Shown: one piece after another, positions 1 through 34,880 of the stretch
How positions within the stretch are numbered: position 1 is the first letter of the stretch
Layout: each line of letters opens with the position of its first letter
Origin: a virus
Length of the DNA stretch: 34,880 nt
Direction: 5' to 3' (one strand)
IMG/VR virus record: IMGVR_UViG_3300002859_000001
Location: 1 to 34,880 of that record
Program-made: the position numbers and the translations under genes
The notes under the pieces: model-generated
Told to the model about the DNA's origin: nothing
Database searches by the model: none
The model's input: only the letters and a program-made list of their open reading frames with translations

Positions 1-36
1 ACGTGGGTTCGACTTTGACGTCTTCCCCTCCACCAA
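1..36. repeat. 36-bp direct terminal repeat, copy 1 (identical to 34845-34880)
   Basis: acgtgggttcgactttgacgtcttcccctccaccaa occurs exactly at both window ends. Confidence 0.95.
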
Positions 37-122
37 AACAAAATAAGGCGAACCCCTTTGAAGACATTCTGGTCTTCCAGGATTGTTTCGCCTTGATAAT
101 AAAAATAGCGGACAGGGTTTGA
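3..122 (+). CDS. C-terminal continuation of the serine recombinase ORF if the two ends are joined
   Basis: The frame of the ORF leaving the window at 34880 continues through the repeat copy at 1-36. It then reads ...PPPKQNKANPFEDILVFQDCFALIIKIADRV and stops at TGA 120-122, directly followed by a hairpin and T-tract. Confidence 0.5.
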   Translation: MGSTLTSSPPPKQNKANPFEDILVFQDCFALIIKIADRV

Positions 123-140
123 TCCCCGTCCGCCTTTTTA
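108..140. terminator. Bidirectional intrinsic terminator between integrase end (+) and endolysin end (-)
   Basis: gcggacaggg-tttgat-ccccgtccgc hairpin with one bulge, followed by a T-run on the plus strand and flanked by an A-run on the other side. Confidence 0.6.
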
Positions 141-142
141 TT

Positions 143-883
143 TTATGCTTTTTTCGTATATGAAAGACTGATCCAGCCGGCGCCGCTCTTTAGCTTGCCC
201 CAGCCATTAGATTCTTCGACAATGGTATAAACGCCCTTGTCTTTGATCTGTCCTGTCACGGCGTAGTTCGTGCCAGGTCCCTTTCTGATATTCAAGACGC
301 TTGCTGTGACCCTCACAAGGTAGTTCGACCCAGTTGAAGGCTGTTGCGTCGGCTTGCTTGCTGGCGCCGTTTCCGACTTACCCAGTCTTTTGTTGACCTC
401 CGCCGCGATATATGGGAACTTGCTTTCAAGGTAAGGTCCAGGACAAGACGTGGCCGCGAAATATTTGTGCATGGTCAGATTTCCGTTCTTGTCGCCGGTA
501 AAGTTCAGCTTTTCAATTCCGTTTCGTTGACATATATCAACACACAGGTCGATCAGCTTCGCCAGGGCGACGTCGCTGACGTGCCAGTTTCCGCCGATTT
601 CGTCGTTTGCAACTTCGATTGTCACGGCCTGGTTATCGTTTGCGGCACTTGAACTTGTCCACGCTCTGTTTTTTTCTTCGACATACATTCCGACGCGGCC
701 GTCAGTGCCAATTCCATAGTTGGAACTGGCCTGTCTGGAAGCCGGGGCGAACACGTTTCCGCAAGTTTCAACAGTAAGATTTCCGGCCATGTGGTGGATC
801 GTGATCTTCCTGATCTTGTCTTTCCTGGGGTTCGTGCTGTTCGGGGAAATTTTCGTGTAGTTTACAAGTTTGCTGTTGCTCAT
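143..883 (-). CDS. Endolysin: N-acetylmuramoyl-L-alanine amidase (Amidase_2/PGRP-like) with C-terminal SH3b-like domain
   Basis: KITIHHMAG ... HKYFAATSCPG motifs typical of zinc amidases. C-terminal YLVRVTASVLNIRKGPGTNYAVTG...GWGKL..GWISLSY looks like bacterial SH3. It is the last gene of the late operon, after holin-like genes. Confidence 0.85.
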   Translation of the reverse strand: MSNSKLVNYTKISPNSTNPRKDKIRKITIHHMAGNLTVETCGNVFAPASRQASSNYGIGTDGRVGMYVEEKNRAWTSSSAANDNQAVTIEVANDEIGGNWHVSDVALAKLIDLCVDICQRNGIEKLNFTGDKNGNLTMHKYFAATSCPGPYLESKFPYIAAEVNKRLGKSETAPASKPTQQPSTGSNYLVRVTASVLNIRKGPGTNYAVTGQIKDKGVYTIVEESNGWGKLKSGAGWISLSYTKKA

Positions 884-1116
884 TTCTGGCCCTCGCTTTC
901 TGTTTCGCTTGAACCAGTGGTATTCCTTGAAGCGTCAACAAGCCCTTCGCCGAATATGTAGGCGATCAGCGTCGCGCCGGACATAATGATAGACGTTACC
1001 TGTGTGATTTCGGTTTCTGCAAAGCCGAAGCCGATCAAAAGGGCGGTTACAAAGCCAACGACGGCCACCCAGAACTTTCTTGAAGTAAGTTTTGATTTCC
1101 AGTTAACCTTCTGCAT
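880..1116 (-). CDS. Holin-like small membrane protein
   Basis: 78 aa. N-terminal SRKFWVAVVGFVTALLIGFGF plus a second hydrophobic segment and a charged C-terminus. A 4-nt overlap couples it to the endolysin. Confidence 0.7.
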   Translation of the reverse strand: MQKVNWKSKLTSRKFWVAVVGFVTALLIGFGFAETEITQVTSIIMSGATLIAYIFGEGLVDASRNTTGSSETESEGQK

Positions 1117-1396
1117 TATTTTGATCCTCGCTTTCTTTTTTGTTGTTTTTGATCTTCAAGACATTTTCGACGCCGGCCTTCACAAAGTAACCGAAGACAC
1201 AGGTTTTCAGAATGTCCGAAGATTCGGAAATAAAAGTTCCAAGATACGAAAAATCCTGGAACTGGTACATGACAGCGCATGAATAGAAGAAGCTGATCAC
1301 ATAAAGGGTGGAACAGATCAGCACAAGGCGCTTCGAAAACTCCCACACCCACAATAGGGGTTCACGGTTCGCCTTTCTTACATGGCGGCCTTTCAT
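1103..1396 (-). CDS. Second holin-like membrane protein (start taken at MKGRHVRK; ORF track extends to 1423)
   Basis: Hydrophobic segments LVLICSTLYVISFFYSCAVM and CVFGYFVKAGV with a charged tail. The ATG at 1396 abuts the stop of the upstream gene. Confidence 0.5.
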   Translation of the reverse strand: MKGRHVRKANREPLLWVWEFSKRLVLICSTLYVISFFYSCAVMYQFQDFSYLGTFISESSDILKTCVFGYFVKAGVENVLKIKNNKKESEDQNNAEG

Positions 1397-1698
1397 ATTG
1401 CGTCTTTGACTTTTGCGACGCATATTTCGTCAAGGCGCTTGTGGGCGGATTTTGTGGACTGCTCAACCACGATAAGACGTGTGTTCAGGTCCTTGACGTC
1501 GTTCTTCATGGACGCCATTTCGGATTTTATTTCTGTGATTCCGGCGCTGATATTTTCCAGCTTAACGATTACGGTTGTCATTTGCGTCGCGTCCTTCTGA
1601 TCGTCTGTCTTCTGGTTCCGTTTCAAGTTTGCGATTCCAGAATATACAGCGAAAGCGAAGGAACAGAACGAAATAACAATTGCTATTTCGACGGTCAT
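1393..1698 (-). CDS. Membrane-anchored coiled-coil protein, XhlA-like lysis accessory candidate (start at MTVEIAIV)
   Basis: N-terminal TM segment (IAIVISFCSFAFAVYSGI) followed by a coiled-coil-like region. It sits in the position of PBSX xhlA, upstream of holin and lysin. Confidence 0.45.
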   Translation of the reverse strand: MTVEIAIVISFCSFAFAVYSGIANLKRNQKTDDQKDATQMTTVIVKLENISAGITEIKSEMASMKNDVKDLNTRLIVVEQSTKSAHKRLDEICVAKVKDAI

Positions 1699-1759
1699 AG
1701 GTTCACCACTCTTTCGACAAAAGATAGGACCCTCTATGATCAAGGGGGTCCTTTGAAAA

Positions 1760-1894
1760 TTAAACACCGGCTTCGTTTTCGGTGTATCCCATTTCCGCAA
1801 GGTAAGCGGAAACGCGCGCGCGAAGTCCCAGGGGGACGTCTTCGATCTGGATTTTACCCAGGATTATTTCACCGGCATAAAGACGAACTAACAT
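1760..1894 (-). CDS. Small conserved phage protein, paralog A (MLVRLYAGEIILGKIQIEDVPLGLRARV...)
   Basis: AAGGAGG RBS upstream of the internal ATG at 1894. Shares the motif LV.LY..E...G...I.DVP.GLR..V with the next gene. Confidence 0.6.
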   Translation of the reverse strand: MLVRLYAGEIILGKIQIEDVPLGLRARVSAYLAEMGYTENEAGV

Positions 1895-1954
1895 GGTCAC
1901 GACCTCCTTTCCGAATATTAGCCTTGCAAGGCATATGAAAACGGCGGCCCTCAT

Positions 1955-2095
1955 TTAGACCACCTCGTTTTCCTGTGTTTCCTGTTCAGTCGAAAGGGCC
2001 GTTTCGACCTTGAATCGAAGGCCGGCCGGAACGTCGTTGATGTTCATTCGGCCTTCTTTGACTTCGCTGACATACAGCGCCACAAGTTTAGACAT
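1955..2095 (-). CDS. Small conserved phage protein, paralog B (MSKLVALYVSEVKEGRMNINDVPAGLRFKV...)
   Basis: 46-aa ORF below the ORF-track cut-off. GGAGGA RBS. About 13 of 27 aligned residues are identical to paralog A. Confidence 0.55.
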   Translation of the reverse strand: MSKLVALYVSEVKEGRMNINDVPAGLRFKVETALSTEQETQENEVV

Positions 2096-2106
2096 TTCAT
2101 TTCCTC

Positions 2107-2262
2107 CTATCCTGGAATTTCTTCCGCGAAGACTATGTCACAGATTTCCATGATACAGCCTTTCAGGAACTCGTTTTCGGTGAAAAGTCGCTGGATTAGA
2201 AGGTCCTTTTCGTTTTCCTTCTGTTCCTTCGGTACATGATCGCATTCTTTAGGATCAAACAT
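2107..2262 (-). CDS. Small hypothetical protein (51 aa, MFDPKECDHVPKEQKENEKDLLIQRLF...)
   Basis: AAAGGAGGG RBS 6-7 nt upstream of ATG 2262. Fills the gap after the fibre gene. No recognisable family. Confidence 0.4.
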   Translation of the reverse strand: MFDPKECDHVPKEQKENEKDLLIQRLFTENEFLKGCIMEICDIVFAEEIPG

Positions 2263-2277
2263 TTCGATTCCCTCCTT

Positions 2278-3984
2278 TTAGGCGAACCTGATCGTCGACT
2301 GGATAACTTCGATTGTCTGGGTTCCCTTTGTAAGCGTGAAGCGGTACGCCAGGCCGTTAGTCGTTGCGACGGTTGTGTTCGTGAATGTGTGAACGTACAG
2401 GTTGACCTTCGACGTGATGTCTTCCCACACCGGCGAAGCGTCGAAAGGATTGTTCGTGACTTCGCAATGAAGAACACTATCCACGGGACGATCCGAAGGG
2501 TATAGAGAAACAAAGCATTTCGTGACCTTTTCATCAGTAGAAAAAGCGCGGGAAGCGGCTAACCTTGTGACCGTTCGACTGAAAGTGATCACGCGCTGGG
2601 CCGTTCCTCCGGCGCCGTCGCTGACACTGATCGTCAAAGTATGCGATCCGGCCAGAAGGCGAAGCCACAAAGAAGTCAAGTCAGCCGTGTTCGTCGCTCC
2701 GCTTGTTGCGGTGTAGGTGCGAAGGGTAATTGTTTCAGCCCCATTCGTCACCGTTTCAGTGACAGTCAATGTCTGACTGGCCGATTCCGCGTCGGTCACG
2801 GTGTAGTTGTAGGTCAAAGGTGTCGTTTTTGCGCCCACGTTCTGATCTGAACCGCTGATCACCGGATTCGTATTGTATGAAATAGGCGTGGCCGTTCCTG
2901 TCTGGTATGCTGATTCAGCGCCCAGGGAATCGACCGCCTTCACGCGGACCTGATAATTCGTTCCGGACGTCGGGACGGTGTCTGTGATCGAAGTCGAAGA
3001 CGTGATCCCGATCTGGACATAAGCCCCGGAATCGACGCGACGTTCGAAGACATAATTTATCGGATTGCCTTCCGGATCGGTTGACCCTCCGGTGGTAATA
3101 GTTAAAGATTGACCAGCGCGTGGGGTTCCGTGAGAAATAGAAGACGGGGTTGTTGGCGGCTGGTTCCACTGGATTATATAAGCGCCGTCGGTATCCACAG
3201 AATCAGATACCAAGATTCCAGAACCCACTTCCAAAGCCGGCCGAACGCCATAGTTGCCATTGTACGCGTAGTTGCTGCTGAGACTGCCGTCCGTGCTGAC
3301 AAACCGCGCATAGTACGAATAGCCGGCGTACGGGGTCCTTAACCACCAGTACCAGTATTGCGTTGACGAAAGACTGGCGTTTGTGTATTCGGACGCGCTG
3401 ACAGCTTCGGCCGTTGGATAACATTGTCTTCGGCTTGCGCTGTTGAAATAGTCCCACAGCGTACCTTCTGCGACGCTGTTTTCGTTCGCCAGCCCGACTT
3501 CTGTGTTTGAAAGAAGATAAATCTTTCGGACTATGTCTTCATACCCGCCGCCGTCGGTGACGGTATTCTTTGCGACCCTGATCGTACTGTCAAGGATTGC
3601 ATTCCTGAAACTTTCTTCGAAGAATGTTAGGAAGCCGGCCTGGGCGTCGTATTCGTTGTAGTTGGAATAAACATTCGCATTATTGGGCGGCGCGTCGTAA
3701 GCGTGGCGCGCGCTGTACCAGGCCCCAGCGCCGGCCGCGCTATTTAGCCATTGATCAATATTTGACTGACTGTAACGGTTATTTCCGTAGCTTTTTCTGT
3801 TGCTGTCTGGATTGCTGGCTTCAATCGCGTCGAAACATTTCAGGGTGATCATTCTTTCGGCGACCAGCTTCGTTCTTCCGGAAGCCTGGTGTCCGACAAT
3901 AAATCGAATGACGCTATTGTTGTACTTCGTGTTTACTGACTTCACGACTGATCCAACGGGTAACGTCGATATTAACTTTGCCAT
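2278..3984 (-). CDS. DGR target 1: tail-fibre/receptor-binding-like protein with an N-terminal variable ligand-binding domain (WWLR...GVRPA) followed by FN3/Ig-like repeats
   Basis: 568 aa. Residues 217-252 are encoded by the repeat that matches the RT-adjacent template. Downstream T/S-rich beta-type repeats (e.g. YVFERRVDSGAYVQIG...YQVRVKAVDSLGAES) look FN3-like. GGAGGG RBS. Confidence 0.8.
   Translation of the reverse strand: MAKLISTLPVGSVVKSVNTKYNNSVIRFIVGHQASGRTKLVAERMITLKCFDAIEASNPDSNRKSYGNNRYSQSNIDQWLNSAAGAGAWYSARHAYDAPPNNANVYSNYNEYDAQAGFLTFFEESFRNAILDSTIRVAKNTVTDGGGYEDIVRKIYLLSNTEVGLANENSVAEGTLWDYFNSASRRQCYPTAEAVSASEYTNASLSSTQYWYWWLRTPYAGYSYYARFVSTDGSLSSNYAYNGNYGVRPALEVGSGILVSDSVDTDGAYIIQWNQPPTTPSSISHGTPRAGQSLTITTGGSTDPEGNPINYVFERRVDSGAYVQIGITSSTSITDTVPTSGTNYQVRVKAVDSLGAESAYQTGTATPISYNTNPVISGSDQNVGAKTTPLTYNYTVTDAESASQTLTVTETVTNGAETITLRTYTATSGATNTADLTSLWLRLLAGSHTLTISVSDGAGGTAQRVITFSRTVTRLAASRAFSTDEKVTKCFVSLYPSDRPVDSVLHCEVTNNPFDASPVWEDITSKVNLYVHTFTNTTVATTNGLAYRFTLTKGTQTIEVIQSTIRFA
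3231..3336 (-). repeat. DGR variable repeat 1 (VR1)
   Basis: 106 nt aligning without gaps to 5196-5301, with 14 mismatches. Every mismatch has a coding-strand adenine on one of the two sides. Confidence 0.8.
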
Positions 3985-5044
3985 GATAGCCCTCCAATTC
4001 TTTAGAAAATAGACAGTAGAACAATTCGTCCGTCTGTCTGATTAGGTGGTGACTGTTGCCGTGTTCAGCATGGCCCGTCCAGCTTGCGTATGAAGCCAGG
4101 ATCGTTTCAAAGTCGACCCGGCCTTCGTCAAGCAATCCACGGAATTTTTTCAACTTCCGGCGGATTCGGTTCTTGCTATCACGGCGGATTTTCTGAACGA
4201 CCTTTCCGGTGTCCGTCATGAAGGTCCTGAATCCCAGAAAGTCGATTCCTTGTTTCAGTGGGAAGATCGCCGTCTTTTGATTCAGTTCCAGGCCCAGGTC
4301 TTCGACATACCGGCGAATTTCTTCCAGGCAATATCGAAGATGATCCTTGTCGTTGTGGATCAGATAAAAGTCGTCCATGTACCGGCCATAAAACTTGATT
4401 CCCAGGCGTTCCTTGATAAAGTGATCCATTCCAGAAAGATAGAGGACCGCGAACCATTGGCTGGTATGATTGCCGATCGGGATTCCTTTTCCTTCGGTGG
4501 AATCAATTATCATGTCAAGAAGCCACAGAACGTCGGGATCGTGAATGGTCCGACGAAGCTGTGACTTCAAAACGCCATGATCTATACTGTAAAAATATTT
4601 TCTTATGTCACATTTCAAGACCCAGCCGTCCGCCCCGAATTGCCGGTGATATTTCCGCATGAACATTTTCAGGCGGTCAAGGCCGAAATGTGTTCCCTTT
4701 CCCTTCTGGCTTGCGTAGTTGTCATAGATGAATGTCTTTTGAAGGCGTGGTTCCAGGACATTGTCGCAAAGGCTGTGCTGGACGATCTTGTCGCGAAACG
4801 AATTATACATGATCAATCTTTCCTTCGGTTCGTACACCATAAAACAGTTGTACGGGCTAAGTCGGTATTTCTTCGACGTCAGCATGTAGTGAAGGAAGGT
4901 CAGGTTTTCAAGTGCGTTGATCTCATATTTCACGACTGCATACTTCCAGCGTTTACCCTTCCGGGCTTCCATGTACGCCGTATAAAGATTATTCAGGTCT
5001 GCCAATTTTGCGAAGTCAGAAGTCGGGACCTGTTCTTCGCTCAA
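3914..5044 (-). CDS. DGR-type reverse transcriptase
   Basis: 376 aa with YMDD (GRYMDDF) and the DGR-typical motif-4 signature IGNHTSQ. Sits directly downstream of the template-like repeat and an Avd-like gene. Confidence 0.85.
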   Translation of the reverse strand: MSEEQVPTSDFAKLADLNNLYTAYMEARKGKRWKYAVVKYEINALENLTFLHYMLTSKKYRLSPYNCFMVYEPKERLIMYNSFRDKIVQHSLCDNVLEPRLQKTFIYDNYASQKGKGTHFGLDRLKMFMRKYHRQFGADGWVLKCDIRKYFYSIDHGVLKSQLRRTIHDPDVLWLLDMIIDSTEGKGIPIGNHTSQWFAVLYLSGMDHFIKERLGIKFYGRYMDDFYLIHNDKDHLRYCLEEIRRYVEDLGLELNQKTAIFPLKQGIDFLGFRTFMTDTGKVVQKIRRDSKNRIRRKLKKFRGLLDEGRVDFETILASYASWTGHAEHGNSHHLIRQTDELFYCLFSKELEGYHGKVNIDVTRWISREVSKHEVQQ

Positions 5045-5195
5045 AATAAAATCCTCCTTGCCGCTTATAGTCTGGGCGCCGTAGCCGAAGCCCTCGCGTC
5101 AGCAATCTTGTGTTTACCCTTGCGGGAAGGATATGCCCTCCTTTGTTGGGGTTCTCTGCTTTCAGGTTCTTCGCCTTACTCGGTCACGCTTTCCA
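5045..5195 (-). other. Non-coding spacer between template repeat and RT, presumed part of the DGR RNA
   Basis: About 150 nt with no credible ORF in the transcription direction, lying between the TR end and the RT start. In the Bordetella phage DGR this region is needed for cDNA priming. Confidence 0.4.
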
Positions 5196-5301
5196 CCAAA
5201 TCCGGCCGAACGCCATTGTAGCCACCGTACGCGTAGCTGCTGCCGAGACTGCCGTCCGAGTAGACAATCCGCGCATAGTTCGAAGTGCCGGCGTACGGGG
5301 T
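5196..5301 (-). repeat. DGR template-repeat-like copy (TR) in non-coding DNA between avd and RT
   Basis: Position is canonical for a TR. Homology to VR1 and VR2 starts at accccg and ends just after ggcgttcggccgg. The only ORFs over it are out-of-frame or antisense artefacts. Confidence 0.75.
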
Positions 5302-5327
5302 ACAGGGCATACCCTATATAAAGCCCG

Positions 5328-5783
5328 TCAGGCCTGGGGTTCGTCCTGGCTGGCCGGCGGTTTCTGGCCGTCTTCCAGTTCCGACTTGTACCAGGCGGCG
5401 GACATATACTTGACGTCAAGGGTTTTCTTCGTCCAATATTCGAAGGTCCCAGCGTCTATATAACCGCGCTTTTTCGAAAGTTCGACATAGAAAAGCAATA
5501 GCTTACAGTCTGTCAGCGCGGCCCGTTGTAGTTCTAATCTTTTGGCCTTGTCTGATTCGTTCCGGATCGGGAATATTTCATTCGCTTCCAGTAGATTTTC
5601 ATAAATCGAAAGGACGCGTTCCTGGATTCGGTTGACGATCGTGAACCTGATCTTCTTCGGGAAGTGTTTCGCGTTGTCCGTCAGATTCAGCGTGTAGTCA
5701 ATTAAATCAGCGACCACCGGAAGAACGTGAAGGGGACTATCGTTCCCAGGCTTCTTCCGTTGAAAATTCTTTCGTGTTCCCAT
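5328..5783 (-). CDS. avd: Accessory variability determinant (Avd-like four-helix-bundle protein)
   Basis: 151 aa, basic, helical. Pattern HFPKKIRFTIVNRIQERVLSIYENLLEAN ... LQRAALTDCKLLLFYVELS ... matches the Avd / 23S-rRNA-IVS protein family as I remember it. Immediately upstream of TR and RT. Confidence 0.7.
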   Translation of the reverse strand: MGTRKNFQRKKPGNDSPLHVLPVVADLIDYTLNLTDNAKHFPKKIRFTIVNRIQERVLSIYENLLEANEIFPIRNESDKAKRLELQRAALTDCKLLLFYVELSKKRGYIDAGTFEYWTKKTLDVKYMSAAWYKSELEDGQKPPASQDEPQA

Positions 5784-6003
5784 TTATGCACATTCGCCCC
5801 CTTATCGCGTCGATTGTTTCGCGCCGCCCGGTATAATCAAACCCGTAATCCCGAAGGATCAAGGCCTGTTCTTCACCCTCATATGTCACGCCGCAAAGAA
5901 CGACGCTGTCGCCGCCACAGTGGCCACAGACGGGCCGTAACTCGACGAATAGACATGATATAAGGCAAGACATTTCCGACGGCTTACAAGCGAATTTTGT
6001 CAC
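5737..6003 (-). CDS. Cys-rich hypothetical protein (88 aa)
   Basis: GTG start overlaps the TGA of the upstream fibre gene (GTGA). The 3' end overlaps the avd start by 47 nt. Contains CGHCGG and several other Cys. No family recognised. Confidence 0.35.
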   Translation of the reverse strand: MTKFACKPSEMSCLISCLFVELRPVCGHCGGDSVVLCGVTYEGEEQALILRDYGFDYTGRRETIDAIRGRMCINGNTKEFSTEEAWER

Positions 6004-6758
6004 AGATAAAGCCTGTTGTTTGACGTGTCAAGGACGCCTTCCGGAAGCCCTGATCCGTCATAACCTTTCCATTGTGAAAGTTGGCCGGACGCGAATGTGT
6101 GGGTTACGGTTGTTCCGGTAAAACCAGTGTCAAGCTGTTCCTTTATCGCCTGAATGTCGTAATCCTGGCGCCGCTGTGCTTCTTCGACGGACTGACCCGT
6201 CGATTCGATAACAGTTCCGGCCGCCTGTGTGTGGATCAGCGGCGCGGCGTAGGTTGTCATTTGTGCCGACGTCACGAAGGAAGAAGCCCCTACTTGTACG
6301 GAAACGGCGCTGTTTTCCTGGTTCGTAACGAAGACCGCCACGTCATGAATGTGGACCGTGTCAGCGGTGTCGCCTATTTCGCCCAGGAGAGAAGAAGGGG
6401 GAAGTATATTGTCGCTGTCAGTCCCGTCAAGCCAGGAATAAGCGAAAAGAAATTCGACATTGTCAGCGTCCAGGGCGAAGATTCCGATTTCTCTGATCCA
6501 GACAGAAGATTCAAGTCCGGCGTTTGTCACCTGGATCGGAATTTTCATGATCGAAGGATCGCCGGCGATAAATTCTTTAGCTTGAACCTGTGTGTCGACA
6601 GAAACGGGCGAAACAAGGGCGGTCAGTGTGTTAGGGCTTGCTGTTGGTGTTCCGTCGCCACTGGCCGCTCTTACCACTTGAAGCTGTAATCCTGACGCTA
6701 TCAGTTGGGTCAAGACTTCGCTTCCCCTGTCTGTGATTGTTGATCTAAAACGTGCCAT
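6000..6758 (-). CDS. Tail fibre protein, N-terminal collar-type domain
   Basis: ITDRGSEVLTQLIASGLQLQVVRAASGDG ... IREIGIFALD resembles the N-terminal domain of P2 gpH-type fibres. Follows the baseplate J / XkdU-like genes. Confidence 0.6.
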   Translation of the reverse strand: MARFRSTITDRGSEVLTQLIASGLQLQVVRAASGDGTPTASPNTLTALVSPVSVDTQVQAKEFIAGDPSIMKIPIQVTNAGLESSVWIREIGIFALDADNVEFLFAYSWLDGTDSDNILPPSSLLGEIGDTADTVHIHDVAVFVTNQENSAVSVQVGASSFVTSAQMTTYAAPLIHTQAAGTVIESTGQSVEEAQRRQDYDIQAIKEQLDTGFTGTTVTHTFASGQLSQWKGYDGSGLPEGVLDTSNNRLYL

Positions 6759-6761
6759 TGC

Positions 6762-7292
6762 TTAACCTCCTTGTGGAATATGTTCGTGCTTATTTATACA
6801 AACAGTCGCCGAACACAAGACGAAAGCCGGCCGAAGGATCGTCTGTGGAATCTGCGTCTGCATTTTTAGGACCAGGTTCGCCGGGATCATCTGTCCCAGC
6901 ACGGCCACCAGGGCGTCGCGCTGATCGTATCCGGAAAGCACGATCCGGATAAAAAGTTCATACACGCCGTTGTCAAGGTTGACCGTGAAGTCCTGGCTTA
7001 CTGTGGATAAATACTTCAAAAGGCTTCTGTAAGTGTAAGGAAGCTGGTCAAGGTATTTCAAGAGAATTCTTTGACGCCTTGTTTCCAAAGTATCGCCAGA
7101 AGCCACAGAAAGCCCCAGAATCGCTTCCCAGCGTTTACACCCATATTCGGACAGGCTGACAAGGAAAAAGTCCTGTGGCGCGTTCTGGGCGTCCTGGGCG
7201 GCCTTTCCGAATTCAGGTTGAAGTCCGTTTGCGATCTGTTGAAATTCGATCAGTTCCCGGATATATCGCGGCCAGTAATTAAGAAGCTCCAT
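6762..7292 (-). CDS. Baseplate/tail protein, XkdU (DUF2313)-like
   Basis: 176 aa downstream of the baseplate J-like gene. The ...RWEAILGL...TLETRRQRIL... pattern is typical of that family. Confidence 0.6.
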   Translation of the reverse strand: MELLNYWPRYIRELIEFQQIANGLQPEFGKAAQDAQNAPQDFFLVSLSEYGCKRWEAILGLSVASGDTLETRRQRILLKYLDQLPYTYRSLLKYLSTVSQDFTVNLDNGVYELFIRIVLSGYDQRDALVAVLGQMIPANLVLKMQTQIPQTILRPAFVLCSATVCINKHEHIPQGG

Positions 7293-8361
7293 TCGTCACC
7301 ACCCCCAGGACAGGAATCGAAGCGGCGTCAAGTGAAATATTCGCCGTTCCGCCGTTAATCGTGGTTCCTGTGATGTCAATAACGCCTTCGACGTTCAGGA
7401 TTTTCGTTTCGATCTGGCTGACGCGGACGATCAGGTTTTCACTGTCGGCCCATACTTTCGCCAGGTCGTCAAAATAGTCTTGAATCGCTGTTTGGACTGC
7501 CGTCTGTACGCTTTCCCAGGTAACGCCAGAAGAAAAGGTCAGCGCGAAGGATACGTTTATCGTAACGCCGGTAACGGCCGCCACGGTTACGATATGACCT
7601 ATCGGCGCAATTCCCAGGCCTTCGCCCTGGTGTCCCACCGGATCAACGTCAGCCTGGACGAAGGCCACCAGTTCGGCGGAAGGAACGCTCCATTCGCTGT
7701 CAAGAAGGATAATCTTCACAGTTCCGCCGCCATTCCAGACAGGAATGACTTTCACGGCCCCGACGCCCTGTAACAGTTCGACCTTATTCTTATAGTCTGC
7801 GATATTTCCGCCGAAAGCCTGGCTGTCAAGTGATTCATAATAACGCTGACGAAGTTCGTCGTCTGTTTCTTCGTCTTCGCCAGGGATCAGGACGTCGGCA
7901 ATAGTAGCGGCCGCCAGTCCGTCAACAAAGTCGATCGGAAACAGTGTGCCGAAATATTCATTTCCGACAATTCCGGCCGTTTCTGCCGTCAGCTTAAACT
8001 GGCCAGCCGCGATCCTTTCGGTGGTTCTATAATTGATTTCGCCACCTGAAAAGCGGGTCCCGATTGGCACTTCATAGCCGGCGCCCTGTGCGTTTTCAAA
8101 ATATCCCTTCCGGACTGCGAATGTTGCGGTCTGCCTAAACACGGCCCTTTCCTGGGCTTTCTTCGTTAGGTCGACGCCCGTTTCTGTATCCGGGAAGGCG
8201 CGATCCATAATGGTTCCAAGTTCGATATACAGGACCGCCAGTTCGGCCGCCGCTGGTGCGATTGCGTCATAAATGACGGAACCTTCACGCTTGTCGACTG
8301 AATCAGACACACGCGCCAGACAGCGGTCCATGATGTTTTCAAATGTCATATTTTCATACAT
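7279..8361 (-). CDS. Baseplate J-like protein (XkdT-like)
   Basis: 360 aa. Synteny (gp25-like, J-like, XkdU-like) and a general Baseplate_J look (REGSVIYDAIAPAAAEL...). Confidence 0.7.
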   Translation of the reverse strand: MYENMTFENIMDRCLARVSDSVDKREGSVIYDAIAPAAAELAVLYIELGTIMDRAFPDTETGVDLTKKAQERAVFRQTATFAVRKGYFENAQGAGYEVPIGTRFSGGEINYRTTERIAAGQFKLTAETAGIVGNEYFGTLFPIDFVDGLAAATIADVLIPGEDEETDDELRQRYYESLDSQAFGGNIADYKNKVELLQGVGAVKVIPVWNGGGTVKIILLDSEWSVPSAELVAFVQADVDPVGHQGEGLGIAPIGHIVTVAAVTGVTINVSFALTFSSGVTWESVQTAVQTAIQDYFDDLAKVWADSENLIVRVSQIETKILNVEGVIDITGTTINGGTANISLDAASIPVLGVVTNGAS

Positions 8362-8800
8362 TCGCGCTTACCTCCGTTTCAATACTTACTTCACCGAATA
8401 CTGTCGACGCTGTAAATTCGACCGAAAGCGTTCTTTTGTCAATTTGATTGACGCTGACGTCATAAACGTCTGTGATCCGGCGGTCTTCCAGTAAGGCTTC
8501 GCGAAGAATCCGCTTGAATTCACTTGCTATCACTTGATAACTTTTGCCGACAATGGCGTTCATTTCAATTCCGTAATTCCAGGAATAAATCAGGTATAAA
8601 AAACGCTCCGATTGAAGAATTTTCATGATCGCCTGTTTCATGGCGTCGGTTTCGTCAATAAAACCACCGACACGCCTTGTCGAAAAGTCTATCTTGTACG
8701 TTCTTGATGTCTGGTCCTTTTGTTCAATTACTTCGACGTTCTGGCCAATAGTGACCGACGCCGCATTCGGTATCAATGCCATAAAATCACACCCTTCCAA
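8354..8800 (-). CDS. Baseplate wedge protein, XkdS (DUF2634)/gp25-like (alternative start 8782)
   Basis: Size and synteny. Small protein preceding the baseplate J-like gene. Confidence 0.55.
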   Translation of the reverse strand: MEGCDFMALIPNAASVTIGQNVEVIEQKDQTSRTYKIDFSTRRVGGFIDETDAMKQAIMKILQSERFLYLIYSWNYGIEMNAIVGKSYQVIASEFKRILREALLEDRRITDVYDVSVNQIDKRTLSVEFTASTVFGEVSIETEVSANV

Positions 8801-9185
8801 GAACCAGAAATTCCTGACCGCCCTGATTTCTTAACAGGACCACCTTGTCACCTGTGGATAACCCGAAATAGATTTCCTGGGCGGTTTCAAGGCCTGTCTG
8901 GCTCGTTTCAATCGGCTGTACGCCGTGAATATGGCTGTCAGCGGTTTCTGTGTTGTGTTCTGGGACGGTGTGATCGTGTGGGTTTATCGTGTGTTTGTGC
9001 GTCGCATAACCGCCGGACATGAATTCTTTCATCAGGACGATCTGTTTTTCGCTTATGTCGAATCGGTTATCAACGCGAATCACAAGCGGACTGACAGTTT
9101 TCACAGTCCCGAACATGAAGACCGTCGGCGCTCCCGCCTGGCCGGTTTGTTCTGCGACCTTTTTCATAGTTTCAAGTAAAGCCAT
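8787..9185 (-). CDS. Baseplate spike/plug protein, XkdR (DUF2577)-like
   Basis: 132 aa located between the hub-like and wedge-like genes. His-rich loop HKHTINPHDHTVPEH. Confidence 0.5.
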   Translation of the reverse strand: MALLETMKKVAEQTGQAGAPTVFMFGTVKTVSPLVIRVDNRFDISEKQIVLMKEFMSGGYATHKHTINPHDHTVPEHNTETADSHIHGVQPIETSQTGLETAQEIYFGLSTGDKVVLLRNQGGQEFLVLGRV

Positions 9186-9186
9186 A

Positions 9187-10137
9187 TCACACCACCCTTA
9201 ATTTTAGATTCATAGTTCCCTTAACAAGATCGTGACCGGCTTCTTCGACAATAAAGAACTGTCTGACGCCGATTTCCGCAAGGCCGATAAATAAAGCACG
9301 GCCAGCGCGGACAGAAAGATCGGAAAGGGCGCTGACCTCAAACGACCGCTTCGGGCGGTTGTATAATTCAATCATCATGTCGCCGCGTTCTTTGATCTGG
9401 GCTTCGTTCAGGCTGTCGTCCAGCTTTTCGAAGTTTTGAAGTATACCCCAGAATTTCATTGTGTTTGAATCCTGGAATATATAAACGTCACGCTTTCCGG
9501 TTTCCTTGTTGTCGCGAACCAGCTTGATTTTGTTATAGGTTTCGGTGTCAATGTCTGACGCGTAGGTGTAACCAGTGGCCAGGCTTGAATCACCGACAAA
9601 CAGGTCCAGCTTCGAATCTTCGACACTTGAAATTCGAAGGCTTCCGAAGTCGTCCCATAAATAAAACATTTTTCCGGTGTTTATCAGTGTTTTGTCCAGG
9701 GCTTTCAGAATGATGTCAAAAAGGGTCTGGTTGTCTTCGACCATTGAAGGAATGACATATCCCGTATTGACAAGCGTTCCGGTCTTGATCTGGAAGTCGG
9801 CCGCGATCTGTGCCGCGATCTGATCCGCCCGTTTGCCTTCGAAGACATAAGTGTCTTTGTTCTTCAAGTACCTGGTTTGATCGTAAGCTGTGACTGATAT
9901 TTCACCTTTTTCCGACCTGGACAGCTTGAAAACGTAGCCATAGAAAACACCTGTGTTTCCGTCCTTTATGGCCACGATCCCGCCGTGGTCCCAGGCGACG
10001 CTATTGTCGACAATGACAGTCAGTTCGGCGGAAGCGGGGGAACCGGTCCGCTTTGTGGTCCATTTTGCCGCCGATACAAGAGAAGTCACGTCGAAGGCTT
10101 CGCCTGTCTTCATATTTTGATAAAGTACGCTGATCAT
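9187..10137 (-). CDS. Baseplate hub / late-control-D-like protein (XkdQ-like)
   Basis: 316 aa following the LysM tail protein, as in the PBSX-like order xkdP-xkdQ. Confidence 0.55.
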   Translation of the reverse strand: MISVLYQNMKTGEAFDVTSLVSAAKWTTKRTGSPASAELTVIVDNSVAWDHGGIVAIKDGNTGVFYGYVFKLSRSEKGEISVTAYDQTRYLKNKDTYVFEGKRADQIAAQIAADFQIKTGTLVNTGYVIPSMVEDNQTLFDIILKALDKTLINTGKMFYLWDDFGSLRISSVEDSKLDLFVGDSSLATGYTYASDIDTETYNKIKLVRDNKETGKRDVYIFQDSNTMKFWGILQNFEKLDDSLNEAQIKERGDMMIELYNRPKRSFEVSALSDLSVRAGRALFIGLAEIGVRQFFIVEEAGHDLVKGTMNLKLRVV

Positions 10138-10814
10138 AAAGTAAATACCTGTCCTGGATATATTGTATATTTAGGGTTTCCGGTTCCCTTGTTGCGTCCG
10201 TCAATCGCCGTCTTATTCTTACTATAAATTTCAGGATAGCGACTGCCGTCGTTGTAATATTTCTTTGCAATCGCCCACAGGCAATCACCACGAACGACGG
10301 TGTGTGTCTTCGCCGGTGGTGGTGTGCCTGGGCGATCTGGTTCTTTAGCTTTAGCGACCACAGCGGCCGCCGCCACTTTCGGGGCCGGAAGGACGATTCT
10401 TTTCGGTGAATAATCCTTCCATTCGACCAGTTTGATTTCATAGTAAAGATCACCAACTTCGCCGCCGCGTTCTTCGTAAGTGAAGGAATCCACGCCGAAG
10501 CGAATGTTGATGTCCAGGTCTGTTCCGGTAATCAAAAAGCGAATAGGTAACGCGCTTTCACGCGATCCTTCTATCGCTCTAACAATTTCGATCGGTTCTT
10601 TGACTGATCCTGTGACATAAGGTGCGGAATGTGCCGGAAAAAAAGACTTCCAGGATACTTCCCGAAGTCCTTTCTGTCGAAGAATATTGATTTCGCCAAG
10701 TTCGATCACGGTTGTTTTGTCGTTCTTGCCGGCGGCCTGGACTGAAAGTTTATCAGGAAGGACCGGGATTGATATTTCCCGGCCTTCTATGATCAAGTTC
10801 ATTTTATAGGCCAT
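10134..10814 (-). CDS. LysM-domain tail protein (XkdP-like)
   Basis: C-terminal HTVVRGDCLWAIAKKYYNDGSRYPEIYSKNK...YTIYPGQVFTL is a LysM motif. Directly follows the tape measure gene. Confidence 0.75.
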   Translation of the reverse strand: MAYKMNLIIEGREISIPVLPDKLSVQAAGKNDKTTVIELGEINILRQKGLREVSWKSFFPAHSAPYVTGSVKEPIEIVRAIEGSRESALPIRFLITGTDLDINIRFGVDSFTYEERGGEVGDLYYEIKLVEWKDYSPKRIVLPAPKVAAAAVVAKAKEPDRPGTPPPAKTHTVVRGDCLWAIAKKYYNDGSRYPEIYSKNKTAIDGRNKGTGNPKYTIYPGQVFTL

Positions 10815-12721
10815 TACGCATACACTCCTTCCGCCGCCGCGACGAATTCGTCTTCCAGCTTCGTTTCGATTCTGCTGACCACTTCGTCAACGTCAACCTT
10901 TTCACTGATCTTCGCGTCAACGGCTACCGTCGGGGTCAGTGTTACAAAGTTCTGAACATAACGCATTTCGGCCACGTCGCGGAAGAATTTCAGGTCTTCG
11001 TCTGCAATATTGACGTCGTCCTTGATTTTCCCGACTTCGCCGACGCTTCCCACATTCGGAATGTCCGAACCGCCGGAAAACTTACTCATAATGTCTTCGT
11101 TTTCTGCGGCCTTCTTGTTTGCGGCGTCTGCTTTTGCCGTTGCGATCTCTGCCTGGCGCTGTGCTGTGGCCACGTCTGCGGCCGTCTTCATCTGATTCAG
11201 CTTCGCGTCGCGGTCTGCGATCTGGTTTTCAATCTGGGACCGATAGGCTTCAAGGCCCTGGTTCCTGGTCTGCTTTGCCGCTTCATTTTCAAGCTGTGCC
11301 GTTGTGCCGAATGTAACGTCCTGAATCAAATCAATACTGACGCCAGGGATTTTATTCAGCATGGAAATAAATCCGTTTATAATACTGATCGCCCCGTTGA
11401 CCATGTTTTGAAGAATGGTCAGGACGTTCGCCTTCATGTCGCCCATGAAATTAGCTATATTGACGCCGGCCGTCATAAAGGCAAGTTGTAACTTGTTCCA
11501 CATATCCATGACCCAGTAAACGCCAGTCATGAATCCGATCCGAACCCAGTCCCAGGCCGTCAGGATCGCGTTCATGGTGATCAGCCAGGCGACTTTGATT
11601 CCACCGACTGATTGAATCCAGTTATAGATCAGGCCGATAACGACGCCGATCGCTAATGCAATCCAGAACAACGGATTCGTCAATAGGGTCCTAAAGAAGC
11701 CTTCGGCCGCCAGGTCTGCGACTTTAGTATATAGGGCATGGATACCCAGCGCGGCCGTATAAACCGCCAGAGCGGCCGCCAGGCCATAGAATACAGGTGC
11801 TATCGTGGACCAGTTGTCATATATCCACTGGGCGCCGCTTCCGATCATCTGGATCACCGGCTGGAAGGTTTGAAGCAATGTATTTGCCACGATCGTTCCC
11901 ATTTGTGAAAAGGTCATGGGTATCTGTGCGAACTTCTTGTTCGTTTCGTCAGCAGACGCGAACATGGCATTCTTGATCACGTCGGCCGTGATAAGGCCCT
12001 GGGAAGACATTTCCCGCAATTCGCCGGTTGTCTTTCCCATGTATTTAGCTATTGACTGGGCCAGAAGCGGGGCGTTTTCCAATATTGAACGGAATTCGTC
12101 GCCTTGTAGCCTTCCGGCCGCCATAGCCTGGGTTAACTGGTACATTGCCGCCGTCTGTTCTTGAACGCTGGCGCCACCGATTACGAAGTTTTTATTCATA
12201 AGTTCGGTAAACGCGATCATTTCGTCGTTGCTTGTGAAGGCTTGACCGGCCAGAATTCCAAGTTTCGCGACGACGTTCGCCGTGTCGGAATAAGAAGCCC
12301 TTGACCGATTCGCCGAAGCGACGATCTTGTCTTGTAATTGCTGTGTAGTTTGAAGTCCATCATTGATCAGATCAAGCCGCGCGGTCGTTTGCGTCATGCT
12401 GTCGGCCAGGTTTATGATCTGCTTAACACCGAAGGCGGCGACGGCTGTCTTTATGAGAGTACCGACGCCGCCCCAGGCGCTTTTGATTTTGTTTGCTCCG
12501 TTTCCGGCGTCATTTTGTCGCCTGTTGAACTGTTCGACTTGCTGTGTCGCATTTCCGATCGCGGTTGTGCTTCGGTTGAAAGTAGCGCCAGGGTCAACTT
12601 GATCAGTCAAGCGATCCGTGGTTTCAAGTGCGCGATTGGTACGCGAAACGGCGTTCGTGATTCTGTTCAATGCGCTGGTCATTCTGTCCTGTATTGCTAA
12701 ACTGGTAGATACACCGGCCAC
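10814..12721 (-). CDS. Tape measure protein
   Basis: 635 aa with Ala/Gln-rich helical ends and a central hydrophobic block. Lies between the chaperone pair and the baseplate genes. GTG start with GGAAGG RBS. Confidence 0.85.
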   Translation of the reverse strand: MAGVSTSLAIQDRMTSALNRITNAVSRTNRALETTDRLTDQVDPGATFNRSTTAIGNATQQVEQFNRRQNDAGNGANKIKSAWGGVGTLIKTAVAAFGVKQIINLADSMTQTTARLDLINDGLQTTQQLQDKIVASANRSRASYSDTANVVAKLGILAGQAFTSNDEMIAFTELMNKNFVIGGASVQEQTAAMYQLTQAMAAGRLQGDEFRSILENAPLLAQSIAKYMGKTTGELREMSSQGLITADVIKNAMFASADETNKKFAQIPMTFSQMGTIVANTLLQTFQPVIQMIGSGAQWIYDNWSTIAPVFYGLAAALAVYTAALGIHALYTKVADLAAEGFFRTLLTNPLFWIALAIGVVIGLIYNWIQSVGGIKVAWLITMNAILTAWDWVRIGFMTGVYWVMDMWNKLQLAFMTAGVNIANFMGDMKANVLTILQNMVNGAISIINGFISMLNKIPGVSIDLIQDVTFGTTAQLENEAAKQTRNQGLEAYRSQIENQIADRDAKLNQMKTAADVATAQRQAEIATAKADAANKKAAENEDIMSKFSGGSDIPNVGSVGEVGKIKDDVNIADEDLKFFRDVAEMRYVQNFVTLTPTVAVDAKISEKVDVDEVVSRIETKLEDEFVAAAEGVYA

Positions 12722-12727
12722 TATGGA

Positions 12728-13341
12728 TCACCTTCCTTTCTTACCGTTGCGCTTTGCTCTGGCGGCTTCCTTCTTTTCCTTCTCGACTTGAAGGTCAATG
12801 GACGCATAAATAAAGGCGCGTTCACGAATCGGAAGCCCCATGAGCGCGCCAGGTAAAATTTTCAAACGGTGGAGGGCGTAATGAGCGTAAACTGATTCAC
12901 CGTCCGCTTCCGCGTCATTGCCGCCCCCCGTTATTAGTTTTTTGCTTCTTCCCTCAATTCGTTAACGTCAGTCGAAAAGCCGTTGACGTCCTGGATAGCC
13001 AGAAGAAGATCGGTGAACTGTCCAGGATTCAGAATCTTGTCGATAAGGTCTTCCGCTCCCATGACGCCATATTTCGATTGAAGTTCGGCGTCTTTGAAGT
13101 TCGGGTCCATACAGCAAGCGATCACCAGGCGGTTGTTATAAAGGTCTGTGTCGGTTTCGGTGTTCCTCTGGTGCGTTTTCTTGTCGAACGTCACCTTCTG
13201 ACACGATTTCCTGATTGCCTTGTTTTCGCCCTCTGTGATCGACCTGATAACGAAGGGGTGTGGGAACGGTTTAATTTCCACCGTGGTTTCCACCGTGGTT
13301 TCAACTTCCTGTTCCAGTAAAAAATCTGTAAGTTTGCCCAT
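12728..13341 (-). CDS. Tail assembly chaperone, -1 frameshift-extended product
   Basis: Slippery A_AAA_AAC lies immediately before the zero-frame TAA. The -1 frame stays open for about 69 further codons (..LITGGGNDAEADGESVYAHYALHRL...KRNGKKGR) and stops at 12728-12730, 6 nt before the tape-measure GTG. Confidence 0.65.
12934..13341 (-). CDS. Tail assembly chaperone (XkdN-like), zero-frame product
   Basis: 135 aa between the tube and tape measure genes. Acidic. Confidence 0.7.
   Translation of the reverse strand: MGKLTDFLLEQEVETTVETTVEIKPFPHPFVIRSITEGENKAIRKSCQKVTFDKKTHQRNTETDTDLYNNRLVIACCMDPNFKDAELQSKYGVMGAEDLIDKILNPGQFTDLLLAIQDVNGFSTDVNELREEAKN
12937..12943 (-). promoter_or_regulatory. Programmed -1 ribosomal frameshift heptamer A_AAA_AAC
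   Basis: Plus strand gtttttt; on the minus strand gcA AAA AAC TAA. Confidence 0.65.
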
Positions 13342-13357
13342 TGGTTAATCCTCCTTT

Positions 13358-13816
13358 TTAGAATTTATTGAAAGGCGTCAAAATGTCGAAGTCCTCGAAG
13401 GTGAAGTCTGCGTCTTCTTCAAGGGGATCGTCCGAATCGCCGTCCAGCTTCGCAAGAACAGTTGAATCAATGTTACAGCCCATAAGTAGGGTTGACTGTT
13501 TGCCAGCGGAAGATTGCGGGTCTTCGTTTTCAATCACCATGTCGAAGTACAGGTCGACGCCTGTCTTCTTGTAGTCCGCGATCATAGAACGGAACAGCGG
13601 GGTCAAATAGTAAAGGGTCATTGACCCAGTACCATTCAGGCCGGTCACTTTATGGCCGGTCATGCGCTTACCGATCGACTTGACTTCGGACTTGCTTTTA
13701 TCGACGTTCGCTTCGATCGACTTTGCGAAAAACAATTCTTCATTGTTTCCGTTGATCTTCGCGTATGCTCTGCCTTCCTTGCCGGAAATAGTATCCGGTG
13801 CGTTCAAGGTTTTCAT
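13358..13816 (-). CDS. Tail tube protein (XkdM-like)
   Basis: 152 aa immediately after the sheath gene, the size typical of contractile-tail tubes. Confidence 0.75.
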   Translation of the reverse strand: MKTLNAPDTISGKEGRAYAKINGNNEELFFAKSIEANVDKSKSEVKSIGKRMTGHKVTGLNGTGSMTLYYLTPLFRSMIADYKKTGVDLYFDMVIENEDPQSSAGKQSTLLMGCNIDSTVLAKLDGDSDDPLEEDADFTFEDFDILTPFNKF

Positions 13817-13834
13817 TTCGGTTCACTCCTTCCA

Positions 13835-15172
13835 TTAGTTGACCGTAACGGTCATATATAGCTTTTCCATGCTGTCGTTCGGTTGTAACGCGCAAGCCAC
13901 AGCGACGTCACGCTTTCCGACGCCCTGTTGAATGGTAATATCAGCGCTTTCGAAATTACTGATCGCGTCGATTGCCTGGTACTGCGTAGCAAGGGAAACA
14001 AGGTCAGCCTTAAAAAGCTGGCGGCCTGTGTCGCTGTTTGTGACAAGTCCGATATAACTTTCGCCGAAGATTCTTGCGACGTCGTTCGCCCAGCCGTCCA
14101 TGACGCGGACAACACGGTTCGAAGTCCAGTCTTCGGATACGCCTTCGCCGAAAGTTACAAGGCTGTTGATGTCCGTCAAGACACGGGCCTTTCCATTATC
14201 GGCATAGAAGACGAATTCGCCAGCCTGGATCGCCGCTTCGAACTGGCTTTTTGTGTACTTGATATTGACGTCAACAGCTCCGTCATACGCGGTATTGGTC
14301 AGGGATTGGTTGACTTCTGCGCCAGCGGAAGCCCCGGCGACCCACGCGACAGCCTTGTCGCCTGTGATTGTGGTTCCGTCAGAAAGAAGGACGCCGTTCT
14401 TGACGTTGATCAAGCCCATGTCGTCGCTGTCGTACTGGTAGAGGACGCCGACGATTTTCTTTCCTTCGTCATAGCGCAAGCGCTTAACGAACGCCACGAA
14501 AAGGGCCTTGATCGTTTCGTCTGTGCCAGGATATCCGATCACGTTGAAGGTTTCGACCTCAATCGCGTTCAGGAAGGCCGCATAAGCCGCGCCGTTCGCT
14601 GTGCCGTTCGTTCCGCCGGTCAATGCTGTTGCAGTTGCCGCCGTAAGCGTTTCAGCCGATCCGAAGGTCACGAACTTATTGTCGACCAGATTTGCCGATC
14701 CGGTGCTTGCAACGACGGTCTGGGAATCGACTTCCATTCCGTCAAGATAGGTCACGACGTCAACTTTCAGGGCGTCGTCTGCGTTTGTAAGGATAGCGAC
14801 ACGAATGTCGTTTCCTCTGGTTCCGCCATATTTAGCCGTTACCGCCATTCCTCCGATCGTCTTCGTCGCCTTATCGCCACCGGAATTCACACGGTAGACA
14901 AGAAGGTTCTTCGCGCGTTTCAGCGCTTCCCTGACCAGAAGAAGGGGGGCGGACGTAGGATCATAGCCGAAGACGTCGATCGCCGTTTTGTTGAAGTCCT
15001 CCGCCGTCACTGAAAAGACCTCGTTTTCAGGTCCCCAGTTCAGTTCAAGGGGAAGGGCTACAATGCCACGCGATCCAAGTCTGGCCGTGCTTCCCAGGCT
15101 TACGAAATTGATATAAGCGCCGGGAAGGATTTTATTTTGTACTGTAAAAGTACCACCACCGATAGGGGCCAT
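13835..15172 (-). CDS. Tail sheath protein (XkdK-like)
   Basis: 445 aa. N-terminal GGGTFTVQNKILPGAYINF is typical of sheath proteins. Followed by tube and chaperone genes. Confidence 0.8.
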   Translation of the reverse strand: MAPIGGGTFTVQNKILPGAYINFVSLGSTARLGSRGIVALPLELNWGPENEVFSVTAEDFNKTAIDVFGYDPTSAPLLLVREALKRAKNLLVYRVNSGGDKATKTIGGMAVTAKYGGTRGNDIRVAILTNADDALKVDVVTYLDGMEVDSQTVVASTGSANLVDNKFVTFGSAETLTAATATALTGGTNGTANGAAYAAFLNAIEVETFNVIGYPGTDETIKALFVAFVKRLRYDEGKKIVGVLYQYDSDDMGLINVKNGVLLSDGTTITGDKAVAWVAGASAGAEVNQSLTNTAYDGAVDVNIKYTKSQFEAAIQAGEFVFYADNGKARVLTDINSLVTFGEGVSEDWTSNRVVRVMDGWANDVARIFGESYIGLVTNSDTGRQLFKADLVSLATQYQAIDAISNFESADITIQQGVGKRDVAVACALQPNDSMEKLYMTVTVN

Positions 15173-15178
15173 TTAGAA

Positions 15179-15379
15179 TCACACCTTTCTTTCAAGAAAT
15201 TCAGAAACAAGCCTTTCGACCTGTTCTTTCGTGTACGTTTTGCCGGCTTCCAGGATAGCGTTCAGGGTGTCCTTGTGCTGGCTGAAAGCCTTACTTTTGA
15301 CCAGTTGTTCCTTCGTGAATTTAGGTTCAGCCGCTTTCGGCTGGTCTACCGTGGCGGCTGTTTTCTTTTTGGTTGCCAT
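15179..15379 (-). CDS. Small hypothetical structural-module protein
   Basis: 66 aa, Lys-rich, with start and stop tightly packed against the neighbouring genes. Confidence 0.4.
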   Translation of the reverse strand: MATKKKTAATVDQPKAAEPKFTKEQLVKSKAFSQHKDTLNAILEAGKTYTKEQVERLVSEFLERKV

Positions 15380-15819
15380 TATTTCAATTCCTCCTTCTGT
15401 TCAAGGCTTTCCATAGGATCGTACGCTTCCGGTGCTATGACGATATGGAAGTCAGCGTCGAAAACGAATTGAAAGACCCCGGCTTCGTCTTTCCTGGCTT
15501 CGTGGCCCGATAGGATAACCCTTCGGGTCTGTTCGCCGCTCTCGACGACGTCCAGGGCTTCAAAATTGTCGAACATGGATTCAGCCCAGGCGTTAAAGAC
15601 CATGTTGTCATTAGTCTTCAAGAAATAGAGGACTTCGAACTGATATGACCTTGTTCTTCGGCGGCCCAGTTTCTTATCCTGGCCTGTTTCTATGGTTCCG
15701 ACGAAGAAGTTCCCGTCTGCGTCCTTTGGAATCTTATCGACGAAGACCTTCCTGTCTGGCCACAGTTCGGCCAGTTTTGAAGCAATGGCTTCTATGAAGT
15801 TATTCACTGTCATTCGCAT
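15379..15819 (-). CDS. Tail terminator / tail completion protein candidate
   Basis: 146 aa between the HK97 gp10-like gene and the sheath. Call rests on synteny only. Confidence 0.45.
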   Translation of the reverse strand: MRMTVNNFIEAIASKLAELWPDRKVFVDKIPKDADGNFFVGTIETGQDKKLGRRRTRSYQFEVLYFLKTNDNMVFNAWAESMFDNFEALDVVESGEQTRRVILSGHEARKDEAGVFQFVFDADFHIVIAPEAYDPMESLEQKEELK

Positions 15820-15825
15820 TCCTCC

Positions 15826-16368
15826 TTAACCGGACCCGCCAGGCGTCAGCCTTTCTTTTATGATCCGGTTGATTTTTCGGTTCAGTCGTGCGTCCTGGGT
15901 GTCCTTCGTTCGCTTTATTGCTCTGCGAAGCGTGAAGTGACCACGGACATAGCCTTTATATGGCCCGACGTACATTCCGCCTTCCGGATCGTTTCGTTGA
16001 TAGACGAAGGTTCGGCCGTCCCAGTGACCGGGTACAAAGTGACTTCTGAACCCATATTCAAGGGGCTTCGCATAGTCCAGGTTATTATAGACGTCGATTC
16101 TGTACGCCTTGCCTGTCCTCTGCGGCTTGCTTCCGTCGTGATCGTTGTTGTTGCTGTGCGTCAGCGCCTTGTTCCCGGCGTGGAAGTTGTTTCTATAATC
16201 GCCATTGTTGACAATGTCAGGGCGGTCGTTCTTACAGATCAGCTTCGCCTGTTTCACGGCATAGACGCCTTCGCCGACGATCAGTTCTTCCATGATGTCA
16301 GGAATGTCGTTTTTCAACGCTTCAAGCTGGCGCTGGAATTCGATCATCCCGCTGTTGTCAACACTCAC
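15826..16368 (-). CDS. HK97 gp10-family head-tail joining protein candidate
   Basis: 180 aa. Position and the IPDIMEELIVGEGVYAVKQAK...LEYG pattern. Confidence 0.5.
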   Translation of the reverse strand: MSVDNSGMIEFQRQLEALKNDIPDIMEELIVGEGVYAVKQAKLICKNDRPDIVNNGDYRNNFHAGNKALTHSNNNDHDGSKPQRTGKAYRIDVYNNLDYAKPLEYGFRSHFVPGHWDGRTFVYQRNDPEGGMYVGPYKGYVRGHFTLRRAIKRTKDTQDARLNRKINRIIKERLTPGGSG

Positions 16369-16754
16369 GACAGATCACCGTCCTTCACCTTGATTTCCTG
16401 GTGTGTCGCATACACAGAAGGCCGTCCCACGACTTCAAATTCGTAGACGATAGGACTTTCCGGGTTGTTCCGGCCGAACCTTTTTAGTGATATGCGATCG
16501 CCTGGGCGGATCAATAGATCAGGGCCGGCGAATATTACTGCGTCATAGTCAATTCTGTTTTGCGCTTCCGTTTGCTGGCTTTTGTCGGAACCTGATTGTG
16601 AAAGCGCGCAAATGATAGCAGAATAAACCACAGAAGGAACGGACTTCGTAATGTTGTTCGCTCCTGTCTGTGGCACTGTTCTTGATACCTCGGCGGTGTC
16701 TTCATAGGTTCGTTCTATGGCCGCCCGTTCAGCGGAAGTGTTTCCGAATCCCAT
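16365..16754 (-). CDS. Head closure / head-tail adaptor candidate
   Basis: 129 aa. Call rests on synteny after the connector gene. Confidence 0.45.
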   Translation of the reverse strand: MGFGNTSAERAAIERTYEDTAEVSRTVPQTGANNITKSVPSVVYSAIICALSQSGSDKSQQTEAQNRIDYDAVIFAGPDLLIRPGDRISLKRFGRNNPESPIVYEFEVVGRPSVYATHQEIKVKDGDLS

Positions 16755-16760
16755 GTCTGA

Positions 16761-17216
16761 TCACCACCTTAATTTTCGATATTCATTCAGGACTGTCTTC
16801 CAGCCGAATAGTTCGCCGCTATCTTCGCCCAAGTTAAAGGTCTGGGCCGATCCGGAAGCGCCGGAAGCATTGGCGAATGACGTCGAAACGTCACCACGCT
16901 TCACGGACGCCACCGGACCGACGGCGGCCTGTGTATTGCCAAGACCGGCGGCTTTGTAATAGCTGACGGCCATGACTACCAGGACCCTTTCAAGCGGCGC
17001 TGGAAGTGCTTCCTGGTTGATGTACGAAAGAACCTGGTCTTCGATCGTCTGAATGACGAACAGAAGGATTTCGTCCTGGTCTGTCGTGGTGATACCAAGA
17101 AGCAATTTGACCTTCGCCAGCCTGTCGTTCGAAGACATGAGGATTCGAAGGGCTTCGTTTTGGTCTATCCCCATGCCTTCCAGGGCTTGAAGTAACTGGT
17201 CTAACATGCCGTTCAC
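16761..17216 (-). CDS. Head-tail connector (gp6-like DNA packaging protein)
   Basis: 151 aa directly after the capsid gene. LLLGITTTDQDEILLFVIQTIEDQVLSYIN resembles the gp6-like connector family. Confidence 0.55.
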   Translation of the reverse strand: MNGMLDQLLQALEGMGIDQNEALRILMSSNDRLAKVKLLLGITTTDQDEILLFVIQTIEDQVLSYINQEALPAPLERVLVVMAVSYYKAAGLGNTQAAVGPVASVKRGDVSTSFANASGASGSAQTFNLGEDSGELFGWKTVLNEYRKLRW

Positions 17217-17233
17217 CGCCTTTCAATAGCCGA

Positions 17234-18370
17234 TTATGCAACAACGATAGTCGCGTTTCCAGCCTTCTTCGCCTTGTTGTCGTCGACGTCGACTTCTGCA
17301 ACGGTGATCTTGTGGCCGTTAGTTGCCGCGATTTCACCAGAAGCGGGAAGATCGGTCCAGCCAGTGGTCAGAACGTCGTTATAAGCGACGGCCGGCGCGG
17401 TAGTAGTAGCGGTCTTATAAACCAGCTTACGTCCAGGAAGCGCCACTTCTGCGACGGTAATGATTGTGTTTCCGGCCGCGTCTGCGTCAGCGGAAGCCAC
17501 GGTCAAGGTTCCAAGAGTGCCGGCGCCCTTCTCATAGAAGAAGATCAGGTCAGGGGTAAGGGCCTTTGTTCCGTAGTCGTAGAACATAGCCACGCCGTAG
17601 TCATTGGAAAGAGGAATCTTTTCAGGGTCCTTGTAAGGATAAGTCACGACAGGCTGTGCGATCGCGCCTTCGATCATCAGAACCGCGTCAATTCCGTTAG
17701 GAAGGTAAACGCTGGAATAAGTTCTGACGCCGTGGAAGATCGCGAAGTCTTCGGCCGCTGTGTCAACGTTTGCGTTGTTCGCGCTCTTATCCAGATAGTT
17801 TCTGATTTCACCGTAGAAAGAAGGGGAACACACAAGACGCATAATGCTTCTCGGAATACCTCTGACATAGTCGTTCTTCACGGTTTCAAGTTTCTGGATC
17901 ATGTCTTCCAGTTTCTTTTCAATCGTATCCATACCAGAAGCGGGTTCATAGGATACGCCAGAAATAACGCCAGTCTGGAAGAATGCTTCGTCAAGTTCTG
18001 CGACAACAGTGTCGACGTGGTTGTCTGCACGTCTGGCCATGATGTTTCCGACGCCGAAAGTGTCAAGGTCGAACTTCGCGGCTTCTTCAACGATCTCTCT
18101 GTGCTGGTCAAGGTTTACAGTAGTAGGCGGAACGGTCAGTTTGTCACCGGCTCCGGCGGTTCTTGCTGTTCCGTATGCCTTCGAAGCGCTGTTCTTGAAT
18201 CTCTTGAATTCAACAGAACCAGCGGCGGGGTTTCCAGTGTAGGCCTGGGACTTCAAGCCACTGGACAATGTTTCCTTCTGGATATTTTCGATCACAAGAC
18301 CGGAAATTTCTTTCAGATCGACTTTAGTCGAACCGGACTGGATCAAGGAAATTGCTTTTGTTCTTGCCAT
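17234..18370 (-). CDS. Major capsid protein with C-terminal Ig-like extension
   Basis: 378 aa after the scaffold gene. The last ~90 aa (TLTVASADADAAGNTIITVAEV...GHKITVAEVDVDDN..ATIVVA) look like a beta-sandwich decoration domain. Confidence 0.75.
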   Translation of the reverse strand: MARTKAISLIQSGSTKVDLKEISGLVIENIQKETLSSGLKSQAYTGNPAAGSVEFKRFKNSASKAYGTARTAGAGDKLTVPPTTVNLDQHREIVEEAAKFDLDTFGVGNIMARRADNHVDTVVAELDEAFFQTGVISGVSYEPASGMDTIEKKLEDMIQKLETVKNDYVRGIPRSIMRLVCSPSFYGEIRNYLDKSANNANVDTAAEDFAIFHGVRTYSSVYLPNGIDAVLMIEGAIAQPVVTYPYKDPEKIPLSNDYGVAMFYDYGTKALTPDLIFFYEKGAGTLGTLTVASADADAAGNTIITVAEVALPGRKLVYKTATTTAPAVAYNDVLTTGWTDLPASGEIAATNGHKITVAEVDVDDNKAKKAGNATIVVA

Positions 18371-18408
18371 TGTTAATCAATCCTTTCTTTTTTCAAAAGT
18401 AGTTGTTC

Positions 18409-18993
18409 TTAGAAGATAACAGGGCCTTCCGGCGCGGCTTTTGCCGGTGGATTGCCGGGTTCGGCGGGTTTTGCTCCCTTGATGCCGGGATTCTGATCCG
18501 GCGCCTTGAAAAGATAGGCCTTGCTTTCCTTGATAGGTTTCAGGAAGCCGTCAAGGTCTGTCTTTAAGGTCCCGGAATCGTCCACGTCGATTTTGTCAAG
18601 GTCCAGAAGGGAAATGATGTCGGCCGGGTCGTGTGCCTGGCCAGCAAGCGCCATTTTTAACGCTGTGTTCTTCTGGATTTTCTTGATCTCTGTCGTGTGG
18701 TTCGTTTGAAGGGTGCTGATCGTTTCCTGGGCGGTCTTCACGTCGTCGGCGATCTTTGCGGGATCACCAGAACCACCGATCGCTTTCAAGGCGTCAGCGG
18801 CGGCTTTCAGCGCTTTTTCTGCGCTTGTGGACTGTGTCTTCACGGCGTCGAACTTATCAGCCGGGACGAACGTTCCGTCATTGCCGACCACCAGATCGAC
18901 GTCCTTTCCGTCTTTGCCCTTGCCTTTCAACGCTGTTTCGACCTGGTTCGCCAGGTCTTCCCCCAGAATAGTTTTGATACTTTCGTGGATCAT
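18409..18993 (-). CDS. Scaffolding protein (GP20-like); start at MIHESIK
   Basis: AAAGGAG RBS before ATG 18993. Helical, charged, Ala/Lys-rich. Lies between the Mu F-like and capsid genes. Confidence 0.7.
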   Translation of the reverse strand: MIHESIKTILGEDLANQVETALKGKGKDGKDVDLVVGNDGTFVPADKFDAVKTQSTSAEKALKAAADALKAIGGSGDPAKIADDVKTAQETISTLQTNHTTEIKKIQKNTALKMALAGQAHDPADIISLLDLDKIDVDDSGTLKTDLDGFLKPIKESKAYLFKAPDQNPGIKGAKPAEPGNPPAKAAPEGPVIF

Positions 18994-19109
18994 GATTGGC
19001 TCCTTTCGTTCCGCTATTTTTAACGTGACTTCCACACGCTTTGCGGCTCCGTCTGTTCGCCGGACGGATACGGCGTATTTTGTTTATGAAAAAACGCCAG
19101 TGAAGGCGT

Positions 19110-20177
19110 TCAATCAACAGTAATCACTTGATTTCTTTTGCTATCAGATGATTTCTTTCGCTTTATGCCGTTAGCTTCGGCCCACTCTGAATAGGTCATG
19201 TTCTTCGGCATTGTCTTTCCTGAATTGAACCAGTCCATTTCGTCGTCTGGATCATATTCGACAGTTGTCGATCTGCAATTCGGGTGCATAGGCGGGAAGT
19301 TTGTTCCTGGCCTTGCTTGCGAAAGGGGGAAGTGTTTCCCGTCCAGACTGGCGCAAATTTCACTTGTGCGGCTGTCCAGCGTCGCGACGTATTCATATTC
19401 TTTGACGCCGGCGGCCCTGTAAGCGGCCTTTTCGGCTTCGTTGTGAATATGGTTCGTTTCCGTTCTGATAAGCCGTTCAGCGTTCTTGTAGGACTGGCCC
19501 ATTTTGTCGGACATTTCCTTCGCCATAATAACGACACCTTTTCCCTGGATCAATCCCTGGGTCGTGATCTCCCGAAGATGAAACAGAAGGGCCTGTTTGT
19601 TCTGCCACAGCCGATCCGAAAACATGGCGCCGGACCAGGGGTAAGAAACAACGCTTTCAATCATGCCGGCGTTAATCTTTGCGAATTCATTCAGGAATCC
19701 AGCGCGGCTTTGTAGATCAAAAACCTTGTGATAATAGCTTTCGGTGAAGTTTTCGCCGAATTCCGCTTTCATCTGTTGGACGCCCTTTGTGAATAGGTCG
19801 TTCAGGATCATGTCGATCTGGCTGTGTAGGGCTTCCAGGCGCGTTATAGAACTGTTTGTCGACAACGCGTCAAGCTGTGCTGTCAATAGCGACTTAACGC
19901 GCGGATCGGGTTCCTGTGCGATCCTGGTGACGTATTCCGCCAGGCTTGCCTTCCATTCCTGGAATTCCTTTTGATTTAGAAACTTGACAGCCTGTTCATA
20001 AGTCAGGCCATACTTGCCGGCATACCTGGAATAGAAGTCGTTGACTTCCTTCCTGATAGCCTTCGCGGCTCTTTCATATTCCATGAAGGTTTTCAGCGAC
20101 AGACCAGCCCCGCGAAGATAGGCTTCATTTTCGCGCGTCAGGGCGCGCTGTAACCAGTATTCTTTACTGTTCGTCAT
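19110..20177 (-). CDS. Head morphogenesis protein (SPP1 gp7 / Mu F-like)
   Basis: ATLDSRTSEICASLDGKHFPL ... PPMHPNCRSTT is the signature of the Phage_Mu_F family. Follows the portal gene. Confidence 0.85.
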   Translation of the reverse strand: MTNSKEYWLQRALTRENEAYLRGAGLSLKTFMEYERAAKAIRKEVNDFYSRYAGKYGLTYEQAVKFLNQKEFQEWKASLAEYVTRIAQEPDPRVKSLLTAQLDALSTNSSITRLEALHSQIDMILNDLFTKGVQQMKAEFGENFTESYYHKVFDLQSRAGFLNEFAKINAGMIESVVSYPWSGAMFSDRLWQNKQALLFHLREITTQGLIQGKGVVIMAKEMSDKMGQSYKNAERLIRTETNHIHNEAEKAAYRAAGVKEYEYVATLDSRTSEICASLDGKHFPLSQARPGTNFPPMHPNCRSTTVEYDPDDEMDWFNSGKTMPKNMTYSEWAEANGIKRKKSSDSKRNQVITVD

Positions 20178-21654
20178 TTATACCACCGCCGTTCCCGTTA
20201 TCGCCTTTATTGGCTCCGGCATTGGCGCCCAGTGCTTCGTCGAATAGGCCGTTCCCGAATTCCTCCATAGCCTTTTTCTTTTCTTCGTCTATCCAGGTCA
20301 GTTCTTCTTCGACGTCCTGAACCCACGGGTGATTTTGAAGCTGTGTGCGCTTCGAAATGATCCCTTCGCTGTTGCGGACGTTGCTGATCACGTCGGTTTC
20401 GTTGACAGGCATATCCACGTTGAATATAACGTCGAACTGTTCCTTCGTGAAGTCGCCTTTCCCGGTTAACTGGAAATAGACGTCAATGAACAGTTTCAAG
20501 CGCTGGAATGTGTCCTTCAATTCGTTCCCCAGGGATACACAGTCTGCGTCAAGGTCCATGTATCGGAAATTGATTGCCGTTCCGGAAGCATTCCCCAGGT
20601 CTGGGTCCTTTGTGTCGACAGCGGAAGCGAAGTCGAACACGTCCCGGCGCTGTTTGTCCAGGAAGGCCATGACGGCGTCAATATTCAGATCGGCCTGTAA
20701 TTTATCAACGCCACCGTCAGACGTGACTTTGATCGCCAGGTGTTCTTTTAGATCGCGGATAAATTCGCCCAGGTCCTGGCCACCGTAGTTTTTCAGGATA
20801 TAGATGAATTTTGCCACGTCACGAAGAACGTCGGCCGTTACTGACGTCTGCCAGTTTATATCGTCAACCAGGTCTTTGATGAAGTAACAAAGGGGAAGTT
20901 CTTCTTCGTTGTATTTCAGCCAGGCGATAGGGACTTCTTCCCAGTTATAAGCCTTATTTCCGACGACGAAGTGGCTTTCCGTGTAGTCGTTCGATTCGTC
21001 GCCGTGATCCTTGTCGACGTGGAAGTCTGCCGATCCAGTTCCGCCGAACCCGTCAGTCTTGAACCACTTCACGCCGCCAGAAAACCAGAATTCCGCGTGT
21101 GTGATCGTCTGCTTCCTGTTCCCGATATAAATGATTTGGTCATAGAAGCGAATGAAGGCGTCCATTTTGGTTCTTTCTGCGTCACGCCATAGCGGGATTA
21201 GTTCAGTCGAAGGAACGCGCATGAAGGCCAGTTTCCCATTGTCAAAATAGGGCTGTATCCATGCAATGCCGGACTTGACAGCGCCTTTTCCCAGGCTCTT
21301 GATCTTGCGCCTGAACGTAGGATCGAAGACGTCGTTCAGGGCGTCGCCGTATTTCTTATTACCAGTATCAACGGACCAGGGCTTCGAAAGAAGATAGTTC
21401 GCTTTCTGGTCTACCAGCTTTTTCAGGATCGGGTGTTCAATCTTCGTATTCGAACGATTGGCGACGTCGTTTGTTTTCCTCTGGACGTCTGACCTGTTCC
21501 TGTAATACTGTTCAGCTTCGACCATGATCTTGTACTGTTCAGAACTCTTGAATTCTTTTATTTCTTCGCCGACGATCTGGGCCAGTGACATAGTCGTTTT
21601 TGTTGGGTCATTCAGGATCATATTGATCCGATCCATGACGGATAAGTCAAACAT
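20164..21654 (-). CDS. Portal protein (SPP1 gp6-like)
   Basis: 496 aa directly after terL. Acidic, Gly/Asn-rich C-terminus. Confidence 0.8.
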   Translation of the reverse strand: MFDLSVMDRINMILNDPTKTTMSLAQIVGEEIKEFKSSEQYKIMVEAEQYYRNRSDVQRKTNDVANRSNTKIEHPILKKLVDQKANYLLSKPWSVDTGNKKYGDALNDVFDPTFRRKIKSLGKGAVKSGIAWIQPYFDNGKLAFMRVPSTELIPLWRDAERTKMDAFIRFYDQIIYIGNRKQTITHAEFWFSGGVKWFKTDGFGGTGSADFHVDKDHGDESNDYTESHFVVGNKAYNWEEVPIAWLKYNEEELPLCYFIKDLVDDINWQTSVTADVLRDVAKFIYILKNYGGQDLGEFIRDLKEHLAIKVTSDGGVDKLQADLNIDAVMAFLDKQRRDVFDFASAVDTKDPDLGNASGTAINFRYMDLDADCVSLGNELKDTFQRLKLFIDVYFQLTGKGDFTKEQFDVIFNVDMPVNETDVISNVRNSEGIISKRTQLQNHPWVQDVEEELTWIDEEKKKAMEEFGNGLFDEALGANAGANKGDNGNGGGINDEQ

Positions 21655-21664
21655 TCTTTACACC

Positions 21665-22936
21665 TCACTTTAAGACTTCGATTGATGAACCGCGACGGAT
21701 TCTTTCGACGGAATAACGAAGGGCCGCCATTGCGTCGTCCATGAATTCGACTGGTTCGTCTATATACAGGCCCGAAGTCGGGTCCTTTTTCCACTTCCAT
21801 TGTTGAATCTCTTTCAAAGTGTTCACGCAAGAAGGGTGAATGTGTATCTTGCGGCCTTTTAGGAAGTCGATCTGTGCTTTGACGCTTCCCTGTTCCTTTT
21901 TCACGGGATAGGCCCTGAATCCGGCTTTCTGCCAGGTCTTGATTCTGTCTGGCTCTGCCGAATCGCAAAACATTTCCACGCGGTGATCAACCTTTGCCGT
22001 CCTGGCCAGGCTGATAATTTCTTCCGTGTCCTTTTCGAAGCAATAGACTTCCGAACAGATATACAGTTCGCCGTCCTTTTGTCCGACGCCCAGGATCGCG
22101 TTCGCGTGGTTGAATCCGAAGTCCTGGCCATAATAAAACGCGTCGAAGTTTTCGCGCGTAGTGGGGAAGGTATGGACTTCAAAATTCGTAATGATCAGGC
22201 CGCCAAGTTCGCCCCATTCGCCCAGGCCATAGACGCGATAGCCTTCCGGGTCTTCCGTGGCTCTGCGCTCCATACGACGGAAATAACCGGCGTCAATGAA
22301 GCGGTTCGCCTTATATGTGGAATGGTGCGTCAGAACGTCCGAATCCTTCTTGTCGAAATATCGTCCCTTGATCCAGTGCGTAGCGCTGACAGGGTTGAAG
22401 GTCATTGTGATCTGATAGAACAGATTCGGGTTTAGATCGTCCAGATTACCACGAAGACGGTCGTCCAGAATGTCAATATCTTCGGAAAGAAGTTCTGTGG
22501 CTTCCTCAATCCATATCCACACCAGTTTCCCGCGTTTGAATGTAATTGATTTCACCTTCTCGCGTTGTCTTTGGTCCTTGACGCCGCGAAATATGACCTT
22601 GTTTCCTGTGATTCTGCATTCCAGGGCAAGGGGATTCAGGTTCACCTTCCAGAATTGGTCCGCATACTGGCCAAACATTCTATAAATGGCCGCTTGTAAT
22701 TCTGCGAAGGTACTGTCGCGGTTCGTTTCTTCGATCTTACGAACGACAAGAAGGTTCGCGCCGGCATAGGCCGGATCGGACAGCTTCGCGATATAGTCCT
22801 GGGCGATATTTACCGACTTCCCTGAACCGGCTGATCCTTTTAATATCCGGTATCTGGCACGGCTTTCGTTTACGTTACGGAATACAGGGTTAAACTGTGC
22901 CGCCGACCTGACTTCAATCTTCGCCGCCATAGTCAT
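21665..22936 (-). CDS. terL: Terminase large subunit (PBSX/XtmB-like)
   Basis: Walker A LKGSAGSGKS near the N-terminus, 423 aa, preceded by terS. Confidence 0.9.
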   Translation of the reverse strand: MTMAAKIEVRSAAQFNPVFRNVNESRARYRILKGSAGSGKSVNIAQDYIAKLSDPAYAGANLLVVRKIEETNRDSTFAELQAAIYRMFGQYADQFWKVNLNPLALECRITGNKVIFRGVKDQRQREKVKSITFKRGKLVWIWIEEATELLSEDIDILDDRLRGNLDDLNPNLFYQITMTFNPVSATHWIKGRYFDKKDSDVLTHHSTYKANRFIDAGYFRRMERRATEDPEGYRVYGLGEWGELGGLIITNFEVHTFPTTRENFDAFYYGQDFGFNHANAILGVGQKDGELYICSEVYCFEKDTEEIISLARTAKVDHRVEMFCDSAEPDRIKTWQKAGFRAYPVKKEQGSVKAQIDFLKGRKIHIHPSCVNTLKEIQQWKWKKDPTSGLYIDEPVEFMDDAMAALRYSVERIRRGSSIEVLK

Positions 22937-23411
22937 AGTTGATCACCACCGTAACAGGGATATTCGCTTCCGGGTTATCCTTGAACATTCCCAGGTGTTT
23001 TCCGCATAGTTCAAGGGCTTTCAGCTTATCAGCCAGGCGGATTTCTCTTTCAACGCCTTCGCCGTCTGCTGTTGGAATAGTCTTGACCTTTACGGAAGCG
23101 ATCGCCGCTGTGTCGTCTTCGGAAGCGCTTTCTGATATTGTCGCGCTATCGAAGTTAATGACGTCAGCCGCGTTCACGAATGCGATCCTGGCGATCTCAC
23201 GAAGGACGCGGTCAGCGTTGATCCCAGTCCTTTTCGATCTCTCGGCCAGGGCTTCATCTATACGCGCGCGAATTTCAGGTTTTTCAAGGTTTTCACTTCC
23301 TATTGATCCCGCGCTTTCAACGCTATAACCGGCGCGAATCGCCGCCTGTGTGGCGTTTAGATCAATCAGGTATTCTTCACAGAAGACTTTTTGTTTCTTC
23401 GTCAATGCCAC
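22914..23411 (-). CDS. terS: Terminase small subunit (Terminase_2-like)
   Basis: LTKKQKVFCEEYLIDLNATQAAIRAGYS is the classical N-terminal HTH of this family. Confidence 0.9.
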   Translation of the reverse strand: MALTKKQKVFCEEYLIDLNATQAAIRAGYSVESAGSIGSENLEKPEIRARIDEALAERSKRTGINADRVLREIARIAFVNAADVINFDSATISESASEDDTAAIASVKVKTIPTADGEGVEREIRLADKLKALELCGKHLGMFKDNPEANIPVTVVINYDYGGED

Positions 23412-23459
23412 GATTCATCACCGACCTTTCTTTTGAGCGATAAAATAACCGGACAACAG

Positions 23460-23490
23460 AAAAAAGACGCCTGAAATTGACGTCTTTTTC
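23460..23490 (-). terminator. Intrinsic terminator between the early operon and terS
   Basis: aagacg-N11-cgtctt hairpin. On the minus strand it is followed by a T-run (ttttttctg). Confidence 0.55.
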
Positions 23491-23513
23491 CGTGTCCTTT
23501 ATGAAAAAGGAGG

Positions 23514-23532
23514 GGGGAATGGGCTATTCCCC
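23514..23532 (-). terminator. Second hairpin upstream of terS (ggggaat-gggct-attcccc)
   Basis: 7-bp perfect stem with a 5-nt loop. On the minus strand it is followed by cctcctttttc. Confidence 0.4.
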
Positions 23533-23576
23533 ACATACTACTTTAAGGCATGATAAACATATAAACAATGGCGTAC

Positions 23577-23596
23577 ACTTGCAATCACTTGCAATC
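23577..23596. repeat. Tandem 10-bp repeat acttgcaatc x2 at the 3' end of the late-regulator gene
   Basis: Read directly: acttgcaatcacttgcaatc. Confidence 0.8.
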
Positions 23597-24110
23597 AAAT
23601 TCTAACGGCTTTTCCAGTCTTACGGTGAAGGCTTTCGTTCTCACTCATTTTCAATCTGTTCACCAGGGAAGCGATCGCCGCGTTTCTTCTTCTGGCTATC
23701 GTGGAAACGTCAACTTCCAGGGCTTCGGCCGCTTCTTCGTATGTACGTTTCGGATAATAGAGGGTAAGAAGGACACACTTTGATTTTGCGTCCAGACAAA
23801 GAACGTGTTGATAGACTGTTTCGATCTGGCGCTTTCTTTCTTCCAGTGGTGCGATTGCCCTTTCTGATCTCTTTTGGCGCCGCTCTATGGCTTCCATCAT
23901 TCGGATCATTTTTGCGTCTGGGTCGTTGGAAGACTGAACGCGGATCGTGTCATATCTCACCGACGGAAAGACCCTGGCCCGTATTTCTTCCAGGTCTGCT
24001 TCCAGTGCGGATTTTTCTGCGTCGATCTGATATTCTATCGTCCTGATCTCTTGCGTGTGATTTTGAAGTATGTCTTCTATGTTTTTCCGGATTCTTTCTT
24101 CTGCGGCCAC
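23595..24110 (-). CDS. Sigma-70 region-4-like phage transcriptional regulator (late activator candidate)
   Basis: C-terminal LTLYYPKRTYEEAAEALEVDVSTIARRRNAAIASL is a region-4-type HTH. It is the last gene before the terminators and terS. Confidence 0.6.
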   Translation of the reverse strand: MAAEERIRKNIEDILQNHTQEIRTIEYQIDAEKSALEADLEEIRARVFPSVRYDTIRVQSSNDPDAKMIRMMEAIERRQKRSERAIAPLEERKRQIETVYQHVLCLDAKSKCVLLTLYYPKRTYEEAAEALEVDVSTIARRRNAAIASLVNRLKMSENESLHRKTGKAVRI

Positions 24111-24145
24111 GTCGCTTCCCTCCCTTCGCCGGAATGTTCACCAGA

Positions 24146-24544
24146 TCAGAACGGAAGATCATCATCTTCCCCGTCGACAGGTATGAAGTCTCCGTTCGCG
24201 ATTGCGTCTTCGACAGGGCTTCCGGATTGCCCGTCTGACTTCCTTGAATCCGCGAAGTAAACTGAATCGGCTATGACCTCGACGGCCCCGTGTTTCTTCC
24301 CGTCGTCGTCTTCCCAGGTGCGGGTCTGTATGCTTCCGACCAGGGCGATTTTTGATCCTTTCACGAAATGCTTCGCGCAAAATTCGGCCGTGTTCCTCCA
24401 AGCTATGACCTTTATGAAGTCGGCTTTGTCCCTGTTGAAACGCCTGTCAATGGCGATCGTGAACGAAGCAACGGCTGTTCCGCTTTGTGTATATCGTAGT
24501 TCTGGGTCCCTTACAAGGCGTCCCATAAGCTGACATTGATTCAT
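24146..24544 (-). CDS. ssb: Single-stranded DNA-binding protein
   Basis: OB-fold N-terminus (LMGRLVRDPELRYTQSGTAVASFTIA) and the canonical acidic tip DDDLPF. Confidence 0.9.
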   Translation of the reverse strand: MNQCQLMGRLVRDPELRYTQSGTAVASFTIAIDRRFNRDKADFIKVIAWRNTAEFCAKHFVKGSKIALVGSIQTRTWEDDDGKKHGAVEVIADSVYFADSRKSDGQSGSPVEDAIANGDFIPVDGEDDDLPF

Positions 24545-24684
24545 GTGATTCCTCCTAACATGTATTTATAATTGTATGGCTTGAATTTCGGCCCATTTTA
24601 GCCCCGTTGTACCTTTGGAGTGGTAAACGTACCATTGCGACATTTGCGTCGCTCCTGGGCCGTCCTGGGCGTCCTGGTGGGGTC

Positions 24685-25062
24685 TTAAAACTGTTTCCCG
24701 TGTTTATATGGACGGGTTTCGTTGTAGGCCATTTTTTCAGCTATTACTTTTTCAAGATCAATCCCCAGGTGTCCGCAAAGGTCCGCGATCCTGATCACGG
24801 CGTCCGCCAATTCCACAGCCACGCCTTCGGGCTTTTTAGAACATTTAGTCGGCGCGCTTGCGACATATCCGCCGCCGCTATAATAAACCATAGGGACGGG
24901 TTGTCCTGGCCTAATCCTGTTTCCGGCTCTCATTTCTTCCAGGGCTTCGGAAAGTTCGCTGTGGATAAGTGCGATCGTGGTCCCAAACTCTGGCGCCGGC
25001 TCCCAGAAGCCGTGTTCCTTTGCTGTTTTGTGTGCTTTGTGGATAAGTTCCGAAATATTCAT
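24685..25062 (-). CDS. MazG-like nucleotide pyrophosphohydrolase (start at MNISELI)
   Basis: ALIHSELSEALEEMR ... VELADAVIRIADL is the EEXXE-type MazG helix pattern. Confidence 0.65.
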   Translation of the reverse strand: MNISELIHKAHKTAKEHGFWEPAPEFGTTIALIHSELSEALEEMRAGNRIRPGQPVPMVYYSGGGYVASAPTKCSKKPEGVAVELADAVIRIADLCGHLGIDLEKVIAEKMAYNETRPYKHGKQF

Positions 25063-25076
25063 GGTTTTTCCCTTTC

Positions 25077-25436
25077 TTATACAAAGTTTTTCGGCGGTGT
25101 CGGAACGGTCTGTCCGATCGGGCGCCATAGGTGTAAACAATATTCGTGATTGTTGACGTATTCGCTTTCGGGCGGGTGATACTGAACGACCGTTTCTTCC
25201 GGTTCAAAGAACATAGCTTTGATCTGGCACATTTCTTCCCACGTCGGACAGGTTTTCCGCTTCTGATTGCAAGGCGTGACGCTGACGTGTTCCCAGGCGC
25301 CGCCGTTGCTTGCTATCACATAGAAGGACCGTCCGTTCACGAAGACCTTGAAGGCCCCGTTGTGTTCGTCGCCATTATTCCCGAATATATGTCGAACGTC
25401 TTGTCTATACTTGTTTAAGTAGTTCAGATTTTTCAT
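25077..25436 (-). CDS. Conserved hypothetical phage protein
   Basis: 119 aa. GGAWEHVSVT...CPTWEEMCQIK...CLHLW recalls a recurrent prophage family of unknown function. Confidence 0.45.
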   Translation of the reverse strand: MKNLNYLNKYRQDVRHIFGNNGDEHNGAFKVFVNGRSFYVIASNGGAWEHVSVTPCNQKRKTCPTWEEMCQIKAMFFEPEETVVQYHPPESEYVNNHEYCLHLWRPIGQTVPTPPKNFV

Positions 25437-25795
25437 TCTTCCAGGCTCCTTTCTGCGTCCTCTGGCGTCAGGAATACAATTCTACCAATGTCTTTTTCTG
25501 TAAGTTGAAGCATGAAAAAGTTTTTGCTTATATCGCCAAACAGTGCGTTGAAATAGATACAGTCGCCGATCCCTATGTACTGGACGGTTCCTTCCTTTAC
25601 CTTTCTTCGACGTATAATATAAACCTTCCCGCCAATGGTCACAGGAGGGAATATTCCGCCAAGCGTTTTCAAGTCCGCCAGAATGTCGCGCGCCAGGTAG
25701 TCGATCACGCCTTTCCCGATTTCGAACCTGAACTTCTTTTCGTCCGCGTGATAGGCTATTCGATCTTTTATCCTCTTGATCATTTCTTCGCTCAT
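25433..25795 (-). CDS. Hypothetical protein
   Basis: 120-aa ORF, translationally coupled on both sides. Confidence 0.4.
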   Translation of the reverse strand: MSEEMIKRIKDRIAYHADEKKFRFEIGKGVIDYLARDILADLKTLGGIFPPVTIGGKVYIIRRRKVKEGTVQYIGIGDCIYFNALFGDISKNFFMLQLTEKDIGRIVFLTPEDAERSLEE

Positions 25796-26286
25796 TTTGT
25801 CACCTCCACAACGTATAATTTGACTGTTTGTCGGCCAAATTGAAGGGCTTCTTCGTGTGATTCGAAATAAATGTCGATCGCGTTTCCTTTGACAGCGGCG
25901 CCTTTGTCCTGGACGGTTCGCGTTCCGTATCCTTCTATGAAGACTACCGTTCCGACGGGGAAGACGGACCAGTCAGCGGCTATCGTGACGCCTTCCTGGG
26001 CGATTGCTCCGCTTGCTGTGTAGACGATCCCGTCCGGGCGATTCAGCGCCCATTTGCCGCAACATTTTTCACAAGGACAATAAGCCGTCGCTTCAACTTC
26101 GATCCATTCCGGTTCTTGTGGTTCTGGTTTTTCTGCGATCCTTAATTCCTGGACCTGTGGTTTTTCTGTCGTTGCCATGACTTCGGTTTCTTCCGGCTCT
26201 TTTGGCAATCCAGAAAGAAAAGTGGCGGCCATGATCAGCACGAAAACGACCAAAGTGATTTTAGTTCGTCTATTCATCAGCGCCAC
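25792..26286 (-). CDS. Signal-anchored 3D-domain protein (RlpA/MltA-like double-psi barrel)
   Basis: N-terminal TM (ITLVVFVLIMAATFLSG), a Pro/Glu linker, then EATAYCPCEKCCGKW...TASG...IAAD...PVGT...DKGAAVKGNAIDIYF, which is typical of 3D domains. Confidence 0.7.
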   Translation of the reverse strand: MALMNRRTKITLVVFVLIMAATFLSGLPKEPEETEVMATTEKPQVQELRIAEKPEPQEPEWIEVEATAYCPCEKCCGKWALNRPDGIVYTASGAIAQEGVTIAADWSVFPVGTVVFIEGYGTRTVQDKGAAVKGNAIDIYFESHEEALQFGRQTVKLYVVEVTK

Positions 26287-26554
26287 CTTCCTGGGCGGCC
26301 CTGGCGGCCATGATTTCCATTGACCGAAGGAACGTGTATTCAGAAAAAGCTAACTGTCCGATCATTTCTTCGGTTAGGATGACAAGGTATTCGTCGCCGT
26401 AACCGTCTTCGCCGTATGTACGACCGGCGCGCTCGTTGATGAATTCCAGCTTTCGCCTTGCGTATCTCTCGGCCTTTTCAAAGAAGGCGGGGCATATTTC
26501 AGCCCCGATCCTTTCTTCGACGGCCGCCTTTAAGTTAAAAGTCGTCGTCTTCAT
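26270..26554 (-). CDS. Hypothetical protein (start at MKTTTFNL; longer ORF-track version overlaps target 2)
   Basis: 94 aa. The ATG at 26554 overlaps the end of the upstream gene by 20 nt. Confidence 0.4.
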   Translation of the reverse strand: MKTTTFNLKAAVEERIGAEICPAFFEKAERYARRKLEFINERAGRTYGEDGYGDEYLVILTEEMIGQLAFSEYTFLRSMEIMAARAAQEGGADE

Positions 26555-27209
26555 CTTCGTCGCCCTCCGTGCCTGAAAGCGCTTCGTTCCGATCTGTGCG
26601 CCTGAATAGTTCTTCGACAGAATCAGAAAGATTGACTTCGTCTTCTTCCAGGACAATTTCGATTCCAGATTCCAGCCGGAAAGCCGGCCGAACGCCATAG
26701 TAGCCATCGTACGCGCCGTGGTAGTAGAGGCTGCCGTCCGTGTAGACAAGCCGCGCGTCGTACGAATAGCCGGCGCGCGGGGTTATCAGCCACCACCAGT
26801 CGTCAAGTTCAAGAAGGTCCTGTTCGGCGTACTTTTCAAATTGCTTCTGGGATAGAAGACCGATCTTGTCCTGGCTTGTCCCATATCCGGCGCCGCCCTG
26901 GTGATCCGAAAGGTCCCATTCAGTGGAAACGATCCTGTCTGTGTTGATCTTTCCGGCCGCCCTCAATGCCGACATGAAGTTTTCGTTCAGGTCTTTTCGA
27001 ATTGTGCTGTTTCGCCAGTCGTTCAGATTAAAACCTTCCGGGCGCTCGTATAAAAGCGGGAACAGGTTGAAAGGTCTGTCGCCGATTGATTCGGCCGTGA
27101 TAACAAGTGTCGTCCCGTCTGTGAAGTGTTCCAATATCCGAAGTGTAGCCGGTCCCGCGTTAAACTCTGACCCGATAGCCAGGTCCTTAATTTTTGTTTT
27201 TACTGCCAT
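26535..27209 (-). CDS. DGR target 2 candidate: stand-alone WWL..GVRPA variable-domain protein with acidic tail (alternative start 27227)
   Basis: AGGAGG sits 8 nt before ATG 27209. Same domain type as the N-terminus of target 1 (NDWRNSTIRKDLNENF ... DWWWLITPRAGYSY...GVRPAF). No signal peptide or TM. Ends EGDEDEDDDF. Confidence 0.7.
   Translation of the reverse strand: MAVKTKIKDLAIGSEFNAGPATLRILEHFTDGTTLVITAESIGDRPFNLFPLLYERPEGFNLNDWRNSTIRKDLNENFMSALRAAGKINTDRIVSTEWDLSDHQGGAGYGTSQDKIGLLSQKQFEKYAEQDLLELDDWWWLITPRAGYSYDARLVYTDGSLYYHGAYDGYYGVRPAFRLESGIEIVLEEDEVNLSDSVEELFRRTDRNEALSGTEGDEDEDDDF
26680..26783 (-). repeat. Third copy of the DGR repeat (VR2)
   Basis: Aligns without gaps to TR 5196-5301 with 22 mismatches: 9 have the A in TR, 6 have the A in VR2, and 7 have no A on either side. 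Confidence 0.6.
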
Positions 27210-27615
27210 TTTGTTTTCCTCCTTCATAATCTTCGATCACGACTTCGACGCGTGGGTTTTTCGGGTCCACAGCGAAGGAATCGGTGAAATATTCAATATG
27301 CTTCCAGCCGTCATTTTGTAGGACGCCCATGTGGACAAGGCTGTCCTGGACGAACTTCTTCGCAAACGCGATATTGTCTTTGTCGCGTCGCCTGTTCGGT
27401 TCAACCCATGTGTAATGGATAACGACCGGACCTGAAAACGTGACGCCGCGAAGCTGTGTTTTTATCATGTAGCCGATAACGTGTTCGGCCTGTTTCTTCA
27501 TAGACGCCGCCTTGTATTTGCCTTTTTTGCCGCGTTCTGCGTCTATGTACTCATTCAGTCCGGGCAATAGGCCCGGAACAGTGAATTTACAGCGCAAGAC
27601 TTCACTTCCTTTCAT
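27187..27615 (-). CDS. rusA: RusA-like Holliday junction resolvase
   Basis: 142 aa. RRRDKDNIAFAKKFVQDSLVHMGVLQNDGW matches the RusA D..N...K...D pattern. Confidence 0.75.
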   Translation of the reverse strand: MKGSEVLRCKFTVPGLLPGLNEYIDAERGKKGKYKAASMKKQAEHVIGYMIKTQLRGVTFSGPVVIHYTWVEPNRRRDKDNIAFAKKFVQDSLVHMGVLQNDGWKHIEYFTDSFAVDPKNPRVEVVIEDYEGGKQNGSKNKN

Positions 27616-28475
27616 TCCAGGCCAAGAAGCTTCCTGGCCTTATCTCTTCGATCTATCGCGTTCCCTGTTCGCCTGGAATCGCCGACCAGTTTCAGCCGGA
27701 TCTGACACATTCCCAGGACGCGGTCATATGTTCGCGAATGTGCCAGGGAAGGCGGGTTCTTTAGGTCTTCCATGGATAGGTTCGTCGTGACGATCAGTGG
27801 CATTCCGGACCTTGACCTGGTATCAACGACGTTGAAGACCTGTTCCACGGAATAGGACGTGTCCCGCTCGACGCCAAGATCGTCAATGACCAGCAATTTA
27901 TAACGCTGTAACTTGTCAATGAACGCCTGGCGTTCTTCGTCGAAGCCTTGAAGCCTGTTCAGGATTCGGGGGAAGTTCGTCACACTGACCGACACCAGCT
28001 TTTCAAGAAGGGCGTTCGCTATGCAACAGGCCAGGAATGACTTTCCGGTTCCGACGCCGCCATAAAACAGAATTCCGATATTGTCCTTTTTCATTTCCTC
28101 CCAGTTCTCGACGTACTTCCGGCATACTTGCGATACTTCCGGATTTCTCTTGTCGTCCTGGTCGAAAGTGTATTGAAGATATGCTGGATCGGTTATCCCG
28201 TCTTTCTGTAACATAGACATTCGCTGGTGAAATTCTTTGCGTTCTCGATCAGCTTTTTCTTTTGCGATTTCTTCCTGTCTGCATTTACAAGCCACGCCGA
28301 CGCGTCTGACTTTTTTCTGTCCGAAGCTTTCTGGAAGCGTAATTTCAAATTGCTTCCGCGTGTGACATTTTCCGCAAACAAGGAATCCTTCGCCGTCAGT
28401 GTAGTCGCCTTCTTCGTAGTTGTTCAGGCTTTTAGCCGCCAGACTGTCAAATATGGCATTTCCTAATGGTTCCAT
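27612..28475 (-). CDS. DnaC/IstB-like AAA+ helicase loader
   Basis: Walker A GGVGTGKSF, Walker B LLVIDDLG, and an N-terminal Cys cluster. Confidence 0.85.
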   Translation of the reverse strand: MEPLGNAIFDSLAAKSLNNYEEGDYTDGEGFLVCGKCHTRKQFEITLPESFGQKKVRRVGVACKCRQEEIAKEKADRERKEFHQRMSMLQKDGITDPAYLQYTFDQDDKRNPEVSQVCRKYVENWEEMKKDNIGILFYGGVGTGKSFLACCIANALLEKLVSVSVTNFPRILNRLQGFDEERQAFIDKLQRYKLLVIDDLGVERDTSYSVEQVFNVVDTRSRSGMPLIVTTNLSMEDLKNPPSLAHSRTYDRVLGMCQIRLKLVGDSRRTGNAIDRRDKARKLLGLE

Positions 28476-28479
28476 GCGA

Positions 28480-29250
28480 TCACCCCTTCAAGAAGTCTTC
28501 GTCGTCGTCGTAATTCTTTTCGGCTGTGGCCTTCTTGACGATCGCCGGCTGACATTCATCATTCCAGCGTTCACCGCGAAGGAATGTGGCTGGATATGGA
28601 ATGTACTGTCCGCCTTCTTTGGTCCATTGATCAGATTTGTTCCAGCGCTCGACGCCTTCCACGATTGCGGCTGTCGTTTCTTCATCAGGCTTTATCTGTC
28701 CCCAGGCTTTGATCGCGTCTTTCTTTCCGACCCGTTTCGGATACACTGACCAGAAAAGATCAAACCCGTCCACCACACCGGCGTCTTTTACGCCCGGTTT
28801 CGTTTTCGTTTCTCGTTCCTCGTTTACGTTCTCGTTCTCGTTTACGGGGACATTTGCTAACATTTGATTGCAAGTGTTATCACGCGCATCTGATTTCTTT
28901 TGCTTGCAAGTGCTATCAAATGAAACAGGAAGCGGAAACTTGCTTTTTGACGCTCTCCGTTGCTGGTGCTTGTCCCACGAAAGAAGTTTCAGATACTTTT
29001 TTCCGTCGTCTGCGGTGTATGTTGCGACTAATCCGGCGCGGCACAGTTCATCAAGCCAGGACTGAACTTTTGATTCCTTCGGGAACGATAGGGGAAAGCA
29101 ACTTCCGATTATGATCTTCGGGTTTCCGTGAAACAGGCCGAAGTCGTCCGCCTTAACAATCAGCCGATAAAACAGGACTTCCGCTTCCGGGGATATATTC
29201 GCCAGTTCTTCGGACGTGCAAATGGATTCTTTTATGATCCTGTTCGGCAT
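28480..29250 (-). CDS. Phage replisome organiser / DnaD-like replication initiation protein
   Basis: N-terminal IKESICTSEELANISPEAEVLFYRLIVKADDFG and C-terminal FDLFWSVYPKRVGKKDAIKAW are typical of replisome-organiser proteins. Upstream of the DnaC-like gene. Confidence 0.7.
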   Translation of the reverse strand: MPNRIIKESICTSEELANISPEAEVLFYRLIVKADDFGLFHGNPKIIIGSCFPLSFPKESKVQSWLDELCRAGLVATYTADDGKKYLKLLSWDKHQQRRASKSKFPLPVSFDSTCKQKKSDARDNTCNQMLANVPVNENENVNEERETKTKPGVKDAGVVDGFDLFWSVYPKRVGKKDAIKAWGQIKPDEETTAAIVEGVERWNKSDQWTKEGGQYIPYPATFLRGERWNDECQPAIVKKATAEKNYDDDEDFLKG

Positions 29251-29264
29251 TCCATTTCACCCCC

Positions 29265-30038
29265 TCACGCTTTCTTCTGGCACGAACGACACAGTTCGCG
29301 CCCGAACTTCTTCATGGAATAACCCTGTTCAGCTTCTGAAATAGGTCCGCCGCATTCAGGACACACAGCGCCACCGCTGGACGCGCCCTGTTTGGCTGTG
29401 TGCGCCGTTTGGCTTGTTGCCTGGGTGTTTGTATTGCCAGACCCGTTTCGCGCTCCTGTGGTCGATTTTGGCGGTCCTTCTGACTTGCCTGTCATATTGA
29501 AGCGGACTGTCCCCGAACGATCCATAATGACCAGTTCGGATATTTCACGCCTGTCGTTGTATCCGATATGTGACACTTCGAACCTGGTGTTCGGATAACA
29601 CCTGTAAATGTCTTTCGCTCCTTGCTTTTCGCTGTAATACTCCGAATCACCAAGTTCGACATAGATGAAGGGTCCGGTGTATAGTTCGCGGCCGATTCCG
29701 ACGTTGAATCCGGCGCGCTTGAATGCGTCCGAAGCCTGTCCTTTTTCCTTTTCGGTGTTGCTCTCGACGCCAACGTCCTGTTTTCTGACCCAGGTTTTCT
29801 TTTCTTCGTCCCACACGTCAATATTGCAGAACAGATTGCCGTTGATTACTTCGTGGGTCCTTTGCCAGTTGCCAGGGCCGAAGACCTGGTCAAGAATTCG
29901 CATATCGACACGGGCGTCTTTGTAGATCAGAAGGACGGCGCCGACACGGCCAGATTTGTTCTTGCTGACACTTTGAACGCGACACTCAACGTCCTGGGCT
30001 GTCAGTAATGGAATTTCAAACTGTTTCATTTCCGGCAT
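29265..30038 (-). CDS. Rad52/Sak-family single-strand annealing protein with C-terminal zinc ribbon (ORF track start 30059)
   Basis: QASDAFKRAGFNVGIGRELY is the conserved Rad52-fold motif. C-terminal CPECG...CRSC. Confidence 0.75.
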   Translation of the reverse strand: MPEMKQFEIPLLTAQDVECRVQSVSKNKSGRVGAVLLIYKDARVDMRILDQVFGPGNWQRTHEVINGNLFCNIDVWDEEKKTWVRKQDVGVESNTEKEKGQASDAFKRAGFNVGIGRELYTGPFIYVELGDSEYYSEKQGAKDIYRCYPNTRFEVSHIGYNDRREISELVIMDRSGTVRFNMTGKSEGPPKSTTGARNGSGNTNTQATSQTAHTAKQGASSGGAVCPECGGPISEAEQGYSMKKFGRELCRSCQKKA

Positions 30039-30900
30039 TTTCCGCCGACCTCCTTTCAAGGTAGTAATTGCAGAATTCGCAAGCGGAACAATAATCAGCG
30101 CATTTCTTGTCTTCGCCTGGGCGGACCTGAATTTCGTCGCCGCTGTTGTCCGATTTCCACTTTTCAGCTTCTTCCATGCTATCCAGTACGCGAAGGGCTG
30201 TCTTGCGGCCTTTCTTCATGACTGCGAATTTGTCGCCGCTGTTGAAGCGTTCTTCCGGCGTACAGATCGGAAGGTCTTCGTCGGCCAGCTTTTCAGCTTC
30301 TGCGACCTCTGCGAATCTTGCTGTCAGCCATTCTTCGCATTCAACGAAGTCGGCTTCTGTGAATTTGAATTTCACGGTATGGACCGGAAATTTCGGATAG
30401 TCAGCTTTGATCTTTGCGTCGCGCTTGCTATGGTCTTTCAGGAATGCGACGATCTCGCCACCCTGGGCGTCGAATCCAATCTTTCGAAGCATATAGCAAT
30501 AGATCAGCGTCTGGCGTCGCCAGTCTTCAAAGTCCCCGAAGATGATCTTCCAGACAGAAGCGGTCTTATAATCTGTAACAATTTTCGTTTCGTCTGAATA
30601 AAGATCGAATTGTCCGGACAGAATATAATTACAGAAGGGAACCTTGATTCGTTCTTCCTTTAATTCGTGGCCGGCTTCCTGGTGCTTTTCAAGGATACCG
30701 TGAACGGCCGTCCCAAACAGAAGCCAGACCATGTCCGAAACGTCGCGTTCGATCTCTTTGTCGTGGCGGCGTTCCAGGATCGTTTCCCTGACACCTTTCA
30801 AAAGAGAAGTCACGCGGTATTCGTTCGGTTCGAATACATAGTCGCGCTGGGCCAGGCTGACAAAAGGGGAAGGAAGGTTCATATTGTTGGTAATGATCAT
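30016..30900 (-). CDS. PD-(D/E)XK (Cas4/RecB-like) exonuclease with C-terminal Cys cluster
   Basis: GQFDLY...IVTDYKT core motifs plus C..YC..C..C at the C-terminus. Paired with the annealase. Confidence 0.75.
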   Translation of the reverse strand: MIITNNMNLPSPFVSLAQRDYVFEPNEYRVTSLLKGVRETILERRHDKEIERDVSDMVWLLFGTAVHGILEKHQEAGHELKEERIKVPFCNYILSGQFDLYSDETKIVTDYKTASVWKIIFGDFEDWRRQTLIYCYMLRKIGFDAQGGEIVAFLKDHSKRDAKIKADYPKFPVHTVKFKFTEADFVECEEWLTARFAEVAEAEKLADEDLPICTPEERFNSGDKFAVMKKGRKTALRVLDSMEEAEKWKSDNSGDEIQVRPGEDKKCADYCSACEFCNYYLERRSAENAGNETV

Positions 30901-31148
30901 TATTCAGCGCCCCCTTCCAGCTTTGCCAGGGCGTTATCTCTCTCGATCGCCAGGGTGTCAGCCACGGATTCCAGTTCTGCGACCTTTGCTTCGGCCTGTT
31001 CGGCGCGCTCTTTTTGCTTTTGGTAGTCCTTGAACCACATATCAGAAGAAGACTGACTGTTTGCGGCTTGCTGTTTTAATTCCTGATTTTCGACCAGGAT
31101 ATTGAAGATAAAAGCCTTCACGGCTTCGGTATCATAAAGGTTTAACAC
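30900..31148 (-). CDS. Coiled-coil hypothetical protein
   Basis: 82 aa, with heptad-like QKQKERAEQAEAKVAELESVADTLAIERD. Confidence 0.4.
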   Translation of the reverse strand: MLNLYDTEAVKAFIFNILVENQELKQQAANSQSSSDMWFKDYQKQKERAEQAEAKVAELESVADTLAIERDNALAKLEGGAE

Positions 31149-31185
31149 TTGTAATTCCTCCTTTTTCGTGGTAGATTAAGAATAG

Positions 31186-31341
31186 TTAGTTTTTTTCAGT
31201 GGGACCGTTGCGCTTTGTGGTGATTGCGTAGCGGTCTTTTTCTATTGATTCAATAGTGATATGTTCTTCGCCCAGAAGAAGAAGGGCCTTGACGACCTTG
31301 GCGACCTGGACCGGCGAAAGCGTCTTCGGCTTGTACTTCAT
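31186..31341 (-). CDS. Small hypothetical protein (51 aa, MKYKPKTLSPVQVAKVVKALLLLGEEH...)
   Basis: Strong AAAGGAGGA RBS 6 nt before ATG 31341. Overlaps the tail of the 2-TM ORF out of frame. Confidence 0.45.
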   Translation of the reverse strand: MKYKPKTLSPVQVAKVVKALLLLGEEHITIESIEKDRYAITTKRNGPTEKN

Positions 31342-31552
31342 GGCTTGTCCTCCTTTCCGCGTATTCTTCGAACCCTCCGGCTAAGTATGTGAAAAGTACC
31401 CACAAGCCCATGAAGACGAAGGATCGGATCGTTCCTTCCAGAAGCGGGACCGTATCACATTCGACGGCTCCGACGCTTCCAAGCATTAAGAAGAACATGA
31501 AGAAGGCAATCACGCCGAATAGGGTTCGTCTTTGCTTCCGCCTTTTTCTCAT
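31250..31552 (-). CDS. Small two-TM membrane protein (start at MRKRRKQRR)
   Basis: ATGA overlap with the upstream stop. Basic N-terminus, then FGVIAFFMFFLMLGSVGAV and FVFMGLWVLFTYLAGG. The C-terminal tail is low-complexity and may be non-functional read-through. Confidence 0.4.
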   Translation of the reverse strand: MRKRRKQRRTLFGVIAFFMFFLMLGSVGAVECDTVPLLEGTIRSFVFMGLWVLFTYLAGGFEEYAERRTSHEVQAEDAFAGPGRQGRQGPSSSGRRTYHY

Positions 31553-31728
31553 AGCGGCCGCCTTCCATCTTGTGCCTGTTTCTGATCTGGCTTGTCCTTC
31601 TTTACAACTTTTTTCGAAGGAACCGCGATTCCCATTTTCGCGGCGCATATCTTACCGAAGCCGATCGCGATATAATCCGGGTTTTTCAGTGTGCGCCCAC
31701 AACGGCCGCATTGTGCAAAGTCTGACAT
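31549..31728 (-). CDS. Small zinc-ribbon-like protein (59 aa; CGRCGRTL...GFGKIC)
   Basis: Hand-translated ORF below the track cut-off. The CxxCGRxL ... G.G..C pattern recalls a small phage family I believe is DUF6011. Confidence 0.45.
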   Translation of the reverse strand: MSDFAQCGRCGRTLKNPDYIAIGFGKICAAKMGIAVPSKKVVKKDKPDQKQAQDGRRPL

Positions 31729-31871
31729 TCTTTCACTCCTTTCCTTTTAGCGCGTTCGCGCTCCCATGCTTCGAATTGTTTTTTGACTTCCGGGTCCTTG
31801 AAGTATTCAGCCACGACTTCGATCAGCGGAAGGGCCAGTCGTTCAAGTTGATGTTCTGGTATTTGTGCCAT
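31686..31871 (-). CDS. Hypothetical early protein (61 aa)
   Basis: ORF with GGAGGAAC RBS right after the HTH gene. Confidence 0.4.
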   Translation of the reverse strand: MAQIPEHQLERLALPLIEVVAEYFKDPEVKKQFEAWERERAKRKGVKECQTLHNAAVVGAH

Positions 31872-31883
31872 TGTTGTTCCTCC

Positions 31884-32054
31884 TTATTTCGTTCTTCTGG
31901 ACGTTTCGAATTCTTCAAGGTCTTTCGGCGTGATACGGTACATTTTCCCGATTTTGATTGCAGGGAGTTTCTTTTCACGAATCCACGCCCAGACAGTGAT
32001 CAGCTTAACGCCGAACTTTTCTGCTACTTCTTCGCAAGACAGATATTTTTCCAT
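31884..32054 (-). CDS. Excisionase-family (HTH_17/MerR-like) DNA-binding protein in the Cro position
   Basis: Hand-translated 56 aa: MEKYLSCEEVAEKFGVKLITVWAWIREKKLPAIKIGKMYRITPKDLEEF. AAAGGAGG RBS. First gene of the leftward operon, divergent from the repressor. Confidence 0.7.
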   Translation of the reverse strand: MEKYLSCEEVAEKFGVKLITVWAWIREKKLPAIKIGKMYRITPKDLEEFETSRRTK

Positions 32055-32265
32055 TTTTTAACCTCCTTTCACTTGCGTTTTGTTCGGTATAGTGATATAC
32101 TTACATTTGCTACAATGTGCTTATCACCATAAACCGATCCGCCGGAAGTTCGTGCTTCCAGGGGGCGTCTTTCTTATACCGTTTTTCCGGGTATAGTCAT
32201 AGTATAATACCGAATCAACGACAAGTCAAGCACATTATACCGAATTAACGAAATAATTTTAGGAG
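32055..32265. promoter_or_regulatory. Divergent promoter/operator region of the genetic switch
   Basis: ATACCG/CGGTAT half-sites at 32085-32090 (inverted), 32176-32181, 32207-32212 and 32237-32242. A 15-nt direct repeat ataccgaatYaacga at 32207 and 32237 is exactly 30 bp apart. tataat at 32203-32208. Confidence 0.6.
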
Positions 32266-32679
32266 GTGTCTTGCTTGTTTGTAAATAACTTAAAAGAACT
32301 ATTAAAAGCCCAGTCAAAGAAACAGGGCGATCTCGCGCAATTTGTAGGCGTGAAGCCAAATACTGTTAGCGATTGGATCAACAAAGGGAATAGCCCAAAG
32401 ATCGAACACCTTTGCCGAATTGCCGAATATTTTTCGGTTTCTCTTGACTTTCTTTTGACAGGAAAAGAATCAGCTTGCGGCCATTCTGCTTCGTTTATAA
32501 CAAATAGTGCTGTTGTCCAGGGCAATAGTGCGACAACTCTGATAGTAAAAAACGGTCATACAGAAGAAAGAGAATTGAGGGATCAAGAAGTGGAGCTTCT
32601 TCGAATTTTCAATGTCCTGGATATTCGGAAGCAAACTTCCCTAATGGCTTTTGCTTACAGCCTGGAAGAAGGCAAATAA
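32266..32679 (+). CDS. XRE-family HTH repressor (CI-like; likely TTG start at 32275)
   Basis: LKELLKAQSKKQGDLAQFVGVKPNTVSDWINKGNSPKIEHLCRIAEYFSVSLDFLL is a textbook HTH_3 domain. No S24 peptidase domain is seen. Confidence 0.85.
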   Translation: MSCLFVNNLKELLKAQSKKQGDLAQFVGVKPNTVSDWINKGNSPKIEHLCRIAEYFSVSLDFLLTGKESACGHSASFITNSAVVQGNSATTLIVKNGHTEERELRDQEVELLRIFNVLDIRKQTSLMAFAYSLEEGK

Positions 32680-32682
32680 AAA

Positions 32683-32700
32683 AGACCGCCGAAGCGGTCT
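32683..32700. other. Perfect 7-bp hairpin agaccgc-cgaa-gcggtct after the repressor gene
   Basis: An A-run lies on its left, so the T-tract follows the stem only on the minus strand. On the plus strand it is followed directly by the GGAAGGAGG RBS of the next gene. Confidence 0.5.
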
Positions 32701-32714
32701 GGAAGGAGGTATAA

Positions 32715-33377
32715 ATGGCAAGCGTAAAAAGGTTCGCCGTATACGCTCTGCGTATAGTTGGTGTTTTATGGATTTTGTTTTGTATAATAGGCACGTTAGC
32801 GGTCGGATACGGATTTTTAGTCGTCGCTTTTCCTGGAATTATACCATTCTTTATTAAACCTTATCGGAAGTCGACGAAAAAAAGGATTGATCCTTTTGTA
32901 AGACAACAGATCGACCGCGAAAAGCAGATTTATTCTGAATCTGTTGATATTATGAAAAATACAAAAAACATTCAGACTTTCCTTCATAGGTTTTCGGACG
33001 TAGAACGCACGTCAAAAAATATCGTTTCGTTTTCCGGCTGTACTGAACAATTTGACAACGTCGGTCTGTTTTGCGATCTTCTTCCGAAAGTTATAGAAAA
33101 TGAAATTCTATCAGCCCGGGAACTTAAAACGGAAAAAGGCCGGAAGGATAGGTTGATGAAGGTTATAAACATACTGGAAGCATTTGAACGAGTTGACGAA
33201 GTTATGATTGAAGACGCAATTTCCAGACAGGAACATAGATTATTCTTGCTTTTAGAAGAAGGCGTTGATTGGTCAAAAGAGAAGACGCCAGATATAACCT
33301 TCACGCAACAAAAGATCAAAAATATGATTGATGAAAAAGCGGCCAGTATAATAAACGGGCGCGGTGATTCGCTATGA
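32715..33377 (+). CDS. Membrane-anchored hypothetical protein in the lysogeny module (moron; superinfection-exclusion/defence candidate)
   Basis: Strong RBS. N-terminal hydrophobic hairpin (IVGVLWILFCIIGTLAVGYGFLVVAFPGIIPFFI) then a ~160-aa helical soluble part. Visibly more A/T-rich than its neighbours. Confidence 0.6.
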   Translation: MASVKRFAVYALRIVGVLWILFCIIGTLAVGYGFLVVAFPGIIPFFIKPYRKSTKKRIDPFVRQQIDREKQIYSESVDIMKNTKNIQTFLHRFSDVERTSKNIVSFSGCTEQFDNVGLFCDLLPKVIENEILSARELKTEKGRKDRLMKVINILEAFERVDEVMIEDAISRQEHRLFLLLEEGVDWSKEKTPDITFTQQKIKNMIDEKAASIINGRGDSL

Positions 33378-34880
33378 ACGCGGTTATATATGCCAGGTAT
33401 TCGCCAGGCGGCGATCAGACGGAACAGTCTATCGAAGGCCAGCTTCGGGAATGCCGCGAATTTGCTGACAGGTATGAAATAACGATCGTTGGCGTTTATA
33501 GCGACCATGCAATGACGGGAAAGAACGACCGCCGGCCGGATTTTCTTCGTATGATCGCGGACAGCGAAAGCGGGAAGTTTGAAGCGGTGATCGTCTGGAA
33601 GCTGGACCGTTTCGCCCGTAACAGATACGACAGCGCGATATATAAGGCGAAGCTGAAAAAGAATGGCGTCAAGGTCATTTCAGCCAAAGAGAATATAACG
33701 GACAGCCCGGAAGGGATTATCCTTGAAGCAATGCTGGAAGGCATGGCCGAATATTATTCTGCTAACCTGGCCCAGAACATAAAGCGCGGCATGAAAGAAA
33801 GCGCCCTGAAATGCCAGGTCACGGGCGGAAATATCGCGGCCGGTTATAAGATAGGGCCGAACAAAGAATTCTTGATTGATCCGCCTCAGGCCGCAATCGT
33901 GAAAGAAATATTCGAAAGGTATGACAGCGGCGAAACAGTCACCCAGATCATAACGGCCTTGAATGGTCGTGGCCTGAAAACTTCACGCGGAAAAGCCTTC
34001 GGACACAATAGCCTTCATACAATTTTGAAGAACGAAAAATATATCGGTGTTTATAAATGGAATGACGTCGTAATCGAAGACGGCGTTCCTTCAATTATAG
34101 ATCGCGACCTATTTGACCGGGTTCAGGAAAAAATGACACTGAATAAACGGGCGCCGGCCAGGGCTTCGGGGAAGGTGGACTATTTGTTATCGACGAAGTT
34201 GTTTTGTGGTAAGTGCGGGACGAATATGAATGGCGAAAGCGGCACAAGCAAGACAAAAGGCCGCAAGCATTATTATTATAAATGCGCGTCAGCGAAGCGA
34301 AGGAAGGGCTGTGACAAGAAGCCTGTGAAGAAGGACTGGATCGAAAAACTGGTTGTCACGGAAACAGTCCGTCGCGTCCTGGTTGACCAGGTGATCGAAG
34401 CGATCGCCGACAAGGTGATTGAACTTCAAGGCCGCGAACGTGACAGAAGCATTCTTCGCGCTCTTGAAATGGAACTGGAAGGCGTCAAGAAGTCTATTGC
34501 GAATCTGGTCAAGGCTGTCGAAGCCGGTATCTTTTCAGAATCGACACAGGCCCGTCTGTCTGAACTTGAAAAAGAAAAGAAGGACCTTGAAGGGCGTGTT
34601 GTCCAGGAAGAAATTATCACGCCGAAGGTGACAAAGAACCAGGTGATCTTCTGGCTGGAACAATTCAAAAACGGGGACGTGAACGATCCTTCATATCAGA
34701 AGAAGATCATTGACGTATTCGTCCAGGCCGTTTTTGTTTATGATGATCATATAACGATAACTTATAATTACATTGATGAAAGCGGACGACCGCGAACGGT
34801 ACAGGTTGAAAAAGGCGACTTTCCGACCGATCCGACGAAGTGCGACGTGGGTTCGACTTTGACGTCTTCCCCTCCACCAA
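33374..34880 (+). CDS. int: Large serine recombinase (integrase), open at the window end
   Basis: AVIYARYSPGGDQTEQSIEGQ ... VIVWKLDRFARN resolvase catalytic domain, a recombinase domain, a CGKCG...YYYKC zinc-beta-ribbon and a coiled coil. No stop before 34880. ATGA overlap with the upstream gene. Confidence 0.9.
   Translation, partial: MNAVIYARYSPGGDQTEQSIEGQLRECREFADRYEITIVGVYSDHAMTGKNDRRPDFLRMIADSESGKFEAVIVWKLDRFARNRYDSAIYKAKLKKNGVKVISAKENITDSPEGIILEAMLEGMAEYYSANLAQNIKRGMKESALKCQVTGGNIAAGYKIGPNKEFLIDPPQAAIVKEIFERYDSGETVTQIITALNGRGLKTSRGKAFGHNSLHTILKNEKYIGVYKWNDVVIEDGVPSIIDRDLFDRVQEKMTLNKRAPARASGKVDYLLSTKLFCGKCGTNMNGESGTSKTKGRKHYYYKCASAKRRKGCDKKPVKKDWIEKLVVTETVRRVLVDQVIEAIADKVIELQGRERDRSILRALEMELEGVKKSIANLVKAVEAGIFSESTQARLSELEKEKKDLEGRVVQEEIITPKVTKNQVIFWLEQFKNGDVNDPSYQKKIIDVFVQAVFVYDDHITITYNYIDESGRPRTVQVEKGDFPTDPTKCDVGSTLTSSPPP
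34845..34880. repeat. 36-bp direct terminal repeat, copy 2
   Basis: Identical to 1-36 and lies inside the integrase reading frame. Confidence 0.95.

What the first reader, a model, noticed from the sequence alone, without database searches (positions are those of the whole stretch)
2278..5783. Complete diversity-generating retroelement embedded between tail-fibre genes
Read on the minus strand, the order is: an Avd-like four-helix protein (5783-5328), a 106-nt non-coding repeat (5301-5196), a ~150-nt spacer, an RT with YMDD and the DGR-type IGNHTSQ motif (5044-3914), and a 568-aa fibre-like protein. The fibre-like protein's residues 217-252 are encoded by a gap-free copy of the repeat (3336-3231). 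Together these parts form a phage tropism-switching cassette. The avd-TR-RT-target order, with the target downstream of the RT, differs from the better-known target-avd-TR-RT layout.
Basis: partly seen in the sequence, partly recalled or inferred. Interest (0 to 1): 0.8.

Follow-up and report, generated by a model that had tools for sequence, protein, structure and literature searches.

The report
Phage DGR with self-mutated template
This is a real diversity-generating retroelement in a complete 35-kb phage genome, but its supposedly invariant template repeat has itself lost 14 of 32 adenines to DGR-type mutagenesis, so template and targets no longer match in the textbook way.

Summary
These are Avd, a 106-nt repeat pair, a 151-nt spacer, an RT with IGNHTSQ and YMDD, and a 568-aa target. 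The RT is Brt-like (32% identity, E 1e-53), so this is a DGR.

1. There is a second target. It is a 230-aa DUF6273 protein 21 kb away (VR 26680-26783). In seven relatives its VR follows the cognate TR at all non-A sites but one.

2. The TR/VR mismatches are not canonical. Only 6 of 14 have the A in the TR; the other 8 have the A in the VR.

The cause lies in the TR. The nearest relative (L198, identical Avd protein) differs at 3 of 624 flanking bases but at 15 of 106 TR bases, and 14 of those 15 are adenines lost in the window. About 85 related TRs keep 28-34 A. The window has 18, the most eroded of 108 TR versions surveyed.

The same erosion occurs independently in relatives, including an isolate genome (Senimuribacter sp. 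DSM 106208). Five of the TR's new bases occur in neither resident VR.

The likeliest cause is mutagenised cDNA entering the TR itself. This is known from engineered SSAP-coupled DGRs. The phage encodes an Erf-like SSAP.

The parts
5328..5783 (-). avd (accessory variability determinant), 151 aa
   Evidence: phrog_3206 'Avd protein of DGR' E 3.5e-33. NCBIfam DivGenRetAVD E 3.9e-8, below the curated cutoff. Pfam bAvd E 2.9e-4, below cutoff. No BLASTP similarity to BPP-1 Avd. The identical protein occurs on two independent contigs, L197 and L198.
5196..5301 (-). Template repeat (TR), adenine-eroded: 18 A, versus 32 A in the nearest relative
   Evidence: It sits between avd and the RT, with TR-type flanks and the TR-type A at repeat position 101. 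It differs from the L198 TR at 15 sites, 14 of them A-sites, while 624 flanking bases show 3 differences. About 85 family TRs have 28-34 A. It lies inside an incidental 44-aa ORF (5176-5310) that gene callers report.
5196..5214 (-). TR 3' end, GGCGTTCGGCCGGATTTGG: a GC-rich element plus the TR-specific A (IMH*-like)
   Evidence: The 13-nt stretch GGCGTTCGGCCGG is identical in the TR and in every VR retrieved here by a pattern containing it. Position 101 is A in all those TRs and C in all those VRs, and homology ends 3-5 nt later. Its function as IMH/IMH* is inferred by analogy with BPP-1 (PMC3240598).
5045..5195 (-). Spacer between TR and RT; probably the structured 3' part of the DGR RNA
   Evidence: 1.3% divergence from L001, against 4-7% in the surrounding non-DGR genes. 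No differences from L198 over the 100 nt of the spacer that L198 covers. RNAalifold on 9 relatives finds 44 pairs, 8 of them with compensatory changes. No Rfam family matches.
3914..5044 (-). DGR reverse transcriptase, 376 aa (TTG start)
   Evidence: 32% identity over 331 aa to BPP-1 Brt, E 1e-53; IGNHTSQ aligns to IGSLTSQ. PDB 8ub7_A E 8e-47, versus 1e-11 for the best retron-type RT and 6e-11 for the best group II intron RT. Pfam RVT_1 2e-18. phrog_1423 8e-142. ORF intact; tblastn best-segment identity to L001 is 99% over residues 1-376.
2278..3984 (-). Target gene 1, 568 aa: DUF6273 domain (residues 39-253) followed by Ig/FN3-like domains
   Evidence: Pfam DUF6273 E 4e-39 and Big_9 E 1.5e-3. 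phrog_10993 'Hoc-like head decoration' E 4.6e-237. PDB 9qa6_A 'IgA protease' residues 9-262, E 5e-7.
3231..3336 (-). VR1, encoding codons 217-252 of target 1
   Evidence: Against the L198-type TR it has 12 A-site differences and 1 non-A difference (27C>T, which the window TR shares). It shares the lineage-specific AGTCTC motif with the window TR. It still has A at 8 sites where the present TR has lost A.
26535..27227 (-). Target gene 2, 230 aa, DUF6273 domain, located in the replication/recombination module
   Evidence: Pfam DUF6273 E 1e-13. phrog_9958 E 1.8e-66. Homologues form 90%-identity clusters with up to 2271 distinct member sequences.
26680..26783 (-). VR2 (104 nt), 21.4 kb from the TR
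   Evidence: Found by blastn. In 7 relatives the homologous VR matches the cognate TR at every non-A site of positions 1-104 with one exception, and follows lineage-specific TR polymorphisms. In the window it fits the L198-type TR with one non-A mismatch (54T>C), but has 12 non-A mismatches to the present TR within positions 1-104.
29265..30900 (-). Context only: Erf-like ssDNA-annealing protein (29265-30059) and exonuclease (30016-30900)
   Evidence: phrog_1097 'Erf-like ssDNA annealing protein' E 1.9e-24 and phrog_2139 'exonuclease' E 5e-71. Pfam PDDEXK_1. Their role in TR erosion is a hypothesis and was not tested.

Best explanation
The region is a canonical phage DGR with the layout avd, TR, structured spacer, Brt-like RT. 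It serves two DUF6273-domain targets: the adjacent 568-aa protein (VR1) and a 230-aa protein 21 kb away (VR2).

**Normal operation (inferred from BPP-1).** The TR-spacer RNA is reverse-transcribed by RT-Avd, with misincorporation opposite adenines. The cDNA then replaces the VR up to the GC-rich element GGCGTTCGGCCGG.

**What is special here.** In this genome the flow of information has also hit the template. The TR has lost 14 of its 32 adenines, replaced by T, G or C, in a VR-like pattern. Both VRs were written before this erosion, or before its last step, so they still carry A where the TR no longer does.

**Most likely cause (inferred).** Adenine-mutagenised cDNA was incorporated into the TR locus itself by homology. 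The phage's own Erf-like annealing protein and exonuclease may have helped, as happens in engineered SSAP-coupled DGRs.

**Consequence.** The theoretical protein repertoire per target falls from about 10^17 to about 10^9.6. The next homing event would fix TR-encoded residues at the eroded positions.
For: **DGR identity.** Searches support the RT and Avd assignments.

**Family-level activity.** In relatives, VR1 differs from its own TR at 11-16 A-sites with no non-A difference, apart from a single one in L010. VR2 differs at 9-18 A-sites and has no non-A difference within positions 1-104 in 6 of 7 relatives.

**Erosion of the TR.**
- L198 encodes the identical Avd protein (3 silent differences in avd) and has identical TR flanks. 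It differs at 3 of 624 flanking bases but at 15 of 106 TR bases, 14 of them at A. With A making up 30% of sites, the binomial P is about 5e-7.
- Against L001, divergence is 1.9% in the RT and 14.2% in the TR.
- Of 27 distinct family TR sequences (26 from the collections plus the window), 24 have 28-34 A and 3 have 14-18 A. None falls in between.

**Independent cases.**
- The isolate genome L072 has a TR with 14 A. All 18 changes are at A-sites, and its VR keeps A at 12 of them.
- L108 has 18 A.
- The eroded TR version P0182 was assembled in 9 sequencing runs.
- Partly eroded TRs occur in L209, L211, L212 and L213.

**Not copied from the resident VRs.** At 17C, 43T, 58G, 65G and 77G the TR carries bases found in neither VR1 nor VR2. 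Those VR positions are still A (VR2 has T at 58).

**The DGR can still work after partial erosion.** The L211 VR carries the TR's new bases at all 5 eroded sites and differs at 19 other A-sites plus the fixed position 101. The readable part of the L209 VR behaves the same way.

**Assembly.** The contig is circular with a 36-nt terminal overlap. The longest exact TR/VR match is 15 nt, so a de Bruijn path switch between the assembled loci is implausible.

**Precedent.** TR self-mutagenesis occurs in SSAP-coupled engineered DGRs (bioRxiv 10.1101/2025.03.24.644984; 10.64898/2026.07.21.739853). The phage encodes an Erf-like SSAP and an exonuclease.
Against: - No reads are available, so the window's own TR sequence cannot be verified read by read. 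Its exact TR version is a singleton in the protein collection.
- The window's contig was not found in the three contig collections scanned.
- No intermediate TR state of this lineage was found.
- The eroded TR is statistically indistinguishable from an ordinary VR. A donor VR from a co-infecting relative therefore cannot be excluded.
- TR and VR1 share 6 identical derived A-site states plus the non-A change 27T. This fits a two-step history, but the test run against the L001-like inferred template (5 of 5 shared states identical) is only marginally above the empirical expectation (p about 0.05).
- Close relatives with intact TRs probably carry the same SSAP, so its presence does not discriminate. 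This was not checked.
- The RT-dependence of the erosion is inferred only from its adenine specificity.
Confidence: 0.72

Rival explanations
1. VR-to-TR gene conversion. Ordinary homologous recombination, independent of the RT, copied a VR or patches of VRs into the TR.
For: - The eroded TR looks like a typical selected VR in a site-likelihood test.
- 6 of the 14 lost-A sites carry the same base as VR1, and 4 carry the same base as VR2.
- In relatives the erosion is tract-like, confined to the 5' or 3' half.
- The eroded 5' part of the L209 TR is identical to its VR.
- TR/VR recombination without RT activity has been seen in an engineered system.
Against: - Five new TR bases (17C, 43T, 58G, 65G, 77G) are present in neither resident VR. 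A VR cannot regain A from a TR that has lost it, so those VRs were never the donors.
- In L072, VR1 agrees with the TR at only 1 of 18 eroded sites.
- In L211 the VR differs from the TR at A-sites lying between the eroded sites (65, 74, 77). That is the signature of TR-to-VR homing, not of a VR-to-TR tract.
Confidence: 0.12
2. Assembly artefact. The TR in this metagenome contig is a chimera or mixed consensus of TR and heterogeneous VR reads.
For: - The window is a metagenome contig (JGI/IMG; also in MetaClust).
- Its TR version is seen only once.
- The 36-nt terminal overlap hints at a fairly short assembly k-mer.
- Repeats with heterogeneous copies are hard to assemble, and several relatives' contigs break at the TR.
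Against: - TR-specific flanks begin 6 nt before the first eroded site, and the TR-specific A101 lies 19 nt after the last one. Any k of 21 or more therefore links eroded bases to TR-only sequence.
- The longest exact TR/VR match is 15 nt.
- Five TR bases exist in neither assembled VR.
- The same phenomenon is present in an isolate genome (L072), in 9 independent run assemblies of one strain, and in ENA k141 assemblies.
Confidence: 0.07
3. Gradual canalisation. Ordinary point mutations at TR adenines were fixed one by one by selection, locking favourable residues into the VRs. This is what a 2026 theory preprint predicts for stable environments.
For: - Theory predicts loss of TR adenines (bioRxiv 10.64898/2026.02.18.706561).
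- Some lineages carry one or two fixed losses, for example 7T and 22T in L046-type TRs.
- 6 eroded sites equal the VR1 state.
Against: - 14 A-specific changes arose while 624 flanking bases gained 3.
- The distribution of A counts is bimodal, 28-34 versus 14-18.
- At 8 eroded sites VR1 still has A, so the TR does not encode the resident VR state.
- The replacement spectrum (7 T, 6 G, 1 C) matches that of VRs.
Confidence: 0.05
4. Canonical, undamaged DGR. On this view the non-A mismatches are RT infidelity at G, C or T, or random drift in the VR. This is the reading implicit in the first-stage finding.
For: Non-A-to-N TR/VR differences are reported in 23% of curated DGRs, with up to 11 in a single target gene (PMC5758913).
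Against: - All 8 non-canonical mismatches have A in the VR.
- The outgroup TRs (L198, L197, L001) have A at exactly those sites, which places the change in the TR, not the VR.
Confidence: 0.03

Closest known systems
Bordetella phage BPP-1 DGR (mtd-avd-TR-brt)
   Same: - Brt-like RT: 32% identity full-length, with the IGxxxSQ and YMDD motifs.
- An Avd-family accessory gene, and a TR between avd and the RT.
- A VR at the C-terminal end of a ligand-binding domain.
- An AAY-rich ancestral TR.
- A GC-rich element at the 3' end of the repeat, followed by TR/VR-specific sequence.
   Different: - The target lies downstream of the RT and overlaps it by 71 nt.
- The VR sits mid-protein (residues 217-252 of 568) in a DUF6273 domain.
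- There is a second target 21 kb away.
- Avd shows no BLASTP similarity to BPP-1 Avd.
- In BPP-1 the TR is described as unchanged throughout (PMC3240598). Here the TR itself is adenine-mutagenised.
Architecture B1 DGRs with non-adjacent targets inside prophages (Wu et al. 2018, PMC5758913)
   Same: An avd-TR-RT core with variable target position. Phage-associated DGRs with a second target within 50 kb are described, as are non-A-to-N TR/VR differences.
   Different: In that survey the non-A-to-N differences were attributed to RT infidelity, cDNA integration or independent mutation. Here outgroup TRs polarise them as adenine loss in the TR.
Engineered SSAP-coupled DGRs in E. coli (DGRec and related; bioRxiv 10.1101/2025.03.24.644984 and 10.64898/2026.07.21.739853)
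   Same: Mutagenised cDNA is incorporated at the TR locus as well as at the target. This progressively removes adenines from the TR in the presence of a RecT-type annealing protein. The window's phage encodes an Erf-like annealing protein and an exonuclease.
   Different: Those are synthetic plasmid systems, and one of the papers contrasts them with natural DGRs. Here the evidence is comparative genomics only, and the role of the phage SSAP is untested.
DGR-carrying phages of gut Clostridia (e.g. Faecalibacterium phages FP_Toutatis and Lelie; uncultured 'Phage nd12')
   Same: These are the only DNA-level relatives in the GenBank phage collection, at 67-72% identity over parts of the RT and target.
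   Different: They are distant, and no near relative exists in that collection. The closest relatives are uncultured IMG/VR, ENA and Logan contigs, and prophages in Senimuribacter, Geosporobacter and Gudongella genomes and in Oscillospiraceae MAGs.

Membership tests
Diversity-generating retroelement (DGR) | RT belongs to the DGR clade: closer to Brt than to group II intron or retron RTs, with [I/L/V]GxxxSQ in place of QGxxxSP | tested here: met
   BLASTP to BPP-1 Brt: E 1e-53, 32% identity over 331 aa; IGNHTSQ aligns with IGSLTSQ. PDB best hit 8ub7_A E 8e-47, versus 1e-11 (retron-type RT) and 6e-11 (group II intron RT). No formal phylogeny was built.
Diversity-generating retroelement (DGR) | A near-identical repeat pair: a non-coding TR next to the RT and a VR inside a protein-coding target | tested here: met
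   106-nt gap-free repeat, 87% identical, E 7e-33. A second VR of 104 nt was also found.
Diversity-generating retroelement (DGR) | TR/VR differences fall (almost) only at TR adenines | tested here: not met
   For the present TR, VR1 has 6 A-site and 8 non-A differences, and VR2 has 9 A-site and 14 non-A. The criterion is met against the nearest relative's TR: VR1 12 A-site / 1 non-A; VR2 17 A-site / 1 non-A within positions 1-104. It is met almost perfectly in relatives. The failure is explained by adenine loss in the TR.
Diversity-generating retroelement (DGR) | Accessory gene avd adjacent to the TR | tested here: met
   phrog_3206 'Avd protein of DGR' E 3.5e-33. The NCBIfam and Pfam hits are significant but below their curated cutoffs.
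Diversity-generating retroelement (DGR) | IMH/IMH* asymmetry at the 3' end of the repeats that sets the direction of transfer | tested here: inconclusive
   There is a conserved GC-rich 13-mer. Position 101 is a fixed A in TRs and a fixed C in VRs, and the sequences diverge beyond position 104-106. Hairpins downstream of the VRs are not significant (z 0.35 and -0.75). Function cannot be tested with these tools.
Diversity-generating retroelement (DGR) | Ongoing diversification: VR heterogeneity at TR-adenine positions within a population | not testable with these tools
   No reads are available. Indirect evidence: VRs of relatives differ from one another at A-sites, and target homologues form 90% clusters with up to 2271 distinct sequences. 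In the window neither VR has been rewritten since the last TR change.
Diversity-generating retroelement (DGR) | The variable protein presents the VR on a C-type-lectin (or Ig) fold. This is typical of DGRs but not strictly defining. | tested here: inconclusive
   The AlphaFold2 model of the 230-aa target has mean pLDDT 66.5, with the VR region below 50. There is no significant Foldseek hit in the PDB. The domain is Pfam DUF6273. The only solved homologue by sequence is 9qa6_A 'IgA protease'.
Group II intron / retron | An RT above the family threshold together with the cognate structured RNA (intron domains or msr/msd) | tested here: not met
   NCBIfam group_II_RT_mat scores 104 bits against a cutoff of 300, and retron St85 scores 41 against 235. 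There are no Rfam matches anywhere in the window.

The most novel reading that the evidence does not exclude
In this phage family the template repeat is itself a low-frequency substrate of mutagenic retrohoming. It would be hit by homology-driven, possibly SSAP-assisted, incorporation of adenine-mutagenised cDNA. Natural DGRs would then have a built-in ageing or canalisation process:
- TRs lose adenines in tracts or over their whole length;
- the DGR keeps running on the narrowed template, as in L211 and L209;
- the element finally burns out.

The window would be the most advanced natural case seen. TR erosion would also explain many of the unexplained 'non-A-to-N' TR/VR mismatches in DGR catalogues, and some DGRs that A-bias filters discard.
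Probability: 0.5. Interest if true: 0.75.

Novelty: new member of a known kind. Interest (0 to 1): 0.6.

Why it matters
The standard DGR model treats the TR as an invariant master copy, protected by the IMH/IMH* asymmetry. This locus and its relatives give comparative evidence that natural TRs can suffer the same adenine-specific mutagenesis as VRs.

- **Scale.** The window has lost 14 of 32 adenines, while its nearest relative differs by only 0.5% in the flanks.
- **Recurrence.** The same erosion appears in a cultured isolate's prophage, which can be used for experiments.
- **Questions made testable.** How is TR integrity maintained? Do phage recombination proteins open a second, homology-driven route for cDNA? 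How do DGRs decay, or narrow their search space?
- **Practical consequence.** DGR finders that require a high A-bias are likely to miss or mis-score such loci. Polarising mismatches with outgroup TRs would separate TR erosion from RT infidelity.
- **Second target.** The non-structural 230-aa protein in the replication module is a diversified phage protein of unknown role.

Tried and rejected
- **Fold of the target.** I built an AlphaFold2 model of the 230-aa target from a 44-sequence alignment. The VR region has low confidence and there is no significant Foldseek PDB hit, so a C-type-lectin fold is not shown.
- **Hairpins.** Hairpins or cruciforms downstream of the VRs and the TR fold no better than shuffled sequence.
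- **Selected VR versus raw cDNA.** A site-likelihood test could not tell whether the eroded TR looks like a selected VR or like raw cDNA. The eroded TRs fall within the bulk of VRs.
- **One-step versus two-step erosion.** I tested the states shared by the TR and VR1, measured against the L001-like inferred template. Five of five co-mutated sites are identical, but the empirical null from 67 VRs gives p of about 0.05, which is suggestive only.
- **Exact look-ups.** The window's RT (two start choices), its 568-aa target and its TR-ORF are not among the indexed contigs. Hypothetical intermediate TR-ORFs are also absent. Independent assemblies of the window's own strain could not be obtained.
- **GenBank phages.** Only distant hits at 67-72% identity.
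- **Identity of PDB 8ub7.** No paper in the library mentions it. I compared directly with BPP-1 Brt from NC_005357 instead.
- **Literature.** I found no report of natural TR self-mutagenesis. Absence from this open-access library does not prove it is unreported.
- **Single TR/VR crossover.** Rejected, because sites private to the TR and sites shared with VR1 interleave along the repeat.

Full report
**1.

On the minus strand the window has, in order:
- a 151-aa ORF (5328-5783);
- a 106-nt repeat copy (5196-5301);
- a 151-nt spacer;
- a 376-aa RT ORF (3914-5044) containing IGNHTSQ and YMDD;
- a 568-aa ORF (2278-3984), overlapping the RT ORF by 71 nt.

Codons 217-252 of the 568-aa ORF are a gap-free second copy of the repeat (3231-3336). 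The two copies are identical at 92 of 106 positions, with blastn E 7e-33 within the window.

**2. It is a DGR**

- The RT aligns over its full length with Brt of Bordetella phage BPP-1 (32% identity, E 1e-53; IGNHTSQ pairs with IGSLTSQ).
- Its best solved-structure match (8ub7_A, E 8e-47) is far ahead of retron-type (1e-11) and group II intron (6e-11) RTs.
- NCBIfam group II intron and retron models score far below their cutoffs, and no Rfam RNA family is present in the window.
- The 151-aa protein hits PHROG 'Avd protein of DGR' at 3.5e-33. Its NCBIfam and Pfam Avd hits are weaker.
- The target carries Pfam DUF6273 (E 4e-39) followed by Ig-like domains.
- The spacer between TR and RT is the best-conserved non-coding stretch. 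Across nine relatives it folds into a common structure with 8 compensatory pairs, as expected for the 3' part of a DGR RNA.

**3. The window is a whole phage genome**

- The contig has a 36-nt terminal overlap, so it is circular, about 34.84 kb, 49.6% GC.
- It encodes a repressor-like regulator, exonuclease, Erf-like annealing protein, replication initiator, DnaC-like loader, RusA, SSB, terminase, portal, sheath, tape measure, baseplate, tail fibre (6000-6758), the DGR cassette, a holin-like gene and an endolysin.
- The cassette therefore lies between the tail-fibre gene and the lysis genes.
- The target's best PHROG label is 'Hoc-like head decoration'. Calling it a fibre or a tropism determinant is plausible from its position, but untested.

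**4. There is a second target**

- A third repeat copy lies at 26678-26783, in a 230-aa DUF6273 protein (26535-27227), between RusA and a 3D-domain peptidase in the replication module.
- In seven relatives where the TR and this gene are on the same contig, the VR matches the cognate TR at every non-A position of 1-104, with one exception (7T>G in L176). It follows lineage-specific TR polymorphisms such as GCCTGGAGCGGCTAC in L044/L173, and differs at 9-18 A-sites.
- It is therefore a genuine non-adjacent target. Such targets are known for prophage DGRs (PMC5758913).

**5. The anomaly**

- On the coding strand only 6 of the 14 TR/VR1 mismatches have A in the TR. The other 8 have G, T or C in the TR and A in the VR. 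VR2 has 14 non-A mismatches to the TR.
- Relatives with 80-99% identical RTs have classic AAY-rich TRs. Their VRs differ from their own TR at 11-16 A-sites with no non-A difference, apart from a single one in L010.
- The oddity therefore lies in the window's TR.

**6. Polarising the change**

- Two independent short contigs, L197 (Logan) and L198 (ENA), encode an Avd identical to the window's and carry the TR locus with identical flanks. Their TR has 32 adenines.
- Over the 730 nt of L198 there are 18 differences from the window: 3 in avd, none in the TR-avd gap or the spacer, and 15 in the TR. Of those 15, 14 are A in L198 replaced by T (7 times), G (6) or C (1) in the window. The fifteenth is 27C>T.
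- With adenines making up 30% of TR sites, 14 or more of 15 changes falling on adenines has P of about 5e-7.
- Against L001 the RT, avd and spacer diverge by 1.3-2.0%, and the TR by 14.2%.
- VR1 fits the L198-type TR with 12 A-site differences and the same 27T. It also shares the lineage-specific AGTCTC motif with the window TR, so it was written by this lineage's TR.
- VR2 fits the L198-type TR with one non-A mismatch.
- Both VRs therefore predate the erosion, or its last step. Neither has been rewritten since.

**7. It is not a one-off**

- I scanned three public collections for the TR 3' end and recovered about 85 family TRs. Of 27 distinct TR sequences (26 from the collections plus the window), 24 have 28-34 A and 3 have 14-18 A. 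None falls in between.
- One of the three is in an isolate genome, Senimuribacter sp. DSM 106208 (L072). It has the same cassette, a TR with 14 A, all 18 changes at A-sites, and a VR that still has A at 12 of them.
- The TR lies in an incidental 44-aa ORF that gene callers report. A profile of that ORF retrieved 163 TR-ORF clusters from 5.8 billion proteins. Among the 108 distinct TR versions analysed (136 TR-ORFs with the TR-type tail), the window's is the most eroded, with 11 of 13 Asn codons lost.
- Variation within TR-ORF clusters is concentrated at Asn codons.
- One eroded TR (P0182) was assembled in nine sequencing runs of one study, so it is heritable.

**8. What relatives say about the process**

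- L211 has lost A at 64, 67, 76, 82 and 85. Its VR carries the same bases at all five sites and differs at 19 other A-sites plus the fixed position 101, including A-sites that lie between the eroded ones. The readable part of the L209 VR behaves the same way. The DGR therefore kept writing from a partly eroded template.
- In L212 and L213, as in the window and L072, the VR still has A or another base at most of the eroded sites (4 of 6 in L212, 6 of 8 in L213), so the VR is older than the erosion.
- In these relatives the erosion is confined to the 5' or the 3' half of the TR, which suggests replacement tracts.

**9. Mechanism (inference)**

- The changes are adenine-specific and arrive in bursts, about 44% of adenines here, which is similar to a single VR rewriting. 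Their replacement spectrum matches that of VRs. This points to DGR cDNA rather than ordinary mutation.
- Copying from the resident VRs is excluded for at least five sites. At 17C, 43T, 58G, 65G and 77G neither VR has the TR's base, and a VR cannot regain A once the TR has lost it.
- The TR keeps its TR-type 3' end and flank. Entry was therefore probably not through the canonical IMH route but by homology.
- The phage encodes an Erf-like annealing protein and an exonuclease. In engineered DGRs coupled to a RecT-type protein, the TR is mutagenised and progressively loses adenines. One of those papers contrasts this with natural systems.
- Whether the phage SSAP is involved is untested. Relatives with intact TRs probably carry it too; this was not checked.
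- The six derived A-site states shared by the TR and VR1 hint at two successive erosion steps with a VR1 rewriting in between. The test run against the L001-like inferred template (5 of 5 shared states identical) gives only marginal support (p about 0.05).

**10. Artefact check**

- TR-specific sequence lies 6 nt before the first eroded site, and the TR-specific A101 lies 19 nt after the last one.
- The longest exact TR/VR match is 15 nt.
- Five TR bases are absent from both VRs.
- A de Bruijn chimera is therefore implausible even at a k of about 37. Only the reads can settle the question for this particular contig.

**11. Consequences**

- The number of mutable adenines falls from 29 to 16.
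- The theoretical protein repertoire falls from about 10^17.1 to about 10^9.6.
- RT and Avd are intact, so the element may still work on a narrowed template.

**12. Comparison with what is known, and verdict**

- The cassette is an ordinary member of the DGR family, architecture B1 with a non-adjacent second target.
- Natural adenine erosion of the TR appears not to be documented in the literature I could search. Standard descriptions say the TR remains unchanged. A large survey left non-A-to-N mismatches unexplained. A 2026 theory preprint predicts adenine loss by ordinary mutation.
- I therefore rate the element as a new member of a known kind, in an unusual and informative state, with interest 0.6.

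Noticed in passing
L115 1980-2460; also L086, L094, L124, L140 (fermentation-metagenome contigs). Matches in window at 5179-5214, 22378-22414, 22700-22729, 23095-23128, 26851-26883, 27847-27883: A CRISPR array (repeat GTTTCAATTCCTCATAGGTAAGATAAAATC, 206 distinct spacers) holds several spacers against this phage family. One spacer, present twice in L115, is identical to the TR 3' end plus spacer junction of L002/L003-type relatives and matches the window at 36 of 37 bases. Another lies in the second DGR target gene. An adjacent spacer appears to encode the RT motif W-K-G-H-A-E-H-G.
   Followed up: partly
window 29265-30900 (-): An Erf-like ssDNA-annealing protein and a PD-(D/E)XK exonuclease sit next to the replication genes. 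This is a phage recombineering module that could give cDNA a homology-driven route into the TR.
   Followed up: partly
window 2278-3984 (residues 10-262) and 26535-27227 (residues 140-187): The DUF6273 domain has one solved homologue by sequence, PDB 9qa6_A 'IgA protease' (1145 aa, residues 9-262; E 5e-7 for the 568-aa target and 1e-4 for the profile of the 230-aa family). The fold of that domain could not be inspected here.
   Followed up: partly
P0068, P0070, P0106 and others (homologues of window 26535-27227): Homologues of the small second target form 90%-identity clusters with 1649-2271 distinct member sequences, mostly from ENA or Logan assemblies. This is a footprint of hypervariation in very abundant relatives.
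   Followed up: no
L201, L204, L205 versus L199, L200 (contigs carrying TR-ORF P0182): The same eroded TR and RT appear in two upstream contexts. One is the normal tail-fibre plus 152-aa avd. In the other, head-tail connector genes are followed by a 77-aa ORF where avd should be. This is either a rearranged or deleted variant, or a k=31 assembly chimera.
   Followed up: no
P0124; L112, L085, L157, L138 (TR loci of relatives): Some TRs carry length changes. P0124 has an internal duplication of about 57 nt, L112 has an insertion, and L157 and L138 have lost one AAC unit.
   Followed up: no
window 5176-5310 (-): The TR sits in an incidental 44-aa ORF, in the same frame as the VR, that gene callers annotate (some sources label it DUF6273). 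The ORF is absent from the L046/L072 lineage, where one extra base shifts the frame, so it is probably not a gene. It is a convenient handle for finding TRs in protein databases.
   Followed up: yes
window 1-36 and 34845-34880: A 36-nt terminal direct overlap shows the contig is a circular assembly of a complete phage genome. No integrase and no tRNA were found among the ORFs examined.
   Followed up: partly

Follow-up and report, generated by a model that had tools for sequence, protein, structure and literature searches.

In diversity-generating retroelements (DGRs) the reverse transcriptase (RT) copies the RNA of a template repeat (TR) with random bases opposite adenine, and the resulting cDNA replaces the variable repeats (VRs) only. 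By the standard view the TR is a master copy that is protected and stays unaltered, with information flowing from TR to VR and not back. In the gut phage genome analysed here (34,880 nt, hereafter the window), the mismatches between the TR and one of its VRs all involve adenine and run in both directions, which raises the question of how a VR came to hold adenines that the present TR does not have.

The window is a closed circular tailed-phage genome (34.8-kb, with a 36-nt terminal overlap) that carries a complete DGR locus, consisting of avd, TR, RT, and two DUF6273 targets. The features that matter here are as follows.

2278..3984, minus strand: target gene 1, 568 aa, DUF6273 and an Ig-like domain, downstream of the baseplate genes
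3231..3336, minus strand: VR1, mid-ORF in target 1
3914..5044, minus strand: DGR RT, 376 aa, TTG start after an AAGGAGG ribosome-binding site (Pfam RVT_1, E = 2e-18)
5045..5195, minus strand: TR-RT spacer (3' part of the DGR RNA), highly conserved
5196..5301, minus strand: TR, adenine-eroded, with TR-type flanks on both sides and the TR-specific A at column 101 (window 5201)
5202..5214, minus strand: GC-rich 3' core GGCGTTCGGCCGG of the TR, columns 88-100, common to the VRs
5328..5783, minus strand: avd (accessory variability determinant), 151 aa, upstream of the TR in >20 relatives, conserved in position and sequence
26535..27227, minus strand: target gene 2, 230 aa, DUF6273, remote from the cassette
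26678..26783, minus strand: VR2
29265..30059, minus strand: putative Erf-like single-strand annealing protein (SSAP; PHROG phrog_1097, E = 1.9e-24; without a Pfam match)
30016..30900, minus strand: PD-(D/E)XK exonuclease, partner of the annealing protein (PHROG exonuclease, E = 5e-71; Pfam PDDEXK_1)

The RT is intact, with YMDD and IGNHTSQ (I/LGxxxSQ) motifs in its translation, and is 78-99.7% identical to the RTs of >20 TR/VR-bearing relatives, the highest amino-acid identity (99.7%) being to contig L036. The avd product scores 21.7 bits against Pfam bAvd, where the cut-off is 40 bits, and its match to 23S_rRNA_IVP is likewise weak and below the curated cut-off. The two targets match Pfam DUF6273 with E = 4e-39 and 1e-13. 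The putative SSAP occurs in the same phage as the DGR, adjoining the exonuclease. There are no Rfam matches in the window.

Mismatches between the repeats

When the TR (5301-5196, minus strand) and VR1 (3336-3231) are compared without gaps on the coding strand, 14 of 106 positions are mismatched, in 11 codons, and in all 14 there is an adenine on exactly one side. At six columns (16, 22, 34, 41, 85, and 101) the adenine is in the TR, and at eight (17, 40, 43, 58, 65, 76, 77, and 82) it is in VR1. With the present TR, the differences are therefore not confined to template adenines, as 8 of the 14 run the wrong way. There are 18 adenines in the TR, 20 in VR1, and 15 in VR2. This exact comparison reproduces both the mismatch count, with its split into six and eight, and the adenine totals of TR and VR1 that were given in a preliminary description of this DNA. 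Outside the repeats, the window and L036 are separated by 139 ordinary differences, of which 45% have adenine on one side or the other, and against this background 14 adenine-linked mismatches out of 14 are beyond chance (p ~1e-5).

One of the six columns with adenine in the TR has to be set apart. Column 101 is C in 77 of the 77 VR copies tabulated, being those with 3' end and flank, and is A in all TRs examined. This is a fixed TR/VR difference and not a product of mutagenesis, so that the six sites reported earlier stand as a count, with column 101 wrongly placed among the mutagenised ones. Immediately 5' of it, the GGCGTTCGGCCGG core is nearly invariant across TR and VR copies, a few having T93C or T92C, and no adenine-linked change is present 3' of column 86 in any VR or eroded TR examined. 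The core is a GC-rich IMH-like 3' element, beyond which the TR and VR flanks diverge after ~5 nt, and it marks where information transfer ends on the 3' side.

The intact TR allele in relatives

The preliminary description had predicted an AAC/AAT-rich copy beside the RT in related elements. Such a TR is indeed found at the same site in >100 relatives, and in 83 of 109 related TRs no adenine of the family majority has been lost. SRR35939759 and ERZ27315071 are among the data sets with the intact allele. Only two others among these 109 are as adenine-depleted as that of the window, where 18 adenines remain against 31-32 in the TRs of relatives (32 in the intact allele). In-frame AAY codons fall from 13 in the intact TR to 2, and the A/AAY-rich template that relatives have is absent from the window. 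The reachable protein repertoire drops through this erosion from ~10^18 to ~10^10 variants.

The sequences around the TR have changed very little. Contigs L199 and L200, on which the Avd protein is identical, can be compared with the window over 482 nt upstream of the TR, with 3 differences, and over ~125 nt downstream, with none; the 106 positions of the TR itself hold 15 (TR versus flanks, Fisher p = 9e-11; A versus non-A sites, p = 5e-8). The ~125 nt are the sequenced part of the TR-RT spacer in L200, and against other relatives the spacer differs at 2-3 of 151 nt. The intact TR type closest to that of the window is carried by L204 and L206, and the window TR is this type plus 14 changes, all of them A-to-N (7 T, 6 G, 1 C), with flanks diverging by 0.5-2% from those of intact-TR relatives. 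The TR has thus been hypermutated locally and specifically at adenine, and template invariance fails here, given 14 A-to-N changes relative to alleles with near-identical flanks. Substitution to several bases is what DGR RTs typically produce and is not the pattern of deamination. Neither mismatches at TR adenines only nor relatives combining the same TR with VRs that differ only at its adenines were found, and the earlier reading that the RT-adjacent copy was overwritten is supported. The suggestion of an element caught in decay applies to the template, which is eroded, and does not extend to the RT and Avd, which are intact. C27T had been considered as a derived marker common to TR and VR1; this was dropped, as T27 is an ordinary TR polymorphism present in L204 and L206.

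Of the window proteins looked up, only Avd, with the members of its cluster, led to contigs. In other assemblies there are no exact matches to the window phage for the RT, its 252-aa and 176-aa neighbours, or the 44-aa ORF across the TR, and in IMG/VR the eroded TR and the inferred intermediate each have 0 exact matches, with the eroded TR also missing from the called genes. The closest GenBank phages, at 67-72% identity, are uninformative. The eroded window TR rests on a single assembly.

Erosion in the family and its origin

Adenine-specific hypermutation of the TR recurs in the family. Eroded TRs between identical flanks are present in L178, which is an isolate of Senimuribacter sp. (DSM 106208), and in the gut metagenome contig L102. 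The L178 TR has 18 adenine losses and no non-A changes, with flanks matching an intact relative at 141/142 and 172/172 positions, and the L178 VR keeps adenine where the L178 TR is without it. The nearest-neighbour TR comparison, which is biased by its tie rule, was used for flank-identity figures only. Relative to the family majority the L102 TR has lost 14 adenines (12 when its own parent TR type is the reference), again with no non-A changes. These two are independent repeats of the erosion in the window. Smaller erosions are seen in L067, L126, L113, L147, L209, L210, and the L006 clade. The columns of TR erosion (~7-86) are those of VR variation in the family, and strong erosion is rare, affecting ~3% of family TRs. 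In the base adopted at each site, the eroded TRs resemble real VRs, which could mean that the information was VR-derived and not raw cDNA.

The most probable explanation, and one in which we have considerable confidence, is that the TR DNA of an otherwise intact DGR itself received the element's A-mutagenised cDNA, once or more likely twice. Mutagenised cDNA would have replaced the TR as well as the VRs over columns 7-82, leaving T, G, or C at 14 of the ~31 sites that had been template adenines. VR2 would have been written before the TR was overwritten, and VR1 before the last overwrite. VRs older than the last TR overwrite keep the adenines that the TR has lost, which would generate adenine-linked mismatches in two directions. 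That the agent was the DGR's own cDNA is what we infer, as is its route of entry: now and then the TR may serve as a target for homing, or the cDNA may anneal to the template DNA from which it derives and to which it is perfectly homologous, a step in which the Erf-like protein might assist. The machinery of the element, RT and Avd, is intact. Relatives with an intact TR probably encode the same annealing protein, and it does not therefore explain why the lineage of the window was hit. Adenine changes spilling over upstream, a possible signature of a long cDNA, were not found, the three avd differences being A-to-C, T-to-C, and G-to-A.

The two VRs bear on the order of events. Compared with the intact L204/L206-type TR, all 12 differences of VR1 are at template adenines, including the fixed column 101. 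VR2 has 17 differences at adenines and two others inside the repeat (C at columns 27 and 54); these, together with A at columns 59 and 62, indicate that the template of VR2 had not yet been eroded. TR and VR1 have the same base at all six of the six sites mutated in both, the typical rate being 0.575 and complete agreement being seen in 0 of 56 family VRs, so the two may share an eroded intermediate (p ~0.04). The earlier view of the three copies as independent A-mutagenised derivatives is thus retained for the mutagenesis, and full independence probably does not hold. A two-step history has p ~0.04 only and requires two rare events in one lineage. Among the changes seen only in the TR, one would give Thr at codon 6, which none of 71 VRs has, and another Ser at codon 15, present in 1 of 71, a near-absence that makes the TR-only changes look unselected.

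It is conceivable, though unlikely, that a diversified VR allele from the same or a co-infecting genome formed a heteroduplex with the TR, which was then converted through patchy mismatch repair. This would account for the VR-like choice of base per site in the window TR (0.575 against a null of 0.38-0.41, p ~0.004) and in that of L178 (p 0.01-0.04), for the six matching bases in TR and VR1, and for L136, which resembles a VR1-by-TR recombinant junction. Homology upstream stops 6 nt before the first changed column, however, and downstream only 18 nt are shared, which is too short for ordinary recombination. Eight derived TR states are missing from VR1, VR2 matches at only 4 of 8 co-mutated sites, and neither of the non-A markers of VR2 (C at columns 27 and 54) is in the TR. 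The two TR-only codons almost never occur in VRs, and of the 6 sites mutated in both the TR and the VR of L178, only 1 has the same base in the two. Stepwise loss, in which point mutations at template adenines are fixed singly by selection for favoured residues, has still less to recommend it. Such fixation is predicted for stable environments by theory in which adenine loss is expected (preprint 10.64898/2026.02.18.706561), and single AAC-to-TAC changes in the TRs of L209, L210, and the L006 clade, whose VRs have the same base, would fit. It is at odds with 14 changes in 106 nt beside flanks diverging by 0.5%, and with the lack of any non-A change in the TRs of the window, L178, and L102. Eight of the window changes are not yet in any VR and could not have been selected, and some would encode residues that VRs avoid.

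The source being a metagenome assembly, VR-variant reads of a polymorphic population might have been threaded between TR flanks, and related contigs (L036, L040, L046) do break at polymorphic VRs, L136 may itself be chimeric, and the L178 contig begins only 142 nt upstream of its TR. Such a chimera of assembly or library is nonetheless highly improbable. Mutated columns have flank-specific bases no more than 7 nt away on the 5' side and 19 nt away on the 3' side, so that the junction k-mers come neither from an intact TR nor from any VR. By sequence logic, k-mers of at least 21 spanning the TR 5' flank with 7T/17C, or 82T with A101, need TR-flanked mutated molecules, and the longest TR stretches common to VRs are <21 nt. 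The same pattern is in an isolate genome (L178), and adapter-anchored sequence of L102 passes through the TR flank into the eroded TR. That the RT-adjacent copy is not the working template and an adenine-rich master lies elsewhere, as the preliminary description had also proposed, would explain why the VRs hold adenines that the local copy cannot have supplied. This is scarcely credible and is rejected for the phage, since the closed circle with its 36-nt terminal overlap has three copies only and no fourth, adenine-richer one, and all relatives keep the intact TR exactly here, between the same flanks.

Known systems and implications

The DGR of Bordetella phage BPP-1 is similar in its avd, TR, RT, and variable repeats of C-terminal type, in the A-to-N substitutions from AAY-rich templates seen in the family, and in a GC-rich 3' element with a fixed TR/VR difference just downstream. 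In 2004, Doulatov et al. reportedly found that adenine mutagenesis reaches the BPP-1 TR once IMH is put in place of IMH*. The window TR has likewise received such mutations, but the engineered case needs IMH at the TR, whereas the window TR keeps its own 3' end (A101) and a TR-type flank that is the same as in intact relatives. Information flow in BPP-1 is described as unidirectional and its TR as unaltered (PMC5703328; PMC10907252), in contrast to the 14 A-to-N changes of the window TR. The window also differs in that VR1 is mid-ORF and in the sequence after its VRs, where a GC-rich hairpin, sought downstream as a possible explanation of target choice, gave nothing convincing. DNA folds of the VR flanks are weak structures only; what is conserved there is a TGGAATCTGG(G)AATC-like motif.

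DGRec combines the BPP-1 DGR with CspRecT recombineering in E. coli, and its A-mutagenised cDNA is written back over the template locus from which it derives (10.1101/2025.03.24.644984). The self-overwriting template would be shared with the window phage, which has a putative Erf-like annealing protein and exonuclease, although DGRec is engineered and needs over-expressed SSAP and disabled mismatch repair, whereas the case here is natural and rare, and its route is inferred. Natural self-mutagenesis of a TR was not found described in the literature searched, which was mostly outside subscription journals; engineered cases exist. Differences that are 'non-A-to-N' have been reported in 23% of DGRs, with up to 11 in one target (Wu et al. 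2018, PMC5758913), where they were explained by misincorporation by the RT or by unrelated mutation. Like those of the window, these are beyond the reach of canonical TR-to-VR mutagenesis; here, relatives show that the mismatches arise from a changed template. Progressive loss of TR adenines until the DGR is inoperant has been modelled by Amoroso et al. 2026 (preprint 10.64898/2026.02.18.706561) assuming slow spontaneous point mutation, in contrast to the bursts of 8-18 adenine-specific changes seen here.

The window phage is a natural exception to the view of the TR as protected, and the same pattern is present in two more elements of the family, one of them in a cultured isolate. On balance, natural DGR templates appear to be mutable, their own mutagenic cDNA occasionally hitting the TR in bursts of 8-18 adenines. 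If TR self-hits are real, they would account for part of the 'non-A-to-N' mismatches in DGR surveys. The DSM 106208 strain is a culturable system in which self-mutagenesis of the TR could be measured directly. Were the process general, pipelines for finding DGRs that require adenine-only mismatches would overlook such loci or assign them the wrong orientation, the order of events could be read from mismatches that run the wrong way, and evolutionary models in which the TR changes by slow point mutation would need a much faster term. DGRs would then carry a built-in route to self-erosion, a ratchet of bursts that turns diversifying codons into fixed ones and could drive the ageing of DGRs or lock in favoured receptor-binding residues.

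Organisation of the element and its phage genome

The first 36 nt of the window (1-36) are repeated exactly at its end (34845-34880), and it is therefore a closed circular genome of about 34.84 kb (about 34,844 bp). The diversity-generating retroelement (DGR), which belongs to a known DGR family, comes after the baseplate genes. The phage has a contractile tail, and genes for portal, terminase, sheath, tape measure, endolysin, a repressor-like protein, replication and recombination are also present. The minus-strand order is avd, template repeat (TR), spacer, reverse transcriptase (RT) and target 1 with variable repeat VR1, with target 2 and VR2 listed after these. The three repeats were aligned ungapped on the minus (coding) strand, and there are no other copies in the window.

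Features of the window
5783-5328, minus: probable avd (accessory variability determinant)
5301-5196, minus: TR, from the ungapped repeat alignment
5195-5045, minus: conserved TR-RT spacer
5044-3914, minus: RT (RVT_1; YMDD and IGNHTSQ motifs)
3984-2278, minus: target 1, DUF6273 and Ig-like domain, VR1 mid-ORF
3336-3231, minus: VR1, from the same alignment
27227-26535, minus: target 2, DUF6273, contains VR2
26783-26678, minus: VR2, from the same alignment
29265-30059: putative Erf-like annealing protein
30016-30900: exonuclease

Most DGR targets have the VR at the C-terminus, whereas VR1 occupies a central position in the 568-aa target 1 (ORF 2278-3984), at about residues 217-251, with some 315 residues, including the Ig-like domain, downstream. 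All VRs of the family have a conserved TGGAATCTGG(G)AATC-like motif 4-9 nt downstream (3190-3230 and 26640-26677 in the window, and in the VR flanks of relatives) and no obvious GC-rich hairpin; the motif could reflect protein-coding conservation or be a target-recognition element.

Relatives are found in genomes and MAGs of gut Clostridia, among them Senimuribacter, Lawsonibacter, Ruminococcus and Ruminococcaceae. Four fermentation-metagenome contigs (L109, L070, L083 and L120) carry large CRISPR arrays of 66-171 units, with a repeat of about GTTTCAATTCCTCATAGGTAAGATAAAATC, in which a 37-nt spacer, CGGCGTTCGGCCGGATTTGGTGGAAATCGTGACCGAG, matches the TR 3' end and the start of the TR-RT spacer of this DGR family. 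In the L109 array it is present twice consecutively.

Adenine loss in the template repeat

Of the 106 aligned positions, 14, distributed over 11 codons, differ between TR and VR1, and in all 14 cases an A is present on exactly one side, six times in TR and eight times in VR1. There are 18 adenines in TR, 20 in VR1 and 15 in VR2. This exact recount reproduces the mismatch and TR and VR1 adenine figures of the preliminary description. The A-linkage is far from chance, because only 45% of differences in ordinary divergence between the window and a relative involve A. Column (col) 101 of the alignment, A in TR and C in the VRs (77 of the 77 copies with tabulated 3' end and flank), is a fixed TR/VR difference and not a product of mutagenesis.

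The RT-adjacent copy rich in AAC/AAT (AAY) codons that was envisaged from the window alone is indeed present in relatives. Three pattern scans, of IMG/VR, metagenome contigs and GTDB genomes, recovered 109 TRs that lie in a genuine TR context, and 83 of these have no adenine loss against the family majority. Adenines typically number 31-33 and AAY codons 12-13 in these copies, against 18 adenines and two in-frame AAY codons in the window TR. The decisive comparison is with two contigs encoding the exact Avd protein of the window, L199 (Logan SRR35939759) and L200 (ENA ERZ27315071), which differ from it at 3 of 482 nt upstream of TR and 0 of ~125 nt downstream, but at 15 of 106 nt within TR (Fisher p = 9e-11 for TR versus flanks and 5e-8 for A versus non-A sites). 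Further members of the window's 90% Avd cluster all have an intact TR, and window and cluster relatives are 12-14% different in TR and 1-3% in spacer and RT. The TR of L204 and L206, the nearest intact type, is that of L199/L200 except for T at col 27, and all 14 of its differences from the window TR are changes of a template adenine to another base (A-to-N; 7 to T, 6 to G, 1 to C). In the case of L036, the closest IMG/VR relative (RT 99.7% identical), 13 of 15 TR differences are A-to-N and the remaining two are also present in the window VRs. L036, L040 and L046 are one 34.5-kb IMG/VR contig (3300034683) with the VR2 locus at both ends and differing VR2 sequences, its assembly apparently having broken at a polymorphic, actively diversifying VR2.

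Eroded templates are also found elsewhere in the family. In L178, an isolate genome (Senimuribacter sp. DSM 106208), TR has lost 18 adenines and is otherwise unchanged; its flanks are identical to an intact relative at 141/142 and 172/172 positions, and the VR retains A at 12 sites where this TR has none. In the human gut contig L102, where TR-type flank, eroded TR and RT come after a Nextera adapter remnant, 14 adenines are lost relative to the family majority and nothing else is changed; 12 of these losses are additional to those of its parent TR type. There are six losses, grouped at the 3' end, in L067, three in L126, two in L113, one each in L147, L209 (A22T) and L210 (A67T), and two AAC-to-TAC changes in the L006 clade. 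All of this erosion is within cols 7-86, the span that varies in VRs. Template hypermutation is A-specific, local and recurrent, with RT and Avd intact.

In L209 and L210 (Logan contigs) and the L006 clade, the VRs share the T of the AAC-to-TAC changes. The codons concerned specify Tyr more often than any other residue in VRs, which would be consistent with a favoured residue having been "locked in". L067 (VOFK01003531.1) has a tandem pair of DGR cassettes: in the first, RT and Avd matches are broken across several frames and TR is eroded in its 3' part only, while the RT of the second is only about 36% identical to that of the window.

Order of events and alternative explanations

VR1 differs from the intact TR allele at template adenines only; VR2 differs at 17 adenine sites and also has C at cols 27 and 54. 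An A-rich template was therefore the source of both VRs. The eight "wrong-way" TR/VR1 mismatches are sites of later A loss in TR. That VR2 has A at cols 59 and 62 and C at col 27 shows that its template had not been eroded. TR and VR1 are both mutated at six sites (cols 7, 25, 35, 59, 62, 67) and have the identical base at all six, which is why every mismatch has A on one side. Agreement at co-mutated sites between the window TR and unrelated family VRs is 57.5%, and is complete in none of the 56 VRs having at least six such sites (p about 0.04).

From these sequences, TR and VR1 may derive from a common intermediate. Six changes would have converted the intact TR to this intermediate, TR1, from which five further changes would have produced VR1 and eight the present TR, every step involving adenines only. 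Tyr, Tyr, Ile, Ser, Ser and Tyr, the residues specified by the six shared states, are common in family VRs, which agrees with this history. Changes confined to TR include some that give residues rare there (codon 6 Thr in 0/71 VRs, codon 15 Ser in 1/71), as expected if unselected. This two-step history is likely rather than proven, and one overwrite affecting 45% of adenines, plus coincidence, is possible.

Gene conversion from VR to TR is an unlikely cause of the erosion. The per-site base adopted by eroded TRs is VR-like, as conversion would have it, but the RT context bias reported in DGRec, an engineered BPP-1 DGR with CspRecT recombineering in E. coli (10.1101/2025.03.24.644984), would equally account for this; the homology at the edges is too short, eight window TR states are not in VR1, and the non-A markers of VR2 are missing from TR. 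Slow spontaneous mutation, as which a 2026 theory preprint models adenine loss (10.64898/2026.02.18.706561), is very unlikely, since it cannot yield 14 A-only changes adjoining flanks 0.5% diverged. It is highly improbable that the eroded TR is an assembly chimera: this needs k-mers joining the TR-specific 5' flank to 7T/17C, and 82T to the TR-specific A101, which neither an intact TR nor any VR could supply, the stretches in common are under 21 nt, and the same pattern recurs in an isolate genome. An adenine-rich master template elsewhere, as had been suggested in the preliminary description, is extremely improbable, since the genome is closed and relatives have their TR at the same, conserved position.

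In L136 (OKZN01010658.1, 1114 nt), a target-gene 5' flank is followed by a repeat, TR-type spacer and RT start; the 5' third of the repeat is VR-like and the rest TR-like with one AAC missing. It represents a recombinant between VR1 and TR (circle or tandem duplication) or else a chimeric assembly.

Probable template self-overwriting and its consequences

Homing has been described as unidirectional and TR DNA as unaltered (PMC5703328; PMC10907252), and a large DGR survey put non-A-to-N differences down to RT errors or unrelated mutations (PMC5758913). Template self-mutagenesis has been described in engineered systems only, such as DGRec (10.1101/2025.03.24.644984). No description of natural template self-overwriting was found in the searchable literature, which omits most subscription journals. 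A swap of the BPP-1 IMH, a 3' element, is reportedly another engineered case.

The agent of template hypermutation is most likely the DGR's own cDNA. It might occasionally home into TR canonically; TR and VRs have the GC-rich core in common, with one base different in the next six. Alternatively, annealing might take place at a replication fork between the cDNA and the template DNA from which it derives, to which it is fully homologous. The putative Erf-like annealing protein and the exonuclease encoded by this phage might assist such annealing. In DGRec, with a supplied annealing protein, the template locus is self-overwritten as often as the target (10.1101/2025.03.24.644984), and in a reconstituted E. 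coli DGR retrohoming is replication-direction dependent and ExoI-inhibited. The phage's annealing protein is at most a permissive factor, as relatives with intact TRs probably also carry it.

With the eroded TR, the reachable protein repertoire is about 10^10.2 variants, down from about 10^18.3. At the next homing event the VRs would acquire TR-only states, including residues nearly absent from family VRs, so that the lineage of this phage may represent a dead end and not an adaptation.

Follow-up and report, generated by a model that had tools for sequence, protein, structure and literature searches.

Phages of anaerobic bacteria are already known in which a single diversity-generating retroelement (DGR) serves both a tentaclin and a small, distant target of the DUF6273 type, and the class is in print for tgt2 of the phages nd4 and nd12, gp24 of Toutatis and the small targets of Lelie and CP11 (PMC10743442; bioRxiv 10.1101/2024.10.15.618418; PMC11792537). 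In the gut myophages nd4 and nd12, one template repeat (TR) accompanies two targets: tentaclins of 569 and 579 aa, with the variable repeat (VR) near the 5' end, and tgt2 proteins of 234-294 aa, in which a single DUF6273 domain is flanked by short helices and the VR lies at the domain end; the latter were read as Mtd-like (Baykov et al. 2023, PMC10743442). In Faecalibacterium phage FP_Toutatis the first VR belongs to a gene of Hoc-like/tentaclin type that lies downstream of the reverse transcriptase (RT), and the second to gp24, a DUF6273 gene of unknown function located 17.5 kb from the TR; across Toutatisvirus the small target ranks among the core genes (98.8% of genomes), with a DGR in 68.2% (Egorov et al. 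2024, 10.1101/2024.10.15.618418; PMC11792537). Both groups of authors speculate about a role of the small target as a receptor-binding protein.

The viral DNA analysed here, a stretch of 34,880 nt that we call the window, contains three in-register copies of one repeat, at 3214-3348, 5179-5313 and 26661-26795 (repeat search of the window), so that one TR is common to a tentaclin-type target beside the RT and to a small target situated elsewhere (table 1). From comparisons of these sequences with those of related phages, we consider it probable (about 0.85) that 26680-26783 is a true second VR of the phage's DGR, that its gene joins the published small DUF6273 class, and that the TR of the window is eroded. 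The third copy lies on the minus strand precisely where the sequence-only reading had placed it. Its distance from the RT, given there as about 21 kb, holds along the window (21.5 kb) but not as the sole distance: the ends of the contig are identical (1-36 = 34845-34880), so the contig closes on itself and VR2 is about 13.5 kb from the RT in the other direction. A serine recombinase gene spans the window end, from 33374 to 34880, and the idea that the phage has no integrase was consequently discarded.

Table 1. Features of the DGR, its two targets and the surroundings of the small target; coordinates are those of the window
Feature	Position	Strand	Remarks
Main DGR target	2278..3984	-	568 aa; N-terminal DUF6273 then Ig-like domains (tentaclin architecture)
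VR1	3231..3336	-	within N-terminal DUF6273 domain of the 568-aa target
DGR reverse transcriptase	3914..5044	-	376 aa; Pfam RVT_1 E=2e-18; IGNHTSQ and YMDD motifs
TR	5196..5301	-	between avd and RT
avd-like accessory gene	5328..5783	-	151 aa, upstream of TR; position kept in relatives
Sigma-70 region-4-like regulator	23595..24110	-	last gene ahead of terminase
Phage SSB	24146..24544	-	Pfam SSB E=9e-30; phrog_44; C-terminus GEDDDLPF
3D-domain protein	25792..26286	-	Pfam 3D E=1.2e-16; phrog_22529; N-terminal hydrophobic anchor, Kyte-Doolittle maximum 2.3
94-aa ORF, unknown function	26270..26554	-	syntenic in relatives; no Pfam or PHROG match
Small DGR target gene (tgt2 class)	26535..27209	-	224 aa; ORF list, Pfam, homology
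Acidic C-terminal tail EGDEDEDDDF	26538..26567	-	alignments; disordered in model
VR2, remote variable repeat	26680..26783	-	TR-homologous core of third copy, 104 nt; encodes TPRAGYSYDARLVYTDGSLYYHGAYDGYYGVRPA
RusA-like Holliday-junction resolvase	27187..27615	-	phrog_1682 E=1e-43; weak Pfam RusA match
DnaC-like helicase loader	27612..28475	-	phrog_50 E=1.7e-55; Pfam IstB_IS21

The RT adjoining the TR is of DGR type, with the IGxxxSQ motif and YMDD in its translation. The avd-like ORF occupies the canonical place for such a gene and gives weak matches to bAvd (E=2.9e-4, 21.7 bits against a Pfam cut-off of 40) and to 23S_rRNA_IVP (E about 3e-4), both below cut-off. Downstream of the RT, the main target matches Pfam DUF6273 with E=4e-39, together with a weak match to Big_9; the small target matches the same family with E=1e-13 (residues 64-186 of the 230-aa ORF), in agreement with the single domain type that the sequence-only reading had assigned to both proteins.

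Identity between VR2 and VR1 amounts to 84% across 104 nt and drops to 25-30% in gap-free comparison of the 150 nt on either side, which is the level of random sequence; likewise, the BLASTP alignment of the small with the main target is limited to about 60 residues around the VR. VR2 is nearer to VR1 than to the TR of the window, from which it differs at 21 of the 102 nt compared: nine mismatches fall at TR adenines, six have adenine on the VR side alone and six involve no adenine, a recount that leaves the earlier figures of 22 and seven essentially correct. VR1 shows 14 mismatches to the same TR, all with adenine on one or the other side, six of them at TR adenines. Mismatches confined to TR adenines are thus not found for either VR within the window itself. 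Taken in isolation, the 12 of 21 VR2 mismatches lying off TR adenines and the greater closeness of VR2 to VR1 would suit a relic paralogue, its similarity due to domain ancestry or ancient duplication and its segment not, or never, a DGR target. We regard such an origin as extremely improbable, since the similarity ends exactly at the borders of TR homology and since the related phages, as well as the history of the TR, provide a different account of these mismatches.

In seven related phages, 90 of the 91 mismatches between VR2 and the TR of the same genome lie on TR adenines, as do all 58 of those between VR1 and TR (first 102 nt; the five of those seven genomes from which VR1 was recovered), and the non-A polymorphisms that distinguish the TR of a lineage recur in both VRs of that genome. 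Among 13 near-identical orthologues of the small target, diversity reaches 0.51 at the 31 TR-adenine sites versus 0.0098 at the 71 non-A sites of the VR, i.e. approximately 50-fold less, and is 0.036 outside the VR; expressed as variable sites, the figures are 29/31 and 2/71, respectively. The high-entropy residues of the protein correspond to the AAC/AAT codons of the TR. Comparison of orthologues had been suggested as a check in the sequence-only reading, and the variation does gather at the TR-adenine codons; the proposal of a second, remote VR belonging to the same DGR is upheld by the in-register copy and by these adenine-centred mismatches. Such a pattern, joined to the sharp edges of the repeat block, also contradicts, for the family, shared domain ancestry as a full explanation, which had been entertained as an alternative.

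What, then, produced the non-adenine mismatches in the window? Over the 102 nt compared, the TR of the window is down to 17 adenines, against 30-31 in close relatives, and it differs from that of the sister phage L040 by 15 mismatches in 106 nt, 13 of which are A-to-N changes; yet the RT proteins of the two phages are identical at 375 of 376 residues and the RT and spacer sequences beside the TR differ by just 1.3-1.9%. When an ancestral TR, reconstructed from the relatives, is taken as the reference, mismatches lie at adenines in 13 of 13 cases for the TR of the window, 11 of 11 for VR1 and 17 of 20 for VR2. The non-adenine differences between VR2 and TR hence arise because the TR of the window has lost adenines, not because VR2 has drifted, and the main doubt of the sequence-only reading is settled: the template repeat changed, not the target. 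Both VRs hold adenines at sites where the TR now has none, so VR1 and VR2 predate the present TR and, by this comparison, neither can have been written from it; VR2 looks older than VR1. On the same grounds VR2 is best described as a real target that is at present stale in this genome. Of the earlier caveat that the gene could be an older, diverged paralogue no longer live, the drift of a paralogue does not stand, but the cessation of rewriting in this phage may hold, and DGR activity in this genome may have been lost.

The 13 A-to-N changes indicate that the TR itself has undergone mutagenesis of the adenine type, a process for which our literature search returned nothing explicit under natural conditions. 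It is also conceivable, albeit improbable, that the odd TR is an assembly artefact, with VR reads of a mixed population threaded into the TR locus, or belongs to a cassette recently swapped in from another phage; in either event VR2 may be fully live in the real genome, served by an intact TR. In favour of this, the window is a contig of metagenomic style, assemblers are known to be misled by hypervariable repeats, and the VR2 of one relative (L026) has a 1-nt frameshift. Nevertheless, the TR of the window retains the flanks and the A (in ...CCGGATTT) that are specific to TRs, differs from both current VRs (by 14 and 21 mismatches), shares with them exact matches of at most about 20 nt (by eye), i.e. 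below the k-mers expected for final contigs, and is flanked by RT and spacer sequences that are 98-99% identical to those of L040, without breakpoint. If erosion of the template is accepted, the window would constitute a natural case of a DGR template worn by adenine-type mutagenesis while that of the sister phage is intact. Such erosion could be one path of DGR death, and the phage with the eroded TR would offer a natural control for retrohoming into near versus remote targets.

Both VRs carry a putative IMH-type 3' recognition sequence, GGCGTTCGGCCGG-C-TTT, in which A replaces the C in the TR. Every aligned copy of VR1 and VR2 ends in GGCGTTCGGCCGGCTTT and all 23 TRs read as the window TR does at this point, a distribution consistent with an IMH-type element common to the VRs and distinct from that of the TR (IMH*). 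The 3' side of VR2 in the window can form a hairpin, GCCGG-CTTT-CCGGC, which CTTTCTTCG, its counterpart in the L009 clade, cannot; when the DNA 3' of the VRs was folded, no hairpin surpassed those of shuffled sequence in energy, and none was conserved. According to the known mechanism of DGRs, TR RNA would be made by the avd-TR-RT cassette (5783-3914), the RT would turn it into cDNA while misincorporating opposite template adenines, and this cDNA would replace any DNA bearing a matching 3' recognition sequence. Given that both VRs carry the latter, one template would rewrite two genes, encoding proteins of 568 and 224 aa, which lie 21 kb apart.

The ORF containing the third repeat copy extends over 26535-27227 (230 aa), but the most likely start is the ATG at 27209 rather than the alternative upstream ATG at 27227, because the former has an AAGGAGG ribosome-binding site and its N-terminus, MAVKTKIKDL, is conserved in all orthologues. 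The product consists of one DUF6273 domain, a short helix and an acidic tail, with VR2 encoding residues 149-183 of the 230-aa ORF at the C-terminal end of the domain; its size, single domain and VR position fit those of the tgt2 class (roughly 215-295 aa). Beyond DUF6273 no Pfam domain was found in it, whether effector or attachment domain, while phrog_9958, of unknown function, matches it with E=1.7e-66. Homologues number 339, and nearly all of the best 120 of these carry the DUF6273 annotation. An 11-aa deletion is unique to the protein of the window. The protein had been described from its letters as signal-less with an acidic end, and so it is: no hydrophobic segment was found (Kyte-Doolittle maximum 0.83 over 19 residues), the pI is 4.4, the net charge -22, cysteines are absent and the C-terminus reads EGDEDEDDDF. 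Within its own family the tail is kept as a D/E-rich run, with terminal F or W in most aligned members.

An AlphaFold2 model built on an alignment of 96 sequences has a mean pLDDT of 66, falling to about 40 across the hypervariable hairpin (residues 142-170), and comprises one domain plus a C-terminal helix, the acidic tail being disordered. Foldseek searches with this model gave no match at E<=0.001 in PDB and BFVD. A C-type-lectin-like fold has been reported for homologues (PMC10743442), and a lectin-like fold is predicted for the small target from its Pfam membership and these published models. A sequence profile search of the PDB had as its sole match 9qa6_A (E=9e-5), where DUF6273 forms the N-terminal domain of an IgA protease anchored to the cell wall; the accompanying publication gives no ligand for this domain.

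The small target gene lies between rusA and ssb, i.e. apart from both the DGR cassette and the structural genes, in the order PD-(D/E)XK nuclease, DnaC-like loader, RusA, small target, 94-aa ORF, 3D-domain protein, SSB, sigma-like regulator and terminase. About 25 relatives keep these genes in the same succession, as does an integrated prophage of Gudongella oleilytica, the closest integrated relative, in line with the earlier placement of the gene within a recombination/replication operon. The overlaps claimed at both ends are real, measuring 23 nt at the rusA stop codon (27187) and 20 nt between the stop of the small target and the ATG of the 94-aa ORF (26554). A terminator-like hairpin after the sigma-like regulator (23532-23514) and promoter-like sites at 32285-32201 would fit, weakly, an early operon; in the promoter/terminator scan, the counts of such sites equal those in shuffled sequence.

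To our knowledge, every phage DGR target that has been characterised by experiment is a virion protein. The small target could likewise be a virion-associated receptor-binding protein, Mtd-like or accessory, which happens to be encoded outside the structural module, the DGR then diversifying two virion-exposed binders. This possibility has considerable weight, although we do not favour it. Known phage DGR targets are framed as virion proteins (PMC8144416), DUF6273 occurs in secreted or surface proteins of bacteria, as exemplified by the IgA protease, an early product would still be around when virions assemble late, and receptor binding is the role put forward by Baykov et al. and Egorov et al. 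Against it stand the start and stop overlaps among recombination/replication genes, upstream of the sigma-like regulator and the terminase; the equivalent position of nd4_tgt2 and Toutatis gp24 off the structural gene blocks; and the structure of the protein, for which Pfam detects only DUF6273 and the model one domain with a helix, with no Mtd-type beta-prism, beta-sandwich or other attachment domain. Proteomic evidence for a virion location was not found in the literature searched.

The protein would be a cytoplasmic product of the early recombination/replication operon, with neither an export signal nor a recognisable domain for attachment to virions, and the pointers to action inside the cell are precisely this gene context and the missing export signal, which make an intracellular role plausible. 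We therefore lean slightly, and at somewhat less than even odds, towards a non-virion role as an intracellular or lysis-released binder, part of the remaining probability going to functions other than these and virion attachment. A narrower proposal is that the small target, not being a virion protein, is an early cytoplasmic binder diversified by the DGR against, for instance, host defence sensors or competing phages; we deem it unlikely in this specific form. Its tail, DEDEDDDF, resembles the acidic tip of SSB proteins (D-D-D-I/L-P-F) in the D/E-rich run and the aromatic end, the phage's own SSB ending in GEDDDLPF, and on account of this resemblance might tether the binder to proteins of replication or recombination; the L/I-P ahead of the terminal F or W occurs in none of the aligned small-target tails. 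If true, this would make the DGR the first in a phage to be directed at a ligand inside the cell. In any event, the placement of small targets among recombination/replication genes here, and off the structural blocks in nd4 and Toutatis, argues for testing the assumption of receptor binding.

With respect to known systems, the main target has the same architecture as the tentaclins of nd4 and nd12 (PMC10743442), and nd4_tgt2 is homologous to the small target (tblastn, 30.6% identity over 84% of the query, E=4e-10; OR777945.1, 30971-31510). Nd4 nonetheless belongs to a different phage lineage, with just about 30% identity to the small target, and was found solely at the protein level: megablast of 25700-28500 against deposited phages gave no match. 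No match at E<=1e-5 linked the small target in tblastn to Toutatis gp24 or to its counterparts in Lelie and CP11, and the hosts also differ, Faecalibacterium for Toutatis versus a Gudongella-type organism for the closest integrated relative here. Neither nd4_tgt2 nor gp24 belongs to a structural gene block, their neighbours carrying annotations for replication and regulation: the former adjoins genes annotated as DNA polymerase III alpha subunit and SSB, the latter sits between lysogeny genes and those of a replication initiator and antiterminator Q, with a 3D-domain gene nearby. In the publications consulted on the nd4/nd12 and Toutatis class, we found no discussion of this placement. The acidic tail ending in F or W was considered as a general trait of tgt2 proteins and rejected, for it is a feature of the family of the window, missing from nd4_tgt2 and from gp24, which ends in ...KSRAEE.

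The prototype of DGR targets, the Mtd protein from Bordetella phage BPP-1, likewise owes its diversity to an avd-TR-RT cassette that acts at TR adenines, and the published models of DUF6273 targets similarly have their variable residues at the C-terminal end of a lectin-like domain. However, the trimeric, 381-aa Mtd attaches to tail fibres by beta-prism and beta-sandwich domains and is encoded beside its cassette, whereas the small target is without those domains and is encoded 21 kb away among replication genes. The sensors of multicellular bacteria that are diversified by DGRs we take to be cytoplasmic. They constitute the nearest precedent that we found for a DGR target possibly not exposed at a surface (PMC10907252), but they are large cellular proteins of conflict systems with signalling domains, unlike the small phage protein described here, which stands alone. 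Since a tentaclin paired with a remote DUF6273 target is a layout already in print, the present finding mainly adds a new lineage to this class.

The third copy of the repeat, VR2, lies in a gene encoding an acidic-tailed protein devoid of a signal peptide, and repeat position, reading frame and protein properties all bear out what the sequence-only reading had described. This gene is likely to start at the ATG at 27209, with an AAGGAGG ribosome-binding site and a conserved N-terminus, MAVKTKIKDL; its 224-aa product, hereafter the small target, matches DUF6273 (Pfam, E=1e-13), lacks hydrophobic segments and cysteines (0), has a pI of 4.4 and a net charge of -22, and ends in EGDEDEDDDF. The gene shares 23 nt with rusA and 20 nt with orf94, a 94-aa ORF. 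Eleven residues (ALLEGFTTRQL) present in the other orthologues and top homologues whose alignments were inspected are missing in the window protein; their loss, in the 3' part of the gene (26535-26640), is in-frame and deletes the first half of a conserved helix following the lectin-like domain. In the cassette carrying TR, the RT gene's 3' end shares 71 nt (3914-3984), read in a different frame, with the 5' end of the main, tentaclin-type target gene.

Features of the DGR and its two targets in the window
Feature	Position	Strand	Evidence
avd-like gene	5783-5328	minus	weak profile match and position
TR	5301-5196	minus	in-register repeat
reverse transcriptase (RT)	5044-3914	minus	RVT_1; IGNHTSQ and YMDD motifs
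main target, 568 aa	3984-2278	minus	N-terminal DUF6273 and Ig-like region
VR1	3336-3231	minus	in-register repeat
third repeat copy (VR2)	26783-26680	minus	in-register repeat, inside ORF 27227-26535

Is VR2 a variable repeat, or part of a diverged paralogue? Against the window TR it shows 21 mismatches over the 102 nt compared, 9 at TR adenines, 6 where the VR alone has adenine and 6 without adenine, close to the 22 and 7 counted previously. Its identity with VR1 is 84% over the 104-nt block matching TR, versus 25-30% in the 150 nt on each side, and BLASTP aligns the small and main targets only along about 60 residues around the VR. Relatives were collected as 27 viral contigs fetched via the protein and 22 TR loci found with a TR-specific DNA pattern. 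Seven genomes supply both a VR2 and a TR, and in these 90 of 91 mismatches between the two (102 nt compared) fall at TR adenines. Moreover, lineage-specific non-adenine polymorphisms of TR, for example GGCACGCTC, GCCTGGAGCGGCTAC and GCCAGC, are found again in both VRs of the genome concerned, which indicates that the VRs have been repeatedly rewritten from the resident TR. Among 13 orthologues that are near-identical outside the VR, variation is concentrated at the TR-adenine codons, where the sequence-only reading had proposed to look for it: nucleotide diversity reaches 0.51 across the 31 TR-adenine sites, against 0.0098 across the remaining 71 sites of the VR and 0.036 outside it, with 29/31 adenine sites variable against 2/71 of the others, both of the latter being TR polymorphisms. 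The residues of highest entropy in an alignment of 96 sequences (145, 148, 150, 151, 154, 156, 162-165, 168, 170 and 171) match AAC/AAT codons of TR, with invariant framework residues in between, and several 90%-identity clusters of the small target, among the matches listed, contain from hundreds to more than 2000 distinct member sequences. Judged on these alignments, VR2 is a variable repeat and not a diverged paralogue, and small-target proteins as a family are strongly supported as DGR targets. The same comparisons show adenine-mutagenised sequence derived from TR apparently retrohoming into two loci, both of which have the 3' element GGCGTTCGGCCGGCTTT; in all TRs, A replaces the C of this element.

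The mismatches without adenine, on which the suspicion of an older paralogue had been founded, trace instead to TR. Relatives have canonical TRs in which AAC/AAT codons abound, with 27-32 adenines per 102 nt, against 17 in the window. In the closest relative, the 34.5-kb contig L004/L040, RT is identical at 375/376 residues, and TR differs by 15 mismatches in 106 nt, A-to-N changes on the sense strand making up 13 of them; the adjacent RT gene differs by only 1.9% and the spacer by 1.3%. The three closest relatives served to reconstruct an ancestral TR. Relative to it, all mismatches of the window TR (13/13) and of VR1 (11/11) fall at adenines, as do 17/20 of those in VR2, where two of the three exceptions are third-position T-to-C changes. 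The window TR has therefore itself undergone adenine mutagenesis, as its base changes indicate, and this accounts for the non-adenine mismatches with VR2. The process could have involved mis-homing of cDNA into TR, or conversion from a VR. The window TR is the only one so heavily eroded among the 23 collected, adenine positions of the others showing A/T polymorphisms of a milder kind (TAC vs AAC codons), and there is a small possibility that its oddity is an assembly artefact at TR. Both VRs retain adenines where the present TR has G, T or C, so neither was written from it. At sites changed in both TR and VR1, the derived base is shared in 5/5 cases, and VR2 differs at 3/5. Hence VR2 may have been last written before the erosion and VR1 from an intermediate TR, which would then have eroded further. 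The DGR of this genome may be decaying, and its small target, with an eroded template, is real but stale.

The gene neighbourhood resembles that of an early operon. Along the minus strand we find a PD-(D/E)XK nuclease, two unknown genes, a DnaC-like loader, RusA, the small target, orf94, a 3D-domain protein with a membrane anchor, two small genes (one DUF7694), SSB, a sigma-70 region-4-like regulator, a terminator-like hairpin, TerS, TerL and portal, and about 25 relatives keep this order between DnaC and TerL. The gene for the 3D-domain protein (25792-26286) is the second one downstream of that for the small target; the protein has a muralytic-type fold and an N-terminal hydrophobic anchor. 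The contig closes upon itself (bases 1-36 equal 34845-34880), and a serine recombinase gene spanning its ends marks the phage as temperate. A 172-kb contig of Gudongella oleilytica (L052) carries an integrated prophage that shares about 80% identity with the window, which points to a Gram-positive anaerobe of Tissierellia type as the likely host. A bacterial glutamate synthase gene and a serine recombinase flank the prophage, which has the same gene order, its array beginning at a divergent repressor/Cro-type switch beside the recombinase.

Several relatives depart from this arrangement. In L008 (IMGVR_UViG_3300029893_000123), a natural deletion at about locus coordinate 3850, corresponding to 26793-24131 of the window, begins 10 nt upstream of VR2. 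VR2, orf94, the 3D-domain gene and SSB are lost with it, and the small target is cut off at residue 144. Another contig, L026, has a 1-nt deletion in VR2 (5243-5350) that frameshifts the gene, reflecting either a pseudogene or misassembly of a hypervariable region. In the 15.6-kb contig L009 (IMGVR_UViG_3300045988_188013, 7084-12217) the avd-TR-RT-tentaclin cassette is placed downstream of the 3D-domain gene, at a distance of only about 2 kb, and not beyond the structural genes; the genome is either rearranged or the contig chimeric. Two small-target variants among the matches listed, P0011 and P0055, have as C-terminus ...YEGGKQNGSKNK, that of RusA, whose coding sequence in the window extends over the start of the small target gene and its ribosome-binding site; this gene junction may thus have been duplicated or recombined.

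What would such a protein do? It is probably a soluble binder of one domain, made in the cytoplasm as a product of the early operon, which could act inside the cell, upon release at lysis, or on the virion. To our knowledge, the phage DGR targets characterised so far are all virion proteins. Together with the presence of DUF6273 in secreted bacterial proteins, this lends support to the published view of a virion receptor-binding protein, a serious though somewhat less probable contender. Against it stand the gene position outside the structural genes, the absence of any attachment domain detected by Pfam or in the structure model of the small target, and its status as a core gene in Toutatisvirus, though the DGR occurs in only 68.2% of genomes (bioRxiv 10.1101/2024.10.15.618418). 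We therefore lean slightly towards a non-virion role, at about 45%, and consider roles of some other kind unlikely; that the small target is specifically a diversified intracellular early protein seems more doubtful still. Its acidic tail ending in F or W (26538-26567) is conserved across, and specific to, the window's small-target family; a comparison of C-termini finds it absent from the counterparts in the gut myophage nd4 (nd4_tgt2) and the Faecalibacterium phage Toutatis (gp24). The tail is similar to GEDDDLPF, the C-terminal tip of the SSB (24146-24544) that the phage itself encodes, but without the L/I-P, and one may speculate that it docks to the replisome.

The two-target architecture is already published. 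Toutatisvirus has the same layout (Egorov et al., bioRxiv 10.1101/2024.10.15.618418), with the second VR gene 17,480 nt from TR and in the core genome, and phages Lelie and CP11 have large and small DUF6273 targets with a role described as not fully understood (PMC11792537). Since nd4_tgt2 also matches the window protein (30.6% identity, E=4e-10), the latter belongs to this published class. The nd4 counterpart adjoins genes annotated as DNA polymerase III alpha subunit and SSB, while Toutatis gp24 lies between lysogeny genes and those for a replication initiator and antiterminator Q, with gp16, which encodes a 3D-domain protein, lying a few kb upstream. Taken with the context of the window's own family, non-structural placement is thus a recurring feature of the class.
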